Source: Candidatus Zhuqueibacterota bacterium
GTDB lineage: Bacteria; Zhuqueibacterota; Zhuqueibacteria; Thermofontimicrobiales; Thermofontimicrobiaceae
DNA: 64,000 nucleotides
Assembly: GCA_034506395.1 (NCBI GenBank)
Contig: JAPDPQ010000001.1
Coordinates: 4,435-68,434, forward strand
Direction: 5' to 3'
In this document: one piece after another, positions 1-64,000 of the stretch
Position numbering within the stretch: the stretch's first letter is position 1
Layout: the number at the start of each line of letters is the position of its first letter
The notes under the pieces: generated by a model
Database searches by the model: none
What the model was told of the DNA's origin: nothing
Seen by the model: only the letters and a program-made list of their open reading frames with translations
Program-made: the position numbers and the translations under genes

Positions 1-1
1 G

Positions 2-760
2 GTTGGCAATGCCGGCTGTGCTGGTTGTGCCAATGGTCAGATCGGTCAAAATGGGCCTGGCGAAATCACGATTAGCACTGGTAATCGTAATTTTGCTGGC
101 AAGCAGGGGAAGGGGGAGGTCTATTTGGCTTCACCCGCTACTGTTGCAGCCTCCGCCGTGGCGGGGATCATTACTATTGCCAAACGCATTCCAAAAGACC
201 CAGTGCTGTTTCAGACTGGGATGGCAAAAAGGAGGCAACGCGCGGAGCCACGGACAACTGCTATTGCGAGCGAGAGGCCGACCCGATTGAATGGACGCGT
301 CTGGGTGATCCGCAAGGATAACATCGACACCGATATGATTTTTCACAACCGGTACCTCGCCATCACCGATGTGGCGCAGATGGGACAATACACTTTCGAT
401 AATCTGGCTGGATGGGAGGACTTCGCCCAAAAAGCTAAGCCTGGGGACATTGTCGTGACTGGCAAAAATTTCGGTGCTGGGAGCTCGCGCCAGCAAGCGG
501 TGGATTGTTTCAAAAGCTTGGGAATCGCTCTGATCATTGCAGAATCCTTTGGCGCAATTTACGAGCGCAACGCCATCAATGCTGGAATGCCGATCATTCG
601 ATCCGATTTAGTGCAAACCGATATCCAGGATGGGGAAATCATCGAGATCGATCTAAAAACTGGCAAGATCTTCCGACCTAAAAATCAACAGCAATATCAA
701 GCAGAGCCATTTTCCCCAGTTCAGATGGAGATCTATCAGCGCGGTGGATTATTGGGCTAA
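2..760 (+). CDS. Aconitase-family hydratase with large-subunit C-terminus fused in frame to a small-subunit (LeuD-like) domain; 5' end truncated by the window edge
   Basis: Frame 2 is open from nt 2 to the stop at 760. It reads ...GNRNFAGKQGKGEVYLASPATVAASAVAG (LeuC C-terminal signature), then a ~35-aa linker, then GRVWVIRKDNIDTDMIF...GKNFGAGSSRQQA...AESFGAIYERNAINAGMPII (LeuD/swivel-domain motifs). Confidence 0.8.
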   Translation, partial: VGNAGCAGCANGQIGQNGPGEITISTGNRNFAGKQGKGEVYLASPATVAASAVAGIITIAKRIPKDPVLFQTGMAKRRQRAEPRTTAIASERPTRLNGRVWVIRKDNIDTDMIFHNRYLAITDVAQMGQYTFDNLAGWEDFAQKAKPGDIVVTGKNFGAGSSRQQAVDCFKSLGIALIIAESFGAIYERNAINAGMPIIRSDLVQTDIQDGEIIEIDLKTGKIFRPKNQQQYQAEPFSPVQMEIYQRGGLLG

Positions 761-1072
761 GTTTATTTGGCTGAACATAAAAATTAATCCCCTTGTCATA
801 CGAATCCTTCCTGACGAAGTGAGGAGGTCGATGAGCATGTCTCATTTTTTATCTTTATAGTGCAGTGGCTCGCGATTGAAACGTGAAAAAGCCAATGCGC
901 TCAAGATCAATCTATGCTTTGGCAGAGAACTGAGTTATCTATTGCCAGGCCGCAAATTCAAAATTATCGCCGAGAGTCAATTCTTCTCTCTATCTTCAAT
1001 TTAAATCATTGATCGGCTCTGAATCTTTTTTCCACTGGAAACATCAAATTATCAGAATAATGGAGAGATCCA

Positions 1073-1285
1073 ATGGAAAAAGAAATTGAGCCGATCATTC
1101 AAAAATATTGCGGTGCACTTGAGGAACGGATCGCAGCTTGCCACGACAAAAAGGTTGCTCGGCTCTTGAAACAGTTCCTTTTTAATGAGATTCGGCAACA
1201 CTGTAAAAATAAAGCAACCCTGGCTGCTGTGCGCGCGCATATCGATTCGCTCATTCAAAAGCGATTTCAAAGCAAACCAAACTGA
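1073..1285 (+). CDS. Hypothetical small protein (70 aa)
   Basis: ORF only. Lies immediately upstream of the DUF1858 gene with a 9-nt gap. I recognise no motif. Confidence 0.35.
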   Translation: MEKEIEPIIQKYCGALEERIAACHDKKVARLLKQFLFNEIRQHCKNKATLAAVRAHIDSLIQKRFQSKPN

Positions 1286-1294
1286 AATTTAGCA

Positions 1295-1510
1295 ATGTCA
1301 GAAGTGAACAAAACTATCCCGATTGAAGAACTGGTCGTAAAATTTCCGCAATCGGTCAATTATTTGATGAACAAAGGGATCAAATGCATTGTTTGTGGGG
1401 AACCGATCTGGGGGACGCTTGAGGACGCTGCAAAGGAGCGCGGTTTTAGTGATCACGATATCGAAAGGCTTGTCGACGAGCTGAATCAACAGCTATCGCC
1501 AACCCTTTAA
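1295..1510 (+). CDS. DUF1858-domain protein (ScdA N-terminal-like, hybrid-cluster-protein-associated redox domain)
   Basis: ~70 aa with ...VNYLMNKGIKCIVCGEPIWGTLEDAAKERGF..., which matches the DUF1858 pattern (Hxx..GxxCxxC..TLEEAA). Confidence 0.55.
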   Translation: MSEVNKTIPIEELVVKFPQSVNYLMNKGIKCIVCGEPIWGTLEDAAKERGFSDHDIERLVDELNQQLSPTL

Positions 1511-1713
1511 ATCTTGAAAACTGATCATAGATATGAGGGAATCCTCCATCATAAACCAATTGCGAAAATAAAACTATCACTTGAGTAGATAAAGAAGTCA
1601 CCTCTATCTCATTCATAAAAGTGCCAACAGATGCCTGCAGTCGCAGGCGTGACATTCAGAATGTGGGGACTTATTTTTGGTAGAAGTATAAATTTGATTA
1701 AGAAGGACAGCTT

Positions 1714-2155
1714 TATGAGAGCAAGGATCAAACGAGTTGATGGGTTAAGTTTAATCGGGAAGGCGGATTCGAATCACTGGGTGCCAATGGACACAGTGGA
1801 GGATTTTGGCGGTCATAATGCGGGCACAAAACCGATGGAATTGGTGCTATTGGGGCTTGGCGGTTGTACAGCGATGGATGTGCTATCGATTATGACAAAA
1901 AAACGCGCGCCAATCCAAGATTTTGAAATGGAGCTTGAGGCTGAGCAAGCAGCAGATTATCCAAAAGTATTCACCAAAATCAAAATCACTTACATTTTTT
2001 ACGGGGACAAAGAGAAAATCAAGGGAAAAGATATTGAGCGGGCCATCGAACTCTCACGGGATGTGTATTGCCCCGTCTCCAATATGTTAAAACATTCGGT
2101 AGCCATTGAGCATCACTACGAAATTCGAGAGCCCAAAATTGGTACAGACCAATGA
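1714..2155 (+). CDS. OsmC/Ohr family peroxiredoxin-like protein
   Basis: PMELVLLGLGGCTAMDVLSIMTKKR...DVYCPVSNMLKH carries the two conserved OsmC cysteines. ~147 aa from the ATG at 1714. Confidence 0.8.
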
Positions 2156-2294
2156 CTGTTCTAATATGCGTCCCAGCAGCTACGGACCAATCATTTTTTC
2201 GAGTGAAACTTAGCTCTCGAGATTGAGCATCAACAAAATATGTCTTGTTTTTTTCATGAAAATTTCTATATTTCCGTTAACAAAAAACGGAAAT

Positions 2295-2870
2295 ATGGAT
2301 ATGGAATTGACAGAACAAGAATTGATCCGTCGTGCAAAGCAAGGAGATCGGGCAGCTCAGGCTAAAATTGTAAAAGACCATGAGAAAATGGTCTATAATT
2401 TGGGTCTAAAATTATTGGGCAACCCTGACCAAGCAGAGGGCGTTTTGCAAGAGACCTTCCTCAAGGTATTGCAAGCGCTTCCCAAATTCGAGGAAAAATC
2501 TCAGCTCTCGACTTGGATCTATCGCATCGCGACCAATCAGGCGCTCATGCGATTGCGTTCTCGCAAACGTCGTTTTATTTCAATTGAGGAAAATCCAGAA
2601 TTTGAGGATAAAGATTACACGACCTTCGCTCAATCGTTGGATGCAACCCCACTGGATGACGTGCTGAATCAGGAATTGCGAGAAAAGATGGATCGAGCGA
2701 TTGAGCAATTGCCAGATAATTATAAAACAGTGTTCGTGATGAAGGATATCGAAGGGATGGCATTGAAGGAAATTGCAGAAATTTTAGACCTGTCTTTGCC
2801 TGCAGTCAAATCCAATCTGCACCGCGCCAGAGTTACTCTTCGAAATAAATTGGCTGAAATGTGGAACTGA
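2295..2870 (+). CDS. RNA polymerase sigma-70 factor, ECF (sigma-24) subfamily
   Basis: Region 2 (AEGVLQETFLKVLQALPKF...STWIYRIATNQALMRLR) and region 4 (YKTVFVMKDIEGMALKEIAEILDLSLPAVKSNLHRAR) motifs are present. Confidence 0.85.
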   Translation: MDMELTEQELIRRAKQGDRAAQAKIVKDHEKMVYNLGLKLLGNPDQAEGVLQETFLKVLQALPKFEEKSQLSTWIYRIATNQALMRLRSRKRRFISIEENPEFEDKDYTTFAQSLDATPLDDVLNQELREKMDRAIEQLPDNYKTVFVMKDIEGMALKEIAEILDLSLPAVKSNLHRARVTLRNKLAEMWN

Positions 2871-2880
2871 GGAATTTGCG

Positions 2881-3114
2881 ATGGAATGTTTTGAGTCTCT
2901 GGAAAAAATTTGTGAAGCGCTTGGAGAAGATATCGATAGCCCAATGTGCAAAGAGGTTGAGGAGCATTTGCGCAATTGCCCCCGCTGTTGCGCCCACGTC
3001 GATTCGGTCCGCAAGGTCGTTCGGCTTTATCGACAGATTGGCGATGCGGAGGTGCCTGTAGCCGTGGACGAACGATTGTGGAAAGTGCTCAATCTTTCAA
3101 AGCCACAAGACTGA
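2881..3114 (+). CDS. Zinc-dependent anti-sigma factor (ZAS family, ChrR/RsrA-like N-terminal domain)
   Basis: Starts 11 nt after the sigma gene. Contains the H-x3-C-x2-C motif (EEHLRNCPRCC) plus an upstream Cys. Small 77-aa soluble protein. Confidence 0.65.
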   Translation: MECFESLEKICEALGEDIDSPMCKEVEEHLRNCPRCCAHVDSVRKVVRLYRQIGDAEVPVAVDERLWKVLNLSKPQD

Positions 3115-3368
3115 AGCTTGGCGCAAACCAGCTTCTATCTTTGAGCCCTACTGTTGCGCGCAGCAAATTATTATTATCCCACCGAACCAAACTAAATTCA
3201 TTTTCAAATGCAGTTCAGCCCTCGCTTCCGTTCTTTTGACCCTCCACATTTTGACTCGATCATTCGTCCGCCTTTATGCGCGGAATTACCTTTGGTGACT
3301 TTATATTCATGACTACAATAAGATCGATGCTTGGTGATGAGAAGATGGCAAAAGGCACGATTATTCGC

Positions 3369-3397
3369 TTGACAGATTGCCGATTATTTTGTATATT
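3369..3397 (+). promoter_or_regulatory. Sigma-70-like promoter candidate (TTGACA-N17-TATATT) about 70 nt upstream of the rpiB-deoC fusion gene
   Basis: TTGACA at 3369-3374, a 17-nt spacer, then TATATT at 3392-3397. The same hexamer pair and spacing recur upstream of rpsT. Confidence 0.4.
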
Positions 3398-3469
3398 ACC
3401 GCCGTTTTTAAAATGCATCGCGCATGTGAGAGATCAACCATGTAACAAACGAGAAAGATTCGGAATCAG

Positions 3470-4876
3470 ATGAGCACCCAGCCGGGAATTAAAATCCGAA
3501 AAATTGCTATCGGCGCCGACCATGCGGGATTTGAGCTCAAGGAGAAGCTCAAAAAATATCTTGCTGATCGAGGGCATCATCTTTTTGATTGTGGAACTTT
3601 CAGCACCGAATCCGTGGATTATCCGAAGATCGCCTTTCAGGTTGCACAATTGGTGAGCAGAGGCGAATATGAATTGGGAATCATGATCGACGGTGCGGGG
3701 ATTGGTTCGGCGATGGCAGCCAATAAGGTCCCCGGTATTCGAGCGGCTCTCTGTTACGATCTTTCGACCGCACGCAATAGTCGCGAGCACAACAACGCCA
3801 ATGTCCTCACTCTGGGGGGTGGGCTGATCGGTTTTGAATTGGCCAAACAGATCGTCGATACCTGGCTGGCATCAGAGTGCACAGTCGATCGACACCTGCG
3901 CCGAGTACAGATGATCCATGACATCGAACAAGGAAAATTCACTGTGAATCAGATAACGATGCCTCCAGGTCCCTCATCTGGGTTGGCAATTTCCGAGGAA
4001 GACGTTAAGAAAATCGTTTCGAGAGTCCAAACTTTATTACAGCAGCAGATGGGAACTGGTGCGATGTGGACATCCGCTAGTTGTCAAAATCCCACATGCA
4101 ATTCGTGCGGCCAATGTGCGAATAAGGCCCCTGATGCCGTTCGTCAATTTATTTCCATTGGTGCTGCGCGCATCTCTAATGCTCCAGGTGGCATCGGTGC
4201 CCCGCAGGACATCGCCAAATTTATTGACCACACGCTGCTCAAGCCAGAAGCTACGATTTCGGATATCGAACGGGTTTGTCAGGAGGCAGTGAAATATCAA
4301 TTTGCAGCGGTGTGTATTAATCCCTGCTATGTGAAATTGGCGCATGAATTGACACGTGGATCCAATGTAAAAGTTTGTAGCGTGGTTGGGTTTCCGCTCG
4401 GGGCAAGCATCACCGAGATTAAAGCCCTGGAGGCTCGGCGAGCGATTCGCGACGGGGCGAAGGAGATCGATATGGTAATCAACATCGGTGCACTCAAAAG
4501 CGACAATGATGAATTGGTGTTTCGGGACATCCGGACTGTGGTGGATGCTTGTGTGGATGGAAGCGCAATCTGCAAGGTTATCATTGAAGCAGCGCTCTTG
4601 ACCGATGAAGAGAAAGTGAGGGCGTGCGAGCTGGCAAAGCGGGCGCGAGCCCATTATGTGAAAACGTCGACGGGATTCGGCCCCGGCGGTGCGACTGCGC
4701 ATGACGTCGCGCTGATGCGACAGGTGGTGAGCGGCACACGAATGGGCGTGAAGGCTGCGGGCGGCATCCGATCGCTGGCAGACGCACAAAAGATGATCGA
4801 AGCGGGGGCCACTCGGATCGGCGCCAGCGCTGGCGTGAAAATCGTCCAAGAAGCAGCAAAGGTGGCAAATCCCTGA
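3470..4876 (+). CDS. Bifunctional fusion: ribose-5-phosphate isomerase B (RpiB/LacAB) N-terminal domain + deoxyribose-phosphate aldolase (DeoC/DERA) C-terminal domain, with a Cys-rich linker
   Basis: N-terminus [17 protein letters not shown]...[28 protein letters not shown] (RpiB). C-terminus [12 protein letters not shown]...[10 protein letters not shown]...VKTSTGFG...AGGIRS (DeoC, with the Schiff-base Lys region). The linker holds [20 protein letters not shown] and [12 protein letters not shown]. Confidence 0.85.
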
Positions 4877-5063
4877 TCGCCTCGGTCTCGTTCCCAACAC
4901 TTATCAGGTCACTATCGCTGCATCATCTTTTATTTTTTTATGCAAAAAATCGATGTTACATATAACTGAGAGCAAAACCGAACAAGATTAGTTATTGATG
5001 AGTCAGCCCATTTAAAATCCAAAATTCTAACAATGTTTTGAATTTGTTCACAAGGAGAGCTCT

Positions 5064-5693
5064 GTGGTTGACCTACGCGCTTATGTCTTTTTGGACAATC
5101 TTCAGCCGCAATACGCCGCCTTTTTGGGCACGGTGGCACAAGGGTTCCTGCCAATCGCCCACATGGCGTCGCTTTATGTCGAGATCTCCCCAGGGATCGA
5201 AATCAATCGTATCACGGATATCGCTTTGAAATCGACTCGGGTAACGCCGGGGATGCAAATTGTGGAACGCCTTTATGGTTTGCTTGAGATCCATTCTGAG
5301 TCTCAGGCGGACGTTCGGCAGGCTGGTCAGGCGATTTTGGACGCGTTGGGTTTAAAGGAAGAAGATCGCTGGAAGCCGAAGATTTACTCCAGCCAGGTGA
5401 TCCGACGAATTGATGACCATCAGACGCAATTGATTAATCGCATGCGCCACGGCAACATGATCATTCCGGGCCAGACATTGTATGTGATGGAAGTTGCCCC
5501 GGCAGCTTATGCCGCACTGGCAGCGAACGAAGCGGAAAAGGCCGCCGAAATTAATATCCTAGAGGTTCGAGCTTTTGGCAGTTTTGGACGCGTTTATCTG
5601 GGAGGAGAGGAACGCGATATCGACGTGGGGTGGCGCGCGGCTGTTCATGCCATTGAAAGCGTCACTGGCAAAATGTTTGAAGGAGCGTCTTAG
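5064..5693 (+). CDS. BMC shell protein, BMC-T with tandem circularly permuted BMC domains (PduB/EutL-like)
   Basis: Two repeats each end in a G-x-x-x-DV-x-x-A motif ([20 protein letters not shown] and [21 protein letters not shown]). GTG start follows an AAGGAGAG SD. Sits in the shell-gene cluster. Confidence 0.65.
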
Positions 5694-5916
5694 GTCGCTA
5701 TCCCTCTGCGCCAAAATATTTTATTGCTGATGCGTATCAACCCCATGGGCTTAAAGTTCTTCATCTTTCCATAATGAAAAAATAACGGACGCTTTTAAGG
5801 GAAGCTCATAAATTTTCCAACTTTTTTTCAGACTTCTGTGCAATGAGCCGATATCGATCAATCTCCTGTCACTGTTGAATAGGTAGGAGTCTATTTTATT
5901 TTAACAAGTCACAACT

Positions 5917-5945
5917 CAGGCATGCCCGCATTAACAGGCATGCCC
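5917..5945 (+). promoter_or_regulatory. Two copies of CAGGCATGCCC (each containing the palindrome GGCATGCC) 18 bp apart, upstream of the BMC-H gene; candidate operator
   Basis: Direct reading: 5917-5927 and 5935-5945. The pair is flanked by TTAACAAGT at ~5902 and ~5992. TTGACA at 6015 and an AGGAGG SD at 6050 follow. Confidence 0.35.
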
Positions 5946-6062
5946 CGATTTTGCAATTTATTTGAATTTTATGAAAGTCTCAGTTATTTAGTTAACAAGT
6001 TTAGGACAGCGCATTGACAAATTGGTTTAGAACATTTTACTGGTACTCAGGAGGAATGAAGC

Positions 6063-6383
6063 ATGGCCGAAGCTTTAGGAATGATTGAATGTCGTAGTTT
6101 TCCAGCAATGGTGGAAGCTGCAGATGCCATGGTTAAGGCTGCCAAGGTTGAGTTGGTCAGTTACGAGAAAACTGGGGGAGGATACGTCACTGCGATCATC
6201 CGTGGGGATGTTGCTGCGGTAAAGGCCGCTTGCGAAGCTGGACAAGCTGGTGCCGCCAAAGTGGGTGAGGTCGTTGCCGTGCATATTATCGCTCGGCCGC
6301 ACAGCAATGTGGACCTGGTATTGCCATTGGGCAGAAAGGAACAGGTAGCCGCAGAGCTGAAGAAAACCAAGCGCGATGAATAA
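6063..6383 (+). CDS. BMC shell protein BMC-H (PduA/EutM/CcmK family hexamer)
   Basis: [77 protein letters not shown] is the canonical Pfam00936 sequence. Confidence 0.95.
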
Positions 6384-6612
6384 TCAATAAAGGGCTGGAT
6401 AGAAGCCGCAAGTCAACGACGCTGCAAGTTGCTCTTGTTTGCTTTTAAAAATTTTTCAGCCAAGAGGCAAAACTATTTTTCCTTGCGTTAATAGCGGCTG
6501 AGAAAGAATTGAACTTCTGAAATAGCCCCTGATTCTGAATAGTTGGTAGCGAATAAGTTTGAAGCCATAAATTTGAGACAAATTGCTGCCAGAGTTATGA
6601 GCAGGAAAAGCT

Positions 6613-6912
6613 ATGGTATTAGCCAAAGTAATTGGGACCGTGGTCGCCACGCGAAAAGAAAAGAGCATGGAAGGGCTCAAATTCCTGCTTTTGCGACAGG
6701 TCGACCTCGATGGCAACGAGATTGGGGGTCATATCGTTGCTGCTGATGCTGTTGGTGCAGGTCTGGGCGAAATGGTGCTTTATGCCACTGGTAGCTCGGC
6801 TCGACAAACCGTAATGACTGATAAGCGGCCTTGCGATGCGGTCATTATGGCCATTGTGGATAACTGGGAAGTGAACGGACAGATCAAATACAAAAAAGGA
6901 CAACATGATTGA
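6613..6912 (+). CDS. BMC vertex protein BMC-P (EutN/PduN/CcmL family), copy 1
   Basis: [31 protein letters not shown]...[25 protein letters not shown] is a typical pentamer protein. 99 aa. Confidence 0.9.
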
Positions 6913-7027
6913 CCTGCTCCGCCGCCTAATATTTTCCATTAGCCGTGCAATGACAGATTGTTGAGATTTAAACTCCAATGAAACCGCAGGCTGATTTGGC
7001 ATTTAATGAAATAACAGGTAGCGCAAA

Positions 7028-7594
7028 TTGGATCGACCTTTTTTAATCGGCAAAAAGATCTATCTCCGACCAGTAGAGCCTGAGGATGCGGCATTTCTCG
7101 CTCGGGGGGAAAATCACCCAGCGGTGCGCGAGGCGTTATTTCTGGCATTCCCCGTGAGTATGGGAACTGAGCTGGAGAAGATCGAGCAATTCATCAAATC
7201 CAAAGAAGCAATTGTGCTGATCATTGTAGACCAGCAGACGAATCAACCAGTCGGCCAGACCGCATTCTTTCGCATCGATTTCGTCAGCCGAGCGGCCGTT
7301 TTTTATCTGGCAATCCTCGATCCGAGCCATTGGTCGAAGGGGTATGGCTCGGAGGCCACACAACTCATGGTTGATTACGCATTCGAGACGCTCAATCTCA
7401 ATCGCATCCAGCTTCATGTCTGCGCCGAAAATACCCCTGCCATTCGGATTTATGAGCGCGCTGGATTCAAAAAAGAGGGAGTTTTACGACAGGCTATGTT
7501 TCGCAACGGGGCTTATGTGGATTTCTGGGTGATGGGCATCTTGCGGAGCGATTGGTCGGTGCGATCTCAAAATAGCCAAGTCTTTTCGGCATAA
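7028..7594 (+). CDS. GNAT family N-acetyltransferase (RimJ/RimL-like), embedded in the BMC operon
   Basis: IYLRPVEPEDAAFLA...QPVGQTAFF...WSKGYGSEATQLMVDYAFETLNLNRIQLHVCAENTPAIRIYERAGFKKEG is the acetyl-CoA-binding motif A region. Apparent TTG start. Confidence 0.75.
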   Translation: MDRPFLIGKKIYLRPVEPEDAAFLARGENHPAVREALFLAFPVSMGTELEKIEQFIKSKEAIVLIIVDQQTNQPVGQTAFFRIDFVSRAAVFYLAILDPSHWSKGYGSEATQLMVDYAFETLNLNRIQLHVCAENTPAIRIYERAGFKKEGVLRQAMFRNGAYVDFWVMGILRSDWSVRSQNSQVFSA

Positions 7595-7741
7595 GCCAAT
7601 CAAATCCAGCCATAAATTCATCGACACAATAGGTATTTTTCGCCGGTGGTTGAATGATCTTAATAGTTGATTAGAGACTTTCGTTCACATACAACAATTA
7701 TTTGGTTTATCATGCGATCACTTTAACGCTGGAGCGAACCC

Positions 7742-9187
7742 TTGTCTTTCCTTGGTGAAAATCAGATCGAAACGATCGCCCAAAAAATTGTGGAGATCAT
7801 TATTGGCAAGAGCTCAGTGCCGGACGCGGGTATAAGGAGTAGCTCGGTCTTTCGTTCAGGCTGGTTGGGGATTTTCCCCACCATCGATGAAGCCGTGACC
7901 GCGACTTCGATCGCTCAGCGGCAATTGACCAGCATGACGCTCCGAAAGCGAGATGAGATCATCGCCAGTATCCGAGCCATGATGCTGGAACATGCGCGGG
8001 AGTTGGCCGAATTCGCCGTTGCAGAGACAGGGTTGGGCCGCGTCGAAGATAAGATTGCCAAAAATAAATTGGTGAGCGAGAAGACGCCTGGGACAGAAGA
8101 TCTCTATCCGATTGCCCGATCTGGAGACCACGGGCTAAGCTTGTTCGAGCCAGCGCCTTATGGCGTTATTGGCGCCATCACGCCAATTACCAACCCCACT
8201 TCTACGATCATCTGCAACACGATCGGAATGGTTGCAGCGGGCAACGGGGTGGTTTTCAACGTTCATCCTGGGGCAAAAAACACCTCAATCCAAAATATCC
8301 ATTTAATAAACCAGGCTATTATCCAAGCTGGTGGGCCCGTGAATTTGGTCAGTGGCATAACCGAGCCAACAATTGCAACGGCACAGCAATTGATGCGCCA
8401 TCCTGGGATACGAATTTTGGTCATCACAGGCGGAGGTGCTGTGGTCCGAGAAGCGATGAACAGTGGCAAGCGAGCCATTTGCGCTGGGCCCGGCAATCCA
8501 CCTGTGGTAGTTGATGAAACCGCTGATTTGGAGCGCGCTGGCGAGTTCATCGTGAAAGGCGCATCGTTCGACAATAACATCATCTGTGTGGATGAAAAGG
8601 AACTCATCGTGGTTGAGGCAGTGGCAGACCAATTGCTCAGGATCATGCAGAACAAAGGGGCGATCTTGCTAAAACCCCAGCTTCTCCCCCAGCTCGAGCA
8701 ATTATTGTTCGAGAAAACGAACGGGCCGGCCAAGCCAGGGATGATAAATAAAAGCTTGATCGGCAAAAATGCCAATTTGATCCTCTCGAAATTGGGGCTA
8801 TCGGTCGATGATCGGATTCGATTGGCCGTCATCGAGGTCGATCGCACCCATCCGCTGGTCTGGACCGAACAGATGATGCCAATTTTGCCGATGGTGCGGG
8901 TGGCGAATGCGGATGAGGCAATCGATTTGGCAAAACAGGTAGAAGGTGGAAATTATCATACTGCGGTTATGTATTCCCGAAATCTGGACAATCTCAGCCG
9001 GATGGCCCGGGAAATTAACACGACAATTTTTGTGAAAAACGGTCCCGCCTATGCTGGATTAGGATTTGGCGGCGAGGGATACACTTCTTTTTCTATCGCC
9101 AGCCCAACGGGAGAGGGCTTAACAGGTCCGCGCAGTTTCTCAAGAGAGCGGCGTTGCGTGTTGGTAGATCATTTTCGGATCGTTTAA
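7742..9187 (+). CDS. CoA-acylating aldehyde dehydrogenase (PduP/EutE family) with an N-terminal encapsulation-peptide-like helix
   Basis: Full-length similarity to EutE/PduP, with the catalytic Cys context NNIICVDEKELIV. N-terminal QIETIAQKIVEIIIG amphipathic helix, then a Ser/Gly-rich linker before the ALDH core. TTG start with a GGAGCG SD. Confidence 0.9.
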   Translation: MSFLGENQIETIAQKIVEIIIGKSSVPDAGIRSSSVFRSGWLGIFPTIDEAVTATSIAQRQLTSMTLRKRDEIIASIRAMMLEHARELAEFAVAETGLGRVEDKIAKNKLVSEKTPGTEDLYPIARSGDHGLSLFEPAPYGVIGAITPITNPTSTIICNTIGMVAAGNGVVFNVHPGAKNTSIQNIHLINQAIIQAGGPVNLVSGITEPTIATAQQLMRHPGIRILVITGGGAVVREAMNSGKRAICAGPGNPPVVVDETADLERAGEFIVKGASFDNNIICVDEKELIVVEAVADQLLRIMQNKGAILLKPQLLPQLEQLLFEKTNGPAKPGMINKSLIGKNANLILSKLGLSVDDRIRLAVIEVDRTHPLVWTEQMMPILPMVRVANADEAIDLAKQVEGGNYHTAVMYSRNLDNLSRMAREINTTIFVKNGPAYAGLGFGGEGYTSFSIASPTGEGLTGPRSFSRERRCVLVDHFRIV

Positions 9188-9188
9188 T

Positions 9189-9812
9189 ATGAAACTATAC
9201 CCTGCAATTGCGCTGATCGAGTTTAGTAGCATTGCCACCGGAGTAATTGCTGGCGATGCGATGATCAAAAGAGCGCCGATTTCCATGTTAAAGGCTGGCA
9301 CGGTCAGCCGAGGAAAATATCTGGTGATGATTGCTGGTAGCACAGCAGCGGTCGAGGAATCTTATCGGGCTGGTCTAAGCGTCGGCGAAGCTGCGGTCAT
9401 CGATAAGGTTTTTCTGCCTGATGTGCATCCGCAGGTGCTCGACGCTATCCTTGGAGCAAGAAAAAAAATCAGCTCCGAGGCACTCGGGCTGATCGAAACC
9501 GCATCTATTGCCGCGACGATCGCCGCCGCTGATGCTGGCATCAAAGGGGCGATGGTCGATATCATCGAAATTCGGCTGGGCGACGCATTGGGCGGCAAGG
9601 CATTTGTGATGATGAACGGAACAGTCCACGACGTCACCGCTGCAGTTACCATTGGGCTGAAAGCGATCTCCAATGAAGCGCTTTGGCGCAATCATATCAT
9701 CATCCCATCGTTGCATCACGAAATGGCCCGTCAGATCGACCGTTCGAGCCGATTTGCCCTGGTAGAATATCAAAAATTAGCTGGAGACGAGAGCGAACAT
9801 GTTACTGGGTAA
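9189..9812 (+). CDS. BMC shell protein BMC-T, tandem canonical BMC domains (PduT-like)
   Basis: Two BMC domains (AIALIEFSSIATGVIAGDAMIKRA... and EALGLIETASIAATIAAADAGIKGA...). ATG lies 1 nt after the AldDH stop. No Fe-S-ligand Cys seen in domain 1. Confidence 0.85.
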   Translation: MKLYPAIALIEFSSIATGVIAGDAMIKRAPISMLKAGTVSRGKYLVMIAGSTAAVEESYRAGLSVGEAAVIDKVFLPDVHPQVLDAILGARKKISSEALGLIETASIAATIAAADAGIKGAMVDIIEIRLGDALGGKAFVMMNGTVHDVTAAVTIGLKAISNEALWRNHIIIPSLHHEMARQIDRSSRFALVEYQKLAGDESEHVTG

Positions 9813-10089
9813 AGTGATCGGCACTGTTACGCCCTGCGTGGTTTACCCCGGACTCGAAGGCGTTCCGCTTCTGCTGGTTCAGCCGCTGAGTAAAAACTCC
9901 AAAGCGGTCGGCAAGCCCATTGTCGCCTGCGATGCCACCCGAATGGCTGGTCCAGGAGAACTGATCTATTACGAGGGCGGCCGCGAGGCAGCGCTGGCAT
10001 TAGATCCCTGGTTCGTCCCAGTGGATCACACCATCATTGGCATTGTGGATGGCGTCCATCTAATCGATGAAAGCTCTCAGTCCGAGTGA
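9799..10089 (+). CDS. BMC vertex protein BMC-P, copy 2
   Basis: MLLGKVIGTVTPCVVYPGLEGVPLLLVQPL...IVACDATRMAGPGELIYYEGG. Overlaps the BMC-T stop by 14 nt. Confidence 0.85.
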   Translation: MLLGKVIGTVTPCVVYPGLEGVPLLLVQPLSKNSKAVGKPIVACDATRMAGPGELIYYEGGREAALALDPWFVPVDHTIIGIVDGVHLIDESSQSE

Positions 10090-10319
10090 AATTCAACTCT
10101 TTCAACCTCGCAGACAGCAAGTTCCTGCTGCAAAATGTCAAAAAGAGGCTATATTTTCACGCCGGCGAAGGCAGGTATCTCAACATTCGGTTGACCTAAC
10201 GATCAGTTTAGAAGGAGGTTCCTGTGCGCAAGCCAGCGGACAGAAATGAGAGGGCTCAACCATAGCGCTTTTTGCAACAGAAACTCGCTAGCTAATTTGT
10301 TAGAATTGGAGAAAAAGTT

Positions 10320-10592
10320 GTGATTATCGGCAAAGTCGCTGGAGAAATCTACTCCACGATCAACCACAGTTTCTATGATCAAAAAAAACTGCTGATCGTG
10401 GACAAATTGGACCTAACTGGAACGCCCACAGGCGACTATTTGATCGCAGTAGATTCCGTCGATGCTGGGCTCGGTGAAACGGTATTGGTCATTGATGAAG
10501 GCAATTCGGCCCGACAGGTAGTAAGCGATCCCAATGCGCCAATCCGCTCAATCATTATCGGGATCATCGATGCCGTGCGCATTGAGAGGTGA
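10320..10592 (+). CDS. BMC vertex protein BMC-P, copy 3 (GTG start)
   Basis: IIGKVAGEIYSTINHSFYDQKKLLIVDKLD...LIAVDSVDAGLGETVLVIDEGNSAR. 90 aa. Confidence 0.8.
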   Translation: MIIGKVAGEIYSTINHSFYDQKKLLIVDKLDLTGTPTGDYLIAVDSVDAGLGETVLVIDEGNSARQVVSDPNAPIRSIIIGIIDAVRIER

Positions 10593-10840
10593 CTTCAATT
10601 CAAGAGCGAGATAGCAGCGTTCATCCTCCGTTCGCCGTTCCTTCGGTCCTCGCTCAAGCCAGTCGCTTCAGGTTGTCAAATTTATATCGATGCAAAGGAT
10701 GAAATATTTGACGAGCTCAAAGAGATTTGCTTTTACGATTTTGGGCCCTATTTGCATTCTTTCAGAAAAGCGTTATATTTAATTGATCGTTATTTAATCT
10801 TATTTCGAATTGCTAATCGAACCAAGCGTAGAAAGATTAT

Positions 10841-11527
10841 ATGGCGAATGAATGGCAATTGCGACGGGAGATCGTCGCGATTGGCAAAAAGGCTTACGAA
10901 CGCGGGCTGGTGACGGCCACAGATGGGAATATCAGCGTGCGAGTCATGGGAGATCGTTTTCTGATCACACCGAGCGGCAGTTGCCTCGGAGAATTGGCAC
11001 CCGAACAATTGGTTTATGTCGATTTTGAAGGCAAGACATTATCTGGCGGTAAGCCAACTGGAGAGCTGGCCATGCACCTGGCTGCTTATCGAGAGCGGCC
11101 AGACATCCATGCCGTCTTGCATGCACACCCACCAATTACCACGGGCTTTACCATCGCTGGCGAATCACTGGCGCAATGCGTCATCCCCGAGGTTGTGGTG
11201 ATCTTCGGGACCATCCCTACTACGGAATATGCCACTATTTCAACTGAAGAGGGTGCCAAAGTCATTCGGGAATTGATCCGCGACCATGATGCTTTGATAT
11301 TGGATCGGCATGGGACAATTACAGTGGGAAAAACCCTCATCGACGCATATCGCAAACTCGAGAAGGTCGAATATGCCGCCCAGGTCACCCTGGTTGCCAA
11401 ACAATTGGGCAAAGTGAAAACCTTATCGCGTGAACAAATTCAAAAATTGGAAGCCGTCAGGCAAAAATATGGCTATCAGGGCCGAAAATCGCTATGCGAG
11501 GCATGTGGCCTCTGCAATATTTCATGA
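10841..11527 (+). CDS. Class II aldolase/adducin-family protein (FucA/RhaD/AraD/MtnB-like) with a C-terminal extension
   Basis: ATDGNISVRVMGDRFLITPSG...KPTGELAMHLAAYRERPDIHAVLHAHPP...LDRHGTITVG includes the Zn-binding His triad. The C-terminus adds SREQIQKLEAVRQKY...CEACGLC. Confidence 0.85.
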   Translation: MANEWQLRREIVAIGKKAYERGLVTATDGNISVRVMGDRFLITPSGSCLGELAPEQLVYVDFEGKTLSGGKPTGELAMHLAAYRERPDIHAVLHAHPPITTGFTIAGESLAQCVIPEVVVIFGTIPTTEYATISTEEGAKVIRELIRDHDALILDRHGTITVGKTLIDAYRKLEKVEYAAQVTLVAKQLGKVKTLSREQIQKLEAVRQKYGYQGRKSLCEACGLCNIS

Positions 11528-11694
11528 AATCAGTCAGCGCTGACGACTTCATCCAATTGAATTAAAGCATCGACAAATTGCCGTGATCGCCAATTGCGCG
11601 AATTGACCCAATTAACCCAATTTTGCTATTCGCCAAATTAGCTTTATTCGTTTGAATTCGCTGTTTTATTCTATATCCCATCGCGCCAATCCAG

Positions 11695-12588
11695 ATGAAG
11701 GAGAACAAATTTTTGACTGCAAATCAGCAAGAACCGATCCAATCCACATACGACTGTATCCCCTGTGCTATCGGGAGCCTGATCACTCTATTTAAAAAAG
11801 GACTGGTTTCAGAAAGGGATCAGGAAATCGCCATGCGAGCATTATTGCGTTATCTCAGCACCATTGATTTCCATCAATCCCCTCCCCAAATCGGTCAACA
11901 GATGCAACGGATCATTCGACACGTGCTCAATAATCCTGATCCGTATTTAGAAATCAAACAGCAATTCAATCGCTTGCTTCTCGATCATTACGTTGAATTA
12001 AAAGCATGGGTGGACCAGGCGGCAGATCCATTTCAGATGGCATTGCGATTGTCCATCGCTGGAAACGTGATCGATTTCGGTCCGAATCAACGCTTTGATG
12101 TCCACCAAACATTGGAACGGGCAAAGACTATTGTCCTGGCGATCGATGATTCAGAGCCTTTGCGCCAGGCCATCTCGAAAGCAACGCTACTTCTCTATTT
12201 GGGAGATAATGCTGGCGAAATCGTGTTGGATCGTATTTTCCTGGAAACGATTAACCATCCCAATGTCTATTTTGCTGTTCGCAGTGCGCCCATCATCAAT
12301 GACGCATTGCTGGAAGACGCAATCATGGTAGGAATCGACAAAATTGCCCATGTCATCACCAATGGGGATGATGCGCCTGGGACAATCTTAGAGAACACCT
12401 CAGCCCAATTTAAGACAATTTTTGACCAAGCGGATCTGATCATTTCAAAAGGCCAGGGCAATTATGAGGGTCTTAGCTGCGTTGATAAAAATATCTTCTT
12501 TTTGCTAATGACCAAATGCGAGCATGTCGCTAATCATCTTGGAGTAAAAAAAGGTGATTTTGTGGTGAAACAAGGACAAGGTTGTTGA
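11695..12588 (+). CDS. DUF89 / ARMT1-like damage-control sugar-phosphate phosphatase family protein
   Basis: 297 aa with characteristic segments SIAGNVIDFG, LGDNAGEIVLD and KGQGNYEGL. Confidence 0.65.
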   Translation: MKENKFLTANQQEPIQSTYDCIPCAIGSLITLFKKGLVSERDQEIAMRALLRYLSTIDFHQSPPQIGQQMQRIIRHVLNNPDPYLEIKQQFNRLLLDHYVELKAWVDQAADPFQMALRLSIAGNVIDFGPNQRFDVHQTLERAKTIVLAIDDSEPLRQAISKATLLLYLGDNAGEIVLDRIFLETINHPNVYFAVRSAPIINDALLEDAIMVGIDKIAHVITNGDDAPGTILENTSAQFKTIFDQADLIISKGQGNYEGLSCVDKNIFFLLMTKCEHVANHLGVKKGDFVVKQGQGC

Positions 12589-12795
12589 GTTAAACTGTGT
12601 TAAAATTCTTGATGATCATTGCATGAGGGTTCTACAATTGAATCCATTCGAATTTTGCTCGTCGCTGCTAAAAAAGTTTAGGAATCCGTTTTGTCTCATT
12701 CATCGATGTACGCATTGATTTTATTCATAAATTAACAGATGAGCTGTTGAAAATAGCTTTTTGTATTTTGCAGAAATTCCTCAAATGTACAAGCA

Positions 12796-13623
12796 ATGGA
12801 GAAACCCATGTATCCAGTTCTTTTTAGATTTGGTGCCTTTGAGCTCCGCAGCTACGGTCTCGCTCTGGCGCTGAGCGTGGCGCTGGGAATTTGGATTTCT
12901 TTGAAGCGAGCGCCTCGCTATGGAGTCAAAAAAGAAACGATTCTCGATCTGGCTGTGATCATTATGCTGGCAGCGATCATTGGCAGTCGATTCTGGTATG
13001 TGATCTATCATATTGATGAATTTCGCGGGCATTGGTTCGATACCATCAACCCGTTTCAGGGTGGCACGATCGGGATTGCTGGTTTATCCATGGTCGGCGG
13101 GGTGGTTTTGGCAATTCTTTCGGCGCTGGTCTACGCGATGGTCAAGAAATTGGACTTTCTGAAGTTGGGCGATACCATCGCCCCAGTTTTTTTACTTGGC
13201 GAAGGGATCGTCCGCGCTGGTGGCTGCTTTCTGAACGGCTGTTGTTTCGGTCGCCCTACCGATAGCCCGCTGGGCATTGTTTTTCCTCCAGAGGGCGTGG
13301 CTGGTTCGCTGTTCCCTCACACGCATCTTTGGCCTGCCCAACTGTTCGCCTCTGCATTGGGTTTCATTGGATTTGCCCTCGCCCTCTGGCTTGATCGAAA
13401 ATCCAAATTCAAAGGATTTACCTTTTGGCTGGTGTTCGGGTATTATGCAATCGATCGGTTCATCGTAGATCAATTTCGCTATTATGAATCACCTCAAGTA
13501 TTAGCCACATTAGGGCCGATCACTTTTAACGCGAATCATTTGTTGCTGGCCGGATTGTTTATTTTCAGCGTCTTTTTCTTCATTCGAGGCTGGCGCCAGC
13601 AGCAGAGGTCAGAGAGAAAATAG
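12796..13623 (+). CDS. lgt: Prolipoprotein diacylglyceryl transferase
   Basis: Polytopic membrane protein with an Lgt-like GGCFLNGCCFGRPT and an HPTQLYE-like HTHLWPAQLFAS segment. Confidence 0.7.
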   Translation: MEKPMYPVLFRFGAFELRSYGLALALSVALGIWISLKRAPRYGVKKETILDLAVIIMLAAIIGSRFWYVIYHIDEFRGHWFDTINPFQGGTIGIAGLSMVGGVVLAILSALVYAMVKKLDFLKLGDTIAPVFLLGEGIVRAGGCFLNGCCFGRPTDSPLGIVFPPEGVAGSLFPHTHLWPAQLFASALGFIGFALALWLDRKSKFKGFTFWLVFGYYAIDRFIVDQFRYYESPQVLATLGPITFNANHLLLAGLFIFSVFFFIRGWRQQQRSERK

Positions 13624-14628
13624 ATTGATGTGTTCCTGAGTTCGCTCGACTTGATGGAACGCATCCTGTTGTGACCTAACACAAAATCAAAAAAGTTCTT
13701 TCGATGAATTGAATGGGGGACAAGATGAATTGAAATGGCTCAAGGCTGCAACTTTCTTAATTTTCGCTTGGGCACCTTCTTCTTGTACCCTCTTTCTGAC
13801 ATCTTCAATTTACGATCGAATGATTTCTTTCATGAACGCAATGGCAAAATTAGTAGCTCTGAAAAATTTAAATTGCATCCCTGGCATGATCTATGCCCCA
13901 AAGAAAGCTTCATCCTCATCAAATGGCCATTGTCTTCAATTTAATATTGATCGATCATTTTGACTGAGCATTCAATCGTAAAAAGTGATATTCAAAAAGA
14001 ATTTTTCTGCCTGCATAATCTATCTGTGAAAATCAATTTATTGAGCATCTATTGGGTTTTGATCGTCACGACCCATTTGAAAATTTCTAATGAAGCAGCC
14101 TTATTTATCGCCCACAGCTTTTATGGCCCGAACATCAAAATTTGGAATTTAACCTTATTGGCTTATTTCTTGGCTGTTTGAAGATTTTGATCTCCATCCT
14201 CGATATGATAGTCAGCTTTCGAAAACAAAAATAAGGTGCTTTGATTTCACCCGACATGCTATAGCTTCTCCATGTTGCGGATTTGCTTTATCCAGCCACT
14301 AACAATTTTAGGCAGCCAAAGCGCATTTTATCCTATTTCTGGGGAAATCAGCCGAGCAGAGGATTCTGAGAGTAGACACTTTTGGCTCTAGATCCGATTA
14401 GCTTGAAACATTGGGGCGAATGGATGAGCTTCATTGATTTTGATAAATAGCATGCTGAGAATTGCATCCATTGACATGGAATCAACATTGAAAACAATTT
14501 CTGCTGAAGATCTCTCCTCCTTAAAAATTTCAATTTTTCTCGCCCACGGCTGAGTCAAATTATGTGGATATGTGAAGATATGTTTCAATCCTACAAAGCA
14601 GGTGCTAATAATTAGCTGGCAACCAAAG

Positions 14629-15504
14629 CTACATTTTGCGGCATACAATGCAAACATACGGAATGGTGAGGTGCAAAGCGCCGTTCATATGAGCAATGCG
14701 ATTCAATTTTTGTTCAACAATTTCAAACACAGGCTTTCGATCTTCTGGAGAAAGGATCTTTTCCCAACTTTCTAAAAACGCAAGCTTGATGAAGAAATGA
14801 CCGAACATGGCACTGCCATCCAAAAAACTCATCGAAAAATGATCTTCATGAATTTTCTTGATGCGAAAACCTGCAGTGGTGATCATTTTCAGCGTCTGAT
14901 GAAGGGGTCTGCGTTTTTCATGAATATGTTTGTGCATCTCGTCAATTTCCCGCCGCTTTCCCATCTCGCTTAAGGTTTGTTCGAAAATTTGATAAAACTC
15001 CTTCATGGTTCCTGGAAGGTTGACAGTAAGAATAAATTGGGCGTGAGGCTGGCTCACCCGTGCACATTCTGCCAAAACAGCCTCAGGATCGGACACATTA
15101 TTGATCCCATTATTGGACACGATCAAATGAAAAAAGAGAGCGGGAAAAGGCAAATGTTCTCCCAGTGCTTGGATTAAAGCGACATTGGATAGGGCTTGAC
15201 CGTGAGCCTTTAATTGAGCTCGCTTTAGAGCGGCGAACCATGGGTCAATCCCATAAATTTGACATGAGGCACCCATCCGATTGGCCAATTCGATCAATGG
15301 GAAGCCCGCTCCACAGCCGAGATCCAGTACATTCATCTTCGGCTTCATCAAAACGCTATCTAAAAGTCTCAATCCGAATGGCGCAGACCACAATGGGAGA
15401 TCATCCAGAATCGAAACGAGCAATGGATCGTTTGAATCGAACTTCTGACTGACATAATTGTGCATGATTGAGATCCCGTGGTTCGTTGATTTTTTGAATA
15501 TCAC
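14629..15504 (-). CDS. Class I SAM-dependent methyltransferase
   Basis: VLDLGCGAGFPLIELA (motif I) and IVSNNGINNV (post I/II) are present. Confidence 0.7.
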   Translation of the reverse strand: MIFKKSTNHGISIMHNYVSQKFDSNDPLLVSILDDLPLWSAPFGLRLLDSVLMKPKMNVLDLGCGAGFPLIELANRMGASCQIYGIDPWFAALKRAQLKAHGQALSNVALIQALGEHLPFPALFFHLIVSNNGINNVSDPEAVLAECARVSQPHAQFILTVNLPGTMKEFYQIFEQTLSEMGKRREIDEMHKHIHEKRRPLHQTLKMITTAGFRIKKIHEDHFSMSFLDGSAMFGHFFIKLAFLESWEKILSPEDRKPVFEIVEQKLNRIAHMNGALHLTIPYVCIVCRKM

Positions 15505-15642
15505 GATGAGTGATGCGCAGCAGGATCGAAGATCAGCTGCGAGGAATCTTTTATTGCTGGGGAACCCATAAGTTGCCCATCAGTAGAATAGTAAAACTTT
15601 AAATAAATTGCAACCATTATTTAACAATAGGAGTGATTCAGC

Positions 15643-17262
15643 ATGAAAAATTTTCTCCTCGTTGCCCTGGTACTCATGTTTTCACAACTTTTCTCTCCCC
15701 AAACAATTTTTTCCTGTACCAATTATTTGATCACCAAAGGTGCCGCTGTCGATGGCTCGACCATGATCACCTATGCCGCTGATTCGCATGAGCTCTATGG
15801 TGAATTATATTTCACGCCTGCTGCCGATCATCTTCCTGGCACGCTGCTCGATATTTACGAATGGGACACGGGCAAATTTTTAGGCCGGATCAAACAGGTG
15901 GCTCACACATATGCGGTTGTAGGCAACATGAACGAACATCAGGTCTCTATTGGGGAAACAACCTGGGGTGGTCGCGAGGAATTGAAGGATCCAAAAGCCA
16001 TCATGGATTACGGGAGTTTGATGTACATTGCCCTGCAGCGCGCAAAAACCGCCCGCGAAGCCATCAAAGTGATCGCGGATCTCGTTGCTGAGTATGGCTA
16101 CTATAGCTCGGGCGAATCGTTCTCTATCGCCGATCCCAATGAGGTCTGGATCATGGAGATCATCAGCAAAGGACCGAACAACAAAGGGGCGGTCTGGGTC
16201 GCTCGTAAGGTGCCCGATGGCTACATTTGCGCTCACGCCAACCAAGCTCGCATTCGGCAATTTCCATTGAATGATAAAGAGAACTGCCTTTATTCCCCTG
16301 ATGTGATCTCCTTTGCGCGCGAAAAGGGCTATTTTACAGGCGAGGACAAAGATTTCAGTTTTGCAGACGCTTACGCCCCCCTGGATTATAGTGCCTTGCG
16401 ATTCTGCGAAGCGCGAGTATGGAGCATGTTCCGACGTGCAGCCCCATCGTTGAACCTGTCGATCGATTACGTAAAGGGAGTGAAAGGCGCTGAGCCATTG
16501 CCATTATGGATTAAGCCTGATAAAAAACTTTCAGTCCACGATGTTATGGAATTGATGCGCGATCATTTTGAAGGAACCGAATTCGACATGACCAAAGATG
16601 TGGGGGCAGGGCCCTTTCAGCTTCCATACCGCTGGCGTCCGCTCACTTGGAAGGTCGATACCGTTACCTATTGTAACGAACGCGCAGTTTCGACTCAGCA
16701 GACCGGCTTTTCTTTTGTAGCCCAAGCGCGCTCGTGGTTGCCAGACCCAATCGGCGGCGTATTGTGGTTCGGCGTCGATGATACCTATAGCACAGTCTAT
16801 GTTCCCATGTATTGTGGAATTAAACAAGTCCCTCATAGCTTTGCAGTAGGCACTGGATCATTCGATGAATTTAGCTGGGAATCGGCTTTCTGGGTGTTCA
16901 ATTTCGTGGCCAACTATGCATATTCCCGATACAGCGATATGATCAAGGATATCCAAAAGGTGCAGCGTGAGCTGGAGGGAAAATTTTTCGCCGATCAATC
17001 GGAAATCGAAGCTGCTGCGCTGGCGTTATACAAACAATCGCCACAACTGGCCCGAGATTATTTGACCGAATATTCGGTAAAGCAAGGCGATGCCACGGTC
17101 CAGCGCTGGAAAAAATTGGGCGAATTCCTCCTGTATAAATATCTCGATGGAAATGTGAAAAATGAGCTGGGAAAAGTCACCCATCCCGGCTATCCTGAAT
17201 CCTGGTATCGCCGCATCGTTAACGAAACTGGCGAACATTTTAAAATGAAATCACTGCAATGA
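15643..17262 (+). CDS. Secreted C69-family dipeptidase (Ntn-hydrolase, Cys nucleophile)
   Basis: N-terminal signal peptide, then CTNYLITKGAAVDGSTMITYAADS. C69 enzymes start their mature chain at the Cys nucleophile. 539 aa. Confidence 0.75.
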   Translation: MKNFLLVALVLMFSQLFSPQTIFSCTNYLITKGAAVDGSTMITYAADSHELYGELYFTPAADHLPGTLLDIYEWDTGKFLGRIKQVAHTYAVVGNMNEHQVSIGETTWGGREELKDPKAIMDYGSLMYIALQRAKTAREAIKVIADLVAEYGYYSSGESFSIADPNEVWIMEIISKGPNNKGAVWVARKVPDGYICAHANQARIRQFPLNDKENCLYSPDVISFAREKGYFTGEDKDFSFADAYAPLDYSALRFCEARVWSMFRRAAPSLNLSIDYVKGVKGAEPLPLWIKPDKKLSVHDVMELMRDHFEGTEFDMTKDVGAGPFQLPYRWRPLTWKVDTVTYCNERAVSTQQTGFSFVAQARSWLPDPIGGVLWFGVDDTYSTVYVPMYCGIKQVPHSFAVGTGSFDEFSWESAFWVFNFVANYAYSRYSDMIKDIQKVQRELEGKFFADQSEIEAAALALYKQSPQLARDYLTEYSVKQGDATVQRWKKLGEFLLYKYLDGNVKNELGKVTHPGYPESWYRRIVNETGEHFKMKSLQ

Positions 17263-17647
17263 CAATCCAGAATCGAGCACATCGAATCTGGAATGCTCTT
17301 ACAAGAGCTCTGCTCTTCAACTTATGAGTGCTTTCAAAAACCGCAAATTCTGCTATGTACCAATTGGCGCATTTGCTGATTTGAAATTGATTCCCCCAAT
17401 TGGCTAAATTCGCGGCCAAGGTAGAGTGGACTCATTTCTCAATAGCAAAACAATCATAAGACGATGGGAGATCGCTGTTCGGCAGCGATCTTTCATCGAA
17501 TCATCTCTGGTGAATCCTCGGAATCATGGCGTTCGATCAAGTGGCTGGAAAAAACAATTGACATTTGAACGAAAAAATTGTATACTGTGGCGTTCAAGAC
17601 AATCAGATTCGCTCAAACCATCAAGTTAATAACGAGGGAGGAACTCA

Positions 17648-18091
17648 ATGGAAGGCATAATCCAGAAGGCTATGGAGATGTTCGAAATTCCGGCCCATCG
17701 CACTCACTATCTGTTTCTACTTCCTGCTTTCTATGTCGCTAAAGCTGATGGAAAGCTTTCAATGAAAGAAATCATGGCGCTCCGACTTCATGCTGTCACC
17801 CTCGGGCTCATCGGTCCCCAGGATGAGGATAGTGCTGAGTTAGAAACATTTTTTGAAAAAAAGATTGAGCAATTCGGCAAAGAATTGAAACTCAGTGATC
17901 TGGATTTATTGGCCAAGGCAATCAATGCTCGATTGACCAATTACACCCCAGACAAAGCCAAGGCGATTCGCGAGAGCATCTATCAATTATGCATGCACGT
18001 CGCGGATGCATCAGGGCCACTGTTCGGAGAAAATATTACTGAAGAAGAGCGCGAGATGTTGAAACAAATCTTTTATAAGCTGGAAAAATGA
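17648..18091 (+). CDS. Hypothetical protein, TerB-like helical domain suspected
   Basis: 147 aa, helical, with FYVAKADGKLSMKEIMALR reminiscent of TerB/DjlA-N modules. Weak. Confidence 0.35.
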   Translation: MEGIIQKAMEMFEIPAHRTHYLFLLPAFYVAKADGKLSMKEIMALRLHAVTLGLIGPQDEDSAELETFFEKKIEQFGKELKLSDLDLLAKAINARLTNYTPDKAKAIRESIYQLCMHVADASGPLFGENITEEEREMLKQIFYKLEK

Positions 18092-18417
18092 GATCGCCTG
18101 AAACATTTTCTTCAGGGCATGTATGCTGATCTCTGCAGCGCAATCAACTTAAAGCCAGCTCATCATTCGATCGGCAACCATGAGATGCTGCTTTGTAAGC
18201 GCAATCGCCTCAACAGCCAGAAATGGACACGCATCTCAGAATTGGCCCATTTTATCAACAAAGATTGCTGCACTCAAATGGGTCTCTGCGACCTTCGAAA
18301 CATCCCAGCAATGAGTTCTCAGCTTTATCGAAGCCACCTGAAACCTGAGCCAAAAGCGCTGAGGGGATATCTCATTTTGAATAGCAACTTATAACAACCG
18401 ACCTTTGAAATTGGGGA

Positions 18418-18840
18418 ATGAAACAAATGAAATTTTACACTGAATATCTCTGGTTCAATACTGCACGCAAACGGGAGTTCATCAACATCACAGACGAAGC
18501 TGAGAGGGTTTTGAAAAAAAGTGGCATAAAAGAGGGAATGATGTTGGTATCTGCAATGCACATTACAGCAGGCGTTTATGTAAACGATGCCGAGCCAGGC
18601 CTGATTCAAGATATAGAAGATTGGCTACAAAAATTAGCCCCTGAGGGCGTTAATTATCGGCATCATCGCACTGGGGAGGTCAATGGCGATGCCCATTTGA
18701 AGAATCTACTTATCGGGCATCAAGTGATTGTGCCAGTTACTCAAGGCGAGCTTGATCTTGGGCCATGGCAGCAAATCTATTACGCTGAGTTCGATGGTCA
18801 GCGTCGAAAACGGTTGATCATCAAAGTGATGGGGGAATGA
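18418..18840 (+). CDS. YjbQ-family (UPF0047) secondary thiamine-phosphate synthase-like protein
   Basis: [12 protein letters not shown]...[21 protein letters not shown]...[19 protein letters not shown]. Its stop overlaps the nadE ATG (ATGA). Confidence 0.8.
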
Positions 18841-20591
18841 TTCAAATGACAAAAGGCATTCGAATTGCTCTGGCGCAAATTGATGTTACCGTCGGTGATC
18901 TGGCTAATAATGAGCAGAAAATCAAAGCCGCAATCCAACAAGCCAGGAATGCTCAGGCAGATGTAGTTGCGTTCCCGGAATTGGTGATCACTGGGTATCC
19001 GCCAGAGGATTTATTGCTTCGCCGGCAATTCGTTCAGGACAATCTCCATTGTCTCAATCGAATTATTCCAGCAACCCGCGATATTCTGGCGATTGTGGGA
19101 TTTGCCGATCGAGAGGGGAATAAGCTATTTAACGCCGCAGCAGTGATTGCCAATGAAAGATTGGTCGCTGTGTATCATAAAATTCATCTACCCAATTACG
19201 GTGTTTTCGATGAGAAACGCTATTTTGAACCGGGAGAGCGGCCGCTGATTGTGGAGTGGAACGATATCAAGATCGGACTCAGCATCTGCGAGGATATCTG
19301 GATACCCGACAGTGTCGTCGAGACACAGGCTATTTCCACAGGTGCGGAGATCCTTTTAAACATCTCATCTTCGCCATATCATTCAGGCAAGGTGGAAGAG
19401 CGCGAGATTTTGCTCAAAAAAATAGCGGTAAATAACCGCGCCATGGTCTGCTACGTCAATCTCATCGGGGGGCAAGATGAGTTGGTATTTGATGGAAGCA
19501 GCCTAATTCTCAATGAGCGGGGGGAGATTCTCGCTCGCGGAAAACAGTTCGAAGAAGACCTGATCCTATTCGACCTCGATGTCTCGGTGATCCAGGCAAT
19601 CCGAGCAAAGGACGAATCGTTTCAGGGCCGTCGGGCAGCGTTCGATCCACCATTCAAGATTGAACTGATCGACCTTCCAGATCCGAGGCCAATGCCCTTT
19701 GAGCAGAAGCCGAGACTCCCCATTTCGCAAGTTCTCAAACTGGATCCATTGACCGAAATTTATCAGGCCCTGGTCTTAGGTACCCGCGATTACGTTCGAA
19801 AGAACGGTTTTCAAAAAGTCGTATTGGGGTTAAGCGGCGGTATCGATTCGGCATTGACGGCTGCTATCGCGGTAGACGCGTTGGGCTCGAAGAATGTCAT
19901 CGGCGTAAGTATGCCGTCAATATTCTCTTCCAAAGGTAGCATTGAGGATGCCGCCCAATTGGCAAAAAATTTGGGGATCAAGAATCTCATCATCCCTATA
20001 CAAAATACATTTGAAGCTTATCAAAACATGCTTCAAAACACTTTTGACAATCTGCCATTTGATATTACCGAGGAAAACATTCAAGCACGGATCCGTGGCA
20101 ATATCGTCATGGCGCTGTCCAACAAGTTCGGCTGGCTGGCTCTGAGCACGGGCAATAAAAGTGAAATTAGCGTAGGCTATTGTACGCTGTACGGAGATAT
20201 GGCCGGCGGTTTCGCTGTGATCAAAGATGTCCCCAAGACCCTGGTCTATCAATTGGCCAAGAATTTGAACAAGATCAAAGGACGAGAGATTATTCCGCAC
20301 AACACCATGGTCAAACCGCCTTCGGCTGAACTTCGGCCGAATCAGAAAGATGAAGATAGCCTGCCACCGTACGATATTTTAGATCCGATTTTGGCCGAAT
20401 ATGTAGAAAAGGACGCTTCCATCGAAAAAATTGTGGCGCTCGGCTTTGACGAAGCGATCGTGCGAAAAGTGATCCGACTGGTGGATCAGAGCGAATATAA
20501 ACGACGGCAAGGAGCTCCGGGTGTCAAAATTACGCCTCGGGCGTTTGGGAAGGATCGTCGGATGCCGATTACCAATCGCTATCGCTTGTGA
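18837..20591 (+). CDS. nadE: Glutamine-dependent NAD+ synthetase (CN-hydrolase domain + NadE domain)
   Basis: Nitrilase-like N-terminus ([16 protein letters not shown]...ICEDIW) and NAD-synthase PP-loop ([16 protein letters not shown]). Confidence 0.9.
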
Positions 20592-20934
20592 ACCCTTGAT
20601 AATTATCTGGACCACGCAAATAGAACAACCACGGAATTTTTTTGGTCTCAGAACTGAAAGGTCTCAGAAACAAAATTCTGTGAGCTTTCATTGCTGCGAC
20701 CATCCTTTTAAAGAATAACTACAAATGCAAACAAAAATCAATTCAGTTTTCCGCCTTAAGTTGCTTGTAAATCGGTCTTGGTTTATGTATATTGAGGACC
20801 AATAATGCTTCTCGCCCGCTTGCTGATGGCTAAGGGCTGGTTGAGACGATTATTCTACATTGCGATTGTACTTTAAATTTGACCTGAATAAAACGCTGGT
20901 CAGCTATTCCTCCAAAAAAAAATGCAATAGAAAT

Positions 20935-21279
20935 ATGAAACCGATCACGCTACAACAATGTCAGCAACTTGTCGATGACTGGATCACCACCGTCGGCGTG
21001 CGCTATTTTTCCGAATTGACCAACCTGGCGCAATTAATGGAAGAAGTGGGCGAGGTTGCCCGCATCATGTCCCGCACCTATGGGGATCAGAGCTTCAAAA
21101 AATCGGATGAGGCGAAAAAACTATCAGAGGAATTGGCGGATGTGTTTTTTGTGCTCGTCTGCATTGCCAATCAAACTGGCGTGGATTTGACCGAGGCGTT
21201 CTGGCAGGGGATGGAAAAACGAACGAACCGCGATCGGGAACGACATCAAAACAACATGAAATTGAAACAGGGTGCTTGA
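20935..21279 (+). CDS. MazG-like nucleotide pyrophosphohydrolase domain protein
   Basis: LMEEVGEVARIM...ELADVFFVLVCIANQTGVDLTEAF is the EExGE...ELaDv motif set. Confidence 0.75.
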   Translation: MKPITLQQCQQLVDDWITTVGVRYFSELTNLAQLMEEVGEVARIMSRTYGDQSFKKSDEAKKLSEELADVFFVLVCIANQTGVDLTEAFWQGMEKRTNRDRERHQNNMKLKQGA

Positions 21280-21314
21280 TCTTTGATAGACTTAAATCCT
21301 TTCGCACATGAGCC

Positions 21315-22166
21315 ATGGATGCAGATAAAGCGAAAAATGGACCGACCGTGAGCGTGATCATCCCGACCTATAATCGCGCAAATTGGTTGGCAGGTGCAAT
21401 TGAGTCGGTTTTAGTTCAATCTTATCAGGATCTCGAATTGATCCTCATTGATGACGGCTCAACGGATGAAACGCCTGAGTTAGTGGCACATTATGGGGAT
21501 CGCATCCGTTATTATGCGCAAGACCATCGCGGGCCAGCGGCCGCCAGAAATTTGGGCATTCAGAAAGCTCAGGCTGATTTAATCGCGTTTCTGGATTCTG
21601 ATGATCGCTGGCTGAAAGACAAGCTGCAAGCCCAGGTGGATCTGATGCTGAATCATCCGGAAATCAAGATTTGCTACACAGACGAAATCTGGATTCGACG
21701 AGGGGTAAGAGTCAATCCAAAGAAAATTCACCAAAAATATTCAGGGTGGATCTATCAGAGATGTCTGCCATTGTGCATTATCAGCCCATCATCAGTGATG
21801 ATACGTCGGGAGGTATTCGATCGGGTCGGCCTGTTTGATGAACAATTTCTGGTGTGCGAAGACTATGAGTTCTGGCTGCGGATCAGTCATCGGTTTCCGA
21901 TTACATTTATCAATCAGCCGCTGATCATTAAATACGGGGGACATCAAGATCAGCTTTCAAGGCAATTTTGGGGGATGGATCGATTCCGGGTTATGGCGCT
22001 GGAAAAGATGCTCCAAGATCATTCGCTCTCAGAAATTGATCGGAATGCCACAATCCAGATGCTGATCCAAAAATGCAACATCTTGATCAATGGCTTTGAG
22101 AAACGCGGCAAAACAGCGGAAGGCGATCTCTATCGATCGATTCGAGATAAATATCGCACAAATTGA
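21315..22166 (+). CDS. Glycosyltransferase family 2
   Basis: VSVIIPTYNRANWLAGAIESVLVQSY...LILIDDGSTDET...DSDD contains the DxD. Confidence 0.85.
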   Translation: MDADKAKNGPTVSVIIPTYNRANWLAGAIESVLVQSYQDLELILIDDGSTDETPELVAHYGDRIRYYAQDHRGPAAARNLGIQKAQADLIAFLDSDDRWLKDKLQAQVDLMLNHPEIKICYTDEIWIRRGVRVNPKKIHQKYSGWIYQRCLPLCIISPSSVMIRREVFDRVGLFDEQFLVCEDYEFWLRISHRFPITFINQPLIIKYGGHQDQLSRQFWGMDRFRVMALEKMLQDHSLSEIDRNATIQMLIQKCNILINGFEKRGKTAEGDLYRSIRDKYRTN

Positions 22167-22370
22167 ACCATATCGAGCAGATCATGCAGCTCAATGGTCA
22201 AATTGGATCGATCGATTGAGTCTGACTGAAATTTAAGTTTTGGAACCCACGTCATGATGAGTGGATGGATAAAATGGAGCGAATTGAATAGCTAAGTGTC
22301 CGAAAGATTGGGTGCGGGTCAAGCATCATCATGATTGGATGTTTCGGTGGAAACGGCTAACAAAGGCCAC

Positions 22371-23381
22371 TTATAACGAAGTCAATTTCAAGCCAGGGAT
22401 TGGTGCTAGCCCAAAGTCCGAACGAATCCCACGTTTTAGCTTCTGCTGTCCAAGCCAAGCCACCATTGCAGCGTTATCGGTACAAAGGATCGGCTCCGGA
22501 ACATAAATCTTGAAGCCTTCGATCGCTGCGCGTTGTTGAAATGCCGATCTAAGCCGGCGATTTCGTGCAACTCCACCGACCAAACAGATATCGCGCACCT
22601 TTTTGTCGCGGGCGGCTGCCACTGTTTTTTCCACCAGCACCTCGATTAGCGCTGCCTGAAAGCTGGCCACAATATCAGCGATATGAGCCTGGCGCTGGTC
22701 CGTTGGCATTCGTTTGAGATGATATAGGACCGCAGTTTTCAGGCCGCTGAAGCTAAAGTTATAATCATGCGTTTTGATCAGGGAGCGCGGAAAATGGATA
22801 TAAGTTTCATCACCCTGAGCAGCAAGCTGATCGATGATCGGCCCACCAGGGTAGCCCAGCTCCATCATCTTTGACACCTTATCGAACGCCTCTCCTGCCG
22901 CATCATCTAACGTTCGGCCTAAAACTTCATATTGCTCCATGCCTTTCACCAGAACAAGCAGCGTGTGGCCGCCAGAGACAACCAAGGAGATAAAGGGGAA
23001 TTCAAGATCTGGATGATTGACATAGACCGAGAACACATGCCCCTCAATATGATTGATCCCGACCCAAGGCAATTGGAGTGCGTATGCCAAGGCTTTTGCC
23101 GTGTTTAATCCGACCAAAATCGAACCAACCAAACCTGGCCCATAGGTCACTGCAATCCCTTCAAGCTGCGAAAATTCTAAATTAGCATCCGAAAGCGATT
23201 TCTTGATGATGGGCAGAATGAGGCGCATGTGCTCTCGAGAAGCCAATTCTGGAACAACCCCTCCGTACTGCTGATGGATGGTTTGCGAAGCGATGACATT
23301 CGAACGTAAGCCGTCTGGGGTATAAACCGCCGCTGCGGTTTCATCACATGAGGTTTCAATTCCCAAAACAATCATGGTCAA
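22371..23381 (-). CDS. tsaD: tRNA N6-adenosine threonylcarbamoyltransferase
   Basis: VLGIETSCDETAAAV...GPGLVGSILVG...VSGGHT are Kae1/TsaD motifs. Confidence 0.9.
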   Translation of the reverse strand: MTMIVLGIETSCDETAAAVYTPDGLRSNVIASQTIHQQYGGVVPELASREHMRLILPIIKKSLSDANLEFSQLEGIAVTYGPGLVGSILVGLNTAKALAYALQLPWVGINHIEGHVFSVYVNHPDLEFPFISLVVSGGHTLLVLVKGMEQYEVLGRTLDDAAGEAFDKVSKMMELGYPGGPIIDQLAAQGDETYIHFPRSLIKTHDYNFSFSGLKTAVLYHLKRMPTDQRQAHIADIVASFQAALIEVLVEKTVAAARDKKVRDICLVGGVARNRRLRSAFQQRAAIEGFKIYVPEPILCTDNAAMVAWLGQQKLKRGIRSDFGLAPIPGLKLTSL

Positions 23382-23396
23382 TTGGCTCGCTTGGGA

Positions 23397-24338
23397 TTAT
23401 TTGATCTTTTCAACGACAATTTTAAATCGCTTTGGTTTGACATCGCGATAACGAACCCCTTTTGGAGTATCAATATATGCCAGATGGTTCTTGCTTTGTG
23501 AGGCCTTCACTTTTTGATAGTCAATATATGCTCTAATATCATTCTGCGTGACATTCAATAAAATATCAGCTCCTCCCTCCAAAACGAGAGACAAAGTAGA
23601 AGGCAACACCGTCACCCTCAAGTCCGGTGGCTGATTGATGACAGTCACCGGTACCTCCGATAGCGGCTTCTCCATCAATTTCTGGACATTGACATAAAGG
23701 TTTACCTCGCGAGTCAATAGGCGCAGATGCTCGATATCTGGCCTGATCAACCTGAGCTTTTCGGTTAAATTGCGGTTGATATTTTTATACCGACGTCGTT
23801 CAGTGAAAATCGCATCCACCCTTTTGAGCTCAGTGATCGGGATCATTACCTCAGCGGAATCGGGGATTAACTTAACATCATCAACGACGGTATAGCCAGG
23901 AACTGGGGTTACCTCAACATCAGGTACGATTGCAACCTTTGTGGTGATGAGATCCATAATAAGAATTTTCAAAGTTTCGGGGTGTACGATGTTGAGCACT
24001 TCGATATCGCTATCTCGAAGCAATTTCACCTGATTCTTATCCAATACAAGATTGGCTGATCGGAAAACATGGGAGACATCAAGGTTGTAAAAGATATCCT
24101 TTCTGAGCATCGTGGTGAGCAGTGAACGTCCCTTTCCCCAACAAGTGATTTTTACCTTGCTCGGGATATCAGAGCTAATCACTCGATTCGGCCCAAGATT
24201 CGTAATCCGAAGCGGAACATTCAGCTCATATCGGTAATTATCTTCCATCTTCACAAAAAACCATATCACGCTGGCCAAGGCAATTACCGCCAATTTAATT
24301 TTCAGATTGCGAACAATTCCAACATTCATCGGTTTCAT
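23397..24338 (-). CDS. YbbR-like domain protein (CdaR-like), membrane-anchored
   Basis: N-terminal TM helix, then repeated beta-rich YbbR-like segments. 313 aa. Confidence 0.5.
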   Translation of the reverse strand: MKPMNVGIVRNLKIKLAVIALASVIWFFVKMEDNYRYELNVPLRITNLGPNRVISSDIPSKVKITCWGKGRSLLTTMLRKDIFYNLDVSHVFRSANLVLDKNQVKLLRDSDIEVLNIVHPETLKILIMDLITTKVAIVPDVEVTPVPGYTVVDDVKLIPDSAEVMIPITELKRVDAIFTERRRYKNINRNLTEKLRLIRPDIEHLRLLTREVNLYVNVQKLMEKPLSEVPVTVINQPPDLRVTVLPSTLSLVLEGGADILLNVTQNDIRAYIDYQKVKASQSKNHLAYIDTPKGVRYRDVKPKRFKIVVEKIK

Positions 24339-24452
24339 CTCGATCCTTTGGCTCGCTTAACGTGAAAAGAGGGTATCAGGAACTAACTCCTTTTACCCTC
24401 TTCATATGATCGACCCGTGGTAGGAAAAGGATCTGGGCGAGGCGAAGATTCT

Positions 24453-24647
24453 TTATTTATGAGATTGACCAATCACTTTGCCGATACTTAGCTCACCATT
24501 GTCGATTCGAATATTAAAGCCACATTCTGGATTGGTGCAGACCCAGGCTTTATACATAATTGATGAACCCTCACGACCATAGTCTGATAAAGGAATGAGT
24601 ACTCCAGTGGAGCATTTCAAACATTCTGGATAAGCAGTTTCCATCAT
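24453..24647 (-). CDS. Small zinc-ribbon protein (64 aa)
   Basis: CxxC ... CxxxxC (CLKC...CTNPEC). Confidence 0.4.
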   Translation of the reverse strand: MMETAYPECLKCSTGVLIPLSDYGREGSSIMYKAWVCTNPECGFNIRIDNGELSIGKVIGQSHK

Positions 24648-24973
24648 AAAAGACCTCCCCTCACAATTTAACTAGTTCAAGTTTTAAAATCCCCAATGAA
24701 TTGATATTTTTGTGCTATCGCCGTTGGATTTAATAATTCCATCCCTCCTTCAAGAAATGTGAATATCAGGTCTGACAACTCAAAAAATAATTTTCATCTT
24801 CCTCGCCCAAATCCAAATTCATCGGACCAATCCAATGTTCGCCCTTGGCTTAAAAAAAATTTAACATAATTTCTATATAAAGTCAATATATTTTTTGGAT
24901 CAATACTTGTATTTGCCATTATGGTAGTTTCGTGTAAGGTGCAAACTGATTATTGTGTTCTTTTGGCATAATA

Positions 24974-25699
24974 TCACCACAGCAGCCGTACCGATAAACC
25001 AATCGCCATGGAAATCGATAGCGAGGCAATAAGATTGATCATCAGAAGTTGACGGCTTGCTCTTCCATGAAGAATTAGTCTGGGGATAAAAGCAACTGGA
25101 ATGAGAAAGAAGAACCAACCTCCGAAGATCATCCCTAAAGTGGAAAAGAACCGCTCAATATATCCGATGCGCCGTTTGTTGGCATTCGGAAAAATAATGG
25201 ATTGTTCGGCTGTTGGTTGAGTCAATTGATGAATGAATTTTTTGACATAGTAAATAATCACTCCCCCGCCAAACATCGAAACCACCAAGCCAGTGAGCGT
25301 GATAATTACCTTTCGATTCAAATAGTAGTCGGCGACAAAACGGTTCGCGATCTGCGGTGAAGGAATGTGAAATAAATGATAGCATGTGAGCCAAATAAAA
25401 AAGATATGCAATATTTGATCAACTAAAAAAACAAACACCGAATCATTTAGCACATTCCGTGTGAGAACCAGTTTCATCCAGTCTAAAATAAAGTGAATGC
25501 CAAACAGAAACAAGATCGCCAGCCGGAAATTTGCAAACTCCAGAAATGGAAACGCAATGATGATGTTAGTGATCAACGAAATGAAAATATGAGGCAGGAG
25601 CCCCCATTTGTATTTTGATTTTAACGCAAAAATTTTATCTGACTGGAGTGGAAAATCCGCGATAAAATGCGCTAGGAGCAAGAGCCAGAATAAATTCAT
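24974..25699 (-). CDS. DUF3307-family membrane protein
   Basis: N-terminal LLLAHFIADFPLQ signature. Multi-TM. Confidence 0.6.
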   Translation of the reverse strand: MNLFWLLLLAHFIADFPLQSDKIFALKSKYKWGLLPHIFISLITNIIIAFPFLEFANFRLAILFLFGIHFILDWMKLVLTRNVLNDSVFVFLVDQILHIFFIWLTCYHLFHIPSPQIANRFVADYYLNRKVIITLTGLVVSMFGGGVIIYYVKKFIHQLTQPTAEQSIIFPNANKRRIGYIERFFSTLGMIFGGWFFFLIPVAFIPRLILHGRASRQLLMINLIASLSISMAIGLSVRLLW

Positions 25700-25816
25700 C
25701 GATTAGCGGTCCTGGGAACTATTATTGCGATCCATCATAATTGTCTCTCTGGAAAAACCGGCTTAAAATATCGATTGAGAGGCAAGTGCCCTGGGCAATT
25801 CAACGGCATTCGTTTT

Positions 25817-26260
25817 CTATTCTTTCACGACCCATAATTTGATCTTGGCTTCGACTTCGCTGTGCAATTTGATTGGGATATCGTAGATTCCCAATGCCTT
25901 GATGGGTTCATCAAGCAAAATTTTTTTGCGATCGATATCAAAGCCTTTTTCCTTTAGCAAATCGGCGATGTTTTGGCTGGTTACGGAACCGAATACCCGA
26001 TCCTCCTCGCCAACCGCTACAGTGGCGGTACAAGAGACACCATTCAACTTTTGGGCAAGCAGCTCAGCGTTCTTCTTATCTTTATTAAGCTTCAGTTTAA
26101 TTCGTTTTTGTTCTTCTTCTAAAATCTTTAGATTTCTCTGGTCAGCTTTCAGCGCCAAGCCTTGGGGGATTAGATAATTGCGCGCATAACCATCTTTCAC
26201 TTCAATGATATTGCCAGCCGTTCCCAGAGATTCGACATCTTTTTTCAAAATAACTTTCAT
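25817..26260 (-). CDS. rplI: 50S ribosomal protein L9
   Basis: MKVILKKDVESLGTAGNIIEVKDGYARNYLIPQGLA. Confidence 0.9.
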   Translation of the reverse strand: MKVILKKDVESLGTAGNIIEVKDGYARNYLIPQGLALKADQRNLKILEEEQKRIKLKLNKDKKNAELLAQKLNGVSCTATVAVGEEDRVFGSVTSQNIADLLKEKGFDIDRKKILLDEPIKALGIYDIPIKLHSEVEAKIKLWVVKE

Positions 26261-26285
26261 CAGCGATCTTCCCTCATGCAAATGG

Positions 26286-26507
26286 TTATCGACTCATTTC
26301 TGCCACATAAGGAATTAATGCTAATTGTCGAGCGCGCTTAATCGCTTTCACCAGCATCCGTTGATGCTTAGCACAGGTCCCTGAAGTGCGACGTGGAATT
26401 ATCTTCCCTTGTTCGGTCGTAAAGCGCATAAGCTTTTTGTCGTCCCGGAAATCTATATAGATAGCATTCTCCTCACAAAAACGACAGATCCGTTTTTTCT
26501 TTAGCAT
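26286..26507 (-). CDS. rpsR: 30S ribosomal protein S18
   Basis: KRICRFCEENAIYIDFRD...IIPRRTSGTCAKHQRML. Confidence 0.9.
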   Translation of the reverse strand: MLKKKRICRFCEENAIYIDFRDDKKLMRFTTEQGKIIPRRTSGTCAKHQRMLVKAIKRARQLALIPYVAEMSR

Positions 26508-26547
26508 AGCTGTTTGGTTCTCCTAGTTAAATCATCCTTCCTTGGCA

Positions 26548-27075
26548 TCATAAATTTAAGTCCTTATATCCAAAGTCGTATTGCTCTAATTGCGGTTGCG
26601 TTACCGCTGGGGCTGAAGCATGATTGTCATTAATGATCGTTTCCGCCATTTCCGTTTCAGTGGGTTCATAGTCATATTCTTTCTCATCAAATGCCGTGTC
26701 ATACTCATTTTCATCTTTAGAGGAACTTTTTCGATTAAGAAACTGAATGCGCCGGGCTTTAATCTCAACAACATTTCGGCTGGTCCCATCATCGTTCCGC
26801 CAGCTTCGGCTTTGCAGCTCTCCATCGATGATTACCGCGCTTCCTTTGCTCAGGTTTTCGTAGCAGCTTTCGGCCAGTTTATACCAGGCAACTACCCCAA
26901 CATAACAGACATTTTCTCGCCATTGACCATTATTGTCCTTGAATTTTCGATTTGATGCGATGAAAAAGTTGGCCACTGGCGTTCCATTGGTCGTCTTTCG
27001 AAATGATGGATCACATGTCAAGTTCCCTGCAATGAGTACATTATTGATATCAGGCATTTTCAGATTCGACATCAT
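26548..27075 (-). CDS. ssb: Single-stranded DNA-binding protein
   Basis: OB-fold N-terminus (NNVLIAGNLTCDPSFRKTTNGTPVANFFIASNR...VVEIKA) and an acidic/aromatic C-terminal tail. Confidence 0.85.
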   Translation of the reverse strand: MMSNLKMPDINNVLIAGNLTCDPSFRKTTNGTPVANFFIASNRKFKDNNGQWRENVCYVGVVAWYKLAESCYENLSKGSAVIIDGELQSRSWRNDDGTSRNVVEIKARRIQFLNRKSSSKDENEYDTAFDEKEYDYEPTETEMAETIINDNHASAPAVTQPQLEQYDFGYKDLNL

Positions 27076-27198
27076 TTAGAACCTCCCTGAAAATCATTTG
27101 GCCTCAAGTCATTTCTCCATTTTCATCAATTATGACGCTGCACGACTGATTCATCTGCATCTCCATGATGTGAAGAATATGTCTTCCCGAACGAACCC

Positions 27199-27636
27199 TT
27201 ATTCGACGTTTGTTTCGGTGGCAAGCTCGACGGGTTCTTCTTCCGCTTCATCCAGCTCTTCGGTTTCGATCAGTTCTTCTAATTCTGGAATTTCTTTTTC
27301 TTCTGGAACCTGTTTTGCCATTTTGATCTGGTCCAAGTAGGTCAGAGCTTTTTTGCTCAAAGTTACCGTGAGATAGCGCAAGATGTTTTCATCCAATCGG
27401 TAATCTCGCTCTAAAATTTTAACCAGATTACTGGGCGCCTCAAAAATGATCTCCACGTAATAGCCATATTGGCGTTTTCTAATCTCATAAGCCAATCGCC
27501 GCTTTTCCCAACGATCTACATTGAGCACTTTACCACCATTGTTATTGATGATCCTGAGGATCTTTTCAATAGTGGCTTCGATCTCTTCGCTCTTTAAAAG
27601 TGAATCAATAACGACAACAGTTTGATAGGTTCTCAA
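27199..27636 (-). CDS. rpsF: 30S ribosomal protein S6
   Basis: [14 protein letters not shown]...RRLAYEI plus an acidic C-terminal tail. Confidence 0.9.
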
Positions 27637-27665
27637 ATCATTTACCTCCTGACTAATTTCCTAAT

Positions 27666-29726
27666 TCAAAATAATGGCGCGATAACTAGGGAAATAATGC
27701 TCATCAATTTTATCAAGATATTGAGGGATGGTCCCGATGTGTCCTTGAACGGATCGCCCACAGTATCTCCGACAACAGCAGCTTTATGGGAAGGAGACCC
27801 TTTGCCGCCAAGCGCACCGCTTTCAATATATTTTTTGGCGTTATCCCATGATCCACCCGCATTGGCCATAAAGATCGCCAACAACACGCCAGAGACAGTA
27901 GTTCCCGCCAGCACTCCTCCCAGCATTTGCGGCTTATTAAGGACCAAGCCGAAGAATACTGGAGTGAGTACAGCTAAGAGCCCTGGGGCGATCATCCGTT
28001 TGATTGCTGCTTTGGTCGCGATGTCTACACAGCGCGCATAATTGGCCTTTGTTTTTCCCTCGAGAAGGCCAGGAATTTCTTTGAACTGACGCCTCACTTC
28101 CTCGATCATATCGAAGGCCGCCCTTCCCACCGCACGTAGCGCGAACGATGAAAACACAAATGGCAGCACTCCACCAATGAACAAACCGGCCATTATCCAT
28201 GGATCATCAATATCCAGGCTCAGGTTATGGCCAATTGCCCGAGCCGCGGTTTCACGGTACGCAGCAAACAACGCCAGGGCCGTCAACGCCGCAGAACCAA
28301 TGGCAAATCCTTTACCGATAGCAGCGGTGGTATTGCCTACCGCATCCAATTTGTCGGTTCGGCTTCTCACCTCCTGAGGCAGTCCCGACATTTCGGCACA
28401 CCCGCCAGCATTATCGGCGATCGGCCCATAAGCATCAATCGCCAATTGGATGCCGGTGATCGAAAGCATGCCCAACGCGGCAATGGCAATTCCATATAGA
28501 CCGGCAAAAACGTAAGACACAATGATCGCAACCGCAATCGCAATGACTGGCAGTGCAGTTGAGAACATGCCATTCGCTAATCCAGCGATAATATTGGTTG
28601 CTGCCCCTGTTTCACTCGCCTTAGCAATCATTCGCGCTGGCCGGCGTGATTCTGCTGTGTAATACTCTGTCAGCAACCCGACAGCAATTCCCGCGATCAA
28701 TCCTGCAACGATCGCACCATACACAGAATGAGCACCAACCATCAAATTTTCGCCAGCCCTCCATTGAACGGGTTCTGGAACAAAAAATCGAATCACGAAA
28801 TAGCTAGCGATAAGCATCAGCAACCCAGCGATCCCCGTCCCAACATTCAATGCGGTTTGTGGGTTCCCCCCCTCTTTGGTCTTCACAAAAAAAGTGCCGA
28901 TGATCGAAACAATAATTCCCATCCCTGCAAGCATCAAAGGCAGTATCACAAAATTGCTATGCCCAGCACCCGCTGCCAAAACCATTGCGCCGATAATGGC
29001 GCCAACATAAGATTCAAACAGATCTGCGCCCATCCCAGCGACATCGCCGACATTGTCTCCGACATTATCAGCAATGGTAGCAGGATTCCGCGGATCATCT
29101 TCAGGAATGCCGGCTTCCACCTTTCCAACCAAGTCCGCACCAACATCAGCCGCCTTGGTGTAAATGCCACCTCCCACGCGGGCAAACAAAGCGATGCTGG
29201 AAGCCCCCATTGCAAATCCCGATAGGATCGTCATCACTCGTGACAAATCAGCATTGGCCTTCAACCCACCATATAAATAGAACAGCAGGGTAATGCCGAT
29301 GATCCCCAGCCCTACAACGCTCATGCCCATTACCGAGCCACCGCTGAAAGCGACTTTAAGCGCTGCATTCAAGCTGGTACGCGCTGCTTGCGTGGTTCGG
29401 TGATTGGCTGAGGTTGCAACCCGCATCCCAAAAAGCCCAGCTAAACCGCTACATAAAGCTCCCACAATGAACGACACCGCTACCAAACTTGTTCCCTGGG
29501 AGGCATTCCCCATTGCCAAAAGGATGGCTACTGCAATCACAAACACAGCCAAGACTTTATATTCTCGGGCCAAGAACGCCATTGCACCCTCGCGCACCGC
29601 TTGTCCAATCGACTGCATTGTCTCATTTCCAGGGTCCTGCCGATTAATCCAGCGTGACTTAATGAAAGCATACAATAATGCCAGCACACCGCTTGCTAAT
29701 CCCAACCAGACCAACTCGCTCCGCAC
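27666..29726 (-). CDS. hppA: Membrane-bound proton/sodium-translocating pyrophosphatase
   Basis: 686 aa polytopic protein with [32 protein letters not shown] and [12 protein letters not shown]. Confidence 0.95.
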
Positions 29727-29842
29727 GCTTCATCCTCCTCATAAAATTTAAACCTTACCCGATTGTGATCTTATCAGTATCATAATTCATAACAGGCCTT
29801 TGATGCGATGCGCACCATCACCATATTAAAGCCAGGATTTTA

Positions 29843-30472
29843 TTACTCCTCTTTTTTCTCAGTCACTGGTGCTTTCTCAGCTTCAGCAGCAGCTTCTACC
29901 ACCTCTGGTTTCACTTCTTTTTCAACGGTTGGCGGTAATACGTTCACGATAGGCTGATCTAAGTCACCAACGATTGTGGCTTTTTCAATTGACAAAGAAC
30001 GCGCGGTAATCGTATCACCGATATTCAGCTTCGTCACATCGATCTCAATCCGATCAGGAATATCCAATGGCAAACACTCAACTTCGAGTTCCCGGAGATA
30101 TTGATGCAAAATTCCACCTTGCTGTTTCACCCCTATCGCTTCTCCGACCAGAACGATGGGCACATTGATAGTGATCTTTTCTTCGAGACTGACGCCTTGT
30201 ACATCGATATGAACAAGCGTTTGTTTGACTGGATCCACTTGAACATCTTTTATGATGGCTTTTTGTTTGCGTTTCTTGCCAAGTTGAAAATCAATTAAAC
30301 CGGATTCAGAACCTAAAATCTTTAACGTTTCTCTTTGATCGAGTGCTATCGGAATTGCTTTTTCGCCATGACTGTAAAAAATCCCAGGGATTTTCCCTTC
30401 TCTGCGCAATTTTTTAGCAAATCCCTTACCAGTTTTTTCACGGGGTTGAGCTTGCAATAAAAGTTCAGACAT
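29843..30472 (-). CDS. rplY: 50S ribosomal protein L25 / general stress protein Ctc
   Basis: REKTGKGFAKKLRREGKIPGIFY with an acidic/Lys-rich C-terminal extension. Confidence 0.85.
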   Translation of the reverse strand: MSELLLQAQPREKTGKGFAKKLRREGKIPGIFYSHGEKAIPIALDQRETLKILGSESGLIDFQLGKKRKQKAIIKDVQVDPVKQTLVHIDVQGVSLEEKITINVPIVLVGEAIGVKQQGGILHQYLRELEVECLPLDIPDRIEIDVTKLNIGDTITARSLSIEKATIVGDLDQPIVNVLPPTVEKEVKPEVVEAAAEAEKAPVTEKKEE

Positions 30473-30502
30473 TCTCGTTCTCCATTCAATTCCTAAAATT
30501 TA

Positions 30503-31438
30503 TCAATCAAATAAAATACTAATGGATTCCTCATTATGAATTCGCTGGATGGCATTCCCGAATAAATTCGCCACCGATATTACTTTTAATTTATCGAACA
30601 TCTTTTTTTCATCCAACGGGATCGTATCAGTAACAACGATTTCAGAAAAAAAGGAATTTTTCAATTTTTCTGGCGCATTCCCAGACAAGATAGCATGGGT
30701 ACACCCGGCATAAGCACCTTTTGCCCCCTCCAAAAACGCTGCCTCAGCCGCTTGCAGCATTGTCCCTCCGGTATCGACAATATCGTCGATAATAAGGATG
30801 TTTTTATCCTTCACTGAACCAATGATACTCATGACCTCCGCTTGGTTTGGCTTTGGTCGGCGTTTGTCCGCAATCGCAAGGGGAATATGAAGTCGTTTCG
30901 CATAAGCCCGGGCAAATTTGACGCCGCCAATATCGGGAGATAGCACCACCAAATCCTCTATCCCACGTTTCAAATAATAGTCGACCAAAATCGGTGCCGA
31001 ATATAAATGATCCAGTGGGATATCAAAAAAACCTTGAATTTGGGCAGCATGAAGATCCATGGTCAAAACGCGATCTGCCCCAGCAGTGGTGATCAGATTT
31101 GCCACCAATTTCGCGGTGATCGCCACGCGCGGCTGATCTTTTCGATCTTGCCGGGCATATCCATAATATGGAATGACAGCGGTGATCCTTTTAGCCGAAG
31201 AACGACGCGCTGCATCGATCATGATAAGCAATTCCATCAAATTGCTAGATGGCGCATTGGTTGACTGAACGATGAAAACATCACAACCACGGATATTCTC
31301 ATTATACTTCACCCAAATTTCACCATCGCTAAAGTATTGGATGCTGGAATCCCCTAGCGGGATACCCAAGTAATCGACAATCTTCTTGGCCAATTGCTTT
31401 CCATTCGTTCCAGCGAATACCTTCAAAGAATTGCTCAT
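30503..31438 (-). CDS. prs: Ribose-phosphate pyrophosphokinase (PRPP synthetase)
   Basis: LKVFAGTNGKQLAKKI...DLHAAQIQGFF...IDDIVDTGGT. The start is taken at the internal MSNSLKVF. Confidence 0.9.
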   Translation of the reverse strand: MSNSLKVFAGTNGKQLAKKIVDYLGIPLGDSSIQYFSDGEIWVKYNENIRGCDVFIVQSTNAPSSNLMELLIMIDAARRSSAKRITAVIPYYGYARQDRKDQPRVAITAKLVANLITTAGADRVLTMDLHAAQIQGFFDIPLDHLYSAPILVDYYLKRGIEDLVVLSPDIGGVKFARAYAKRLHIPLAIADKRRPKPNQAEVMSIIGSVKDKNILIIDDIVDTGGTMLQAAEAAFLEGAKGAYAGCTHAILSGNAPEKLKNSFFSEIVVTDTIPLDEKKMFDKLKVISVANLFGNAIQRIHNEESISILFD

Positions 31439-31615
31439 CAATTCAAGGTCCTTAGATAAAAAATGACGAGAAAACTTATGGAGCCAGCACCAAAACGATC
31501 TCAGGGGAACATAAAGTTTCCGTTTGACAGGTTGGGACATCACCCGTGATGTCGGCTCCAATACCGCTTTTCGTCATTCACCATACAATAAAGAGCTATC
31601 ACAATCAAAAACAAG

Positions 31616-31686
31616 CTGGGGCGGGAGGATTCGAACCCCCGATACAGGGACCAAAACCCTGTGCCTTGCCGCTTGGCCACGCCCCA
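31616..31686 (-). tRNA. tRNA-Gln (anticodon TTG), CCA not encoded
   Basis: The reverse complement reads TGGGGCGTGGCCAAGCGGCAAGGCACAGGGTTTTGGTCCCTGTATCGGGGGTTCGAATCCTCCCGCCCCAG. It has a 7-bp acceptor stem, a TTTTGGT anticodon loop and a GGTTCGAATCC T-arm, and is close to E. coli tRNA-Gln. Confidence 0.8.
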
Positions 31687-31707
31687 GTGTTGGACAATTC
31701 TAACATA

Positions 31708-32007
31708 TTAATACAGCTCATCCTCAGAGGTGGACTCTTCGACTGGAGCTCCTGATTGCAATTTTCGATTGTACTCTTCAAGGATGACTTTTTCAATCAA
31801 CTGACGAAACTCGTTGTTGATTGGATGGGCAATATCTCGAAAGGAACCATCAGACATTCTTCGACTGGGCATACTGACAAAATAGCCGTTTGCCCCTTTT
31901 ATGACTTTCATTCCGCGGACAACAAACTGATTATCAAACGTTACATTAACAAAAGCTTTCAGCTTTTCTTCGTTGCGTAGGGTAACGTTGACTTCTGTTA
32001 TTTCCAT
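31708..32007 (-). CDS. spoVG: Septation protein SpoVG
   Basis: MEITEVNVTLRNEEKLKAFVNVTFDNQFVVRGMKVIKGANGYFVSMPSRR. Confidence 0.85.
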   Translation of the reverse strand: MEITEVNVTLRNEEKLKAFVNVTFDNQFVVRGMKVIKGANGYFVSMPSRRMSDGSFRDIAHPINNEFRQLIEKVILEEYNRKLQSGAPVEESTSEDELY

Positions 32008-32200
32008 TCCTCTCTCCTGCAATACTAATAAAATCTAAAAATGGCTGCTTGCTTTGTTTTGGCTTCTTGTTGTCTACTCTATTGGAGCATGTTCCTATCA
32101 TATTGCCCTTGGTTGCAGTTCCAATAACATTTGATAACAGAAAAAATTTGTCCCGTCTAATTATTTGTCCCCTACTCGTCTCCACTCCCGAAATCTCAAA

Positions 32201-33082
32201 CTACAGATGGGTCGTTGTTATCATTGGCATTGCAACGATAATTTGGTAGGGCATAAATCCTGACCTCTCCACCGCCACCGCATCTGTATAATTATCAAAC
32301 AATCCATAAATGGTTGATCCACTGCCCGACATACTAGCGAAAAATGCGCCTCGATCATATAGCATTTGTTTGATCTCGCCAAGCAATGGATAGCGCCGAA
32401 GAACCACCTCCTCTAAATCATTTCGAACGACCTTTCTTAGATCAGAAATTGTCATACCCTTGAAAAATAAGTAGGATAATTTAATACTTTTTTTTGTCTT
32501 TGTCAAGCTAAAATTATAATTACTAAATGCCCATCTTGAAGAAATTTCAATATTTGGATATACGAGAACACAAAAAAAATTAAATGGTAATTCAATCGGT
32601 CGAATTTGATCCCCGATCCCTGTGCCTAATGCTGTACCACCATACAAGAAAAACGGCACATCCGCACCCAGCTCTTTAGCCAGTTCATGGAATCGATCGA
32701 GCGATAAATCCAATCGCCAAAGGCGAGATAAGCCCCTTAAGACTGCCGCCGCGTCACTGCTTCCACCCCCTAATCCTGCTGCTAATGGAATGTGCTTATA
32801 AAGCCGAATCAAGACACCGTCATTCCGACCACTATGCTGGCGAATTAATTTTGCTGCCTGAACGCAGAGGTTCGATTCGCCCAAAGGCAGCCTTGCATCA
32901 TTACTCCACAATTCGATCCCATGATGATCCGTTTTTTGGATTATTATCTCGTCATAAAGATCAATTTGTTGGAAAATCGTTTCAATCTCGTGATAGCCAT
33001 CGGAACGTCTGCCTAAAATTTGGAGCCCAATATTGATTTTCGCATAAGCTCTCTCGTAACATTCCTCCATAATGGCGATCAC
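32201..33082 (-). CDS. ispE: 4-diphosphocytidyl-2-C-methyl-D-erythritol kinase
   Basis: AKINIGLQILGRRSDGYHEIETIF...IPLAAGLGGGSSDAAAVL is the GHMP kinase motif. Confidence 0.85.
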   Translation of the reverse strand: MIAIMEECYERAYAKINIGLQILGRRSDGYHEIETIFQQIDLYDEIIIQKTDHHGIELWSNDARLPLGESNLCVQAAKLIRQHSGRNDGVLIRLYKHIPLAAGLGGGSSDAAAVLRGLSRLWRLDLSLDRFHELAKELGADVPFFLYGGTALGTGIGDQIRPIELPFNFFCVLVYPNIEISSRWAFSNYNFSLTKTKKSIKLSYLFFKGMTISDLRKVVRNDLEEVVLRRYPLLGEIKQMLYDRGAFFASMSGSGSTIYGLFDNYTDAVAVERSGFMPYQIIVAMPMITTTHL

Positions 33083-33352
33083 TATTATTCAATGTCACTA
33101 ATTTGTCAGAATAAGCTGTTACCCGAAAGCTATAAACAAGCATCTTCGCTGATAATAAACAAAAACTCCATTAAGATGGAGCTCACATTCGTTATGCAAT
33201 TCATTTCGAACGATCTTTTTATTCGGTCAAAAATTAAGAATTTTTTTTGAATTTGTCAACATTTATTTCTCTCTCCGTACATTTATCTTGCAATCGTTGC
33301 TTTGTTTTTGTATCTTATCACACCAATGAATGAAACTGGGGTGGAGCTGGAG

Positions 33353-34078
33353 ATGGAAAAGATATTTTTTATTTCGGATCTTCACATCGGTGCTGGTACC
33401 AGAAGCGAAGAAGAACTTAGGCTGAAGCGACTCTTTTCATTTTTTCATCATATCAATCAACCTGGCAATCAGCTTTTCATAGTTGGAGATCTGTTCGATT
33501 TCTGGTTTGAATATCGGCATGTGATCCCAAACCAATATTTCAATGTCCTTTATCGCATTCATCAGCTTATCGAGAGCCAGGTGACGGTTCATTTCCTCCC
33601 AGGAAATCATGATAGCTGGATTAAAGATTTCTTTGCCAAACATGTCAAAATGCGGGTTCACCCAGAAATGGCCGAGCTTGTAATCCAATCGAAAAAATTG
33701 TTATTGTTTCATGGGGATGGTATTTCCAAAAAGGATGTGGGGTATCGAATTCTAAAAAAGATCTTTCGCAATCCAGTAAACATATTTTTATATCGGTTGG
33801 TTCATCCTGATATTGGGATCCCGCTGGCAAAGCTAATGTCCCAGGGGAGTAGAAAGCATACCGCTGGGAAAATCCTTAATGATGAAGAAGACTACTGGAA
33901 CTTCGCCATGGAGAAATTTCAATTGGGTTTCGATTATGTGATCGTCGGTCATTCTCATAACCCATTATTCAGGAAATTCGGAGACCAAGCGTTTTTAAAT
34001 TTGGGGGACTGGATCAATCATTTTAGTTATGGGGAATTACATCGCGGTGAGTTAACTTTGCGCTATTGGAACAGTTGA
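33353..34078 (+). CDS. Calcineurin-like metallophosphoesterase, UDP-2,3-diacylglucosamine diphosphatase (LpxH)-like
   Basis: IFFISDLHIG...FIVGDLFDFWFEY...GNHD are LpxH-family motifs. Confidence 0.7.
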   Translation: MEKIFFISDLHIGAGTRSEEELRLKRLFSFFHHINQPGNQLFIVGDLFDFWFEYRHVIPNQYFNVLYRIHQLIESQVTVHFLPGNHDSWIKDFFAKHVKMRVHPEMAELVIQSKKLLLFHGDGISKKDVGYRILKKIFRNPVNIFLYRLVHPDIGIPLAKLMSQGSRKHTAGKILNDEEDYWNFAMEKFQLGFDYVIVGHSHNPLFRKFGDQAFLNLGDWINHFSYGELHRGELTLRYWNS

Positions 34079-34287
34079 TTTTTCCTTGTCGTTTAATTCA
34101 TGAATTTTGAGCATGCAAGGGAATAAATTTTCGCTGATTATAGCGAAACTTCAAATGAGAACATTTTTTTCTGGATTACCACTTCTGCCCGAGTGCCTTG
34201 ATTGGGCTTGTTAGGCTCGTGATAGATTCACTAGGCTCTTAAAGCGAAAGCACTGTTGAGGAGCAAATGCGGAGATATAGACGAATT

Positions 34288-36471
34288 ATGGAATTAAACA
34301 ATTCTTCAAGTCCATCACAACAATTCTCCACACTAAACTTTCAAAGCTGGAAAGTCAGGATTGCAATCATATTCGGACTGTTGATATTGTTTCTTATTAT
34401 TTATATCGCGATTTTGAGTCAGGACCTACCTTCGTTAAGTCAATTGGAGAACTACGATCCTGAGCTGGCGACCAAGCTTTACTCTCGGGATGGGGTGGTG
34501 ATTAAAGAGCTCTTTACCAAAAAGCGGATCTTCATCCCGTTGGAGCAAATTCCGGACAACATGATTAAAGCAGTGTTGGCCACAGAGGACCGCATTTTTT
34601 ACAAGCATTGGGGCATCAATGTAAAACGCTTTACTTACGTGATGTTGGTCAATCTCATTCATTTTCGTTATCAACAGGGAGCAAGCACCATTACCCAGCA
34701 ATTGGCCCGACAATTATATTTGAATTTGGAAAAGAAAATCTCGCGCAAGATCAAAGAGTGGATCACGGCCATCCAGATTGAACGGACCTATACGAAGAAT
34801 GAAATCTTGGAGATGTACCTGAACCAGATGAATTTTGGTCAGGGCAATTATGGGGTGCAAGCTGCAGCATTGGATTTCTTCGGGAAGAACGCACGAGATT
34901 TGACGCTCGAGGAATGTGCTTTGTTGGCTGGATTATTGCAGCGACCTGCCTCATACTACCCCTACCGCTATCCAGAGCGCGCCATGCAGCGGAGAAACGT
35001 GGTGTTGCATAATATGTTGGAGCAAAAATACATTACTCGGGAACAGTATGAGCAGGCTAAAGCCCAGCCGCTTCGATTGAAGCCTTATGATCCAAAGGCG
35101 ATCTACGGGATCGCTCCATATTTCACTGAATATGTACGCCAGCAACTGCAGGATCGTTATAGCATGGACCTTTATAAAGGGGGCTATTCAGTATATACTA
35201 CGTTAGATACCAGAGTGCAAGCAGCAGCCGAGCGGGCGATGCAAAACCAGCTCCACCAATTGCAGAAAAAATTTAACAAACGGCTCATTTCCAGCAATCG
35301 ATTTAAAAAATTGATTCCAGAAGAGGTTTTAGCCGAAATTCCTCTTGAGCGGCTTAAGAGCAATGAACGACTACTGGACTCGCTTTTAACAGAATATGTG
35401 CCAATTCAAGCGGCGCTGATCGCCCTTGATCCGCGGGATGGACAGATCTTAGCAATGATCGGAGGACGAGACTTTGAAAAATACAAGTTCAATCGTGCCC
35501 TTCAAGCAAAAAGGCAGCCAGGATCAACTTTTAAACCGATTGTTTACACGGCTGCGATTGATAATGGATATCCGCCATGTTACGAACTTTTGAACCAGCC
35601 AGTGGTGCTATATCTTCCAAACGGTGATCGATGGGCACCACGCAATTATGACAATTCCCAGGGCGGGCCAACTACGTTGCGTGAAGCCTTACGACGTTCG
35701 CTAAATCTGGTGACCGCTCGACTGGTCCAAGAACTTGTTCCACCGAAAACGGTAGCTGATTATGCAGAAAAATTGGGCATTACCACCCCTGTTCCGCCCT
35801 ATGAGGCCGTTGCCCTTGGCTCGGCGGATGTAATTCTGGCCGAAATGACAGCTGCCTTTGGCGTTTTTGCCAATCAGGGAATTCTCACCAAACCCTTTGG
35901 CGTCTTGAGAGTCGAGGATAAATACGGCAATAAATTGGAAGAAAATAAGCCCGAAATCAAAGAGGTGCTTCGTAAGGAAACAGCCTATATCATGGCGGAT
36001 ATGCTCAGAACCGTTGTGGATCATGGCACTGGGGTCGCAGCCCGGACGACCTTTCATTTCTATCGACCCGCAGGTGGTAAAACTGGGACAACGAATGGTT
36101 TCACCGATGCGTGGTTCATTGGCTTTACCCCACAAATCGTTGCTGGAGTTTGGGTCGGCTTCGATGACCCAGCGCTGTCCCTCGGAGAAGGACAAGCTGG
36201 CGCTGTCGTTGCGCTGCCGATCTGGGCGCCGTTCATGAAAACCGCCCACGATACCCTCGAGCTCCCAGTACTCGATTTCGAAATGCCCCCTGGGGTGGTC
36301 CGTTTGGAAATCTGCAAAGAAACAAAAAAATTGGCGTCCGAATATTGTCCTGAAATCATCTCCGAGCTATTCGAAACCCGGTTTGCCCCGACCGAGCATT
36401 GCGATGTTCATACGGGATTCCATGACAGGAAAAAATCCCAGGAAAACATCCGCAAACGCATTCGCTTCTGA
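34288..36471 (+). CDS. Class A penicillin-binding protein (PBP1A; glycosyltransferase + transpeptidase)
   Basis: N-terminal TM. GT51 motifs (EDRIFYKHWGIN, STITQQLAR) and transpeptidase motifs (STFKP, SLN, KTGTT). Confidence 0.85.
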   Translation: MELNNSSSPSQQFSTLNFQSWKVRIAIIFGLLILFLIIYIAILSQDLPSLSQLENYDPELATKLYSRDGVVIKELFTKKRIFIPLEQIPDNMIKAVLATEDRIFYKHWGINVKRFTYVMLVNLIHFRYQQGASTITQQLARQLYLNLEKKISRKIKEWITAIQIERTYTKNEILEMYLNQMNFGQGNYGVQAAALDFFGKNARDLTLEECALLAGLLQRPASYYPYRYPERAMQRRNVVLHNMLEQKYITREQYEQAKAQPLRLKPYDPKAIYGIAPYFTEYVRQQLQDRYSMDLYKGGYSVYTTLDTRVQAAAERAMQNQLHQLQKKFNKRLISSNRFKKLIPEEVLAEIPLERLKSNERLLDSLLTEYVPIQAALIALDPRDGQILAMIGGRDFEKYKFNRALQAKRQPGSTFKPIVYTAAIDNGYPPCYELLNQPVVLYLPNGDRWAPRNYDNSQGGPTTLREALRRSLNLVTARLVQELVPPKTVADYAEKLGITTPVPPYEAVALGSADVILAEMTAAFGVFANQGILTKPFGVLRVEDKYGNKLEENKPEIKEVLRKETAYIMADMLRTVVDHGTGVAARTTFHFYRPAGGKTGTTNGFTDAWFIGFTPQIVAGVWVGFDDPALSLGEGQAGAVVALPIWAPFMKTAHDTLELPVLDFEMPPGVVRLEICKETKKLASEYCPEIISELFETRFAPTEHCDVHTGFHDRKKSQENIRKRIRF

Positions 36472-36933
36472 GGCCCAAGGCCTTTGGGAGACATTGCGGT
36501 TATATGGCCATTAATGTTTTCTAGGTCAAACAATCAGTGATTTGCAATGAATTGCGCCCGCTCCACCCCTTCGACCAGCACATTGACTCCGTCCTAGCTT
36601 GCGCAACTCATTCGGATCGCGTGAATTATTTGTAGGTCAGAAGTAGCAATCCTTTATTTATGAAGAGGGATGGAATAGTTTTATCCGCCTCACCTTCGAA
36701 TTGCAAAGCTCTCGAATTTATTGATACAAAAAATCTCTCGGGAAAACTATTTTATGATTCTTCATCCCTAACTTGTAGAGCTCTGCAAATTGAGCAAATT
36801 GCCTATAAGCAAATGTCCCTCTGCTGACGCATGACTCGCATTTATTTAAACACCCAATAAGTTAGCAGATCCCTACCTCTCCAGGGATGATATCGATATT
36901 GCGATATTTTTGAGCTATGAAGGCAATCGCAGG

Positions 36934-38229
36934 TTAGTGAATGGAGCCCAATATCAATCTTGGGACCTGACATGGTGCTTCATCAATTTCAATTGCCGAT
37001 CGTAAAGCGTGTTCAATTTGCTCAGCATTCATCACTTTTGAGTGATAGATTTCAGCCAAAGGCTCACCGCGTTCCACGCGATCACCGACTTTATGGCACA
37101 AAACGATCCCCGCGGTGGGATCAATGGGATCTCCAATTTTTGCCCGACCAGCGCCGAGTTCCATGGACAACAAGCCGATCTTCAGCGCATTTATCTCGTG
37201 AACATAACCTGATTTGGTGCTGAGCACGGTTTCATGATATTGGCTGAAGGGATATCGAGCAGGATTTTCAACGACTGAAATATCACCTCCCTGGGCAGTT
37301 ACCATCTCAATAAATTTATTATAGGCAGCTCCATTGGCTAATAAAAATTGCAATTGATCAGAATGATGAATTGGCTTTCCCGCCAATCGCAGCATCTCTG
37401 CCGTGAGCGCCAAAGTAATTTCAACTAAGTCATTTGGGCCACCACCATGCAATGTATCAATTGCTTCTTTAACCTCCAGCCAATTCCCAACCGCATAACC
37501 TAAAGGCTGATCCATGGCCGTCATCATGGCCGTAGTGGGCAGGCCGAAGCTTTTTGCAATCGAGATGAATGTCTCGGCTAATTGGTTCGCTCGGTCAAAT
37601 GAGCTAAAAAATGCTCCACGACCAGTTTTAACATCCAACACCAGGGCCTTTGCACCTTCTGCGATCTTTTTGCTCAATATGCTGGCAACAACTAAAGGGA
37701 TCGATGGCACAGTTCCTGTGCGATCGCGTAACGCATAAATCTTTTTGTCCGCCGGGACAATCTCATCGGTTTGCCCAATCATGGCAAGGCCGATTTTTTC
37801 AACTTGTTGAACGAACTCTGTCAAGCTCAACTGGGTTCGAAAGCCGGGGATCGATTCTAATTTGTCCAATGTCCCACCAGAATGGCCCAATCCACGACCA
37901 GACATCATGGGAACTGCTACCCCTGCCGCGGCGGCCAATGGGGCCAAGACCAATGACACCTTATCACCGACCCCTCCAGTGCTGTGCTTATCGACAGGCA
38001 TCCGATCTAAATGGCTGAAGTCTACCGTCCGGCCCGATTGAACCATGAGCTTGGTCAATGCTTGAGTCTCTTCTATGCTCATGCCCTGAAAATAAATGGC
38101 CATCAATAAAGCGGCCATTTGGTAGTCTGGGACCAAACCAGCGACATAGCCATCGATTATTGATTTCAACTCTGCCTCTGAAAGGTGAGATCCGTCTCGC
38201 TTTTTCACAATCAATTGTTCAATATTCAT
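36934..38229 (-). CDS. deoA: Thymidine / pyrimidine-nucleoside phosphorylase
   Basis: IIVKKRDG..LS..E..SII..GYV...KHSTGGVGDKVSLVLAPLAAA...MMSGRGLGHSGGTLDKLESIPGF. Confidence 0.9.
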   Translation of the reverse strand: MNIEQLIVKKRDGSHLSEAELKSIIDGYVAGLVPDYQMAALLMAIYFQGMSIEETQALTKLMVQSGRTVDFSHLDRMPVDKHSTGGVGDKVSLVLAPLAAAAGVAVPMMSGRGLGHSGGTLDKLESIPGFRTQLSLTEFVQQVEKIGLAMIGQTDEIVPADKKIYALRDRTGTVPSIPLVVASILSKKIAEGAKALVLDVKTGRGAFFSSFDRANQLAETFISIAKSFGLPTTAMMTAMDQPLGYAVGNWLEVKEAIDTLHGGGPNDLVEITLALTAEMLRLAGKPIHHSDQLQFLLANGAAYNKFIEMVTAQGGDISVVENPARYPFSQYHETVLSTKSGYVHEINALKIGLLSMELGAGRAKIGDPIDPTAGIVLCHKVGDRVERGEPLAEIYHSKVMNAEQIEHALRSAIEIDEAPCQVPRLILGSIH

Positions 38230-38319
38230 CGTTCCTCTTCCTTTTTCCAAAAAACAAAGAAGCAATCAAACAACGATTGCTTCTTTAATTTTGTTTTCAT
38301 TCTATAGCTCTATTTCGTG

Positions 38320-39681
38320 TCAACTAAGAGCGCTCAATTGCTTAATCTCCTCAACAAATTGATAAGCCAGTGCATTGGCTTGGTCCATGGTTTTCGCCTC
38401 AGCGTAGATTCGGATAATTGGCTCTGTATTGGACGGTCGAATTTGCACCCAGCGATCGGGCCATAGGATCTTCAAACCGTCCGTCAGATCGAGACGCTGG
38501 TTATTGTATTTATTGGTCATCGTCTTCAATAACTCGCCAATATTCACATCGGCCAATTCAATGCGACTCTTAGCGATCACATATTGCGGCAAAGATCGTT
38601 GCAATTCGCCAATAGAGCCCCCAAATTCAGCCAATTGCTGCAAAGTTAAGGCAATTCCCACTGGTGCATCTCGGCCTAAATGAAGCTCCGGCAAGATAAC
38701 TCCTCCGTTTCCTTCCCCACCGATCACCGCCTTCACTTCCTTCATCTTTTTTGCGACATGAATTTCCCCAACTTTGGTTCGAAACACCTCAGCGCCATAT
38801 TTGGCAGCAATTTCGTCGATCGCCTGGGTGACCGAGACATTGACCGCCACTGGCCCGTGTCTTTTTTGAAGCACATAATTCACAGCTAACGCCAAAGTAT
38901 ACTCCTCGCCCAGGGGATTGCCGTGCTCATCGACAATGGCGAGCCGATCGACATCCGGATCCACTGCAAAGCCCAGATCGGCACCAGTGCGCTTCACTGT
39001 CTGGCATAATTCTTTGAGATTCTCTGGCAATGGTTCTGGTGGATGCGAAAATAACCCAGTTGGATCCTCATTGATAAATATCACATCGCATCCCAGGCGT
39101 TGCAATAATTGGGGTAAAATGGTCCCACCTGCTCCATTCACACAATCTACGACAACCCTAAATTTCCGGGCAGCTATCTTCTCTGGTGAAATCAAATCTA
39201 ATCGCAAAATGGCATCGATATGATGCCGAATAGCGGTGTTATTAAGTTCGATCTTTCCAATTTGATCCCAAGGGACAAAGCGAAATTCTGCTTCGTCGGC
39301 AAGCTGAATGACTTTCTTGCCTTGTATCTCATCGAGGAACATGCCAGAGGCATCGATCAATTTCAACGCGTTCCATTCGATTGGATTATGGCTGGCTGTG
39401 ATGGCAATGCCTCCACGCGCCTTAAAATGCTCCACCGCCAATTCTACCGTTGGCGTTGGGCAAATGCCGATATCAATTACATCGCATCCCATGGCCGTCA
39501 GGCCAGAGAGCACCGCATGCTTGACCATGGGTCCAGTGATTCGGGAGTCTCTTCCTACCACCACCTTTCCTCCACCCAAATAAGCCCCGAATGCCTGGGC
39601 GTATCGGAGGACCACCTCTGGGGTTAACCCATCTCCAACCACGCCTCTTATTCCCGAGATGCTAACCATTAATTTCGCCAC
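38320..39681 (-). CDS. Alpha-D-phosphohexomutase family protein (PGM/PMM/GlmM-like); candidate phosphopentomutase by context
   Basis: SGIRGVVG...GIAITASHNP (phosphoserine loop)...FAVDPDVDRLAIVDEHGN (metal loop)...GGEGNGG. Confidence 0.8.
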   Translation of the reverse strand: MAKLMVSISGIRGVVGDGLTPEVVLRYAQAFGAYLGGGKVVVGRDSRITGPMVKHAVLSGLTAMGCDVIDIGICPTPTVELAVEHFKARGGIAITASHNPIEWNALKLIDASGMFLDEIQGKKVIQLADEAEFRFVPWDQIGKIELNNTAIRHHIDAILRLDLISPEKIAARKFRVVVDCVNGAGGTILPQLLQRLGCDVIFINEDPTGLFSHPPEPLPENLKELCQTVKRTGADLGFAVDPDVDRLAIVDEHGNPLGEEYTLALAVNYVLQKRHGPVAVNVSVTQAIDEIAAKYGAEVFRTKVGEIHVAKKMKEVKAVIGGEGNGGVILPELHLGRDAPVGIALTLQQLAEFGGSIGELQRSLPQYVIAKSRIELADVNIGELLKTMTNKYNNQRLDLTDGLKILWPDRWVQIRPSNTEPIIRIYAEAKTMDQANALAYQFVEEIKQLSALS

Positions 39682-39720
39682 TTCAACCTCCGTTGCAGTT
39701 TGTTATCAGCCAGTGCCATT

Positions 39721-40296
39721 TTAGAACCGATTATAATGAACAATATCGCTTAATCTTCTTTTAGGGACATGCAGAACACCTTGATCGTCCTTCCAATATT
39801 TAATTGAATCTTTCACTTCTTCCACTACTGGCGACTCATCGGGATAGCCCAATGCCACTACCGAGTCGATTTGATAATGCTGGGGGATGTCAAAAACCGA
39901 TCTCAATTGATTCCGATCGATCGATCCCAGCCAGCAAGATCCTACATTTTCTTCCAGGGCTGTCAGGATCATGTTTTCGATAGCCGCGGCTGCGTCCACG
40001 CTGCCGTTCCCCGATTTGATCTGAGTATTGACCAACACCACAATATACGCCACTGGACGTTTTCCTTCAGGGGGATTCCCCGCAGGAGCAATATAACCTG
40101 CCCATTTCAAAGCAGGAAATACCTTGTTCACCATCTCCGGATCATCGACAATAATGAATTCCAATGGCTGCAGATTTGCCCCCGATGGCGCTAATCGTCC
40201 TGCGTTGACTAATTTTTCCAATAGCTCCAAAGAAAGCGGTTCTTGTTTAAACCGGCGAATCGTTCGACGCTTCAGAATTATCTCATAAACGCTCAC
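39721..40296 (-). CDS. Nitroreductase-family protein
   Basis: LKRRTIRRFKQEPLSLELLEKLVNAGRLAPSGANLQPLEFIIV. Confidence 0.8.
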   Translation of the reverse strand: MSVYEIILKRRTIRRFKQEPLSLELLEKLVNAGRLAPSGANLQPLEFIIVDDPEMVNKVFPALKWAGYIAPAGNPPEGKRPVAYIVVLVNTQIKSGNGSVDAAAAIENMILTALEENVGSCWLGSIDRNQLRSVFDIPQHYQIDSVVALGYPDESPVVEEVKDSIKYWKDDQGVLHVPKRRLSDIVHYNRF

Positions 40297-40739
40297 TTTT
40301 AACTCCTATTGATTGGCAAAAATTAGTAAATGATATAAACGAATATCAACGCTATCTGAGACGGGCCAAAATCAATTGCAAGGATAATTCAACCCGGATC
40401 AGTATTCTCCGAGCCGCCTTTCTTTTTTGCCGGATATAAGCATAGATTTTCGCCTGGATTCCTGCATTCGCAGAAATGACATCATGTTATCTGAATTCGA
40501 TTTTTATATTAGAAACAAATTAGTGTCTGAACGAAAACTTACCTCTCTGTCATTTCGATTGCAGGGCGAAATCTTCAAAAGAATCTCAAAGTAGTAAGAT
40601 TCCTCCCTTCGTTCGCAATGACATTTTTAATTCAAATTTAATGGTTTTCATTCAGGCATTGATTAATTTGACATTGAAAATTTTGCCGCAGCAAAATATA
40701 TTGAAAATTTGGTCGAAAATCAATAGTAAATTTGAACCT

Positions 40740-41669
40740 CTATTCTGAGTGAAACCGATCGATTAATAGCCCATGCCGCACTCCCCTATCGCTAATGATC
40801 ACTGACTTGCTCTGCATCTGTTTCATTATCGCCGAGACAATCATCCCACCAGCCAGAATCACATCCGCCCGATCAGCAGGCAGTCCAGGCATCCGCTTGC
40901 GTTCGGCAATGGTTTTTGATTTCAATGCGCTCACTAGCGTAGTGACGTCGTGATATGAAAGCTGCAATCCATGAATCAGATTTGCTTGATAACGACGCAA
41001 TTGGTGCTGCATTGCGCCCAGGGTGGTCATCGTTGCACCGACACCCACCAGAACGCTGATTGGCCCGGACCATGGAATCGCTTGGAATGCTGCTTTGATA
41101 GATCGATCAGCCAATTGAACTTCCTCATCGGTCACAGGATCTGAGATCAAAATTTGCTCCGTCAACCGCACCACACCGATATTCAAGCTGATCTTACCTA
41201 ATAGTTGCCGATCCTGGCTGAGAATGAATTCGGTGCTCCCGCCGCCCACATCGAAGATAAGCCACCGTGCTTTCGGGACAGGCAAACTGGAAATAACCGC
41301 CAGCCAAGAGAGGCGCGCTTCCTCTTCACCATCGATGATTTGGATGTTCAAATTAGCTTCTCTGCGCAACCGCTCAACGAAATCTTGTGCATTAGCAGCA
41401 GTGCGCAGCGCCATCGTACCGACTGCCAGAATGTGATCCACTTGTTGCTCTCGGGCAATGCCCAGAAACTTCTGAATTGCAGCGATGCTGCGTTCCATTG
41501 CAGCAGTATTGAGAAGACCGCTGCTATGCAATCCTTGCCCCAATCGTGTTACCTGAGAGGTATCCAGCACCGTTTCCCAATCTCCGTGGGCATTCTTTTC
41601 GGCAATCAGAAATTTTATCGCGTTGGTCCCAATATCGAGAACCGCTGCTCTTCGGATCTCCAAAGCCAT
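40740..41669 (-). CDS. Ppx/GppA-family phosphatase (exopolyphosphatase / pppGpp phosphohydrolase)
   Basis: AAVLDIGTNAIKFLIAE...IDGEEEARLSWLAV...FDVGGGSTEF are ASKHA-fold motifs. Confidence 0.8.
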   Translation of the reverse strand: MALEIRRAAVLDIGTNAIKFLIAEKNAHGDWETVLDTSQVTRLGQGLHSSGLLNTAAMERSIAAIQKFLGIAREQQVDHILAVGTMALRTAANAQDFVERLRREANLNIQIIDGEEEARLSWLAVISSLPVPKARWLIFDVGGGSTEFILSQDRQLLGKISLNIGVVRLTEQILISDPVTDEEVQLADRSIKAAFQAIPWSGPISVLVGVGATMTTLGAMQHQLRRYQANLIHGLQLSYHDVTTLVSALKSKTIAERKRMPGLPADRADVILAGGMIVSAIMKQMQSKSVIISDRGVRHGLLIDRFHSE

Positions 41670-41733
41670 GTTCCTCTCAACGAATTAATTCCACCGTTTC
41701 TCTCTGATCACTGATCACTAAAACCCCTTTCAT

Positions 41734-43947
41734 CTATTCCTCCCCAATTTCTTTTCCCAGAAAATTGCGAAACCAGAATTGAACATTCTCTCGCGTAGAA
41801 TGATTTCGCTTTGTCCCGCCAACACCATGTCGAGCATTTGGATAGAGCATCAATTCAAAATCTTTATCAAGGTCCTGAAGTTTGCTGATAAGCTGAATGG
41901 TATTTTGCATGTGAACGTTATCATCCATGGTCCCGTGTGTGATCAAAAGATGTCCTTTGTATTTATCGGCGTGAGTGAGCACTGAACCAAATTCGTAGCC
42001 CTGAGGATTTTCGTCAGGCCGGTCCATGTAGCGTTCCGTATAAACGCTATCGTACAATCGCCAATCGACCACAGAATATTCGGCAATTCCATGGGTGAAG
42101 TAGTCCGCACCATAGGTCAACGCCATGCATGTGGTGTAACCGCCATAGCTTCCCCCGGCGATACCGATACGATTGGGATCAATAAAAGGCTGGCTGCGCA
42201 ACCATTTTGCCGCCTCGATGAGATCATTCATCTCCCATTTCCCCAGATTGCGATGCATCAGCGCCACTCCTTTTTTTCCGAAATGACCTGAGCCACGATG
42301 ATCGACGCTGATCATGATGATGCCATGTTGCGCAAAATAGTGCCATCTCAACGATGGGAACGAATTCGACACAGTAGCGGCGGCCGGACCGCCATAGATC
42401 TGAAACAGAACTGGGTAACGCTGAGAAGGATCGAAATTCGGTGGCAAGACCCAAATAGCGGGTAAATCATAGCCATCGCCGGATGGGATGCTAAATAATT
42501 CCACCTTGCCCAGATCATATTCGTCAAGTAGAGGTGTCCTTTCGGTCCCGAGCGTACGGATGATTTTTCCTTCGGTATCGCAGAGATCGAGTTGGCTCGG
42601 ATGATGAATACTTTGATGCCGATCGATAAAATATTTTCCGCCCGGCGCAACTTGGCATCGGTGGCTGCCAGGGGTTTTTGTGAGTCGCTTCAAATTTTTA
42701 CCTTTTAAATCGACGACATAAAGATGGTTTTCGGTGGAGCGCTCTTTTGACCCATGGAAATAGACTAGATCATTCGCCTCGTCCACCAGCGCTATATCAT
42801 TCACATTCCACTCACCGCTGGTCAGCCGCTGTTTCAATTGACCATCCAAGTCGTGATAATAAAGATGTGCCCAACCGTCTTTATTCGAGCGAAGCAACAT
42901 CCCTCTGCCGTCTTTGAATAAATAGAGATCCTCAAAAAACTCAACCCAGCTATCCTGATGCTCTTGATAAATCAGCTTGATTTGACCGGTATTGGGATCA
43001 GCCGAGTAGATAATCAATTGATCCTGCCCACGATTCATCCATTGAAACAATAATTGTTTGCTATCTGGCGTCCAAAACGGCCAGGCCACATAGTGATCCG
43101 CCCGCTCATCGAGATCGACCCAGACCAGCTTGTTCTGATCGAGATGATAAATTCCCAGCCGGACATAAGGATTTGGATCGCCTGCTTTGGGATAGCGAGT
43201 GATCTCAAGTTCGCCATGCACACCATCAGCCCGATAGAGCGGGAAAGTCGGTACAGGGCTATCATCGAATCGCAGGAACGCGATCATGTTGCTATTCGGC
43301 GCCCACCAGAATGCTGCATAGCGCGAGGCTCGGCCTAAGATCTCTTCATAATACACCCAAGAGGCATAACCATTGTAGACCGTCTCGGACCCATCACAGG
43401 TCAGTTGGCGCTCAAGCCCGCTCTCCAGGTCCAATGCGTAAAGGTTATTTTGTCGCGTATAGGCAACATAGCGCCCGTTGGGCGAAAACTTCCCATTTTT
43501 CTCTGGAGCTGGTGTGGCAGTGATCTGTCTGAAGATTCGTTTCAAAGGAGAATAATAATAAAGATCATTTTCAGAGTTGAAGAGAAAACCGCTGTAATCC
43601 TCCAAACGATCTTCAAAGCTTTGCAACGAAAATCCCTCTGACAGGAGATCCTTGTGCTTCTCCTCGTCAAAATAAATCGATGACTCTCCAGTGCGGGCAT
43701 TGACTCGCAGCACCTTCCGAGTCGCTTTTGGACCTGTTCCAACTATTTGCCACTCCAGGTAATGTTTCTCATCCAGCCATCCAACGATCATGGGCAAATT
43801 TCCCAACAATTTTGGCTCAGCTCCTTTGAACACCTGGTTGAACGTGAGTCGCTTTTTTTGTGCCCAATTGTCCGAATAGGTCATTCCAAGTAATGAAAAA
43901 GTAACGAGCCAGAAAATAATCTTACCAAATCTCCCTTCCATGGTCAC
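41734..43947 (-). CDS. S9-family serine peptidase, dipeptidyl-peptidase IV-like (beta-propeller + alpha/beta-hydrolase)
   Basis: Signal peptide. C-terminal GGSYGGY nucleophile elbow plus Asp and His contexts (GTMDDNVHMQN...HGV). Confidence 0.85.
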   Translation of the reverse strand: MTMEGRFGKIIFWLVTFSLLGMTYSDNWAQKKRLTFNQVFKGAEPKLLGNLPMIVGWLDEKHYLEWQIVGTGPKATRKVLRVNARTGESSIYFDEEKHKDLLSEGFSLQSFEDRLEDYSGFLFNSENDLYYYSPLKRIFRQITATPAPEKNGKFSPNGRYVAYTRQNNLYALDLESGLERQLTCDGSETVYNGYASWVYYEEILGRASRYAAFWWAPNSNMIAFLRFDDSPVPTFPLYRADGVHGELEITRYPKAGDPNPYVRLGIYHLDQNKLVWVDLDERADHYVAWPFWTPDSKQLLFQWMNRGQDQLIIYSADPNTGQIKLIYQEHQDSWVEFFEDLYLFKDGRGMLLRSNKDGWAHLYYHDLDGQLKQRLTSGEWNVNDIALVDEANDLVYFHGSKERSTENHLYVVDLKGKNLKRLTKTPGSHRCQVAPGGKYFIDRHQSIHHPSQLDLCDTEGKIIRTLGTERTPLLDEYDLGKVELFSIPSGDGYDLPAIWVLPPNFDPSQRYPVLFQIYGGPAAATVSNSFPSLRWHYFAQHGIIMISVDHRGSGHFGKKGVALMHRNLGKWEMNDLIEAAKWLRSQPFIDPNRIGIAGGSYGGYTTCMALTYGADYFTHGIAEYSVVDWRLYDSVYTERYMDRPDENPQGYEFGSVLTHADKYKGHLLITHGTMDDNVHMQNTIQLISKLQDLDKDFELMLYPNARHGVGGTKRNHSTRENVQFWFRNFLGKEIGEE

Positions 43948-44260
43948 CTCTTTGAATTTCGATCAAAATTAATATCGGCAAATATAAGTGGAACTTTGCT
44001 AGGCCTAATTCTTTCGATTGGCCTAATAATAACGAAAATTATTTTTAATTTCAAGCATAAAATCCCTCATCAGAAAAAAGATCACGAAATGGAATTTCAT
44101 AATTAGATGTCGTTTCTCAGTCACTTAATTAAAAAAAATCGAATGGAGGATTTCAACAATTGATCTTCATCGAACCTTATTCTTGCTTTTTTAAATTTAT
44201 TTTTGTACATTTGCCATCGCTTTAAAATTGTGGTTGATCATTTCTATACGGATTGATGGA

Positions 44261-44761
44261 ATGAAGCTGAATCGACTGAAAGTTGCACTATTGTTCACAT
44301 TGGTGATACTTTGCACTGGATGCGACCTGACAACCAAATGGTTGGCTGCTCAACATCTCCAATGGGCCAATCCCGTGACCATTATTCCCAATTTGATCGA
44401 ACTTCGCTATACGGAAAATGAGGCCATTGCGTTCAGTATGTTGCGTTCGATCGATTCTGGGACGCGGAGGTGGATCATCTATTCGCTGTCCACTTTTGCG
44501 TTGATCTTCCTTGTGCTGATGATTTGGGAGGTACGAAAAGATTCATTCCTGGGATTGACAGCGTTGATGCTGATTCTCTCGGGTGCAATTGGCAATCTGA
44601 CCGAACGGATCTTCCGCGGCTATGTGATCGACTTCATTCACCTCCATTATTATGATCGGTTCAGCTGGCCAATCTTCAACGTTGCGGACATTCTGATCAC
44701 CTGCGGCGGAATTCTATTGGCAATCCTGATGCTCCGCAGAAAGAAAAAACATACTGAATAA
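44261..44761 (+). CDS. lspA: Lipoprotein signal peptidase (signal peptidase II)
   Basis: TKWLA...LIELRYTENEAIAFSML...LGNLTERIFRGYVIDFIH...FNVADILIT. Confidence 0.85.
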   Translation: MKLNRLKVALLFTLVILCTGCDLTTKWLAAQHLQWANPVTIIPNLIELRYTENEAIAFSMLRSIDSGTRRWIIYSLSTFALIFLVLMIWEVRKDSFLGLTALMLILSGAIGNLTERIFRGYVIDFIHLHYYDRFSWPIFNVADILITCGGILLAILMLRRKKKHTE

Positions 44762-45013
44762 TTTGGCCACTATCAATTGGATGAAACAATATAATAATCG
44801 GCACGCCATTGCTGCCGCCAATTTGATGTCATTATTAAAATGATTTTTTATCGTTTTTTGAAACGATCTTTCCCCTCCAAAATCGCTCTATGCATCCTTT
44901 TCGCGCGATTCGAGCGGTGAACTCATGATCATTTCATCTCGATAATGCAAATGGGGCATAGGGGGATCAATCAAATTCATTTGTGTAAACCATGGTTTCT
45001 TCGTGAAGAGGCA

Positions 45014-45769
45014 ATGATGATGGATTTCAGCGTTGTTCCCACAGCACCAATTGATGTCGATCAACTAAAAGCTCAATTGATAAACTTATGCGACCAATTC
45101 AATATTACCCGATTTGAACCGGATGACATCGTTGAACTCATTGAAGATGGAGAGACTGTCGACTGGATTATCAGTCAATTGCGATTGGATAATGCGGAAC
45201 TGGATGGGGCGCAATTCGAATCAGTACTAAATGGGCTGGCATCGGTCCTTGCCCCTCCAAAAGAAGCGGAATTGATCGAGGAAGCGGGGGTTGAGGCTGG
45301 TGAGGAACAGCCTGAAGTCGGCGAGGTGGAAGAAACGGAGGCAGCAGAGGCGATCCCAAGCATTGATCTTTCGCAGCTTGATCTCGGACAATTGGCCCCT
45401 CAGCTGGAAGAGTTGATGGGCGCGAAGTTGCCTCCTGGGATTAATTTGAAACAGATCCAAAAAATGATGGCCTCTCCTCAGGGCGCTTTTTTGGCCGATT
45501 TCGGATTGTTCTGTCAGGAGCAGGGGTTCGATATGAACGCCATATCGGATCCAAAGCAGCTTGAGGCATTGAATGAGCAATGGATGGCAACACCGAGACC
45601 AGCCTTTGAAGGCAAAACTCCTGCCGAAGTCGCCCGAGAAAACCCAACGCTTTATTCGTTTAAAAAAGTGGAAACATACCGCCGAACCGAACCGCGCATT
45701 GGCAGAAACGACCCTTGCCCCTGCGGTAGTGGGAAAAAGTACAAAAAATGTTGTGGGAAAGGGAAATGA
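45014..45769 (+). CDS. Acidic protein with a C-terminal SEC-C metal-binding motif
   Basis: C-terminus [21 protein letters not shown]. The central region is highly acidic. Confidence 0.5.
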
Positions 45770-45896
45770 CGAATTGAAACTTTTCAGATATCATAAATCA
45801 CAAATCCCTTAGCAGCAGGCGACGATGATTTTTAGGGAAAAAATGCTGGAAATTGAATCAAGATAGGCCATAAATTATCACAAATCCCTTCTCTCC

Positions 45897-46496
45897 ATGC
45901 CAGGGCATCAGTTATGGTCAAAGTTTATTGTGCTTCTTTATATCGCTATGAAATTATCAGAGTCCGAAAGCACCTTGTTTTTTAATTTGTACCATCCTTT
46001 GCTGCTGTTTGCAAATCAGCAATACCCAGTGATCAACGACGTGTTTACTGTGGATGGGTTGCGAAAAAAGTCTTCCGAGCAGTTGAGCGCGCTGCGACAG
46101 GTGCTCTACCAGTATCCAATTTTATTCGATCAGTTCGTTGCTGCGAATCCATTTCATTTTTTACCGCATGAACTGGAACTCATCAAAAGCTGGCAACGTT
46201 GGATCGTTGGGCGTTTTTTTATTTTCAGGGAGACCAATTATTACACCATTTTTCTTTCGAACATTCGGCCAATCCGAGCTTACGCGGTTCTGGCGCTCAA
46301 CTCCCGATTCTCTGAAATCTTTGCTGCCTCTTTGCCCGTTTATGTTGAAACAGCTCTATTGCCCTTTCGCGACAAAATAATCGCTGATGGAATCTTCAGC
46401 TATTTTCGATTGCAATTCAGCCATGGCTTCATCCGTAAATTGCATCAATCCTATATGGAGGCGATTGATCACGAAGGCATCATCACATCACTTTAA
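45897..46496 (+). CDS. Hypothetical protein (199 aa)
   Basis: ORF only. I recognise no motif. Confidence 0.35.
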   Translation: MPGHQLWSKFIVLLYIAMKLSESESTLFFNLYHPLLLFANQQYPVINDVFTVDGLRKKSSEQLSALRQVLYQYPILFDQFVAANPFHFLPHELELIKSWQRWIVGRFFIFRETNYYTIFLSNIRPIRAYAVLALNSRFSEIFAASLPVYVETALLPFRDKIIADGIFSYFRLQFSHGFIRKLHQSYMEAIDHEGIITSL

Positions 46497-46752
46497 TCCT
46501 TTAGATCATTTTGGGATCGAGTTTTCAAATCCAAAGTAGATTCGACCTTCATTCCAAAAATTTCATACCGCTTACTTCGCAGCACACCCTTAGCTGTGAT
46601 CGAAATCGATCGTTTAATATCTGGTAGTGCCAATTTCATGCGGTCATTAGCTTTTCATTTCATCATTTCTTGCTATTTTAGCATTCAGCGGCGAGACCAT
46701 TCTCCGATGACCCTTGCTCAGCCACAAGCTGCGTTTGTTGTCGGTTTGCAAT

Positions 46753-47697
46753 TTAGATCATGTTTAGGGTTTTGAGGAGAAAGATGCCCAAGGAGATAGT
46801 AATGATCGATCCAAGGGTGGTCATGACGATGATGTTGCCGGCCAATTCGCTATTGCAGCCCATTGCTTCCGCCATAACAAAGCTGACGATGGCGGAGGGG
46901 GTGGCGAACAAGAGAAATACCACCCCCAGGTCCTGACCAGAAAGACCCAATCGAAAGCCCAGCACTGCGATGGTTGCAGGGATAATGACGATTTTCAAAA
47001 TGGTAGCGACCGCCGCCAATCGCGCATCTTTTTTGATTTGCTCAAAATCCAATGAACCGCCGATCCCGAGCAGCGCCAGGGGCAATGTAATAGCCGCCAG
47101 GCTATTGATGGTTGTGATCAAAAACTGAGGTAACTCGATGTCGAAATACGAAAATGGCAGGGCGATGATGGTCGCAAGGATAAGTGGGTTGGTGAAAATT
47201 TCGGACAACATCTGCTGGAGCGTCAACTGTTTGTCGGCCCGGATCGGTACCGTCAATGCGATGATTGCCAGAATGTTATAGAGTGGCATGACGAACGCCA
47301 ACAAAATGGCCGCCTTACTCAGCGCTGCCGGACCAAACATGTTAGCGATCAGGGCAAAACCGATAATTGCAAAATTGCTGCGAAAACTGCCTTGAATAAA
47401 TGAAGCGCGATCCCGACCATTATTTGACAACCCCAGAGAGATCAGCCAGCTCAATGCAAAAAAAAAGAGCACACTGAGATAAACAAACAGGATCAGCTTT
47501 AGGCTGAAAGTCATTTTCAAATCGGTGCGCGAAAGGCTCTCGAATACCAGTGCTGGGGCGGCAACGGTGAACACGATTTTCGAAGAGATGCTCACAAAAT
47601 TGCCATTGATTAACCCCTTTTTCTTCAATCCATATCCCAAAAAAATAATCAAGAATACCGGGGCCACCCCATTGAATGAGAAAATCAGATTTTGCAT
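46753..47697 (-). CDS. AEC-family (auxin-efflux-carrier-like) transporter
   Basis: ~10 TM helices. Shows the N- and C-terminal AEC repeats (VAPVFLIIFLGYGLKKKGLI...). Confidence 0.75.
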   Translation of the reverse strand: MQNLIFSFNGVAPVFLIIFLGYGLKKKGLINGNFVSISSKIVFTVAAPALVFESLSRTDLKMTFSLKLILFVYLSVLFFFALSWLISLGLSNNGRDRASFIQGSFRSNFAIIGFALIANMFGPAALSKAAILLAFVMPLYNILAIIALTVPIRADKQLTLQQMLSEIFTNPLILATIIALPFSYFDIELPQFLITTINSLAAITLPLALLGIGGSLDFEQIKKDARLAAVATILKIVIIPATIAVLGFRLGLSGQDLGVVFLLFATPSAIVSFVMAEAMGCNSELAGNIIVMTTLGSIITISLGIFLLKTLNMI

Positions 47698-47753
47698 CGA
47701 AGGTTCTCTATTTCTCTCAAGGATTTTCATCGCGACAGATCGGTTGAAAATCC

Positions 47754-48833
47754 TCATTGTAAAATATTCTGTTTTTGCTCCAAATAATAAATATAATTCT
47801 CGAAAGAGACATCGGAGGGCACACGATGATCGACCATCGGGATATAGCCTCCCTGGTCTACCAGCGGAGCAATTCGCTCCAGCTCCCGATCGATGGCTTC
47901 TTTGCCTTTGATCAATGCTGTTTTATCCACACCGCCCATTAATAATATCGCATTGCCATATCGCTGTCGCAGCAGAACCGGATCGGTATGGAGCGCCTCG
48001 ATCGGAAACATGCAATTGATCCCTGCCTCCAACCAACCAGGCACTAACTCATATATACAGCCATCGCAGTCAAGCACATTAATATCGACGCCATATTTTT
48101 GCAGCGCTGCCGTAACCCGTTTATAGCGTGGCACCATCAGTTCCTGAAACAGCTTGGGCGAAATCAACGGCCCGCGATTATAACACATATCCTCCCACCA
48201 CCAGGCCATATCGACTCGAATTCCTGGGAGACTTTGCTCGATCAGCTGCAGTGTCAATTGGGTCAGATGCTCCATCATCTCTTCCACCCAGTCGCGATCA
48301 GTCATGATCGCAATAGACAGGTTTTCCATCCCCATCCAGTTTCGGAGAACGCCATAAAGGGAGCCGGCATCGAATCGGATTGGCATCCCGATCGCATGAG
48401 CTTCCACCACGGCTGCTCGAACATCTCCGATTCGCTCAGCGAAATTCGGATCGAGATGCTCAGTTCGATAGCGTTCCCAATCTTCCCGGGTCTCAATACC
48501 GAATTTCAGATAGCGAGGGATGGTCTCACCAAATTTTGGTGACTGACAGATGATCCCTTCTTCATTTTGATAGACCCTGTAGTCGGCTCCTTCCTCTAAT
48601 ACACGGTAGTCGAACCGCGGACAAAGGCCATTTTTAGCAGGTAGCCAGGGGATAATCTCTACGCCCTCCAACCCCAAATATCGTTCGACATCTTGGTTCG
48701 TTTTCACATGAACTGGCAGACCTTGCGTATGCCATTTCTCGATCGTCTCATCCCAATAGCCGAATTCCATATTAGGAACGCGATCTGGCTTTTGCCAGTG
48801 CATCACTCTATAAAAACGTTCTTGGGTCGTCAT
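47754..48833 (-). CDS. Uroporphyrinogen-decarboxylase (URO-D)-like family protein
   Basis: 359 aa. PDRVPNMEFGYWDETIEKW... and ...DCDGCIYELVPGWLEAGINCMFPIE are typical of the URO-D/MtaA-like TIM-barrel family. Confidence 0.7.
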   Translation of the reverse strand: MTTQERFYRVMHWQKPDRVPNMEFGYWDETIEKWHTQGLPVHVKTNQDVERYLGLEGVEIIPWLPAKNGLCPRFDYRVLEEGADYRVYQNEEGIICQSPKFGETIPRYLKFGIETREDWERYRTEHLDPNFAERIGDVRAAVVEAHAIGMPIRFDAGSLYGVLRNWMGMENLSIAIMTDRDWVEEMMEHLTQLTLQLIEQSLPGIRVDMAWWWEDMCYNRGPLISPKLFQELMVPRYKRVTAALQKYGVDINVLDCDGCIYELVPGWLEAGINCMFPIEALHTDPVLLRQRYGNAILLMGGVDKTALIKGKEAIDRELERIAPLVDQGGYIPMVDHRVPSDVSFENYIYYLEQKQNILQ

Positions 48834-49224
48834 TTTCGTCTCCAGTCATTGGTTTGACTTTAGCCGTCTGCAAGATTCCAAAATGCTACCCTGGGAATGT
48901 AGACACATCTGAATTTGCCGTTCAAAAAAATTAACGATGATCTTGCATTCGGAGCAATGTTTGGATCGATTTGAATCGCTTAATATAGTGCTCTCGCCCT
49001 AAAATAGCAAGCAAAACTTTCTGTTTGATCCAAGCCATATGAGACAAAAGTTTTCCTTGAAATTTTGGTTTTTTTTCTTAAATTGAATCTATAAGCATAT
49101 CGATCTCGATAAACTGCTCTCCATTTTTATGATGAGCAGAACTTTTTGCAATCTCAAGGAATGATAGATCGAAATATTAGGATTGGAGCAATAGAACGAA
49201 TCGTCAAAATAGGAGCGAATATCA

Positions 49225-51588
49225 GTGACGCCGAGAGTTGAGAAATTAAGAAGACAAAGCCTGGAGACTCCGACATCGATTACAGCAGAGCGAGCGGTTT
49301 TAATCACCGAATTCTATCGATCGCATGATGCATTGACTATCTCAGCGCCGATGCGCCGGGCATTGGCGTTCAAATATCTGATGGAACATAAAGCCGTTTG
49401 CATCAACGATGGTGAGTTGATCGTTGGCGAGCGCGGACCGGCTCCTCGGTCAACCCCAACATTCCCAGAGATCTGCTGCCATACGATTGAGGAGCTTGAG
49501 ATCCTCAATTCGAGGGAAAAAGTGAGCTACGCGGTCTCTGAAGAAACCAAGCGGATTTATCGCGAGCAAATTATTCCCTATTGGAAGGGAAAGACTATTC
49601 GGGAAAAGATCTTTGAGGAGATGACCGATGAGTGGAAAGCGGCCTATCGCGCTGGGATTTTTACCGAGTTCATGGAGCAACGCGCTCCTGGTCATACAGC
49701 ATTAGATGACAAAATTTACTTGAAAGGCTTTTTGGGATTTAAGAAAGAGATCGAAGAGCAACTGAGTCGATTGGATTATCTAAACGATCCGGAAGCGTAC
49801 GAGAAGCAGGAACAGCTCAAAGCCATGGCCATTGCTGCGGATGCCATCATTCGCTATGCCGAACGACATGCCGAACTCGCCCAACAAATGGCCCGCAAAG
49901 AATCTGATCCAGTCAGGAAACGCGAACTTGAGCAAATTGCAGAAATCTGCGCCTATGTCCCAGCCAATCCGCCACGAACCTTCTGGGAGGCGCTGCAGGC
50001 GTACTGGTTCACCCATGTTGGGGTGATTTCGGAATTAAACACCTGGGACGCCATCTGCCCTGGCCGATTCGATCAGCATTTTTATCCGTTTTACAAAAAG
50101 GACATTGAGTCTGGTCTATTGTCTCGAGAGGCCGCTAAGGAGCTTCTGCAATGCTTCTGGATCAAATTCAACAATCAGCCCGCCCCTCCAAAGGTGGGCG
50201 TCACTGCTCAGGAGAGCGGGACTTATAACGATTTTGCGCTGATTTCGCTGGCCGGACAAACGCGCGATGGAAAAGACGGTGCCAACGAGCTCTCCTATTT
50301 ATGCCTCGATGTATTGGAGGAATTGCGGCTGGTGCAGCCCCACTGTTGCGTTCAATTGAGCCAGCAAAATCCCGATCGCCTGCTGAAGCGTGCGCTCGAG
50401 GTCAATCGCACTGGTCTGGGTCAACCCTCGATCTTCAATCATGACGCCGTGGTCCAGGAGCTTATTCGCCAGGGCAAATCTATCGAAGACGCGAGGACCG
50501 GCGGCACCAGTGGGTGTGTGGAGACCGGGGCATTGGGCAAGGAAAATTACAATCTCACCGGCTACTTTAATATGATGAAAGTGCTGGAAATCACGCTCCA
50601 CAATGGCGTCGATCCCCGTACTGGAGAAAAGATCGGGATCGAAACCGGGGATCCCACTCGATTTGAAAATTTTGAGCAATTATTCGAGGCTTATAAAAGA
50701 CAGCTTCGGCACTTCATCGACATTAAGATCCGAGGCAATAACATCATCGAAAAAATCTATGCGCAATATATGCCCACGCCGTTTCTTTCATTGTTGATTA
50801 GCGATTGCATTCAACGTGGTAAAGATTATCACAATGGCGGAGCGCGCTACAATACAAGCTACATCCAGGGCGTTGGTTTGGGCAGCATTACGGACGCCAT
50901 GAGCTCATTGAAATATCATGTTTACGATCATCGCAAGCTCACCATGGAGCAGATGCTCAGCGTCCTTAAAGATAATTATGAGGGCCATGAAAGGATTCGG
51001 CAGATGATGCGCTATCAGACACCCAAGTACGGCAATGACGATGATTATGCCGATGAGATTATGAAGCGGGTATTTGAAGCCTACTTTGAAGCGATCGATG
51101 GCAGGAAAAATATGAAAGGAGGAACTTATCGCATCAACTTGCTCCCGACGACGGTTCATGTCTACTTTGGCTCAGTGGTGGGAGCAACTCCCGATGGTCG
51201 AAAGGCAGGAGACGTACTCTCTGAAGGGGTGTCTCCAGTTCAGGGGGCGGATCGAAACGGTCCAACAGCAGTGATTAAATCGGTAGCCAAAATCGATCAT
51301 TTACGCACGGGCGGCACTTTGCTGAATCAGAAATTTTCACCTTCGCTACTGAGCAGCGATAACGGACTCGCTGGACTCGCCCATTTGGTACGATCTTATT
51401 TTAAAATGAACGGACATCACATCCAATTTAATGTGGTGACCGCTGCTACGCTCCGAGCGGCTCAGCAGCACCCAGAGAAGTATCGCGACCTGATCGTTCG
51501 GGTGGCAGGATATAGCGATTATTTCTGCAACTTGAATAAAGGCCTGCAGGATGAGATCATCGCCAGGACCGAACATCAAAGCTTTTAG
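49225..51588 (+). CDS. Glycyl radical enzyme, PFL2 / dehydratase-eliminase type (Cys-x-Glu active site)
   Basis: 787 aa. C-terminal glycyl radical motif RVAGYSDYF. Active-site loop GGTSGCVETG. GTG start with an AGGAGCG SD. Confidence 0.9.
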   Translation: MTPRVEKLRRQSLETPTSITAERAVLITEFYRSHDALTISAPMRRALAFKYLMEHKAVCINDGELIVGERGPAPRSTPTFPEICCHTIEELEILNSREKVSYAVSEETKRIYREQIIPYWKGKTIREKIFEEMTDEWKAAYRAGIFTEFMEQRAPGHTALDDKIYLKGFLGFKKEIEEQLSRLDYLNDPEAYEKQEQLKAMAIAADAIIRYAERHAELAQQMARKESDPVRKRELEQIAEICAYVPANPPRTFWEALQAYWFTHVGVISELNTWDAICPGRFDQHFYPFYKKDIESGLLSREAAKELLQCFWIKFNNQPAPPKVGVTAQESGTYNDFALISLAGQTRDGKDGANELSYLCLDVLEELRLVQPHCCVQLSQQNPDRLLKRALEVNRTGLGQPSIFNHDAVVQELIRQGKSIEDARTGGTSGCVETGALGKENYNLTGYFNMMKVLEITLHNGVDPRTGEKIGIETGDPTRFENFEQLFEAYKRQLRHFIDIKIRGNNIIEKIYAQYMPTPFLSLLISDCIQRGKDYHNGGARYNTSYIQGVGLGSITDAMSSLKYHVYDHRKLTMEQMLSVLKDNYEGHERIRQMMRYQTPKYGNDDDYADEIMKRVFEAYFEAIDGRKNMKGGTYRINLLPTTVHVYFGSVVGATPDGRKAGDVLSEGVSPVQGADRNGPTAVIKSVAKIDHLRTGGTLLNQKFSPSLLSSDNGLAGLAHLVRSYFKMNGHHIQFNVVTAATLRAAQQHPEKYRDLIVRVAGYSDYFCNLNKGLQDEIIARTEHQSF

Positions 51589-51741
51589 TTGTCGACCTCA
51601 ATGAGCTGTTTCACCTCTTATTTCAAAACGAAACGGGTGATGACCAAATTATCAGACCCGATTTCTATCGCGCGACCAATCGAGTAGCTGTCAGTTTGTT
51701 TTTGCCTTGGCATTGATTGAATAGGAACTTTTTGCCAGAAT

Positions 51742-52842
51742 TCATTGGTAATAGACCACGATGGCCTTGATCAGCCCAAACAATTTTTTATGAAGTTCCC
51801 ATGGGATACCATCGACTGACATAGCTGGGTGGCCAAGTTTGCCGTCAACGGCGATTCCAGTTTGAAAATAGCTCTCGATGAGTTTCGTTTCCGCAGCTTC
51901 ATCGAAAAGCTCGAGAAACTCATCGGCTCGATTCAGACAGAGATATAACCCAGCGATCAGTGCATAAGCTGCCCAATTGGACACTCCGGCCACGATAGTC
52001 GCATCGGCTGCCACGCGACAGGCAAATTTGCCCGCGTGGGCTGAGGCGATGTTGCACGCAATAACACGCCATGGAATGGAACCCATGCCGATTTCATTTC
52101 CTCCATCACCAATGCCAATCGTAAAAATCGGTTTCGAGGCGATCGTTTTGTTCTCGAATAACAGATGAATGGGGGCTGTGTCCTGACCAACCGGAAGGCC
52201 GTTCATCGTGAAGGGCTCGCCTTGCGATTCGCCCGGCCCTTGGGAAAGAAACCTGTTGAAATTGGATTCATCTGATAAATTTTCTTGCTTGGAGAACGAT
52301 TCGAGGGTATGGCTGGGTCCCACCCGTTCGATCGCGATCAAACAGCTCAGACGGTCATGGTTCAAGAAGAAATTTCGAACTTCTTCCATCATCATGTTGT
52401 TGTTGGCATATCGAATATCTTGTGCAGCCACATGATCGGACCGCGACCATTGAGAAGGGAATTCGATCAATTCACAATGATCCAGTTGATTGGCATAAAG
52501 GTGAACTCCCTGTGCCAGCAAGGGGAGGCCATAACGATCACTGATGAGCAAGACAGGGTATCCCAGCCGATTCAATCCTCGGGCCAGAAATAATGCACCA
52601 GGTGGGCCATCGTTCTCTGGCGCTGGTGGCTGTACATTCGGAATAAAAAAACCTGTCACAATGCCCACCTCATTGCCAGGATGCTCGATCAGAAATTGGA
52701 TCGCTTTCGCCAAATGACCTTGGGTCCTGGTACAGAGATTATCCTCTGGGATTCGGTGAATTCCGCGGCACCCCACATCGGTTTGAATGAGCCATTCCAA
52801 TTGCGCAAGCTGCTGCATTTTTATTTGGTCAGAAATTTTCAT
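51742..52842 (-). CDS. Conserved hypothetical protein (366 aa), possibly DUF4392-like
   Basis: ORF with conserved-looking blocks (GIVTGFFIP, FTIGIGDGGNEIGMG). Family assignment not secure. Confidence 0.45.
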   Translation of the reverse strand: MKISDQIKMQQLAQLEWLIQTDVGCRGIHRIPEDNLCTRTQGHLAKAIQFLIEHPGNEVGIVTGFFIPNVQPPAPENDGPPGALFLARGLNRLGYPVLLISDRYGLPLLAQGVHLYANQLDHCELIEFPSQWSRSDHVAAQDIRYANNNMMMEEVRNFFLNHDRLSCLIAIERVGPSHTLESFSKQENLSDESNFNRFLSQGPGESQGEPFTMNGLPVGQDTAPIHLLFENKTIASKPIFTIGIGDGGNEIGMGSIPWRVIACNIASAHAGKFACRVAADATIVAGVSNWAAYALIAGLYLCLNRADEFLELFDEAAETKLIESYFQTGIAVDGKLGHPAMSVDGIPWELHKKLFGLIKAIVVYYQ

Positions 52843-52916
52843 TCCAGCAGGATCATTGCCTCATAAAAGAACCATCCCATCAATGCTCATCTTCTTTTCG
52901 GAGCAGGTTCGTGATA

Positions 52917-55900
52917 TTATCTTGCAATCACCATTTTTCGCGTGAGCCGTTCAGTCGGCGTAATTAAACTATAAAAATAGATACCGCTCACAACACTCTC
53001 TCCCAGATCATCCCTTCCATCCCAATAGATTGTGTAAAAACCAGCTTTATGAAACTCATCAACCAGCGTCTTGATCTTTCGCCCCAGCACGTTGCTAATC
53101 ATGATTTTCACCTGACCATCGGTTGGGATCTCATATTTGATCGAAGTCTGGGTGTTAAAAGGATTGGGATAATTTTGCCATAGCATGAATTTTTCTGGTT
53201 TGGGCGCTGTAAGAGCAATGACGTTGTGAAATTTTTTCTTGCCGGTCAAGCTCAACTGTTCCAATTTGTAAAAATAGGTTTTTCCCGCCTCAGCGGTGCG
53301 ATCCTGAAACGAATAATGCTCCTTTCCCGTGATGAGCTGATCGGTGAGCCGGGTGAAGTCCTTGTTGGGTGATTCGCTGCGATAAAGATGAAACCCTGCA
53401 CAATTGGTTTCATAGCTAATGATCCAAAAAAGATCAATGGTGGCATCGCTATTGATGCGGCCGAAGAAATTATCGAGCTGGGCAAATTGCGGATAATAAG
53501 AACAAGCCAAATTGCACTTTCGAAATCCAGATTGATAACCATTACTTGTCAACAACTTGACACGCCAGTAAAACGGTCGATCAATGCTGATCCGCTCAAA
53601 CCCGATCAATTGATTCAAGTTGATCCTCTTCGTTCGGCAGGTGTCGGTACTGATCAATTTTGAAAATGTGCTGTCCCAGCTGAGCTGAATCACATATCGG
53701 CACTTCGTGAGATCAATGTCCTGCGAAAGTAACGAATCATTTTCCCAAATGAATAGATCTTCCTCGTGAATTCGACCTCCTTGAATTGGGAAGATCAACC
53801 GAGGGGCAGGTAACTGGATTTGTTTGGCTGGATGAATCACCCAATGGTGCATGACTGTGGTATCGCGACCTTCGACAACGAGCCATACAGTATCACTCAT
53901 TGAAATGGCTGAATTGACACGATAACAAAAACTGCTGTCCTGGCCGATTTTCATAAGCTGCTGACCGATCGACCAACGATATTGAAGAACATCGCGATCT
54001 CCTTCGCGCACCCCAACCGAAAGGGTGAGGCTATCTGGTGGAGTAATTGAGAGTTCCTCTTCCTTGGGGTAAAATGCCAATCGGAATGGGCGAGCTTCCA
54101 GCATCTTGGCCTTTTGGATATACCAGCGATGAACGATCGCGCTATCTCCATGTTCGATCAGCACTGTAATTGTATCGATTTTCGAATCGCGAAAGACAGG
54201 ATGATAGACGAAAATCGAGTCCTGGGCTGAGGAGTCGATCTGATGATTAACTTTCCATCGAAACCGAAAGTCATTCTTGGCATGGCGAACCAGAAAGACC
54301 AAACTATCGCTCAAAACTACTACCGAATCCTGGGGCAGATAGTGAATTTTTTTGCTCTCGGCGATGGAATCGAGCGGGCTGGGCCATAAGATCCATTGCA
54401 AATAAATGGCAGTATCGGCATCGGTGATACTGAGCCTCAGGGTATCGACAGTTGAACGATTTTCGGTGCAGCTAAAAACATATTGGTGCTGGCGGGCTGA
54501 GCGATCGATCAGGCCATTGAGTGACCAACTATATCGCAAACTGTCATGATCCGGATCCTGGCACAGCACTTGAAATTGAATGCTATCGCTTTTGACGATG
54601 AACGAATCAAGCGGGGGAGAACAATACCGGATTTGAGGTGCTCGATTTGGCCGCACTTTTGTGCTTACAATCCAGCGATGCGTCATGGAGCTATCCTGAT
54701 CCGCAATTTCGACTACAATCGTATCTAGGACTGTCGATTTATCCCCTTTGATAAATTTGTAGCTTGGCTCAACGGCAATGTTATCTTTCTTGCCATTGAT
54801 CAACCAACGCCAGTGATATTTCCCTCTCGCAACAGAATCAGCTAAAACCGATAGGATCAGAGTATCCCCAAATGCAATAGTCGTGTCAGATTGGGGCAGA
54901 AATCGCAAATCATTCAGGAGCCGGCGCGCCACGATCAAATCTACGATCCATTGATGTCTTAAGGTGGTATCTGAGGCAATAATGGTCACTGCAATAACAT
55001 TCTTGCCGGAGACGAGGGAATCGGAGGGGATCAATACCCAAGGATTTATGCTTGGTGCAAAAATTCTCTCATTAACCTGCCAGCGAAAAGAGAGCGAATC
55101 GACATCGGACGAGAACGTTTGTATTGAACATTTGAGCCGATCACCTATCCTTATGGTTGTATCTGATTTGGGGAATGTCCCAACAATAGCGATCTTGTTG
55201 GCGCTTTTCTGAGGCCACAAAATCCAGGAATGAATCAGAGTAGTGTCTTCATCAAAATGTCTGATTTTTACCGTGATGGTATCATTGGGTTTCTGTTCGA
55301 ACTGGTATGATTGAAAGGCAATTCGATTCGAATCATTCGAAATGGGCTTTCTATTCAACAGCCATTGAAATGAATATTTTTCTGAATCAATTGGCACGAC
55401 AGCAAAAGATATCGACGCCCCTTTTAAGATTGATGTATCTTGGGAGGGAAAAAATTGGAATAGGGATCGCAGCTCGGGATGAACAAACACAACATTGGAT
55501 CTTGTGATTTCATGAGCGACCGAATCAAAAGCAGAGATATAATACCAGTAGCGCTGATTCGGATTGGTGTTGACGTCTGTGAAAAGAGTATCCGAAGCCG
55601 GGAATTGAGAGATGGGTCGAAACGATCGCTGATGCTCCTCTTTTCGGAAGAGACAATAGCCCGCAAACTCAGGATCGCCAGTCCACTGCAAACTTGGAGG
55701 AAATCGATTAACGATTGTTAAACTGGGTGGTTGGATAATTCGGTTTATGAACGTAAACTCTTTCTCACAACGAAAACCCTCTTGTGTTGATATTTCGAGC
55801 ACAAGTCTGGCTTTATAGCCATGCGGACAATCGCCATTCATCGTTAATATCATCGGCGCCAATTCGTTGGTGAATTCCTGATTGTATTCCAATACAGGAA

Positions 55901-57449
55901 GAGTCACGTTCGAATTTTCGATGGCGACTTGAAGATCGCGGCTGAAGAGTTGCATCGATATCCCATGGGCAGTTGAAGAGAGATTTTTGATCTTGAACCA
56001 GATTGGAACCGAAAGACAATTTGATTTATGATCTTTTTCGCCAGATAGATCAAACTGGATTTGTCGAACGACGATATTCGGCAGGAATTGGGAATTGACC
56101 GCACGGAAGAAATTGATTCTCCCAGCTCCCAGTTGGCCATAATAACCAGAGTTTTTCTGATAAATATTGTCACTGCTCCATAGAATTCTTTTCTTCAAGC
56201 TGTCGGTGGTGATGATTTTTTCATTGGACAACAATATCCCAGCTAAGCAAGTGACATGGGCAGCGGCGATGGATGTGGGTGAAGGCCAATATTTAATCGA
56301 ATCTGTTGCACTGATGGATGCGAAAAGCTGAGCAGGGGCAGCCAGATCGATCCAGGGCCCGAAATTGCCGGATGAAATTTTTTGGTCATATTGATCTGTT
56401 GCCGTGACTGACCAGACCTCAGGAAAGGCGGCTGGATAAGCCGGCGCTTGGGCAAAATAATCTCCAGCAGCAGAGATGATCACCACATCGCGCTTGGCAG
56501 CGTATCGGATTGCGTGGTGAAGCAATCGAGAGGAATCTTCTCCAGCCCAACTCAAACATATAACTCGAGCGCCGTGATTAGCCGCGTAGACGATCGCTTG
56601 GGCTGCTGCAGCAGCGGGTACCAAGATTTTGCCTTGTCGCGTCAACAAACCTGCTTTCAACGCCATCAGCGTCAATCGACCTCCTGAGCGAAAACTCGTC
56701 CAATTAAGCAGCGGCTGCATGATCATTCTTGCCAGAGAAGTTCCGTGTCCTGACTCGTCAATGGATTGATTGGTCCAATCGATCCCGTATCGGACCATCA
56801 TTTCCCTGGGCACAAAATTCCAGCCACAAAGATCATCAACCAGGCCATTGCCATCATTATCTTTTCCATCAGCCTTTTCTAGCCGGTTATGCCAGAGAAT
56901 TTCGCTCAAATGGGGATCGGTCTGATCGACCCCAGCATCGATACTGGCAATTGTCAGCGAATATTTTGGGCTCAGCTTTTCTAACAGATCGATTGTTTGC
57001 ATTTCCAACGGCATAACGATCGGCGGATTCGTCGTCACTTCCGCATAATAAAAATAATTGTAATCGACCCAATCAACATCTTTTAATTTTTCATAACTGC
57101 TCCTGATCCTCGAGGCCGCGATCCCGTTGGAAAATCGCAACAAATAACAGCGATCCAGAGGATTTCCATTAATCGGTCCTCTGCTGAACAACGGAATTAT
57201 CTCTTTTAACCGATAAATCGCGTTAAGAGAATCTAATTGAAAAACTCCAGTCAAAAATGGCGACTTGCTCAGATTGATTTTCAATGGAGACTTCAATCGA
57301 ATAATGAGTTCGTTACGCGCATATTGCTCTGATATTACGGAAGGCTGAGCATAAACGACTTGCGGAACGATAAAAAGTTGGCGGGGCGCTAAGATGGAAA
57401 TACTCAGCACAATAAATCCAGCTATAATTTTTATACCAACCTTCTTCAT
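52917..57449 (-). CDS. Large secreted subtilisin-like (S8) peptidase with multiple Ig/FN3-like repeats and a T9SS (Por) C-terminal sorting domain
   Basis: Signal peptide. Asp (SIDAGVDQTDPHL), His (DESGHGTSLA) and Ser (PTSIAAAHVTCLAGIL) contexts. ~800 aa of repetitive beta-rich modules. C-terminal ...GFYTIYWDGRDDLGESVVSGIYFYSL... matches the T9SS CTD. Confidence 0.8.
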   Translation of the reverse strand: MKKVGIKIIAGFIVLSISILAPRQLFIVPQVVYAQPSVISEQYARNELIIRLKSPLKINLSKSPFLTGVFQLDSLNAIYRLKEIIPLFSRGPINGNPLDRCYLLRFSNGIAASRIRSSYEKLKDVDWVDYNYFYYAEVTTNPPIVMPLEMQTIDLLEKLSPKYSLTIASIDAGVDQTDPHLSEILWHNRLEKADGKDNDGNGLVDDLCGWNFVPREMMVRYGIDWTNQSIDESGHGTSLARMIMQPLLNWTSFRSGGRLTLMALKAGLLTRQGKILVPAAAAAQAIVYAANHGARVICLSWAGEDSSRLLHHAIRYAAKRDVVIISAAGDYFAQAPAYPAAFPEVWSVTATDQYDQKISSGNFGPWIDLAAPAQLFASISATDSIKYWPSPTSIAAAHVTCLAGILLSNEKIITTDSLKKRILWSSDNIYQKNSGYYGQLGAGRINFFRAVNSQFLPNIVVRQIQFDLSGEKDHKSNCLSVPIWFKIKNLSSTAHGISMQLFSRDLQVAIENSNVTLPVLEYNQEFTNELAPMILTMNGDCPHGYKARLVLEISTQEGFRCEKEFTFINRIIQPPSLTIVNRFPPSLQWTGDPEFAGYCLFRKEEHQRSFRPISQFPASDTLFTDVNTNPNQRYWYYISAFDSVAHEITRSNVVFVHPELRSLFQFFPSQDTSILKGASISFAVVPIDSEKYSFQWLLNRKPISNDSNRIAFQSYQFEQKPNDTITVKIRHFDEDTTLIHSWILWPQKSANKIAIVGTFPKSDTTIRIGDRLKCSIQTFSSDVDSLSFRWQVNERIFAPSINPWVLIPSDSLVSGKNVIAVTIIASDTTLRHQWIVDLIVARRLLNDLRFLPQSDTTIAFGDTLILSVLADSVARGKYHWRWLINGKKDNIAVEPSYKFIKGDKSTVLDTIVVEIADQDSSMTHRWIVSTKVRPNRAPQIRYCSPPLDSFIVKSDSIQFQVLCQDPDHDSLRYSWSLNGLIDRSARQHQYVFSCTENRSTVDTLRLSITDADTAIYLQWILWPSPLDSIAESKKIHYLPQDSVVVLSDSLVFLVRHAKNDFRFRWKVNHQIDSSAQDSIFVYHPVFRDSKIDTITVLIEHGDSAIVHRWYIQKAKMLEARPFRLAFYPKEEELSITPPDSLTLSVGVREGDRDVLQYRWSIGQQLMKIGQDSSFCYRVNSAISMSDTVWLVVEGRDTTVMHHWVIHPAKQIQLPAPRLIFPIQGGRIHEEDLFIWENDSLLSQDIDLTKCRYVIQLSWDSTFSKLISTDTCRTKRINLNQLIGFERISIDRPFYWRVKLLTSNGYQSGFRKCNLACSYYPQFAQLDNFFGRINSDATIDLFWIISYETNCAGFHLYRSESPNKDFTRLTDQLITGKEHYSFQDRTAEAGKTYFYKLEQLSLTGKKKFHNVIALTAPKPEKFMLWQNYPNPFNTQTSIKYEIPTDGQVKIMISNVLGRKIKTLVDEFHKAGFYTIYWDGRDDLGESVVSGIYFYSLITPTERLTRKMVIAR

Positions 57450-58337
57450 CGCAACCCTTTGCTCTGCTGCAGTGCTTCAGGATGGATTTCTGGAGAAACC
57501 GATTGAAGATCTATCTGAGATAGGATTAAAATGATGTTTAGAAGAAAAATTAGGTCGTATCAAATCTTCAATAACAATTTCTCCAAAATTATTTTTCTTT
57601 CGATGATTTGTAAAGTCTTTGGGTTCAGCAATCTCTTTTCATTGCTATCTTTTCTCCAAAACTTTACGAGCTTTTCAATGAGCGTTTCTTTTTCTCATTG
57701 AAGGTCTAATCATTTTCCCTCTGTCTTGATCTGAGCTACCCCCTCTCCTAAAGGATTGGCCAGCATTGAATCGTCATCCTTGAATGAAGCCATTTGGCGC
57801 CCATTTTATTTCGAAAAATAGCTCCCGAATCATCACGCTATTTATATACCAATTAGTTTGGATATTGTCAAGTAGTTTGTTAGTTTAAAGCAAAAAATGA
57901 TCAATCAAACCTATCTGCCTATCGATCACGAAAATTTCGATTTGCTGCAACCATTTTAAGAGAGATCAAACCAACCTCTCTCATTCGTCCTTCTTAATAG
58001 AATTACTGCATGCAATTTTCATTTGTTCCAAAGGAGAGGGGTTATGTTTGAGGGTTTACCAAGATGTTGATTCAACCAATGCTTTCTTACACATTTTTTT
58101 TCACTAAACCACTTTCTCAAGCTGAAGGATTAATAGATTGCCTGATCCCCAATATGCGGGTGAATCGCGAGCCTAACCCAATCTAAATTGCATTCCCTTC
58201 TTGGAAAGCTGAAATTAACGAGGTCATCCACTCCGATTGCATGATTGCAAATGATAATTTTTCTAAAAGGGAGAAGTTCGTTGCTTCTTAAAGCACCTTT
58301 GCGCCCTTTTCCGCTTGATATTTGACAAAATTTTCTA

Positions 58338-58366
58338 TTGACATTCTTGATATTTTTTCTTATATT
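58338..58366 (+). promoter_or_regulatory. Sigma-70-like promoter candidate for rpsT (TTGACA-N17-TATATT)
   Basis: TTGACA at 58338-58343, a 17-nt spacer, then TATATT at 58361-58366, about 48 nt upstream of the ATG. A second TTGACA lies at 58322. Confidence 0.4.
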
Positions 58367-58413
58367 CTGCCTGCCTTAATGATAATGAATTAAAATTTAA
58401 AACGAAGGAGTCT

Positions 58414-58671
58414 ATGGCACATCATAAATCGGCAATCAAGCGGATAAAAACCAGCCGAAAACAGAATCAACGCAATGTGAGCTATAAATCTCAGATGAAG
58501 ACCGTAATAAAGAAGGTATTGGGCATTAAAGATAAAGATGCGGTTCAGAATGAGGTGAAAAAGGCATATAAGCTGTTGGATAAGCTAGCAGCAAAGGGGA
58601 TTATACATAAAAATAAAGCTGCAAATAAAAAGTCCAAATTAGCTAGACATGCTAACAAAATAGCTGCATAA
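58414..58671 (+). CDS. rpsT: 30S ribosomal protein S20
   Basis: MAHHKSAIKRIKTSRKQNQRN... Confidence 0.9.
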   Translation: MAHHKSAIKRIKTSRKQNQRNVSYKSQMKTVIKKVLGIKDKDAVQNEVKKAYKLLDKLAAKGIIHKNKAANKKSKLARHANKIAA

Positions 58672-58750
58672 TTTGATATTTCATTTTTCTTTTGAAATCT
58701 ATCTACGACTGGCATTAGATCTGATCAACAATCAGATCATGAAAAGCTGA

Positions 58751-58826
58751 GGCCGGAGTGGCTAGCCAAAACCGGTAACTCCCCCTAATCCCGGGATGGC
58801 ATTATAACTCCGGTCTCTTTTTTTTG
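58751..58826 (+). terminator. Putative structured rho-independent terminator downstream of rpsT
   Basis: CCGGAGT (58753-59) pairs with ACTCCGG (58807-13) and is followed by TCTC and a T8 run (58818-25). The inner loop has the additional palindromes GGCTAGCC and CCCGGG. Confidence 0.45.
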
Positions 58827-58988
58827 TCTATAAGGGTTTTGCAAATATTCAATCTACAGGATAACAATCATGCCTTAAAACAAAGGGCAACCAATCATTT
58901 CACTGCCTGCCTCAGAATGCGACAAAAAGGGGTCCCGCCTAATCAACACACCTTCCTTGAATATGCAATTTTGCTGTCCTCAATTCTT

Positions 58989-60473
<1,485 letters not shown>

Positions 60474-60629
60474 TCAAAACTAATTAAAATTTATCGATTG
60501 AAAGCATTCCTAACGAGCAATCTTTTTTATTTAAGCTGCCGTTAACTCTTCAAAAGCAAATTTGATCAATCAATTCGGCTGAACCATCAGGAGATAATCG
60601 AACCAAGCAGAATTCACCGAATTCTTCCT

Positions 60630-60989
60630 TTGGTTCAACCTTCATTTTTTTTTGATGGGCCTTCTATAAAAATAAAGTTGTCCAATAATACTAAATATTT
60701 TGCTCAGAGTCAACTATTTTTCAGCAATCTCTCAGTTGACACGTTCAATGACATCCGTTTATCGACCATAATAGGGATCACTCAATATATTAAGACGGTT
60801 TTAAACAACTCGCTCACAATCAACTGGAATAACCGATCCATGACGCTAAATAAAAACCTCAAAGAAGGGCATATTGAAAAAGGAGATGTACTGGTCTCAA
60901 TTCACCTCAACTACAAGCGACCAAGATTATCAATCATGGAAGAAATTCTGCAAAATCTGCCTAGTGAGAAGCAGGCGATGATGAGATAG
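60630..60989 (+). CDS. Hypothetical protein (119 aa)
   Basis: ORF only, AT-rich and low complexity. Weak. Confidence 0.3.
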   Translation: MVQPSFFFDGPSIKIKLSNNTKYFAQSQLFFSNLSVDTFNDIRLSTIIGITQYIKTVLNNSLTINWNNRSMTLNKNLKEGHIEKGDVLVSIHLNYKRPRLSIMEEILQNLPSEKQAMMR

Positions 60990-61076
60990 GCTTGATTCAA
61001 AATTTAGTATTGATTTATTCGGAAAATTTTCCTATTATTGGTGACTTTAAAAAGTAATTAGTAGCGGTACAAGGTA

Positions 61077-62882
61077 GTGAACAATATGTCAATCGAGCTC
61101 ATTAGAAATTTCTCAATTATCGCACATATCGATCACGGAAAATCGACGTTAGCGGATCGGTTATTGGAGGCAACTGGCACGCTTCGCAAAGAGGAGATGG
61201 TCGATCAGGTTCTCGATAGTATGGATTTGGAACGGGAACGGGGGATTACAATCAAGGCCCATGCCATTACCATGACTTATCATGCTGACGATCATAAAAC
61301 CTACACCTTGAATTTGATCGACACTCCAGGCCATGTCGATTTTTCTTATGAAGTTTCGCGCAGCTTGGCGGCGTGCGAAGGCGCAATCTTGGTAGTTGAT
61401 GCCACGCAGGGCGTCGAAGCCCAAACGATTAGCAATCTCTATTTGGCGTTGGAAAACAATCTCGAGATCATTCCCGTGATCAATAAAATTGACATGCAGA
61501 ACGCCCGAATCGATGCGGTAAAACAACAGATCGTCGAAATCATGGGAATAGACGAGCGTGATATTTTATTATGCAGTGCTCGGGAGGGAATTGGCATCCA
61601 TGAGTTACTGGAGGCGGTTGTCCATCGGATTCCACCGCCGAAGGGCGATCCAACCGCACCGTTGCAAGCATTGATTTTCGATTCCATGTTTAATAGTTAT
61701 CGAGGCGCGATCGCTTATATCCGGGTTTTTCAGGGGGAGATTTATACAGGGATGCCCATAAAATTCTTCTCTCATGATAAAATTTATGAAGTGGCTGAAG
61801 TGGGCATTTTGAAATTGAAGAATATCCCTCGCGATCGATTAACTGTGGGAGAAGTTGGATATGTTATCGCTGGTGCAAAAGAGGTAAAGGATACTAAGGT
61901 CGGCGATACCATCACCTCCGCAGAGAATCCAGCGCCAAAACCGCTGCCTGGTTATCGAGAAGCCAAACCTATGGTGTTTAGCAGCCTCTTTCCAGCAAAA
62001 AATGAGGATTATGAAGATCTTCGGGATGCTTTGGAGCGTCTTAAGCTCAATGATGCTGCATTGGTATTTGAACCTGAGAATTCGCTCGCCCTCGGTTTTG
62101 GGTTTCGCTGTGGCTTTCTGGGATTGCTCCACATGGAGATCATTCAGGAGCGGCTAGAGCGTGAATATCATCTAAATTTGGTCAATACCCTTCCCAGTGT
62201 CGCGTTTCGAGTTCATAAGACCAATGGGGAAATCGTCATGGTGGATAACCCTGTTAAAATGCCTCCAGCAGGAAACATCAAGTTGATCGAAGAACCCTAT
62301 GTTCGCGCTGACATTTTAACTCCTATTGAATACATCGGTAACATCATGAAGATCGCACAGGAGCGGCGCGGCATATATAAAAACACCGATTACCTCGATC
62401 CCACGCGGGCGAATCTTCATTATGAGTTTCCCTTAGCAGAGATCATTTATGATTTTTATGACAAATTGAAATCGGTGAGCAAAGGTTACGCATCTTTCGA
62501 TTATGAATTTCTCAATTATCAGCCGGGCGATCTAATCAAATTGGATATTCTAATCAATAAAGAACCTGTGGACGCCCTGTCGATCATCATTCATCGTTCC
62601 AAGGGTTACGAATGGGGCCGAAAGGTTTGCCAGAAGCTCAAGGAACTGATCCCTCGGCAAATGTTTGAAGTGGTGATTCAGTCGGCAATTGGAAGCAAAA
62701 TCATTGCAAGGGAAACAATTCGACCATTGCGGAAAAATGTTACCGCGAAATGCTACGGAGGCGATATCACGCGCAAAAGGAAGTTGCTGGAAAAACAAAA
62801 GGAGGGAAAAAAGCGGATGAAACAATTGGGGAGTGTCGAGGTGCCTCAGGAAGCGTTCTTGGCGGTGTTAAAGGTGGATTGA
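61077..62882 (+). CDS. lepA: Elongation factor 4 (LepA)
   Basis: [22 protein letters not shown]...DTPGHVDF...NKID, plus the LepA-specific C-terminal domain. Confidence 0.9.
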
Positions 62883-63221
62883 ACTTATTGGACCATATCG
62901 AGCTGAGCGAATTAAATATGGCTCTTGACGATCCGCATCGAAAATCAATCAGAGGTCTGATTGTGAACTTTTGAAGCCTCTTGACTGATTGAAATCATGA
63001 GAATGTCCTGGACCTATGAATCCAAGGCTCTTGGATAACTTATTTGGCGGATGAAATAAATCGGGTTGCAAAGGAGACAAGCTCGCGGATGAAGCGACTG
63101 CGGATCAATATCGCTTCTTTGCCTGATCTGTAATGGTGAAACCGCGCTCAACCGTCTCCCGTATTGAAAGGTCGCATTTTTATAATTCTCAAAAAGATTT
63201 TCAAGCGAAAGGAGCTCTCCG

Positions 63222-63980
63222 TTGATCGAGGCAATTCATCTAACCAAGCGATTTGATGGGCTGGTAGCTGTTAATGATCTCAATCTCCAGGTTCATAGAG
63301 AACTTTTTGTATTTCTCGGTCCGAATGGCGCAGGAAAAACGACAACCATTAAAATGATGACGGGGCTATTGCGCCCGAATTCTGGAACGGTTCGAATCGA
63401 GGGCTATGATCTGTTACAGCAACCCATTGAAGCCAAGAGAATGTTCGGCTTGGTCCCAGACACCCCAGTGCTTTACGATAAATTGACACTCAAGGAATTT
63501 TTGCAGTTCATCGCCGATCTGTATGAAGTGGAACGTTCGACCTTCCGTCGACGTTTTGCCAATCTTGTAGAATTGTTTGAGCTCGAAGATAAGATCGATG
63601 AATTGATCCAAAATTTTTCTCACGGCATGAAACAAAAGGCAATTTTGGCCGCCGCGCTGATCCATGACCCAAAAGTGTTATTTTTAGATGAACCGACTGT
63701 GGGATTAGACCCTAAGAGCGCGAGAAAATTGAAGGATCTGCTCCGAGGCTTGATAGAACAAGGGGTCACAATATTCATGTCCACGCACATTCTTGAAATT
63801 GCCGAAGCGATGTGCGATCGCGTGGGAATCATCGATAAAGGGAAATTGATAGCCTGCGGCACGATGCAGGAATTGCGTTTAAAATCTAAAAGACATGACA
63901 CCAGTTTGGAATCTATTTTTCTGGAACTCACTGGGGGCGATGAATATCATGATGTAATCAAATATTTGGAAGAAAAGTAG
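63222..63980 (+). CDS. ABC transporter ATP-binding protein (ABC-2 / CcmA-like)
   Basis: Walker A GPNGAGKTT, signature FSHGMKQK and Walker B LFLDEPTVGLD. Apparent TTG start. Confidence 0.85.
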   Translation: MIEAIHLTKRFDGLVAVNDLNLQVHRELFVFLGPNGAGKTTTIKMMTGLLRPNSGTVRIEGYDLLQQPIEAKRMFGLVPDTPVLYDKLTLKEFLQFIADLYEVERSTFRRRFANLVELFELEDKIDELIQNFSHGMKQKAILAAALIHDPKVLFLDEPTVGLDPKSARKLKDLLRGLIEQGVTIFMSTHILEIAEAMCDRVGIIDKGKLIACGTMQELRLKSKRHDTSLESIFLELTGGDEYHDVIKYLEEK

Positions 63981-64000
63981 CCATGAACTTTCATCAGCTT

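Follow-up and report, generated by a model that had tools for sequence, protein, structure and literature searches.

Within the window, by which we mean the whole 64,000-nucleotide stretch of Candidatus Zhuqueibacterota DNA that was analysed, four open reading frames on the minus strand encode a Ppx/GppA-family phosphatase, a nitroreductase, a mutase and a nucleoside phosphorylase, with exactly the limits and the order that the original prediction had given them, and all four proteins pass their Pfam cut-offs. The phosphorylase ORF extends from 36934 to 38265, but alignment to homologues places the most likely start at the ATG at 38229 (gene 36934..38229, 431 aa; PF02885, PF00591, PF07831), and 90 nt separate this ATG from the stop of the mutase, as had been estimated. 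The gene had been called deoA, a thymidine phosphorylase. This holds at the level of the PyNP/TP family, although the protein is nearer to the pyrimidine-nucleoside phosphorylases (PyNP/Pdp type): it scores 548 bits against TIGR02644 (cut-off 409) and 433 bits, under the cut-off of 570.7, against the E. coli-type TP equivalog TIGR02643, and its best solved relative is the B. stearothermophilus PyNP 1BRW (432 bits, versus 327 for E. coli TP). Being of the PyNP type, the enzyme should give both ribose-1-phosphate (R1P) and deoxyribose-1-phosphate (dR1P), which would fit the RpiB-DERA fusion encoded in the same window (see below).

The mutase (38320..39681, minus strand, 453 aa) is an archaeal-type alpha-D-phosphohexomutase with four PGM_PMM Pfam domains that scores 558 bits against TIGR03990 ("Arch_GlmM", cut-off 439). 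We rejected its assignment both as a bacterial GlmM, since it falls below the cut-off of TIGR01455 (233 bits against 447.55), and as a DeoB, an enzyme of the alkaline-phosphatase superfamily (COG1015). An identical protein is named phosphoglucosamine mutase at NCBI, in a candidate division KSB1 MAG. However, membership in TIGR03990 neither fixes the substrate nor establishes GlmM specificity, because the model also accepts PGM/PMM enzymes and, at 488 bits, the Thermococcus kodakarensis protein TK1777. The latter is a proven phosphopentomutase devoid of hexomutase activity, whose AAEP variant of motif III has been proposed as the source of its pentose specificity (PMC11641776), while TK1108, with a GEEN motif III like that of PH0923, has low pentose-phosphate activity. 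Judging by these two enzymes, the family is capable of phosphopentomutase chemistry. The motifs of the window mutase are TASHNP, DPDVDR, GGEGNGG and RPSNTEP, i.e. the third contains a hexose-type sugar loop (GEGN) and not AAEP. Its best solved relatives are PH0923 (340 bits) and TK1108 (328 bits), to which it is 41-42% identical, with TK1777 at 200 bits and 31% identity, and in a neighbour-joining (NJ) tree it falls apart from TK1777, in a separate bacterial clade that has TASHNPxxWNAL and DPDVDR. The analogy to an archaeal phosphopentomutase, on which the original prediction had drawn, is thus not borne out by either the tree or motif III. Since all four motifs are common to about 78 Bacteroidales orthologues and a single alignment position discriminates PyNP-linked from unlinked mutases, nothing in the sequence points to a change of function.

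The DERA microcompartment locus proved genuine and occupies 3470-12588 on the plus strand. It begins with the SPU3-type signature enzyme, an RpiB-DERA fusion (3470..4876; PF02502 + PF01791) of the kind described for SPU3 loci (PMC11585597), followed by a CsoS1D-like BMC-T (5064-5693), a BMC-H (6063-6383), a BMC-P (6613-6912), a GNAT protein (7028-7594), an aldehyde dehydrogenase (7742-9187), a BMC-T (9189-9812), two more BMC-P (9799-10089 and 10320-10592), a class II aldolase (10841-11527) and an ARMT1-like phosphatase (11695-12588); the order from 5064 to 12588 is repeated in contigs L147 and L145. A distance of 24 kb, occupied by housekeeping genes, separates the end of this locus from the four-gene cluster. 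Two plus-strand gene pairs serve as synteny anchors. OsmC and an ECF sigma factor (1631..2870) stand ahead of RpiB-DERA in the window, while in L150 and L004 their orthologues (58-63% identity) stand ahead of mutase and PyNP, so that the separation of 24 kb looks like the rearrangement of a once-contiguous locus. A metallophosphoesterase and PBP1a (33302..36471) are found in L150 between mutase-PyNP and the SPU locus, and in L004 between mutase-PyNP and a stand-alone DeoC; the PBP1a gene also shows that the organism makes peptidoglycan. As had been claimed, the window contains no DeoB-like gene: every ORF of at least 300 aa could be assigned to a family, except one of 313 aa without a Pfam match, and none of DeoB size (~400 aa) is left unassigned. 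Neither a nucleoside transporter nor DeoD was found in the window.

The description of the four genes as a tightly packed operon did not hold up. The nitroreductase-family flavoprotein gene (39721..40296, minus strand; PF00881) is indeed only 39 nt upstream of the mutase, but a gap of 443 nt separates it from the Ppx/GppA-family gene (40740..41669, minus strand, 309 aa; PF02541, 229 bits; 247 bits against TIGR03706, below the cut-off of 307), and folding reveals a terminator-like hairpin between mutase and PyNP (38255..38287, minus strand), with a 14-bp stem, a 5-nt loop and a T-run. The hairpin has a folding energy of -20.3 kcal/mol, a stability reached by none of 200 shuffled sequences (z = -5.6), and in Rfam it gave only sub-threshold matches to generic stem-loops. 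It is kept in L002, L073 and L065 and partly in L001, is replaced by a different hairpin in the spacer of L003, and is absent in L004 and L066, where mutase and PyNP sit 2-19 nt apart; it is possibly a leaky terminator or attenuator. Just past the Ppx stop there is a promoter-like motif, TTGATT-17-TATATT (40695..40723, minus strand), that is kept in four relatives; in L002, L073 and L148 the conservation covers about 45 nt around it but not the remainder of the gap. This is the probable start of a nitroreductase-mutase transcript, and, given the gap and the conserved motif, Ppx is probably a transcription unit of its own.

One may still consider that all four genes act together, for example with Ppx as a source of phosphate for phosphorolysis and the nitroreductase acting on the freed pyrimidine base. 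Ppx, nitroreductase and mutase follow one another in the window and in L002, L073 and L148, the nitroreductase immediately precedes the mutase in six KSB1 contigs (L001, L002, L065, L066, L073, L148), and it bears a weak resemblance to malonic semialdehyde reductases of the RutE type (34 bits, where the cut-off is 152). Nevertheless, it matches no characterised subfamily (no NCBIfam model exceeds its cut-off, and the best solved relative, 2r01, is a structure of unknown function), and it is absent beside the mutase in L003, L004, L010, L068, L149 and L150; from the last four of these, three of which are SPU-adjacent, Ppx is absent as well. Moreover, clades without an adjacent PyNP (L006, L007, L011, L070, L130) also have a Ppx homologue at a distance of 2-3 kb from the mutase, which ties Ppx to the mutase or the region rather than to nucleoside catabolism. 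Together with the gap and the promoter-like motif, these observations make a four-gene unit quite improbable. The core of the finding would instead be a two-gene, cytosolic nucleoside-catabolic module of PyNP and mutase, to which a nitroreductase gene is attached in KSB1 and of which Ppx is probably a neighbour rather than a part.

The mutase followed by PyNP was observed in 13 contigs, including the window, from two sister clades. In 10 of these the genes are directly adjacent (2-133 nt), in two DeoC lies between them and in one there is a 968-nt spacer; the identities are 56-87% for the mutase and 50-82% for PyNP, and the pair is found among at least four different sets of flanking genes. 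The two contigs with DeoC (L010 and L069) have a stand-alone DeoC in a closely spaced mutase-DeoC-PyNP arrangement resembling a deo operon. The mutase is at most 5 kb from an SPU3 locus in four contigs, three of which contain PyNP (L068, L149, L150); the L145/L148 contig, with the order SPU locus, RsgA, Ppx, nitroreductase, mutase, stops 41 nt past the mutase, so that the presence of PyNP is outside its reach. In L149 a single strand carries mutase, PyNP, one intervening gene, a SorC/DeoR-type regulator, RpiB-DERA, shell genes and the aldehyde dehydrogenase, and L068 has the same layout (mutase-PyNP-regulator-RpiB-DERA-shell), the regulator having a PF04198 domain in both; in L150 a distance of 3 kb separates the pair from the SPU locus. 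Viewed from the SPU side, however, the link to the mutase is not general: no mutase-PyNP link was found within 10 kb of the SPU loci of L146, L147, L151 and L152, and about 3 Mb lie between the two loci in the complete genome CP070762.1. Furthermore, the adjacency is missing in L067/L133, a lineage inside the linked group, and the linked loci form one monophyletic group in the NJ tree, which speaks against a feeder role, since the adjacency then arose once and its persistence may partly reflect inheritance rather than selection.

It could therefore be argued that the mutase is purely a housekeeping enzyme, an FCB-group "archaeal-type" GlmM (perhaps a PGM/PMM as well) that makes cell-envelope precursors and lacks physiological pentose activity, that its adjacency to PyNP is an accident inherited within one lineage, and that DERA receives its deoxyribose-5-phosphate (dR5P) from deoxyribokinase, nucleotide breakdown or an unrecognised mutase. 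Besides the monophyly, this agrees with the TIGR03990 score and the NCBI name, with the hexose-type motif III, with the identity of all four motifs to those of Bacteroidales orthologues located in housekeeping contexts without PyNP, with a hairpin that uncouples the mutase from PyNP and with the ribokinase-family genes common in Zhuqueibacterota genomes according to a published table. In the published KSB1 tables, which are drawn from incomplete MAGs, bacterial glmM (K03431) and glmU are each found in 0/44 MAGs and glmS in ~41/44, so another protein must fill the GlmM role, and K15778 (pmm-pgm), which we infer to be the window's mutase, is mostly single-copy. The mutase is thus probably also the cell's GlmM. 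On the other hand, an accident fails to explain the DeoC between mutase and PyNP, the mutase at the head of the contiguous array of L149 and L068, or a pair that has persisted although its neighbours changed at least four times and PyNP identity fell to as little as 50%. It would also leave an incomplete pathway, with PyNP and DERA but no mutase: deoC is present in most KSB1 MAGs (PMC9012183 supplement), whereas deoB (K01839), which the original prediction had proposed to look for elsewhere, occurs in 3/36 Zhuqueibacterota (KSB1) genomes and is missing in 33/36 (PMC11683472 supplement, likewise drawn from incomplete MAGs), and no competing enzyme for the mutase step is known. We consider an exclusively housekeeping role unlikely, though deserving serious attention.

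At the other extreme, the mutase could be a dedicated phosphopentomutase, a DeoB analogue acting on (d)R1P in the KSB1/Calditrichota clade much like TK1777, with GlmM activity coming from another protein. The deo-like gene order, the precedent of TK1777 inside TIGR03990 and the two K15778 copies that a published table lists in some Zhuqueibacterota genomes would suit such a role, but in many KSB1 genomes there is one phosphohexomutase only and bacterial glmM is lacking, and the PyNP-linked proteins, with the GEGN of their unlinked orthologues and no clustering with TK1777, carry no signature of specialisation. That the mutase is specialised in this way is very doubtful in our opinion.

We lean, by a modest degree, towards a generalist, i.e. 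the mutase seems to be the only member of the phosphohexomutase family in these genomes and would serve both cell-wall precursors and the conversion of (deoxy)ribose-1-phosphate to the 5-phosphate for DERA and RpiB. PyNP would split thymidine, deoxyuridine or uridine into free base and (deoxy)ribose-1-phosphate, the adjacent mutase would shift the phosphate to C5, and the resulting dR5P and ribose-5-phosphate (R5P) are proposed to be consumed by the SPU3 RpiB-DERA fusion, with DERA yielding glyceraldehyde-3-phosphate and acetaldehyde, and the encapsulated aldehyde dehydrogenase turning the latter into acetyl-CoA. The mutase would probably also supply GlcN-1-P for peptidoglycan and LPS synthesis, and the hairpin could keep its expression constitutive while making PyNP dependent on read-through. 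The analysis establishes what the genes are, where the proteins fall within their families, which motifs they have and which neighbourhoods are conserved; substrates, direction of flux, dual role and hairpin function are inferred, and the feeder idea draws on gene context. The combination that was to overturn the original prediction, a mutase grouping firmly with GlmM and a canonical deoB elsewhere, was not observed, the mutase falling short of the bacterial GlmM model and deoB being listed in only 3/36 genomes. Thus, the observation underlying the original prediction stands in part and its interpretation gains partial support: the phosphorylase and mutase as feeders of a DERA compartment are favoured by the comparative context, while the four-gene operon is not, and an organelle for DNA-derived deoxyribose is not novel, since dR5P of that origin is already the presumed substrate of SPU microcompartments in a published hypothesis. 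What the pair adds, by adjoining DERA microcompartment genes in relatives, is the suggestion that nucleosides fuel this widespread, uncharacterised organelle.

With the published SPU3 type (Axen 2014; Sutter 2021; Dwyer, Sutter & Kerfeld 2024) the window shares the RpiB-DERA fusion, aldehyde dehydrogenase, BMC-H, BMC-T including a CsoS1D-like one, three BMC-P, class II aldolase and the lack of a PTAC. The main texts of these papers, and the supplements of Sutter 2021 covered here, mention neither a nucleoside phosphorylase nor a phosphohexomutase-family mutase as locus-associated, Dwyer 2024 naming only deoB, as a generic upstream step; in contrast, several contigs from KSB1 and Calditrichota-like bacteria have a pair of PyNP and a COG1109 mutase next to SPU3 loci. 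The deoCABD operon of E. coli and dra-nupC-pdp of B. subtilis encode the same phosphorylase, mutase and DERA steps together, and all three are in a row in L010 and L069. The B. subtilis DeoR is a member of the SorC/DeoR PF04198 family, to which the regulators of L149 and L068 also correspond. The window differs from classical deo operons in that its mutase is an alpha-D-phosphohexomutase and not DeoB, and its DERA forms a fusion with RpiB whose gene accompanies those of shell proteins. Among archaeal-type GlmM proteins, whose founding member is Methanococcus maripaludis MMP1680, Methanobacterium representatives have GGEPSGT as motif III where the window mutase has GGEGNGG. Bacterial members of TIGR03990 owe their name to the presence of glmS in the absence of bacterial glmM, a pattern that KSB1 genomes display. 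TK1777 (PDB 9IX8) and TK1108/PH0923 belong to the same COG1109/TIGR03990 family and share motifs I and II with the window mutase, whose GEGN is close to the hexomutase GEEN of TK1108/PH0923 and unlike the AAEP of TK1777; the latter, according to the title of a cited reference, works together with a DERA in Thermococcus. Finally, for SPU-type compartments of Hodarchaeales the same upstream route as here has been proposed, from nucleotidase through uridine phosphorylase and phosphodeoxyribomutase to Dr5P and the compartment (bioRxiv 2025, PMC12747264), but that proposal draws on genome-wide gene presence in archaea, whereas in the bacteria considered here there is physical linkage between the phosphorylase and mutase genes and, among relatives of the window, between these genes and the shell locus.

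By ORF calling and Pfam, the four minus-strand genes encode Ppx/GppA (40740-41669), a nitroreductase-family protein (39721-40296), a four-domain PGM/PMM-family mutase (38320-39681) and a pyrimidine-nucleoside/thymidine phosphorylase (36934-38265), for which homologue alignment makes the ATG at 38229 the most likely start. The limits and order of these ORFs, together with that ATG, agree with the original prediction, also in the spacing of about 90 nt between mutase and phosphorylase. Upstream of Ppx is a DPP-IV peptidase gene, and downstream of the phosphorylase a convergent gene for PBP1a. The mutase matches an NCBI protein from a MAG of candidate division KSB1 (Zhuqueibacterota) with 100% identity, and the window is from an uncultured bacterium of this group. 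The phosphorylase, originally labelled deoA, would best be called PyNP/Pdp. It passes TIGR02644 (PyNP/TP; 548.2 bits, cut-off 409) and has all three Pfam domains (Glycos_trans_3N, Glycos_transf_3 and PYNP_C), falls under the cut-off of TIGR02643 for E. coli-type DeoA (433.3 bits against 570.7), and narrowly fails the Bacillus-type PyNP equivalog NF004747 (515 against 559). When compared with solved structures it scores 375-432 bits with PyNPs (432 with 1BRW from B. stearothermophilus) versus 313-327 with the E. coli and human TPs. From an enzyme of the PyNP family one expects ribose-1-P as a product besides deoxyribose-1-P.

The idea that all four genes form one operon would hold for the middle of the row, with 39 nt between nitroreductase and mutase, but probably not for its ends, where 443 nt follow Ppx and the 90 nt before the phosphorylase contain a hairpin. 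Directly after the Ppx stop, pattern matching finds a promoter-like motif (TTGATT-17-TATATT, 40695-40723, minus strand), and about 45 nt around it are kept in three related loci (L002, L073 and L148), the remainder of the gap not being conserved. Over the roughly 400 nt from this motif to the nitroreductase start (40297-40694, minus strand) no ORF reaches 80 aa, nothing matches Rfam and neither L002 nor L073 shows conservation; the entire Ppx-nitroreductase gap of L148 is only 127 nt. The hairpin (38255-38287, minus strand; -20.3 kcal/mol, z = -5.6) consists of a 14-bp stem with a T-run and ends only about 26 nt before the phosphorylase ATG. Its sequence is also present in L002, L073 and L065 and in part in L001, the hairpin of L003 differs, and L004 and L066, with mutase-PyNP gaps of 2 and 19 nt, have none. 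From these pattern matches we would read the arrangement as one nitroreductase-mutase unit with its own promoter, the phosphorylase probably being expressed when transcription runs on past a leaky terminator or attenuator. Across loci whose proteins are 71-87% identical it is the hairpin sequence itself, and not the structure alone, that is conserved. As a perfect inverted repeat, the hairpin could also serve as an operator for a binding protein, instead of or besides a terminator. At the Rfam gathering threshold, the search of the intergenic regions for riboswitches and known RNAs returned a single match, a tRNA (31616-31686), and in a permissive scan the hairpin obtained generic stem-loop matches only, all sub-threshold.

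The mutase is a member of the alpha-D-phosphohexomutase superfamily (PGM/PMM, COG1109), in which domains PGM_PMM_I, II, III and IV are all present and over their cut-offs (PF02878, 130 bits; PF02879, 101; PF02880, 71; PF00408, 36.5). The superfamily motifs that we tested, i.e. the phosphoserine loop T/S-x-S-H-N-P, the metal loop DxDxDR and the phosphate-binding loop R-x-S-x-T-E-P, occur as TASHNP at residue 95, DPDVDR at 241 and RPSNTEP at 415. Since it carries PGM_PMM domains only, it is not a DeoB (COG1015, alkaline-phosphatase superfamily), and, just as had been stated before, the window contains no canonical deoB, all ORFs of DeoB size being assigned to other families. Placement against bacterial GlmM, on which the original prediction had turned, puts the mutase outside that family as well (232.7 bits on TIGR01455, cut-off 447.55; 123-153 bits with solved bacterial GlmM structures). 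NCBI names it phosphoglucosamine mutase because it passes TIGR03990 ("Arch_GlmM", an NCBIfam equivalog; 558.4 bits, cut-off 439), whose bacterial members are named for a GlcN-1-P/cell-envelope role. We scored characterised enzymes on the same model, using the sequences of PDB 9IX8, 9DU5, 1WQA and 2F7L, and all pass: the Thermococcus kodakarensis phosphopentomutase TK1777 with 488 bits, the archaeal PGM/PMM enzymes TK1108 and PH0923 with 588 and 599, and ST0242 with 545. Family membership therefore leaves the substrate unfixed, and automated GlmM names within the TIGR03990 family are unreliable.

TK1777 has been described as a phosphopentomutase without significant hexomutase activity, and its authors tied pentose specificity to a change of motif III from GEEN to AAEP (PMC11641776). 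The window mutase is nearest to PH0923 and TK1108 (340 and 328 bits; 41-42% identity), with TK1777 further away (200 bits; 31%). Its motif III is a hexose-type sugar loop, GGEGNGG, where PH0923 and TK1108 have GGEENGG and TK1777, in the 9IX8 alignment, has AAEP. In a neighbour-joining (NJ) tree it falls inside a bacterial clade, TK1777 being placed with archaeal sequences. The analogy with the archaeal phosphopentomutase is thus not upheld, and a TK1777-type enzyme can be ruled out by the loop and the separate clade. TK1108, in which the loop is of the hexose type, has a reported low activity with pentose phosphate. A dedicated phosphopentomutase more generally we regard as very improbable. 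Bacterial orthologues with and without a PyNP neighbour share TASHNPxxWNAL, DPD(V/S)DR, GGEGNGGVI and R-x-SNTEPI, and since alignment position 125 is the only one that separates the two sets, there is no active-site signature. The sequences of the PyNP-linked mutases give no sign of a changed function.

Gene context was compared over loci that encode mutase relatives, 61 of them from species-representative genomes and 80 from metagenomes, plus targeted contigs, and all fetched loci were searched with the window proteins. PyNP comes after the mutase in 13 distinct contigs, the window included. Most often the two genes are directly adjacent, 2-133 nt apart (the window, L001, L002/L064, L003, L004, L065, L066, L073, L149 and L150), whereas L010 and L069 have a tight mutase-DeoC-PyNP row in which DeoC is stand-alone. 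L068 has a 968-nt spacer of low GC (36%) at 4187-5154, in which no DeoC remnant and no ORF of at least 100 aa were found; the related L149 has 36 nt there, and the spacer may be an insertion. Flanking genes vary over the 13 contigs, from nitroreductase/Ppx to a CitMHS transporter, OsmC with an ECF sigma factor, or a histidine kinase with a sigma-54 regulator. In L150, an MTAP-like nucleoside phosphorylase (PNP_UDP_1) and a radical-SAM gene (6779-8574) precede OsmC, ECF sigma, mutase and PyNP; no homologue of this phosphorylase was found in the window.

The PyNP-linked mutases fall into a single group of the NJ tree, made up of KSB1 proper and a sister clade at 56-60% identity, and the juxtaposition of the two genes therefore arose once. 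Within this group, one lineage (L067/L133) carries an ECF sigma/anti-sigma pair downstream of the mutase instead. The link is absent from the next clade out (L006, L007, L011, L038, L070 and L130), from an Ignavibacteria sequence and from about 78 Bacteroidales/Porphyromonas orthologues, and these unlinked genes lie in housekeeping surroundings with no informative neighbours such as glmS or glmU: in the B3 clade they lie near ABC2, FlgD_ig, DUF4390 and Ppx, and in Porphyromonas near DHH, DUF4827, an RNA methyltransferase and a lytic transglycosylase. Ppx accompanies the mutase also in clades without an adjacent PyNP, and the nitroreductase, which has no characterised relative, is KSB1-specific in its position beside the mutase; we do not assign either to the pathway. 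A mutase with housekeeping duties only, whose neighbourhood was merely inherited, would agree with a single origin of the pair and with the shared motifs. One would also have to account for the pair recurring amid such varied flanks and, as described below, beside microcompartment loci, and we consider this explanation unlikely.

The compartment locus named in the original prediction is real. It spans 3470-12588 and encodes an RpiB-DERA fusion, a CsoS1D-like BMC-T, BMC-H, three BMC-P, a second BMC-T, GNAT, aldehyde dehydrogenase, class II aldolase and an ARMT1-like phosphatase, and its 3470-10592 part brings together DERA, aldehyde dehydrogenase, BMC-H, BMC-T and a triplet of BMC-P genes, as in the published definition of the sugar-phosphate-utilising (SPU) subtype SPU3 (PMC11585597). 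What is missing in the window is adjacency, as 24 kb of housekeeping genes (Lgt, NAD synthase, TsaD, ribosomal proteins, SSB, H+-PPase, PRPP synthetase and others) separate this locus from the four genes, which are neither inside nor beside it. The GNAT acetyltransferase gene (7028-7594, plus strand) lies between BMC-P and aldehyde dehydrogenase; it is kept at the same site in L145, L147 and L150 and as a fragment in L146, and since SPU3 lacks PTAC, a conserved acyl-CoA-using GNAT may be relevant there. Right after the class II aldolase, and also in L147, comes the ARMT1-like "damage-control" sugar-phosphate phosphatase (11695-12588, plus strand).

In four related contigs the mutase gene does stand beside the shell locus. 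L149 has on one strand kinase, sigma-54 regulator, mutase, PyNP, a small ORF, a SorC/DeoR-type regulator, RpiB-DERA, BMC-T, BMC-H, BMC-P and AldDH, and L068 has the same layout. In L150, OsmC, ECF sigma, mutase and PyNP are followed by PBP1a and a metallophosphoesterase on the opposite strand and then by RpiB-DERA and the shell genes, and in L145/L148 the order is SPU locus, RsgA, Ppx, nitroreductase, mutase, where the contig ends. L004 carries a stand-alone DeoC where L150 carries the whole SPU locus. Orthologues of OsmC and ECF sigma stand ahead of the mutase in L150 and L004 and ahead of RpiB-DERA in the window and L147, and because of this swap the window arrangement looks like a rearranged form of a once-contiguous locus. 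The distance between the pair and the SPU locus is 44.5 kb on one contig of the nearest relative and about 3 Mb in the complete genome CP070762.1, and within 10 kb of the SPU3 loci L146, L147, L151 and L152, the last two being more distant, neither PyNP nor mutase was found. L146 (CP070762.1, ~713-734 kb) has RpiB-DERA, BMC-T, BMC-H, BMC-P and the GNAT fragment, of 119 aa, followed by unrelated TonB-receptor genes, with no aldehyde dehydrogenase within 10 kb, and appears truncated. L145 is otherwise syntenic, with a gene for a HicA toxin inserted mid-locus together with two small ORFs (7679-7864).

Published gene inventories give the genome-wide background. Among 44 KSB1 MAGs, bacterial glmM (K03431) and glmU (K04042) are each found in 0/44 and glmS in about 41/44 (PMC9012183, supplementary file 7), pmm-pgm (K15778) is mostly single copy with pgm and manB rare, and most MAGs carry deoC and about half of them pdp (PMC9012183). 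Among 36 Zhuqueibacterota genomes, deoB (K01839) occurs in 3/36 and K15778 in one or two copies (PMC11683472, supplementary file 2). We infer that K15778 corresponds to the window mutase. A lack of K03431 beside glmS, together with a usually single K15778 gene, would indirectly favour GlcN-6-P to GlcN-1-P mutase activity of the enzyme. Put together, an organism of this kind makes peptidoglycan (PBP1a is encoded in the window), has no bacterial GlmM, usually no DeoB and usually one phosphohexomutase-family enzyme, with DERA present and PyNP often. The window also encodes a 1510-aa S8 peptidase (52917-57449, minus strand) with a faint Por (type IX) secretion tail; Por-tail proteins recur near related loci and are consistent with a detritus degrader of the FCB group. 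A 787-aa glycyl-radical enzyme (PFL-like plus Gly_radical; 49225-51588, plus strand) is flanked at 46753-48833 and 51742-52842 (both minus strand) by URO-D-like, Mem_trans and GLUCM-like_C genes; no activating enzyme was seen beside it.

The most economical reading, towards which we lean slightly, would be that the mutase is a generalist that supplies GlcN-1-P for the cell envelope and, in KSB1 and the sister clade, would also turn PyNP-released (deoxy)ribose-1-P into the 5-phosphates on which the SPU3 compartment's RpiB-DERA fusion acts. PyNP and mutase have no N- or C-terminal extension relative to the family models and so probably act in the cytosol, consistent with a published model where dR5P passes into the shell (PMC11585597). 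The hairpin would suit a constitutively needed mutase followed by a PyNP that is not. More tentatively, and with somewhat less than even confidence, one can go further and see the mutase as dual-purpose in KSB1 and Calditrichota-like bacteria, both sole GlcN-6-P mutase and non-orthologous replacement of DeoB. It would then form with PyNP a dedicated entry route by which pyrimidine (deoxy)nucleosides become the physiological feedstock of SPU3, the fusion of RpiB to DERA would be explained by a route that yields both R5P and dR5P, and the hairpin would be an attenuator splitting a constitutive mutase from a regulated PyNP.

SPU microcompartments are among the commonest bacterial organelle types, with more than 280 loci in 26 phyla (Sutter 2021). 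For the supply of their substrate, the PyNP-mutase pair predicts entry of pyrimidine nucleosides by phosphorolysis and a non-DeoB mutase, and it names two putatively cytosolic enzymes for pathway reconstitution or engineering. There is also an annotation problem, in that the NCBIfam equivalog by which thousands of bacterial proteins are named phosphoglucosamine mutase lets a proven phosphopentomutase pass as well. Should the dual role be true, cell-wall synthesis would clearly be joined to nucleoside catabolism by one promiscuous mutase, in a large phylum of uncultured bacteria.

Both the SPU compartment and the presumption that its substrate derives from DNA have already been published (PMC11585597; Sutter 2021), and for archaeal SPU-type compartments a 2025 preprint derives from genome content a route from nucleotidase through uridine phosphorylase to phosphodeoxyribomutase (PMC12747264). 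Apart from deoB, which Dwyer 2024 names as a generic upstream step, neither a mutase nor a nucleoside phosphorylase is mentioned in the main texts of Axen 2014, Sutter 2021 and Dwyer 2024, or matched in the Sutter 2021 supplements that we examined, although the Dwyer 2024 tables might list these Pfams. A feedstock for SPU3, as proposed here, is what gene context would suggest. As far as the literature consulted shows, what is new in comparison with these systems is the physical linkage of PyNP and COG1109-type mutase genes, to each other and to SPU3 loci, and the implied replacement of DeoB by an enzyme with hexomutase motifs in bacteria that also lack bacterial GlmM.

What the first reader, a model, noticed from the sequence alone, without database searches (positions are those of the whole stretch)
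47754..51588. Orphan PFL2-type glycyl radical enzyme with no adjacent activase, next to a URO-D-like gene and an AEC transporter
The 787-aa glycyl radical enzyme has the RVAGYSDYF glycyl loop and a GCVE Cys-loop, which points to dehydratase/eliminase-type chemistry. The usual partner radical-SAM activating enzyme is not adjacent; no CxxxCxxC ORF lies within several kb on either side. Divergently upstream are a URO-D-like TIM-barrel protein and an AEC permease. Downstream is a conserved hypothetical. The substrate cannot be guessed from context. It has no N-terminal encapsulation extension, so it is probably not BMC cargo.
Basis: seen in the sequence. Interest (0 to 1): 0.5.

Follow-up and report, generated by a model that had tools for sequence, protein, structure and literature searches.

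The report
Hydroxyproline dehydratase gene without neighbouring activase
The "orphan" glycyl radical enzyme is an ordinary trans-4-hydroxy-L-proline dehydratase (HypD) in an uncultured KSB1 bacterium whose activating-enzyme gene is not nearby and is probably elsewhere in the genome, so the substrate is not a mystery and the finding is largely routine.

Summary
Window 49225-51588(+) encodes an intact 787-aa glycyl radical enzyme (GRE) with a GCVE Cys loop and an RVAGYSDYF Gly loop. No activase lies near it. I found none from about 53.7 kb upstream to 22.4 kb downstream.

The interpretation "substrate cannot be guessed" is wrong. The protein scores 1321.5 bits on NCBIfam's HypD equivalog (cutoff 1100). 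It is 56% identical to crystallised C. difficile HypD. All 15 HypD catalytic or substrate-contacting residues checked are conserved.

The organism is a candidate division KSB1 (Zhuqueibacterota) MAG. Relatives with 74-76% identical HypD carry the activase directly upstream. The subclade at 83-100% identity has lost it from that position in every assembly seen, so this is not an assembly artefact.

The gene is under strong purifying selection (dN/dS 0.03-0.04) and keeps the same Gly loop as activase-linked orthologues. Activation in trans is the likely explanation, but I could not test it. The arrangement is not rare: 14 of 75 informative orthologous loci also lack a nearby activase.

The URO-D-like and AEC genes form a separate coupled pair. 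Their family is not linked to HypD outside this subclade. A conserved palindrome and promoter-like block lie upstream of hypD.

Verdict: new member of a known kind, low interest.

The parts
49225..51588 (+). hypD: trans-4-hydroxy-L-proline dehydratase, a glycyl radical enzyme of 787 aa. Catalytic residues are Cys431 and Glu433 (Cys loop), Gly762 (Gly loop), Asp275, His157 and Asp336 (acid/base network), and Ser331, Phe337, Tyr447 and Thr642 (substrate binding).
   Evidence: NF043068 glycl_HYPD scores 1321.5 bits against a cutoff of 1100. It is 56% identical to PDB 6VXC over 780 columns. All 15 HypD active-site residues are identical (residue list from PMC7077986). dN/dS is 0.03-0.04.
49001..49066 (.). 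Inverted repeat with 20-nt arms, 85% complementary, and a 26-nt spacer. It is a probable operator for the hypD promoter.
   Evidence: One search finds the repeat. The core pattern is unique in the window (1 match, 0.01 expected). Among the 170 fetched loci, eight of the nine matching loci are hypD upstream regions of this KSB1 subclade, and one (L111) looks like a chance match. It ends 171-172 nt before the hypD start in the window, L084 and L092. It is conserved although synonymous sites are saturated.
49057..49084 (+). Promoter-like block (TTGAAA-16-TAAATT) directly after, and overlapping, the right arm of the palindrome. It is conserved in four species of the subclade.
   Evidence: The consensus scan is, though the region as a whole is not enriched over shuffles.
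47754..48833 (-). URO-D / MtaA-superfamily TIM-barrel protein of unknown function (359 aa), divergent from hypD. It is context; it has not been shown to belong to the Hyp pathway.
   Evidence: Pfam URO-D scores 45.4 bits over part of the protein. The AlphaFold model has pLDDT 95.1. The best PDB folds are a Methanosarcina mazei methyltransferase (PDB 4AY7, MtaA-like) and uroporphyrinogen decarboxylases, with TM 0.63-0.67 and 13-17% identity. Among 80 metagenome loci of this family, only the three KSB1-subclade loci carry HypD.
46753..47757 (-). AEC-family (Mem_trans) permease. Its start overlaps the URO-D-like stop by 4 nt, so the two genes look translationally coupled.
   Evidence: Pfam PF03547 scores 110.4 bits and TIGR00946 scores 98 bits, below its cutoff. 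The overlap is seen. The pairing with the URO-D-like gene is kept in L084, L086, L087 and L093.
51742..52842 (-). DUF4392 / D-glutamate-cyclase-like C-terminal domain protein, convergent with hypD. It is context only.
   Evidence: PF14336 scores 185 bits. PDB relatives are uncharacterised proteins such as TON_0340. The gene sits beside hypD only in the window's species and in L084/L092. L086 and L087 have unrelated genes there.
41734..43947 (-). Dipeptidyl-peptidase IV (S9B) family peptidase. It is a plausible supplier of X-Pro or X-Hyp peptides, but this is context only.
   Evidence: DPPIV_N scores 308.5 bits and Peptidase_S9 scores 177.9 bits. DPP-IV homologues lie just downstream of hypD in L056, L058, L069, L075 and L085.
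52917..57449 (-). 1510-aa S8 subtilase, with only a faint match to a type IX secretion sorting tail. Probably a secreted protease; context only.
   Evidence: Peptidase_S8 scores 65.8 bits. The Por_Secre_tail match is faint.

Best explanation
The gene encodes a functional trans-4-hydroxy-L-proline dehydratase (HypD) in a candidate division KSB1 bacterium.

The mechanism is inferred from the characterised C. difficile enzyme. A radical SAM activase abstracts a hydrogen atom from Gly762. The glycyl radical then generates a thiyl radical on Cys431. The thiyl radical abstracts a hydrogen atom from C5 of hydroxyproline. Asp275, supported by His157, Asp336 and Glu433, handles the proton transfers. 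Water leaves from C4. Hydrogen-atom return gives delta-1-pyrroline-5-carboxylate (P5C), which housekeeping enzymes would convert to proline or glutamate.

In the ancestor of this KSB1 subclade, the activase gene that normally sits directly upstream of hypD was removed from that position. hypD is now a separately transcribed gene. It has its own conserved promoter-like block and palindromic operator. It is presumably activated in trans by a GRE activase encoded elsewhere in the genome.

The URO-D-like / AEC pair and the DUF4392 gene are neighbours by lineage-specific gene order. They are not demonstrated pathway partners. Nearby peptidases fit a peptide-scavenging lifestyle that would supply hydroxyproline.
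For: Identity (shown):
- NF043068 HypD equivalog scores 1321.5 bits against a cutoff of 1100. The next equivalog models score 605 bits or less against cutoffs of 1000 or more.
- The best PDB match is HypD 6VXC at 1074 bits. Glycerol dehydratase, the next, scores 597 bits.
- Identity to 6VXC is 56%. Residues F152, R156, H160, W277, D278, K326, S334, D339, F340, C434, V435, E436, Y450, T645 and G765 are all identical. Their roles come from PMC7077986.

The gene is functional (shown):
- dN/dS is 0.028 (window vs L084) and 0.041 (L086 vs L087).
- The active-site string is identical in all six KSB1-type sequences compared.

The activase is absent locally (shown).

The absence is derived and not an artefact (shown):
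- The activase is directly upstream in L085 (74% identity) and L088 (76%).
- It is absent in L001-L003, L084, L086, L087 and L092.

The arrangement is not unusual (shown): 60 of 80 orthologous loci have the activase immediately upstream, 1 has it 2.8 kb upstream, and 14 of the 75 informative loci have none.

Trans-activation (inferred): the Gly loop RVAGYSDYFC is the same in activase-less and activase-linked orthologues. Gly-loop identity is the best-known determinant of activase recognition, and cross-activation is documented, for example PFL-AE acting on TdcE (PMC13450708).

Independent regulation: the palindrome and promoter block are conserved at a fixed distance from hypD.
Against: - No activase has been located for this genome. 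I could inspect only about 78 kb of it.
- The homologue list for a related activase contained no entry attributable to KSB1, and the two closest candidates I looked up sit next to other GREs.
- The review says cross-reactivity between activases and non-cognate GREs is rarely documented.
- The URO-D-like / AEC linkage to hypD persists across species whose synonymous sites are saturated. That leaves some room for a functional link.
- No proC or P5C dehydrogenase was found in the window.
Confidence: 0.8

Rival explanations
1. The URO-D-like enzyme and the AEC permease work with HypD as a lineage-specific pathway. For example, they might take up and pre-process a hydroxyproline derivative, or handle the product. 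All three genes would be co-regulated from the shared divergent intergenic region.
For: The AEC / URO-D-like pair stays next to hypD in species with 83-100% HypD identity, while the downstream genes change. A conserved palindrome lies in the shared intergenic region. The wider URO-D-like family often sits beside a POT/PTR2 peptide transporter, in 31 of 80 loci, which hints at peptide or amino-acid metabolism.
Against: None of the 80 HypD orthologue loci outside the subclade has a URO-D-like, AEC or DUF4392 neighbour. Only the three KSB1-subclade loci among 80 URO-D-like loci have HypD. The palindrome keeps a fixed distance to hypD (171-172 nt), not to the URO-D-like gene. In L087 three unrelated genes separate the pair from hypD. 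The URO-D-like family is 60-68% conserved across several phyla, which fits a general role.
Confidence: 0.1
2. The enzyme is a silent or decaying relic. The subclade lost the activase altogether, so HypD can no longer be activated.
For: No activase lies within 53.7 kb upstream or 22.4 kb downstream. None was recovered from the homologue search.
Against: The reading frame is intact in all assemblies seen, across four or more species. dN/dS is 0.03-0.04 with synonymous sites saturated. Every catalytic residue and the Gly loop are unchanged. The promoter and operator are conserved. A gene with no function would not be held this constant over this much divergence.
Confidence: 0.05
3. It is a GRE of a different, undescribed substrate specificity that merely resembles HypD.
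For: Only sequence evidence is available and no assay was done. The usual operon partners (activase, proC, M24 peptidase) are missing.
Against: The score is above the curated equivalog cutoff. All substrate-contacting residues shown by mutagenesis to be essential or important in HypD are identical. The only difference among the inspected positions is V640 to Ile. Other characterised specificities score far lower: HplG 452 bits, CutC 478-512, and glycerol dehydratase 597.
Confidence: 0.04
4. The missing activase is an assembly or binning artefact.
For: The sources are metagenome-assembled genomes.
Against: The same URO-D-like / hypD junction is seen in independent assemblies. These include four NCBI MAGs, a 922-kb contig, a 260-kb JGI contig and two more distant species. 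The intergenic sequence is continuous and alignable across them.
Confidence: 0.01

Closest known systems
Trans-4-hydroxy-L-proline dehydratase HypD of Clostridioides difficile (PDB 6VXC/6VXE; Backman et al. 2020, PMC7077986)
   Same: It has the same length class (787 vs 789 aa) and 56% identity over 780 aligned columns. The Cys loop GCVE is identical. The Gly loop is RVAGYSD(Y/H)F. All HypD-specific catalytic and binding residues are identical. It passes NCBIfam's HypD equivalog cutoff.
   Different: No activase (HypD-AE) and no P5C reductase gene lie beside it. Clostridial loci carry both (PMC6219649). The host is an environmental FCB-superphylum bacterium, not a gut Firmicute.
Environmental HypD loci with the order activase-hypD(-M24 Xaa-Pro peptidase), e.g. 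L085 and L088 (74-76% identity) and Anaerolineae loci (64-71%)
   Same: The enzyme is orthologous, with an identical active-site string and Gly loop. DPP-IV and other peptidases recur nearby.
   Different: In those loci the activase ends 1-84 nt before hypD in most cases. Here that slot is a 390-nt regulatory intergenic region facing a URO-D-like gene.
Other PFL2-type GRE eliminases: B12-independent glycerol dehydratase, propanediol dehydratase, choline TMA-lyase CutC, isethionate sulfite-lyase, HplG
   Same: They share the ten-stranded barrel fold family, the CxE Cys loop, the RVAGYS-type Gly loop and radical elimination chemistry.
   Different: Scores are far below each family's equivalog cutoff: 544-605 bits against cutoffs of 1000-1050. 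The HypD-specific residues (Asp278, Asp339, Ser334) that replace those families' residues are present here.
Uroporphyrinogen decarboxylase HemE and methylcobamide:CoM methyltransferase MtaA (relevant to the neighbouring gene 47754-48833)
   Same: The fold is the same TIM-barrel superfamily, with TM 0.63-0.67. Pfam URO-D matches the C-terminal half.
   Different: Identity is only 13-17%, and phmmer finds no PDB relative. The MtaA-type NCBIfam model scores 24 bits against a cutoff of 244. The invariant motifs WWWEDM and DCDG and several invariant His and Asp residues define a separate, uncharacterised subfamily.

Membership tests
HypD (trans-4-hydroxy-L-proline dehydratase, NCBIfam NF043068) | Full-length score above the curated equivalog cutoff | tested here: met
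   1321.5 bits against a cutoff of 1100, covering residues 4-785 of the protein and 3-783 of the 784-position model.
HypD (trans-4-hydroxy-L-proline dehydratase, NCBIfam NF043068) | Glycyl radical site (Gly765 in C. difficile numbering) and the CxE Cys loop (Cys434-Val435-Glu436) | tested here: met
   Gly762 lies in RVAGYSDYF. Cys431-Val432-Glu433 lie in GCVE.
HypD (trans-4-hydroxy-L-proline dehydratase, NCBIfam NF043068) | HypD-specific acid/base and substrate-binding residues: His160, Asp278, Asp339, Ser334, Phe340, Tyr450, Thr645, plus Phe152, Trp277, Arg156 and Lys326 | tested here: met
   All are identical at the aligned positions 157, 275, 336, 331, 337, 447, 642, 149, 274, 153 and 323. 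Their roles are taken from PMC7077986.
HypD (trans-4-hydroxy-L-proline dehydratase, NCBIfam NF043068) | Catalytic conversion of trans-4-hydroxy-L-proline to P5C after activation | not testable with these tools
   This needs anaerobic reconstitution with an activase and a coupled P5C reductase assay.
Canonical GRE two-gene system (GRE plus cognate radical SAM activase in one locus) | An activase gene (CxxxCxxC, Fer4_12/Radical_SAM, about 300 aa) adjacent to the GRE gene | tested here: not met
   None is present in the 64 kb window or in the extensions of about 4.5 kb and 10 kb. It is present directly upstream in 60 of 80 orthologous loci.
Canonical GRE two-gene system (GRE plus cognate radical SAM activase in one locus) | An activase encoded somewhere in the same genome | not testable with these tools
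   Only about 78 kb of the genome could be read. Indirect attempts failed.
Clostridial Hyp-to-Pro Stickland module (hypD, hypD-AE, proC) | A P5C reductase gene adjacent to hypD | tested here: not met
   No proC-like family appears among the ORFs of the window that were scanned.
GRE-associated bacterial microcompartment (GRM) cargo | An N-terminal encapsulation extension on the GRE, and shell genes in the same locus | tested here: not met
   The N-terminus is co-linear with C. difficile HypD from residue 4. The only shell genes in the window lie about 38-44 kb away, in an aldolase / aldehyde-dehydrogenase type locus that has no GRE or activase.
Pyruvate formate-lyase (TIGR01255) | Score above the equivalog cutoff, and the adjacent Cys-Cys pair in the Cys loop | tested here: not met
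   133 bits against a cutoff of 994. The Cys loop is GCVE, with a single Cys.
Uroporphyrinogen decarboxylase HemE / MtaA methyltransferases (for the neighbouring gene) | Family-level sequence score | tested here: not met
   No HemE model was hit in NCBIfam. The MtaA-type model scores 24 bits against a cutoff of 244. Similarity is at fold level only.

The most novel reading that the evidence does not exclude
In this KSB1 subclade hypD may have been uncoupled from its activase and placed under a dedicated palindromic operator, next to an uncharacterised URO-D-superfamily enzyme and an AEC permease. On this reading the three genes form a new route for taking up and processing hydroxyproline or a hydroxyproline derivative, for example from plant or algal hydroxyproline-rich glycoproteins or from collagen peptides. 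HypD would then be switched on by a shared, promiscuous activase that serves several GREs.
Probability: 0.08. Interest if true: 0.45.

Novelty: new member of a known kind. Interest (0 to 1): 0.15.

Why it matters
The result matters little beyond annotation. The source records call this protein only "glycyl radical protein", and it can safely be renamed trans-4-hydroxy-L-proline dehydratase. That extends anaerobic hydroxyproline use to candidate division KSB1 (Zhuqueibacterota), and fits the nearby peptidases.

A second point is mildly useful. About a fifth of environmental hypD loci, including this whole KSB1 subclade, lack a neighbouring activase although the enzyme is under strong purifying selection. 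Trans-activation of GREs may therefore be more common than the few documented cases suggest. Genome-context methods that require an adjacent activase will miss such genes.

Tried and rejected
1. Activase remnant. I looked for a degraded activase in the 390-nt intergenic region and across the whole window and L084, using tblastn with four activases. Nothing scored better than E=0.4.

2. Activase elsewhere in the genome.
- I searched the 5.8-billion-protein database with the activase of the closest activase-bearing relative. No listed hit is attributable to KSB1.
- The two closest non-self candidates I looked up (P0153, P0142) each sit directly upstream of another GRE in other organisms.
- Cluster look-ups of ten NCBI-sourced hits gave no taxon names.
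- This line of enquiry is unresolved.

3. Extending the window.
- Look-ups of window-edge proteins added about 10 kb on the right and 4.5 kb on the left.
- One look-up failed because the ORF start I chose is not the one on record.
- The two radical SAM genes found there are HemW-like and PTO1314-family, not GRE activases.

4. Functional link between HypD and the URO-D-like, AEC or DUF4392 genes. I tested this with reciprocal neighbourhood surveys of 80 loci each. No link exists outside the subclade.

5. Other checks.
- An Rfam scan found only one tRNA and no riboswitch upstream of hypD.
- Promoter and terminator scans are not enriched over shuffles.
- A literature search for KSB1 together with hydroxyproline found nothing relevant.
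- My first distance table for activase adjacency was distorted by over-extended ORF starts. I replaced it with a tblastn-based count.


Full report
**What is there.**
The window carries a 787-aa ORF at 49225-51588(+). It starts with GTG, has AGGAG 7 nt upstream, and contains no internal stops. Pfam finds a full PFL-like domain (805.5 bits) and a glycine-radical domain (131.2 bits).

Divergently upstream lie a URO-D-like gene (47754-48833, -) and an AEC/Mem_trans permease (46753-47757, -). These two overlap by 4 nt. Convergently downstream is a DUF4392 / D-glutamate-cyclase-like gene (51742-52842, -). The description in the finding is therefore accurate.

**The activase really is missing locally.**
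- No ORF of 80 aa or more in any frame of the 64 kb window contains CxxxCxxC.
- tblastn with four HypD activases finds nothing better than E=0.4 in the window or in the syntenic locus L084.
- I extended the view by looking up window-edge proteins on other contigs of the same species. This added about 10 kb to the right and 4.5 kb to the left.
- Those extensions hold two radical SAM genes only. One is HemW-like (315 bits on TIGR00539). The other is a PTO1314-family protein. Neither hits a GRE-activase model.
- So there is no activase within about 53.7 kb upstream or 22.4 kb downstream of the gene.

**What the enzyme is.**
- NCBIfam's equivalog model for trans-4-hydroxy-L-proline dehydratase (NF043068) scores 1321.5 bits against a curated cutoff of 1100.
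- Every other equivalog model falls far below its cutoff. Sulfopropanediol dehydratase scores 605 against 1000, CutC scores 544 against 1050, and PFL scores 133 against 994.
- The best solved structure is C. difficile HypD (6VXC) at 1074 bits. Glycerol dehydratase, the next, scores 597 bits.
- Mapped onto native C. difficile numbering, identity is 56% over 780 columns.
- All residues that Backman et al. found to contact hydroxyproline or to mediate proton transfer are identical. These are Phe152, Arg156, His160, Trp277, Asp278, Lys326, Ser334, Asp339, Phe340, Cys434, Val435, Glu436, Tyr450, Thr645 and Gly765. Mutagenesis in that paper confirmed the catalytic or binding roles of several of them.
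- The statement that the substrate cannot be guessed is therefore not supported. Sequence identifies the enzyme as HypD. NCBI already names some orthologues that way, whereas this protein is labelled only "glycyl radical protein".

**Organism and evolutionary history of the arrangement.**
The exact protein occurs in several candidate division KSB1 MAGs. KSB1 has been proposed as the phylum Zhuqueibacterota, in the FCB superphylum (PMC11683472).

The same junction, with no activase, is seen in these assemblies:
- three further assemblies of the same species (L001-L003);
- a 91% orthologue on a 922-kb contig (L084);
- a 260-kb JGI contig (L092);
- two more distant species at 84% and 83% identity (L086 and L087).

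In L087 three extra genes, including a PadR regulator, are inserted between the URO-D-like gene and hypD. The next relatives, at 76% and 74% identity (L088 and L085), have the activase ending a few bases before hypD and an M24 Xaa-Pro peptidase after it. The activase-less state is thus a derived rearrangement at the base of one KSB1 subclade. It is not an assembly artefact.

**Is the gene still used?**
- Between activase-less species, synonymous sites are near or at saturation, while dN/dS is 0.028 and 0.041 for the two measurable pairs.
- The 15-residue active-site string is identical in all six KSB1-type sequences compared.
- The Gly loop and its flanks are the same in activase-less and activase-linked orthologues: RVAGYSDYFC in 14 of 14 and 53 of 65 loci respectively.
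- The 2026 GRE review notes that Gly-loop sequence is the best-known determinant of activase recognition, and that cross-activation is documented (PFL-AE on TdcE, HPAD-AEs, IBSS-AE). It stresses that such cases are few.
- I therefore infer, but could not show, that an activase encoded elsewhere activates this HypD.

**How unusual is an orphan hypD?**
I fetched 80 orthologous loci at 64-71% identity from GTDB species representatives.
- 60 have the activase immediately upstream.
- One has it 2.8 kb upstream.
- 19 have none. Five of these have too little upstream sequence to judge.
- That leaves 14 of 75 informative loci (19%) with no activase. They are mostly Chloroflexota, plus a Poribacteria MAG. 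Four of them have a full 10 kb on both sides.
- A motif check found no alternative radical SAM activase in these loci. The one good CxxxCxxC hit, in L083, has a CTRTCGFC motif that looks like lipoyl synthase to me.
- The orphan arrangement is thus recurrent and not special to this window.

**The neighbours.**
None of the 80 HypD orthologue loci has a URO-D-like, AEC or DUF4392 homologue. In the reciprocal survey of 80 metagenome loci encoding URO-D-like homologues (58-86% identity), only the three KSB1-subclade loci carry HypD, and none carries an activase.

The URO-D-like family is strongly conserved, at 60-68% identity, in proteins labelled as KSB1, Sumerlaeota, Acidobacteriota and Elusimicrobia. 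In 31 of 80 loci it sits next to a POT/PTR2 peptide transporter. Its AlphaFold model is confident (pLDDT 95.1). The model matches a Methanosarcina mazei methyltransferase (PDB 4AY7, MtaA-like) and uroporphyrinogen decarboxylases at TM 0.63-0.67, with only 13-17% identity. phmmer finds no PDB relative. Invariant WWWEDM and DCDG motifs and several invariant His and Asp residues mark it as a distinct subfamily of unknown function.

The DUF4392 gene accompanies hypD only in the window's species and in L084/L092. I conclude that these genes are neighbours by lineage-specific gene order. A functional link to the URO-D-like/AEC pair is not excluded, and I put it at about 0.1.

**Regulation.**
The 390-nt divergent intergenic region contains an inverted repeat with 20-nt arms (49001-49020 and 49047-49066).
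- Its core pattern is unique in the window (0.01 expected).
- Among the 170 fetched loci it occurs in nine. Eight are hypD upstream regions of this subclade, and one (L111) looks like a chance hit.
- It ends 171-172 nt before the hypD start in the window, L084 and L092. Its distance to the URO-D-like gene varies.
- It is followed by a conserved promoter-like block, TTGAAA-16-TAAATT at 49057-49084.
- This suggests that hypD is an independently transcribed, regulated gene in this clade. The regulator is unknown.
- Rfam finds no RNA element there.

**Physiological reading (inference).**
The rest of the window is mainly housekeeping genes. Three peptidase genes stand out: a DPP-IV family peptidase (41734-43947), a 1510-aa S8 subtilase with a faint type IX secretion tail (52917-57449), and a C69 dipeptidase (15643-17262). 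DPP-IV homologues also follow hypD in Gemmatimonadota and Bacteroidota loci and in L085. This fits release of Hyp-containing peptides, followed by dehydration to P5C. No proC or P5C dehydrogenase lies in the window, so the fate of P5C is unknown.

**Verdict.**
This is a well-conserved HypD orthologue, a new member of a known family in an uncultured phylum. Its activase gene has moved away from it or is shared, as happens in about a fifth of related loci. The one open point is where the activase is. That needs a whole-genome search I could not run.

Noticed in passing
window 3470-12588 (+): A complete-looking bacterial microcompartment locus lies about 38-44 kb upstream of hypD. It holds an RpiB-DeoC fusion (3470-4876), a CsoS1D_N/BMC-like protein (5064-5693), a BMC-H shell protein (6063-6383), a BMC-P protein (6613-6912), a GNAT acetyltransferase (7028-7594), an aldehyde dehydrogenase (7742-9187), a tandem-domain BMC protein (9189-9812), two more BMC-P proteins (9799-10089 and 10320-10592), a class II aldolase (10841-11527) and an ARMT1-like phosphatase (11695-12588). 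From memory it resembles the PVM or sugar-phosphate-utilisation BMC types. It has no GRE or activase, so it is not a GRM-type compartment for HypD.
   Followed up: partly
window 49001-49066, with promoter-like block 49057-49084: A conserved inverted repeat (AAAATAGCAAGCAAAACTTT / AAAGTTTTCCTTGAAATTTT, 26-nt spacer) sits a fixed 171-172 nt upstream of hypD in three KSB1 species. It is a probable operator, and its regulator is unknown. A PadR gene sits in the equivalent region of L087.
   Followed up: partly
window 47754-48833 (-) and loci L091-L170: The URO-D-like protein belongs to a widespread, highly conserved, uncharacterised subfamily of the URO-D/MtaA superfamily, 60-68% identical in proteins labelled as several different phyla. 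It has invariant WWWEDM and DCDG motifs and no sequence-detectable PDB relative. A POT/PTR2 peptide transporter is its neighbour in 31 of 80 loci.
   Followed up: partly
loci L015, L018, L019, L022, L023, L025, L027, L029, L037, L053, L072, L076, L079, L083: Fourteen HypD orthologue loci, mostly Chloroflexota plus one Poribacteria MAG, also lack any activase within the sequence available. Four of them have 10 kb on both sides. Detached hypD activases seem to be a recurrent feature in environmental lineages.
   Followed up: partly
L056, L058, L069, L075, L085 (downstream of hypD); window 41734-43947: DPP-IV family peptidase genes recur within a few kb of hypD in Gemmatimonadota, Bacteroidota and KSB1-like loci. 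M24 Xaa-Pro peptidases directly follow hypD in L085 and L088. This suggests a common peptide-to-hydroxyproline catabolic module.
   Followed up: no
L173 448-1365 (-), about 3-4 kb left of the window start: A 305-aa radical SAM protein of the PTO1314 family (126.7 bits, below its cutoff of 306) lies next to a PLP-dependent decarboxylase. Its function is unknown. It does not match GRE-activase models.
   Followed up: partly
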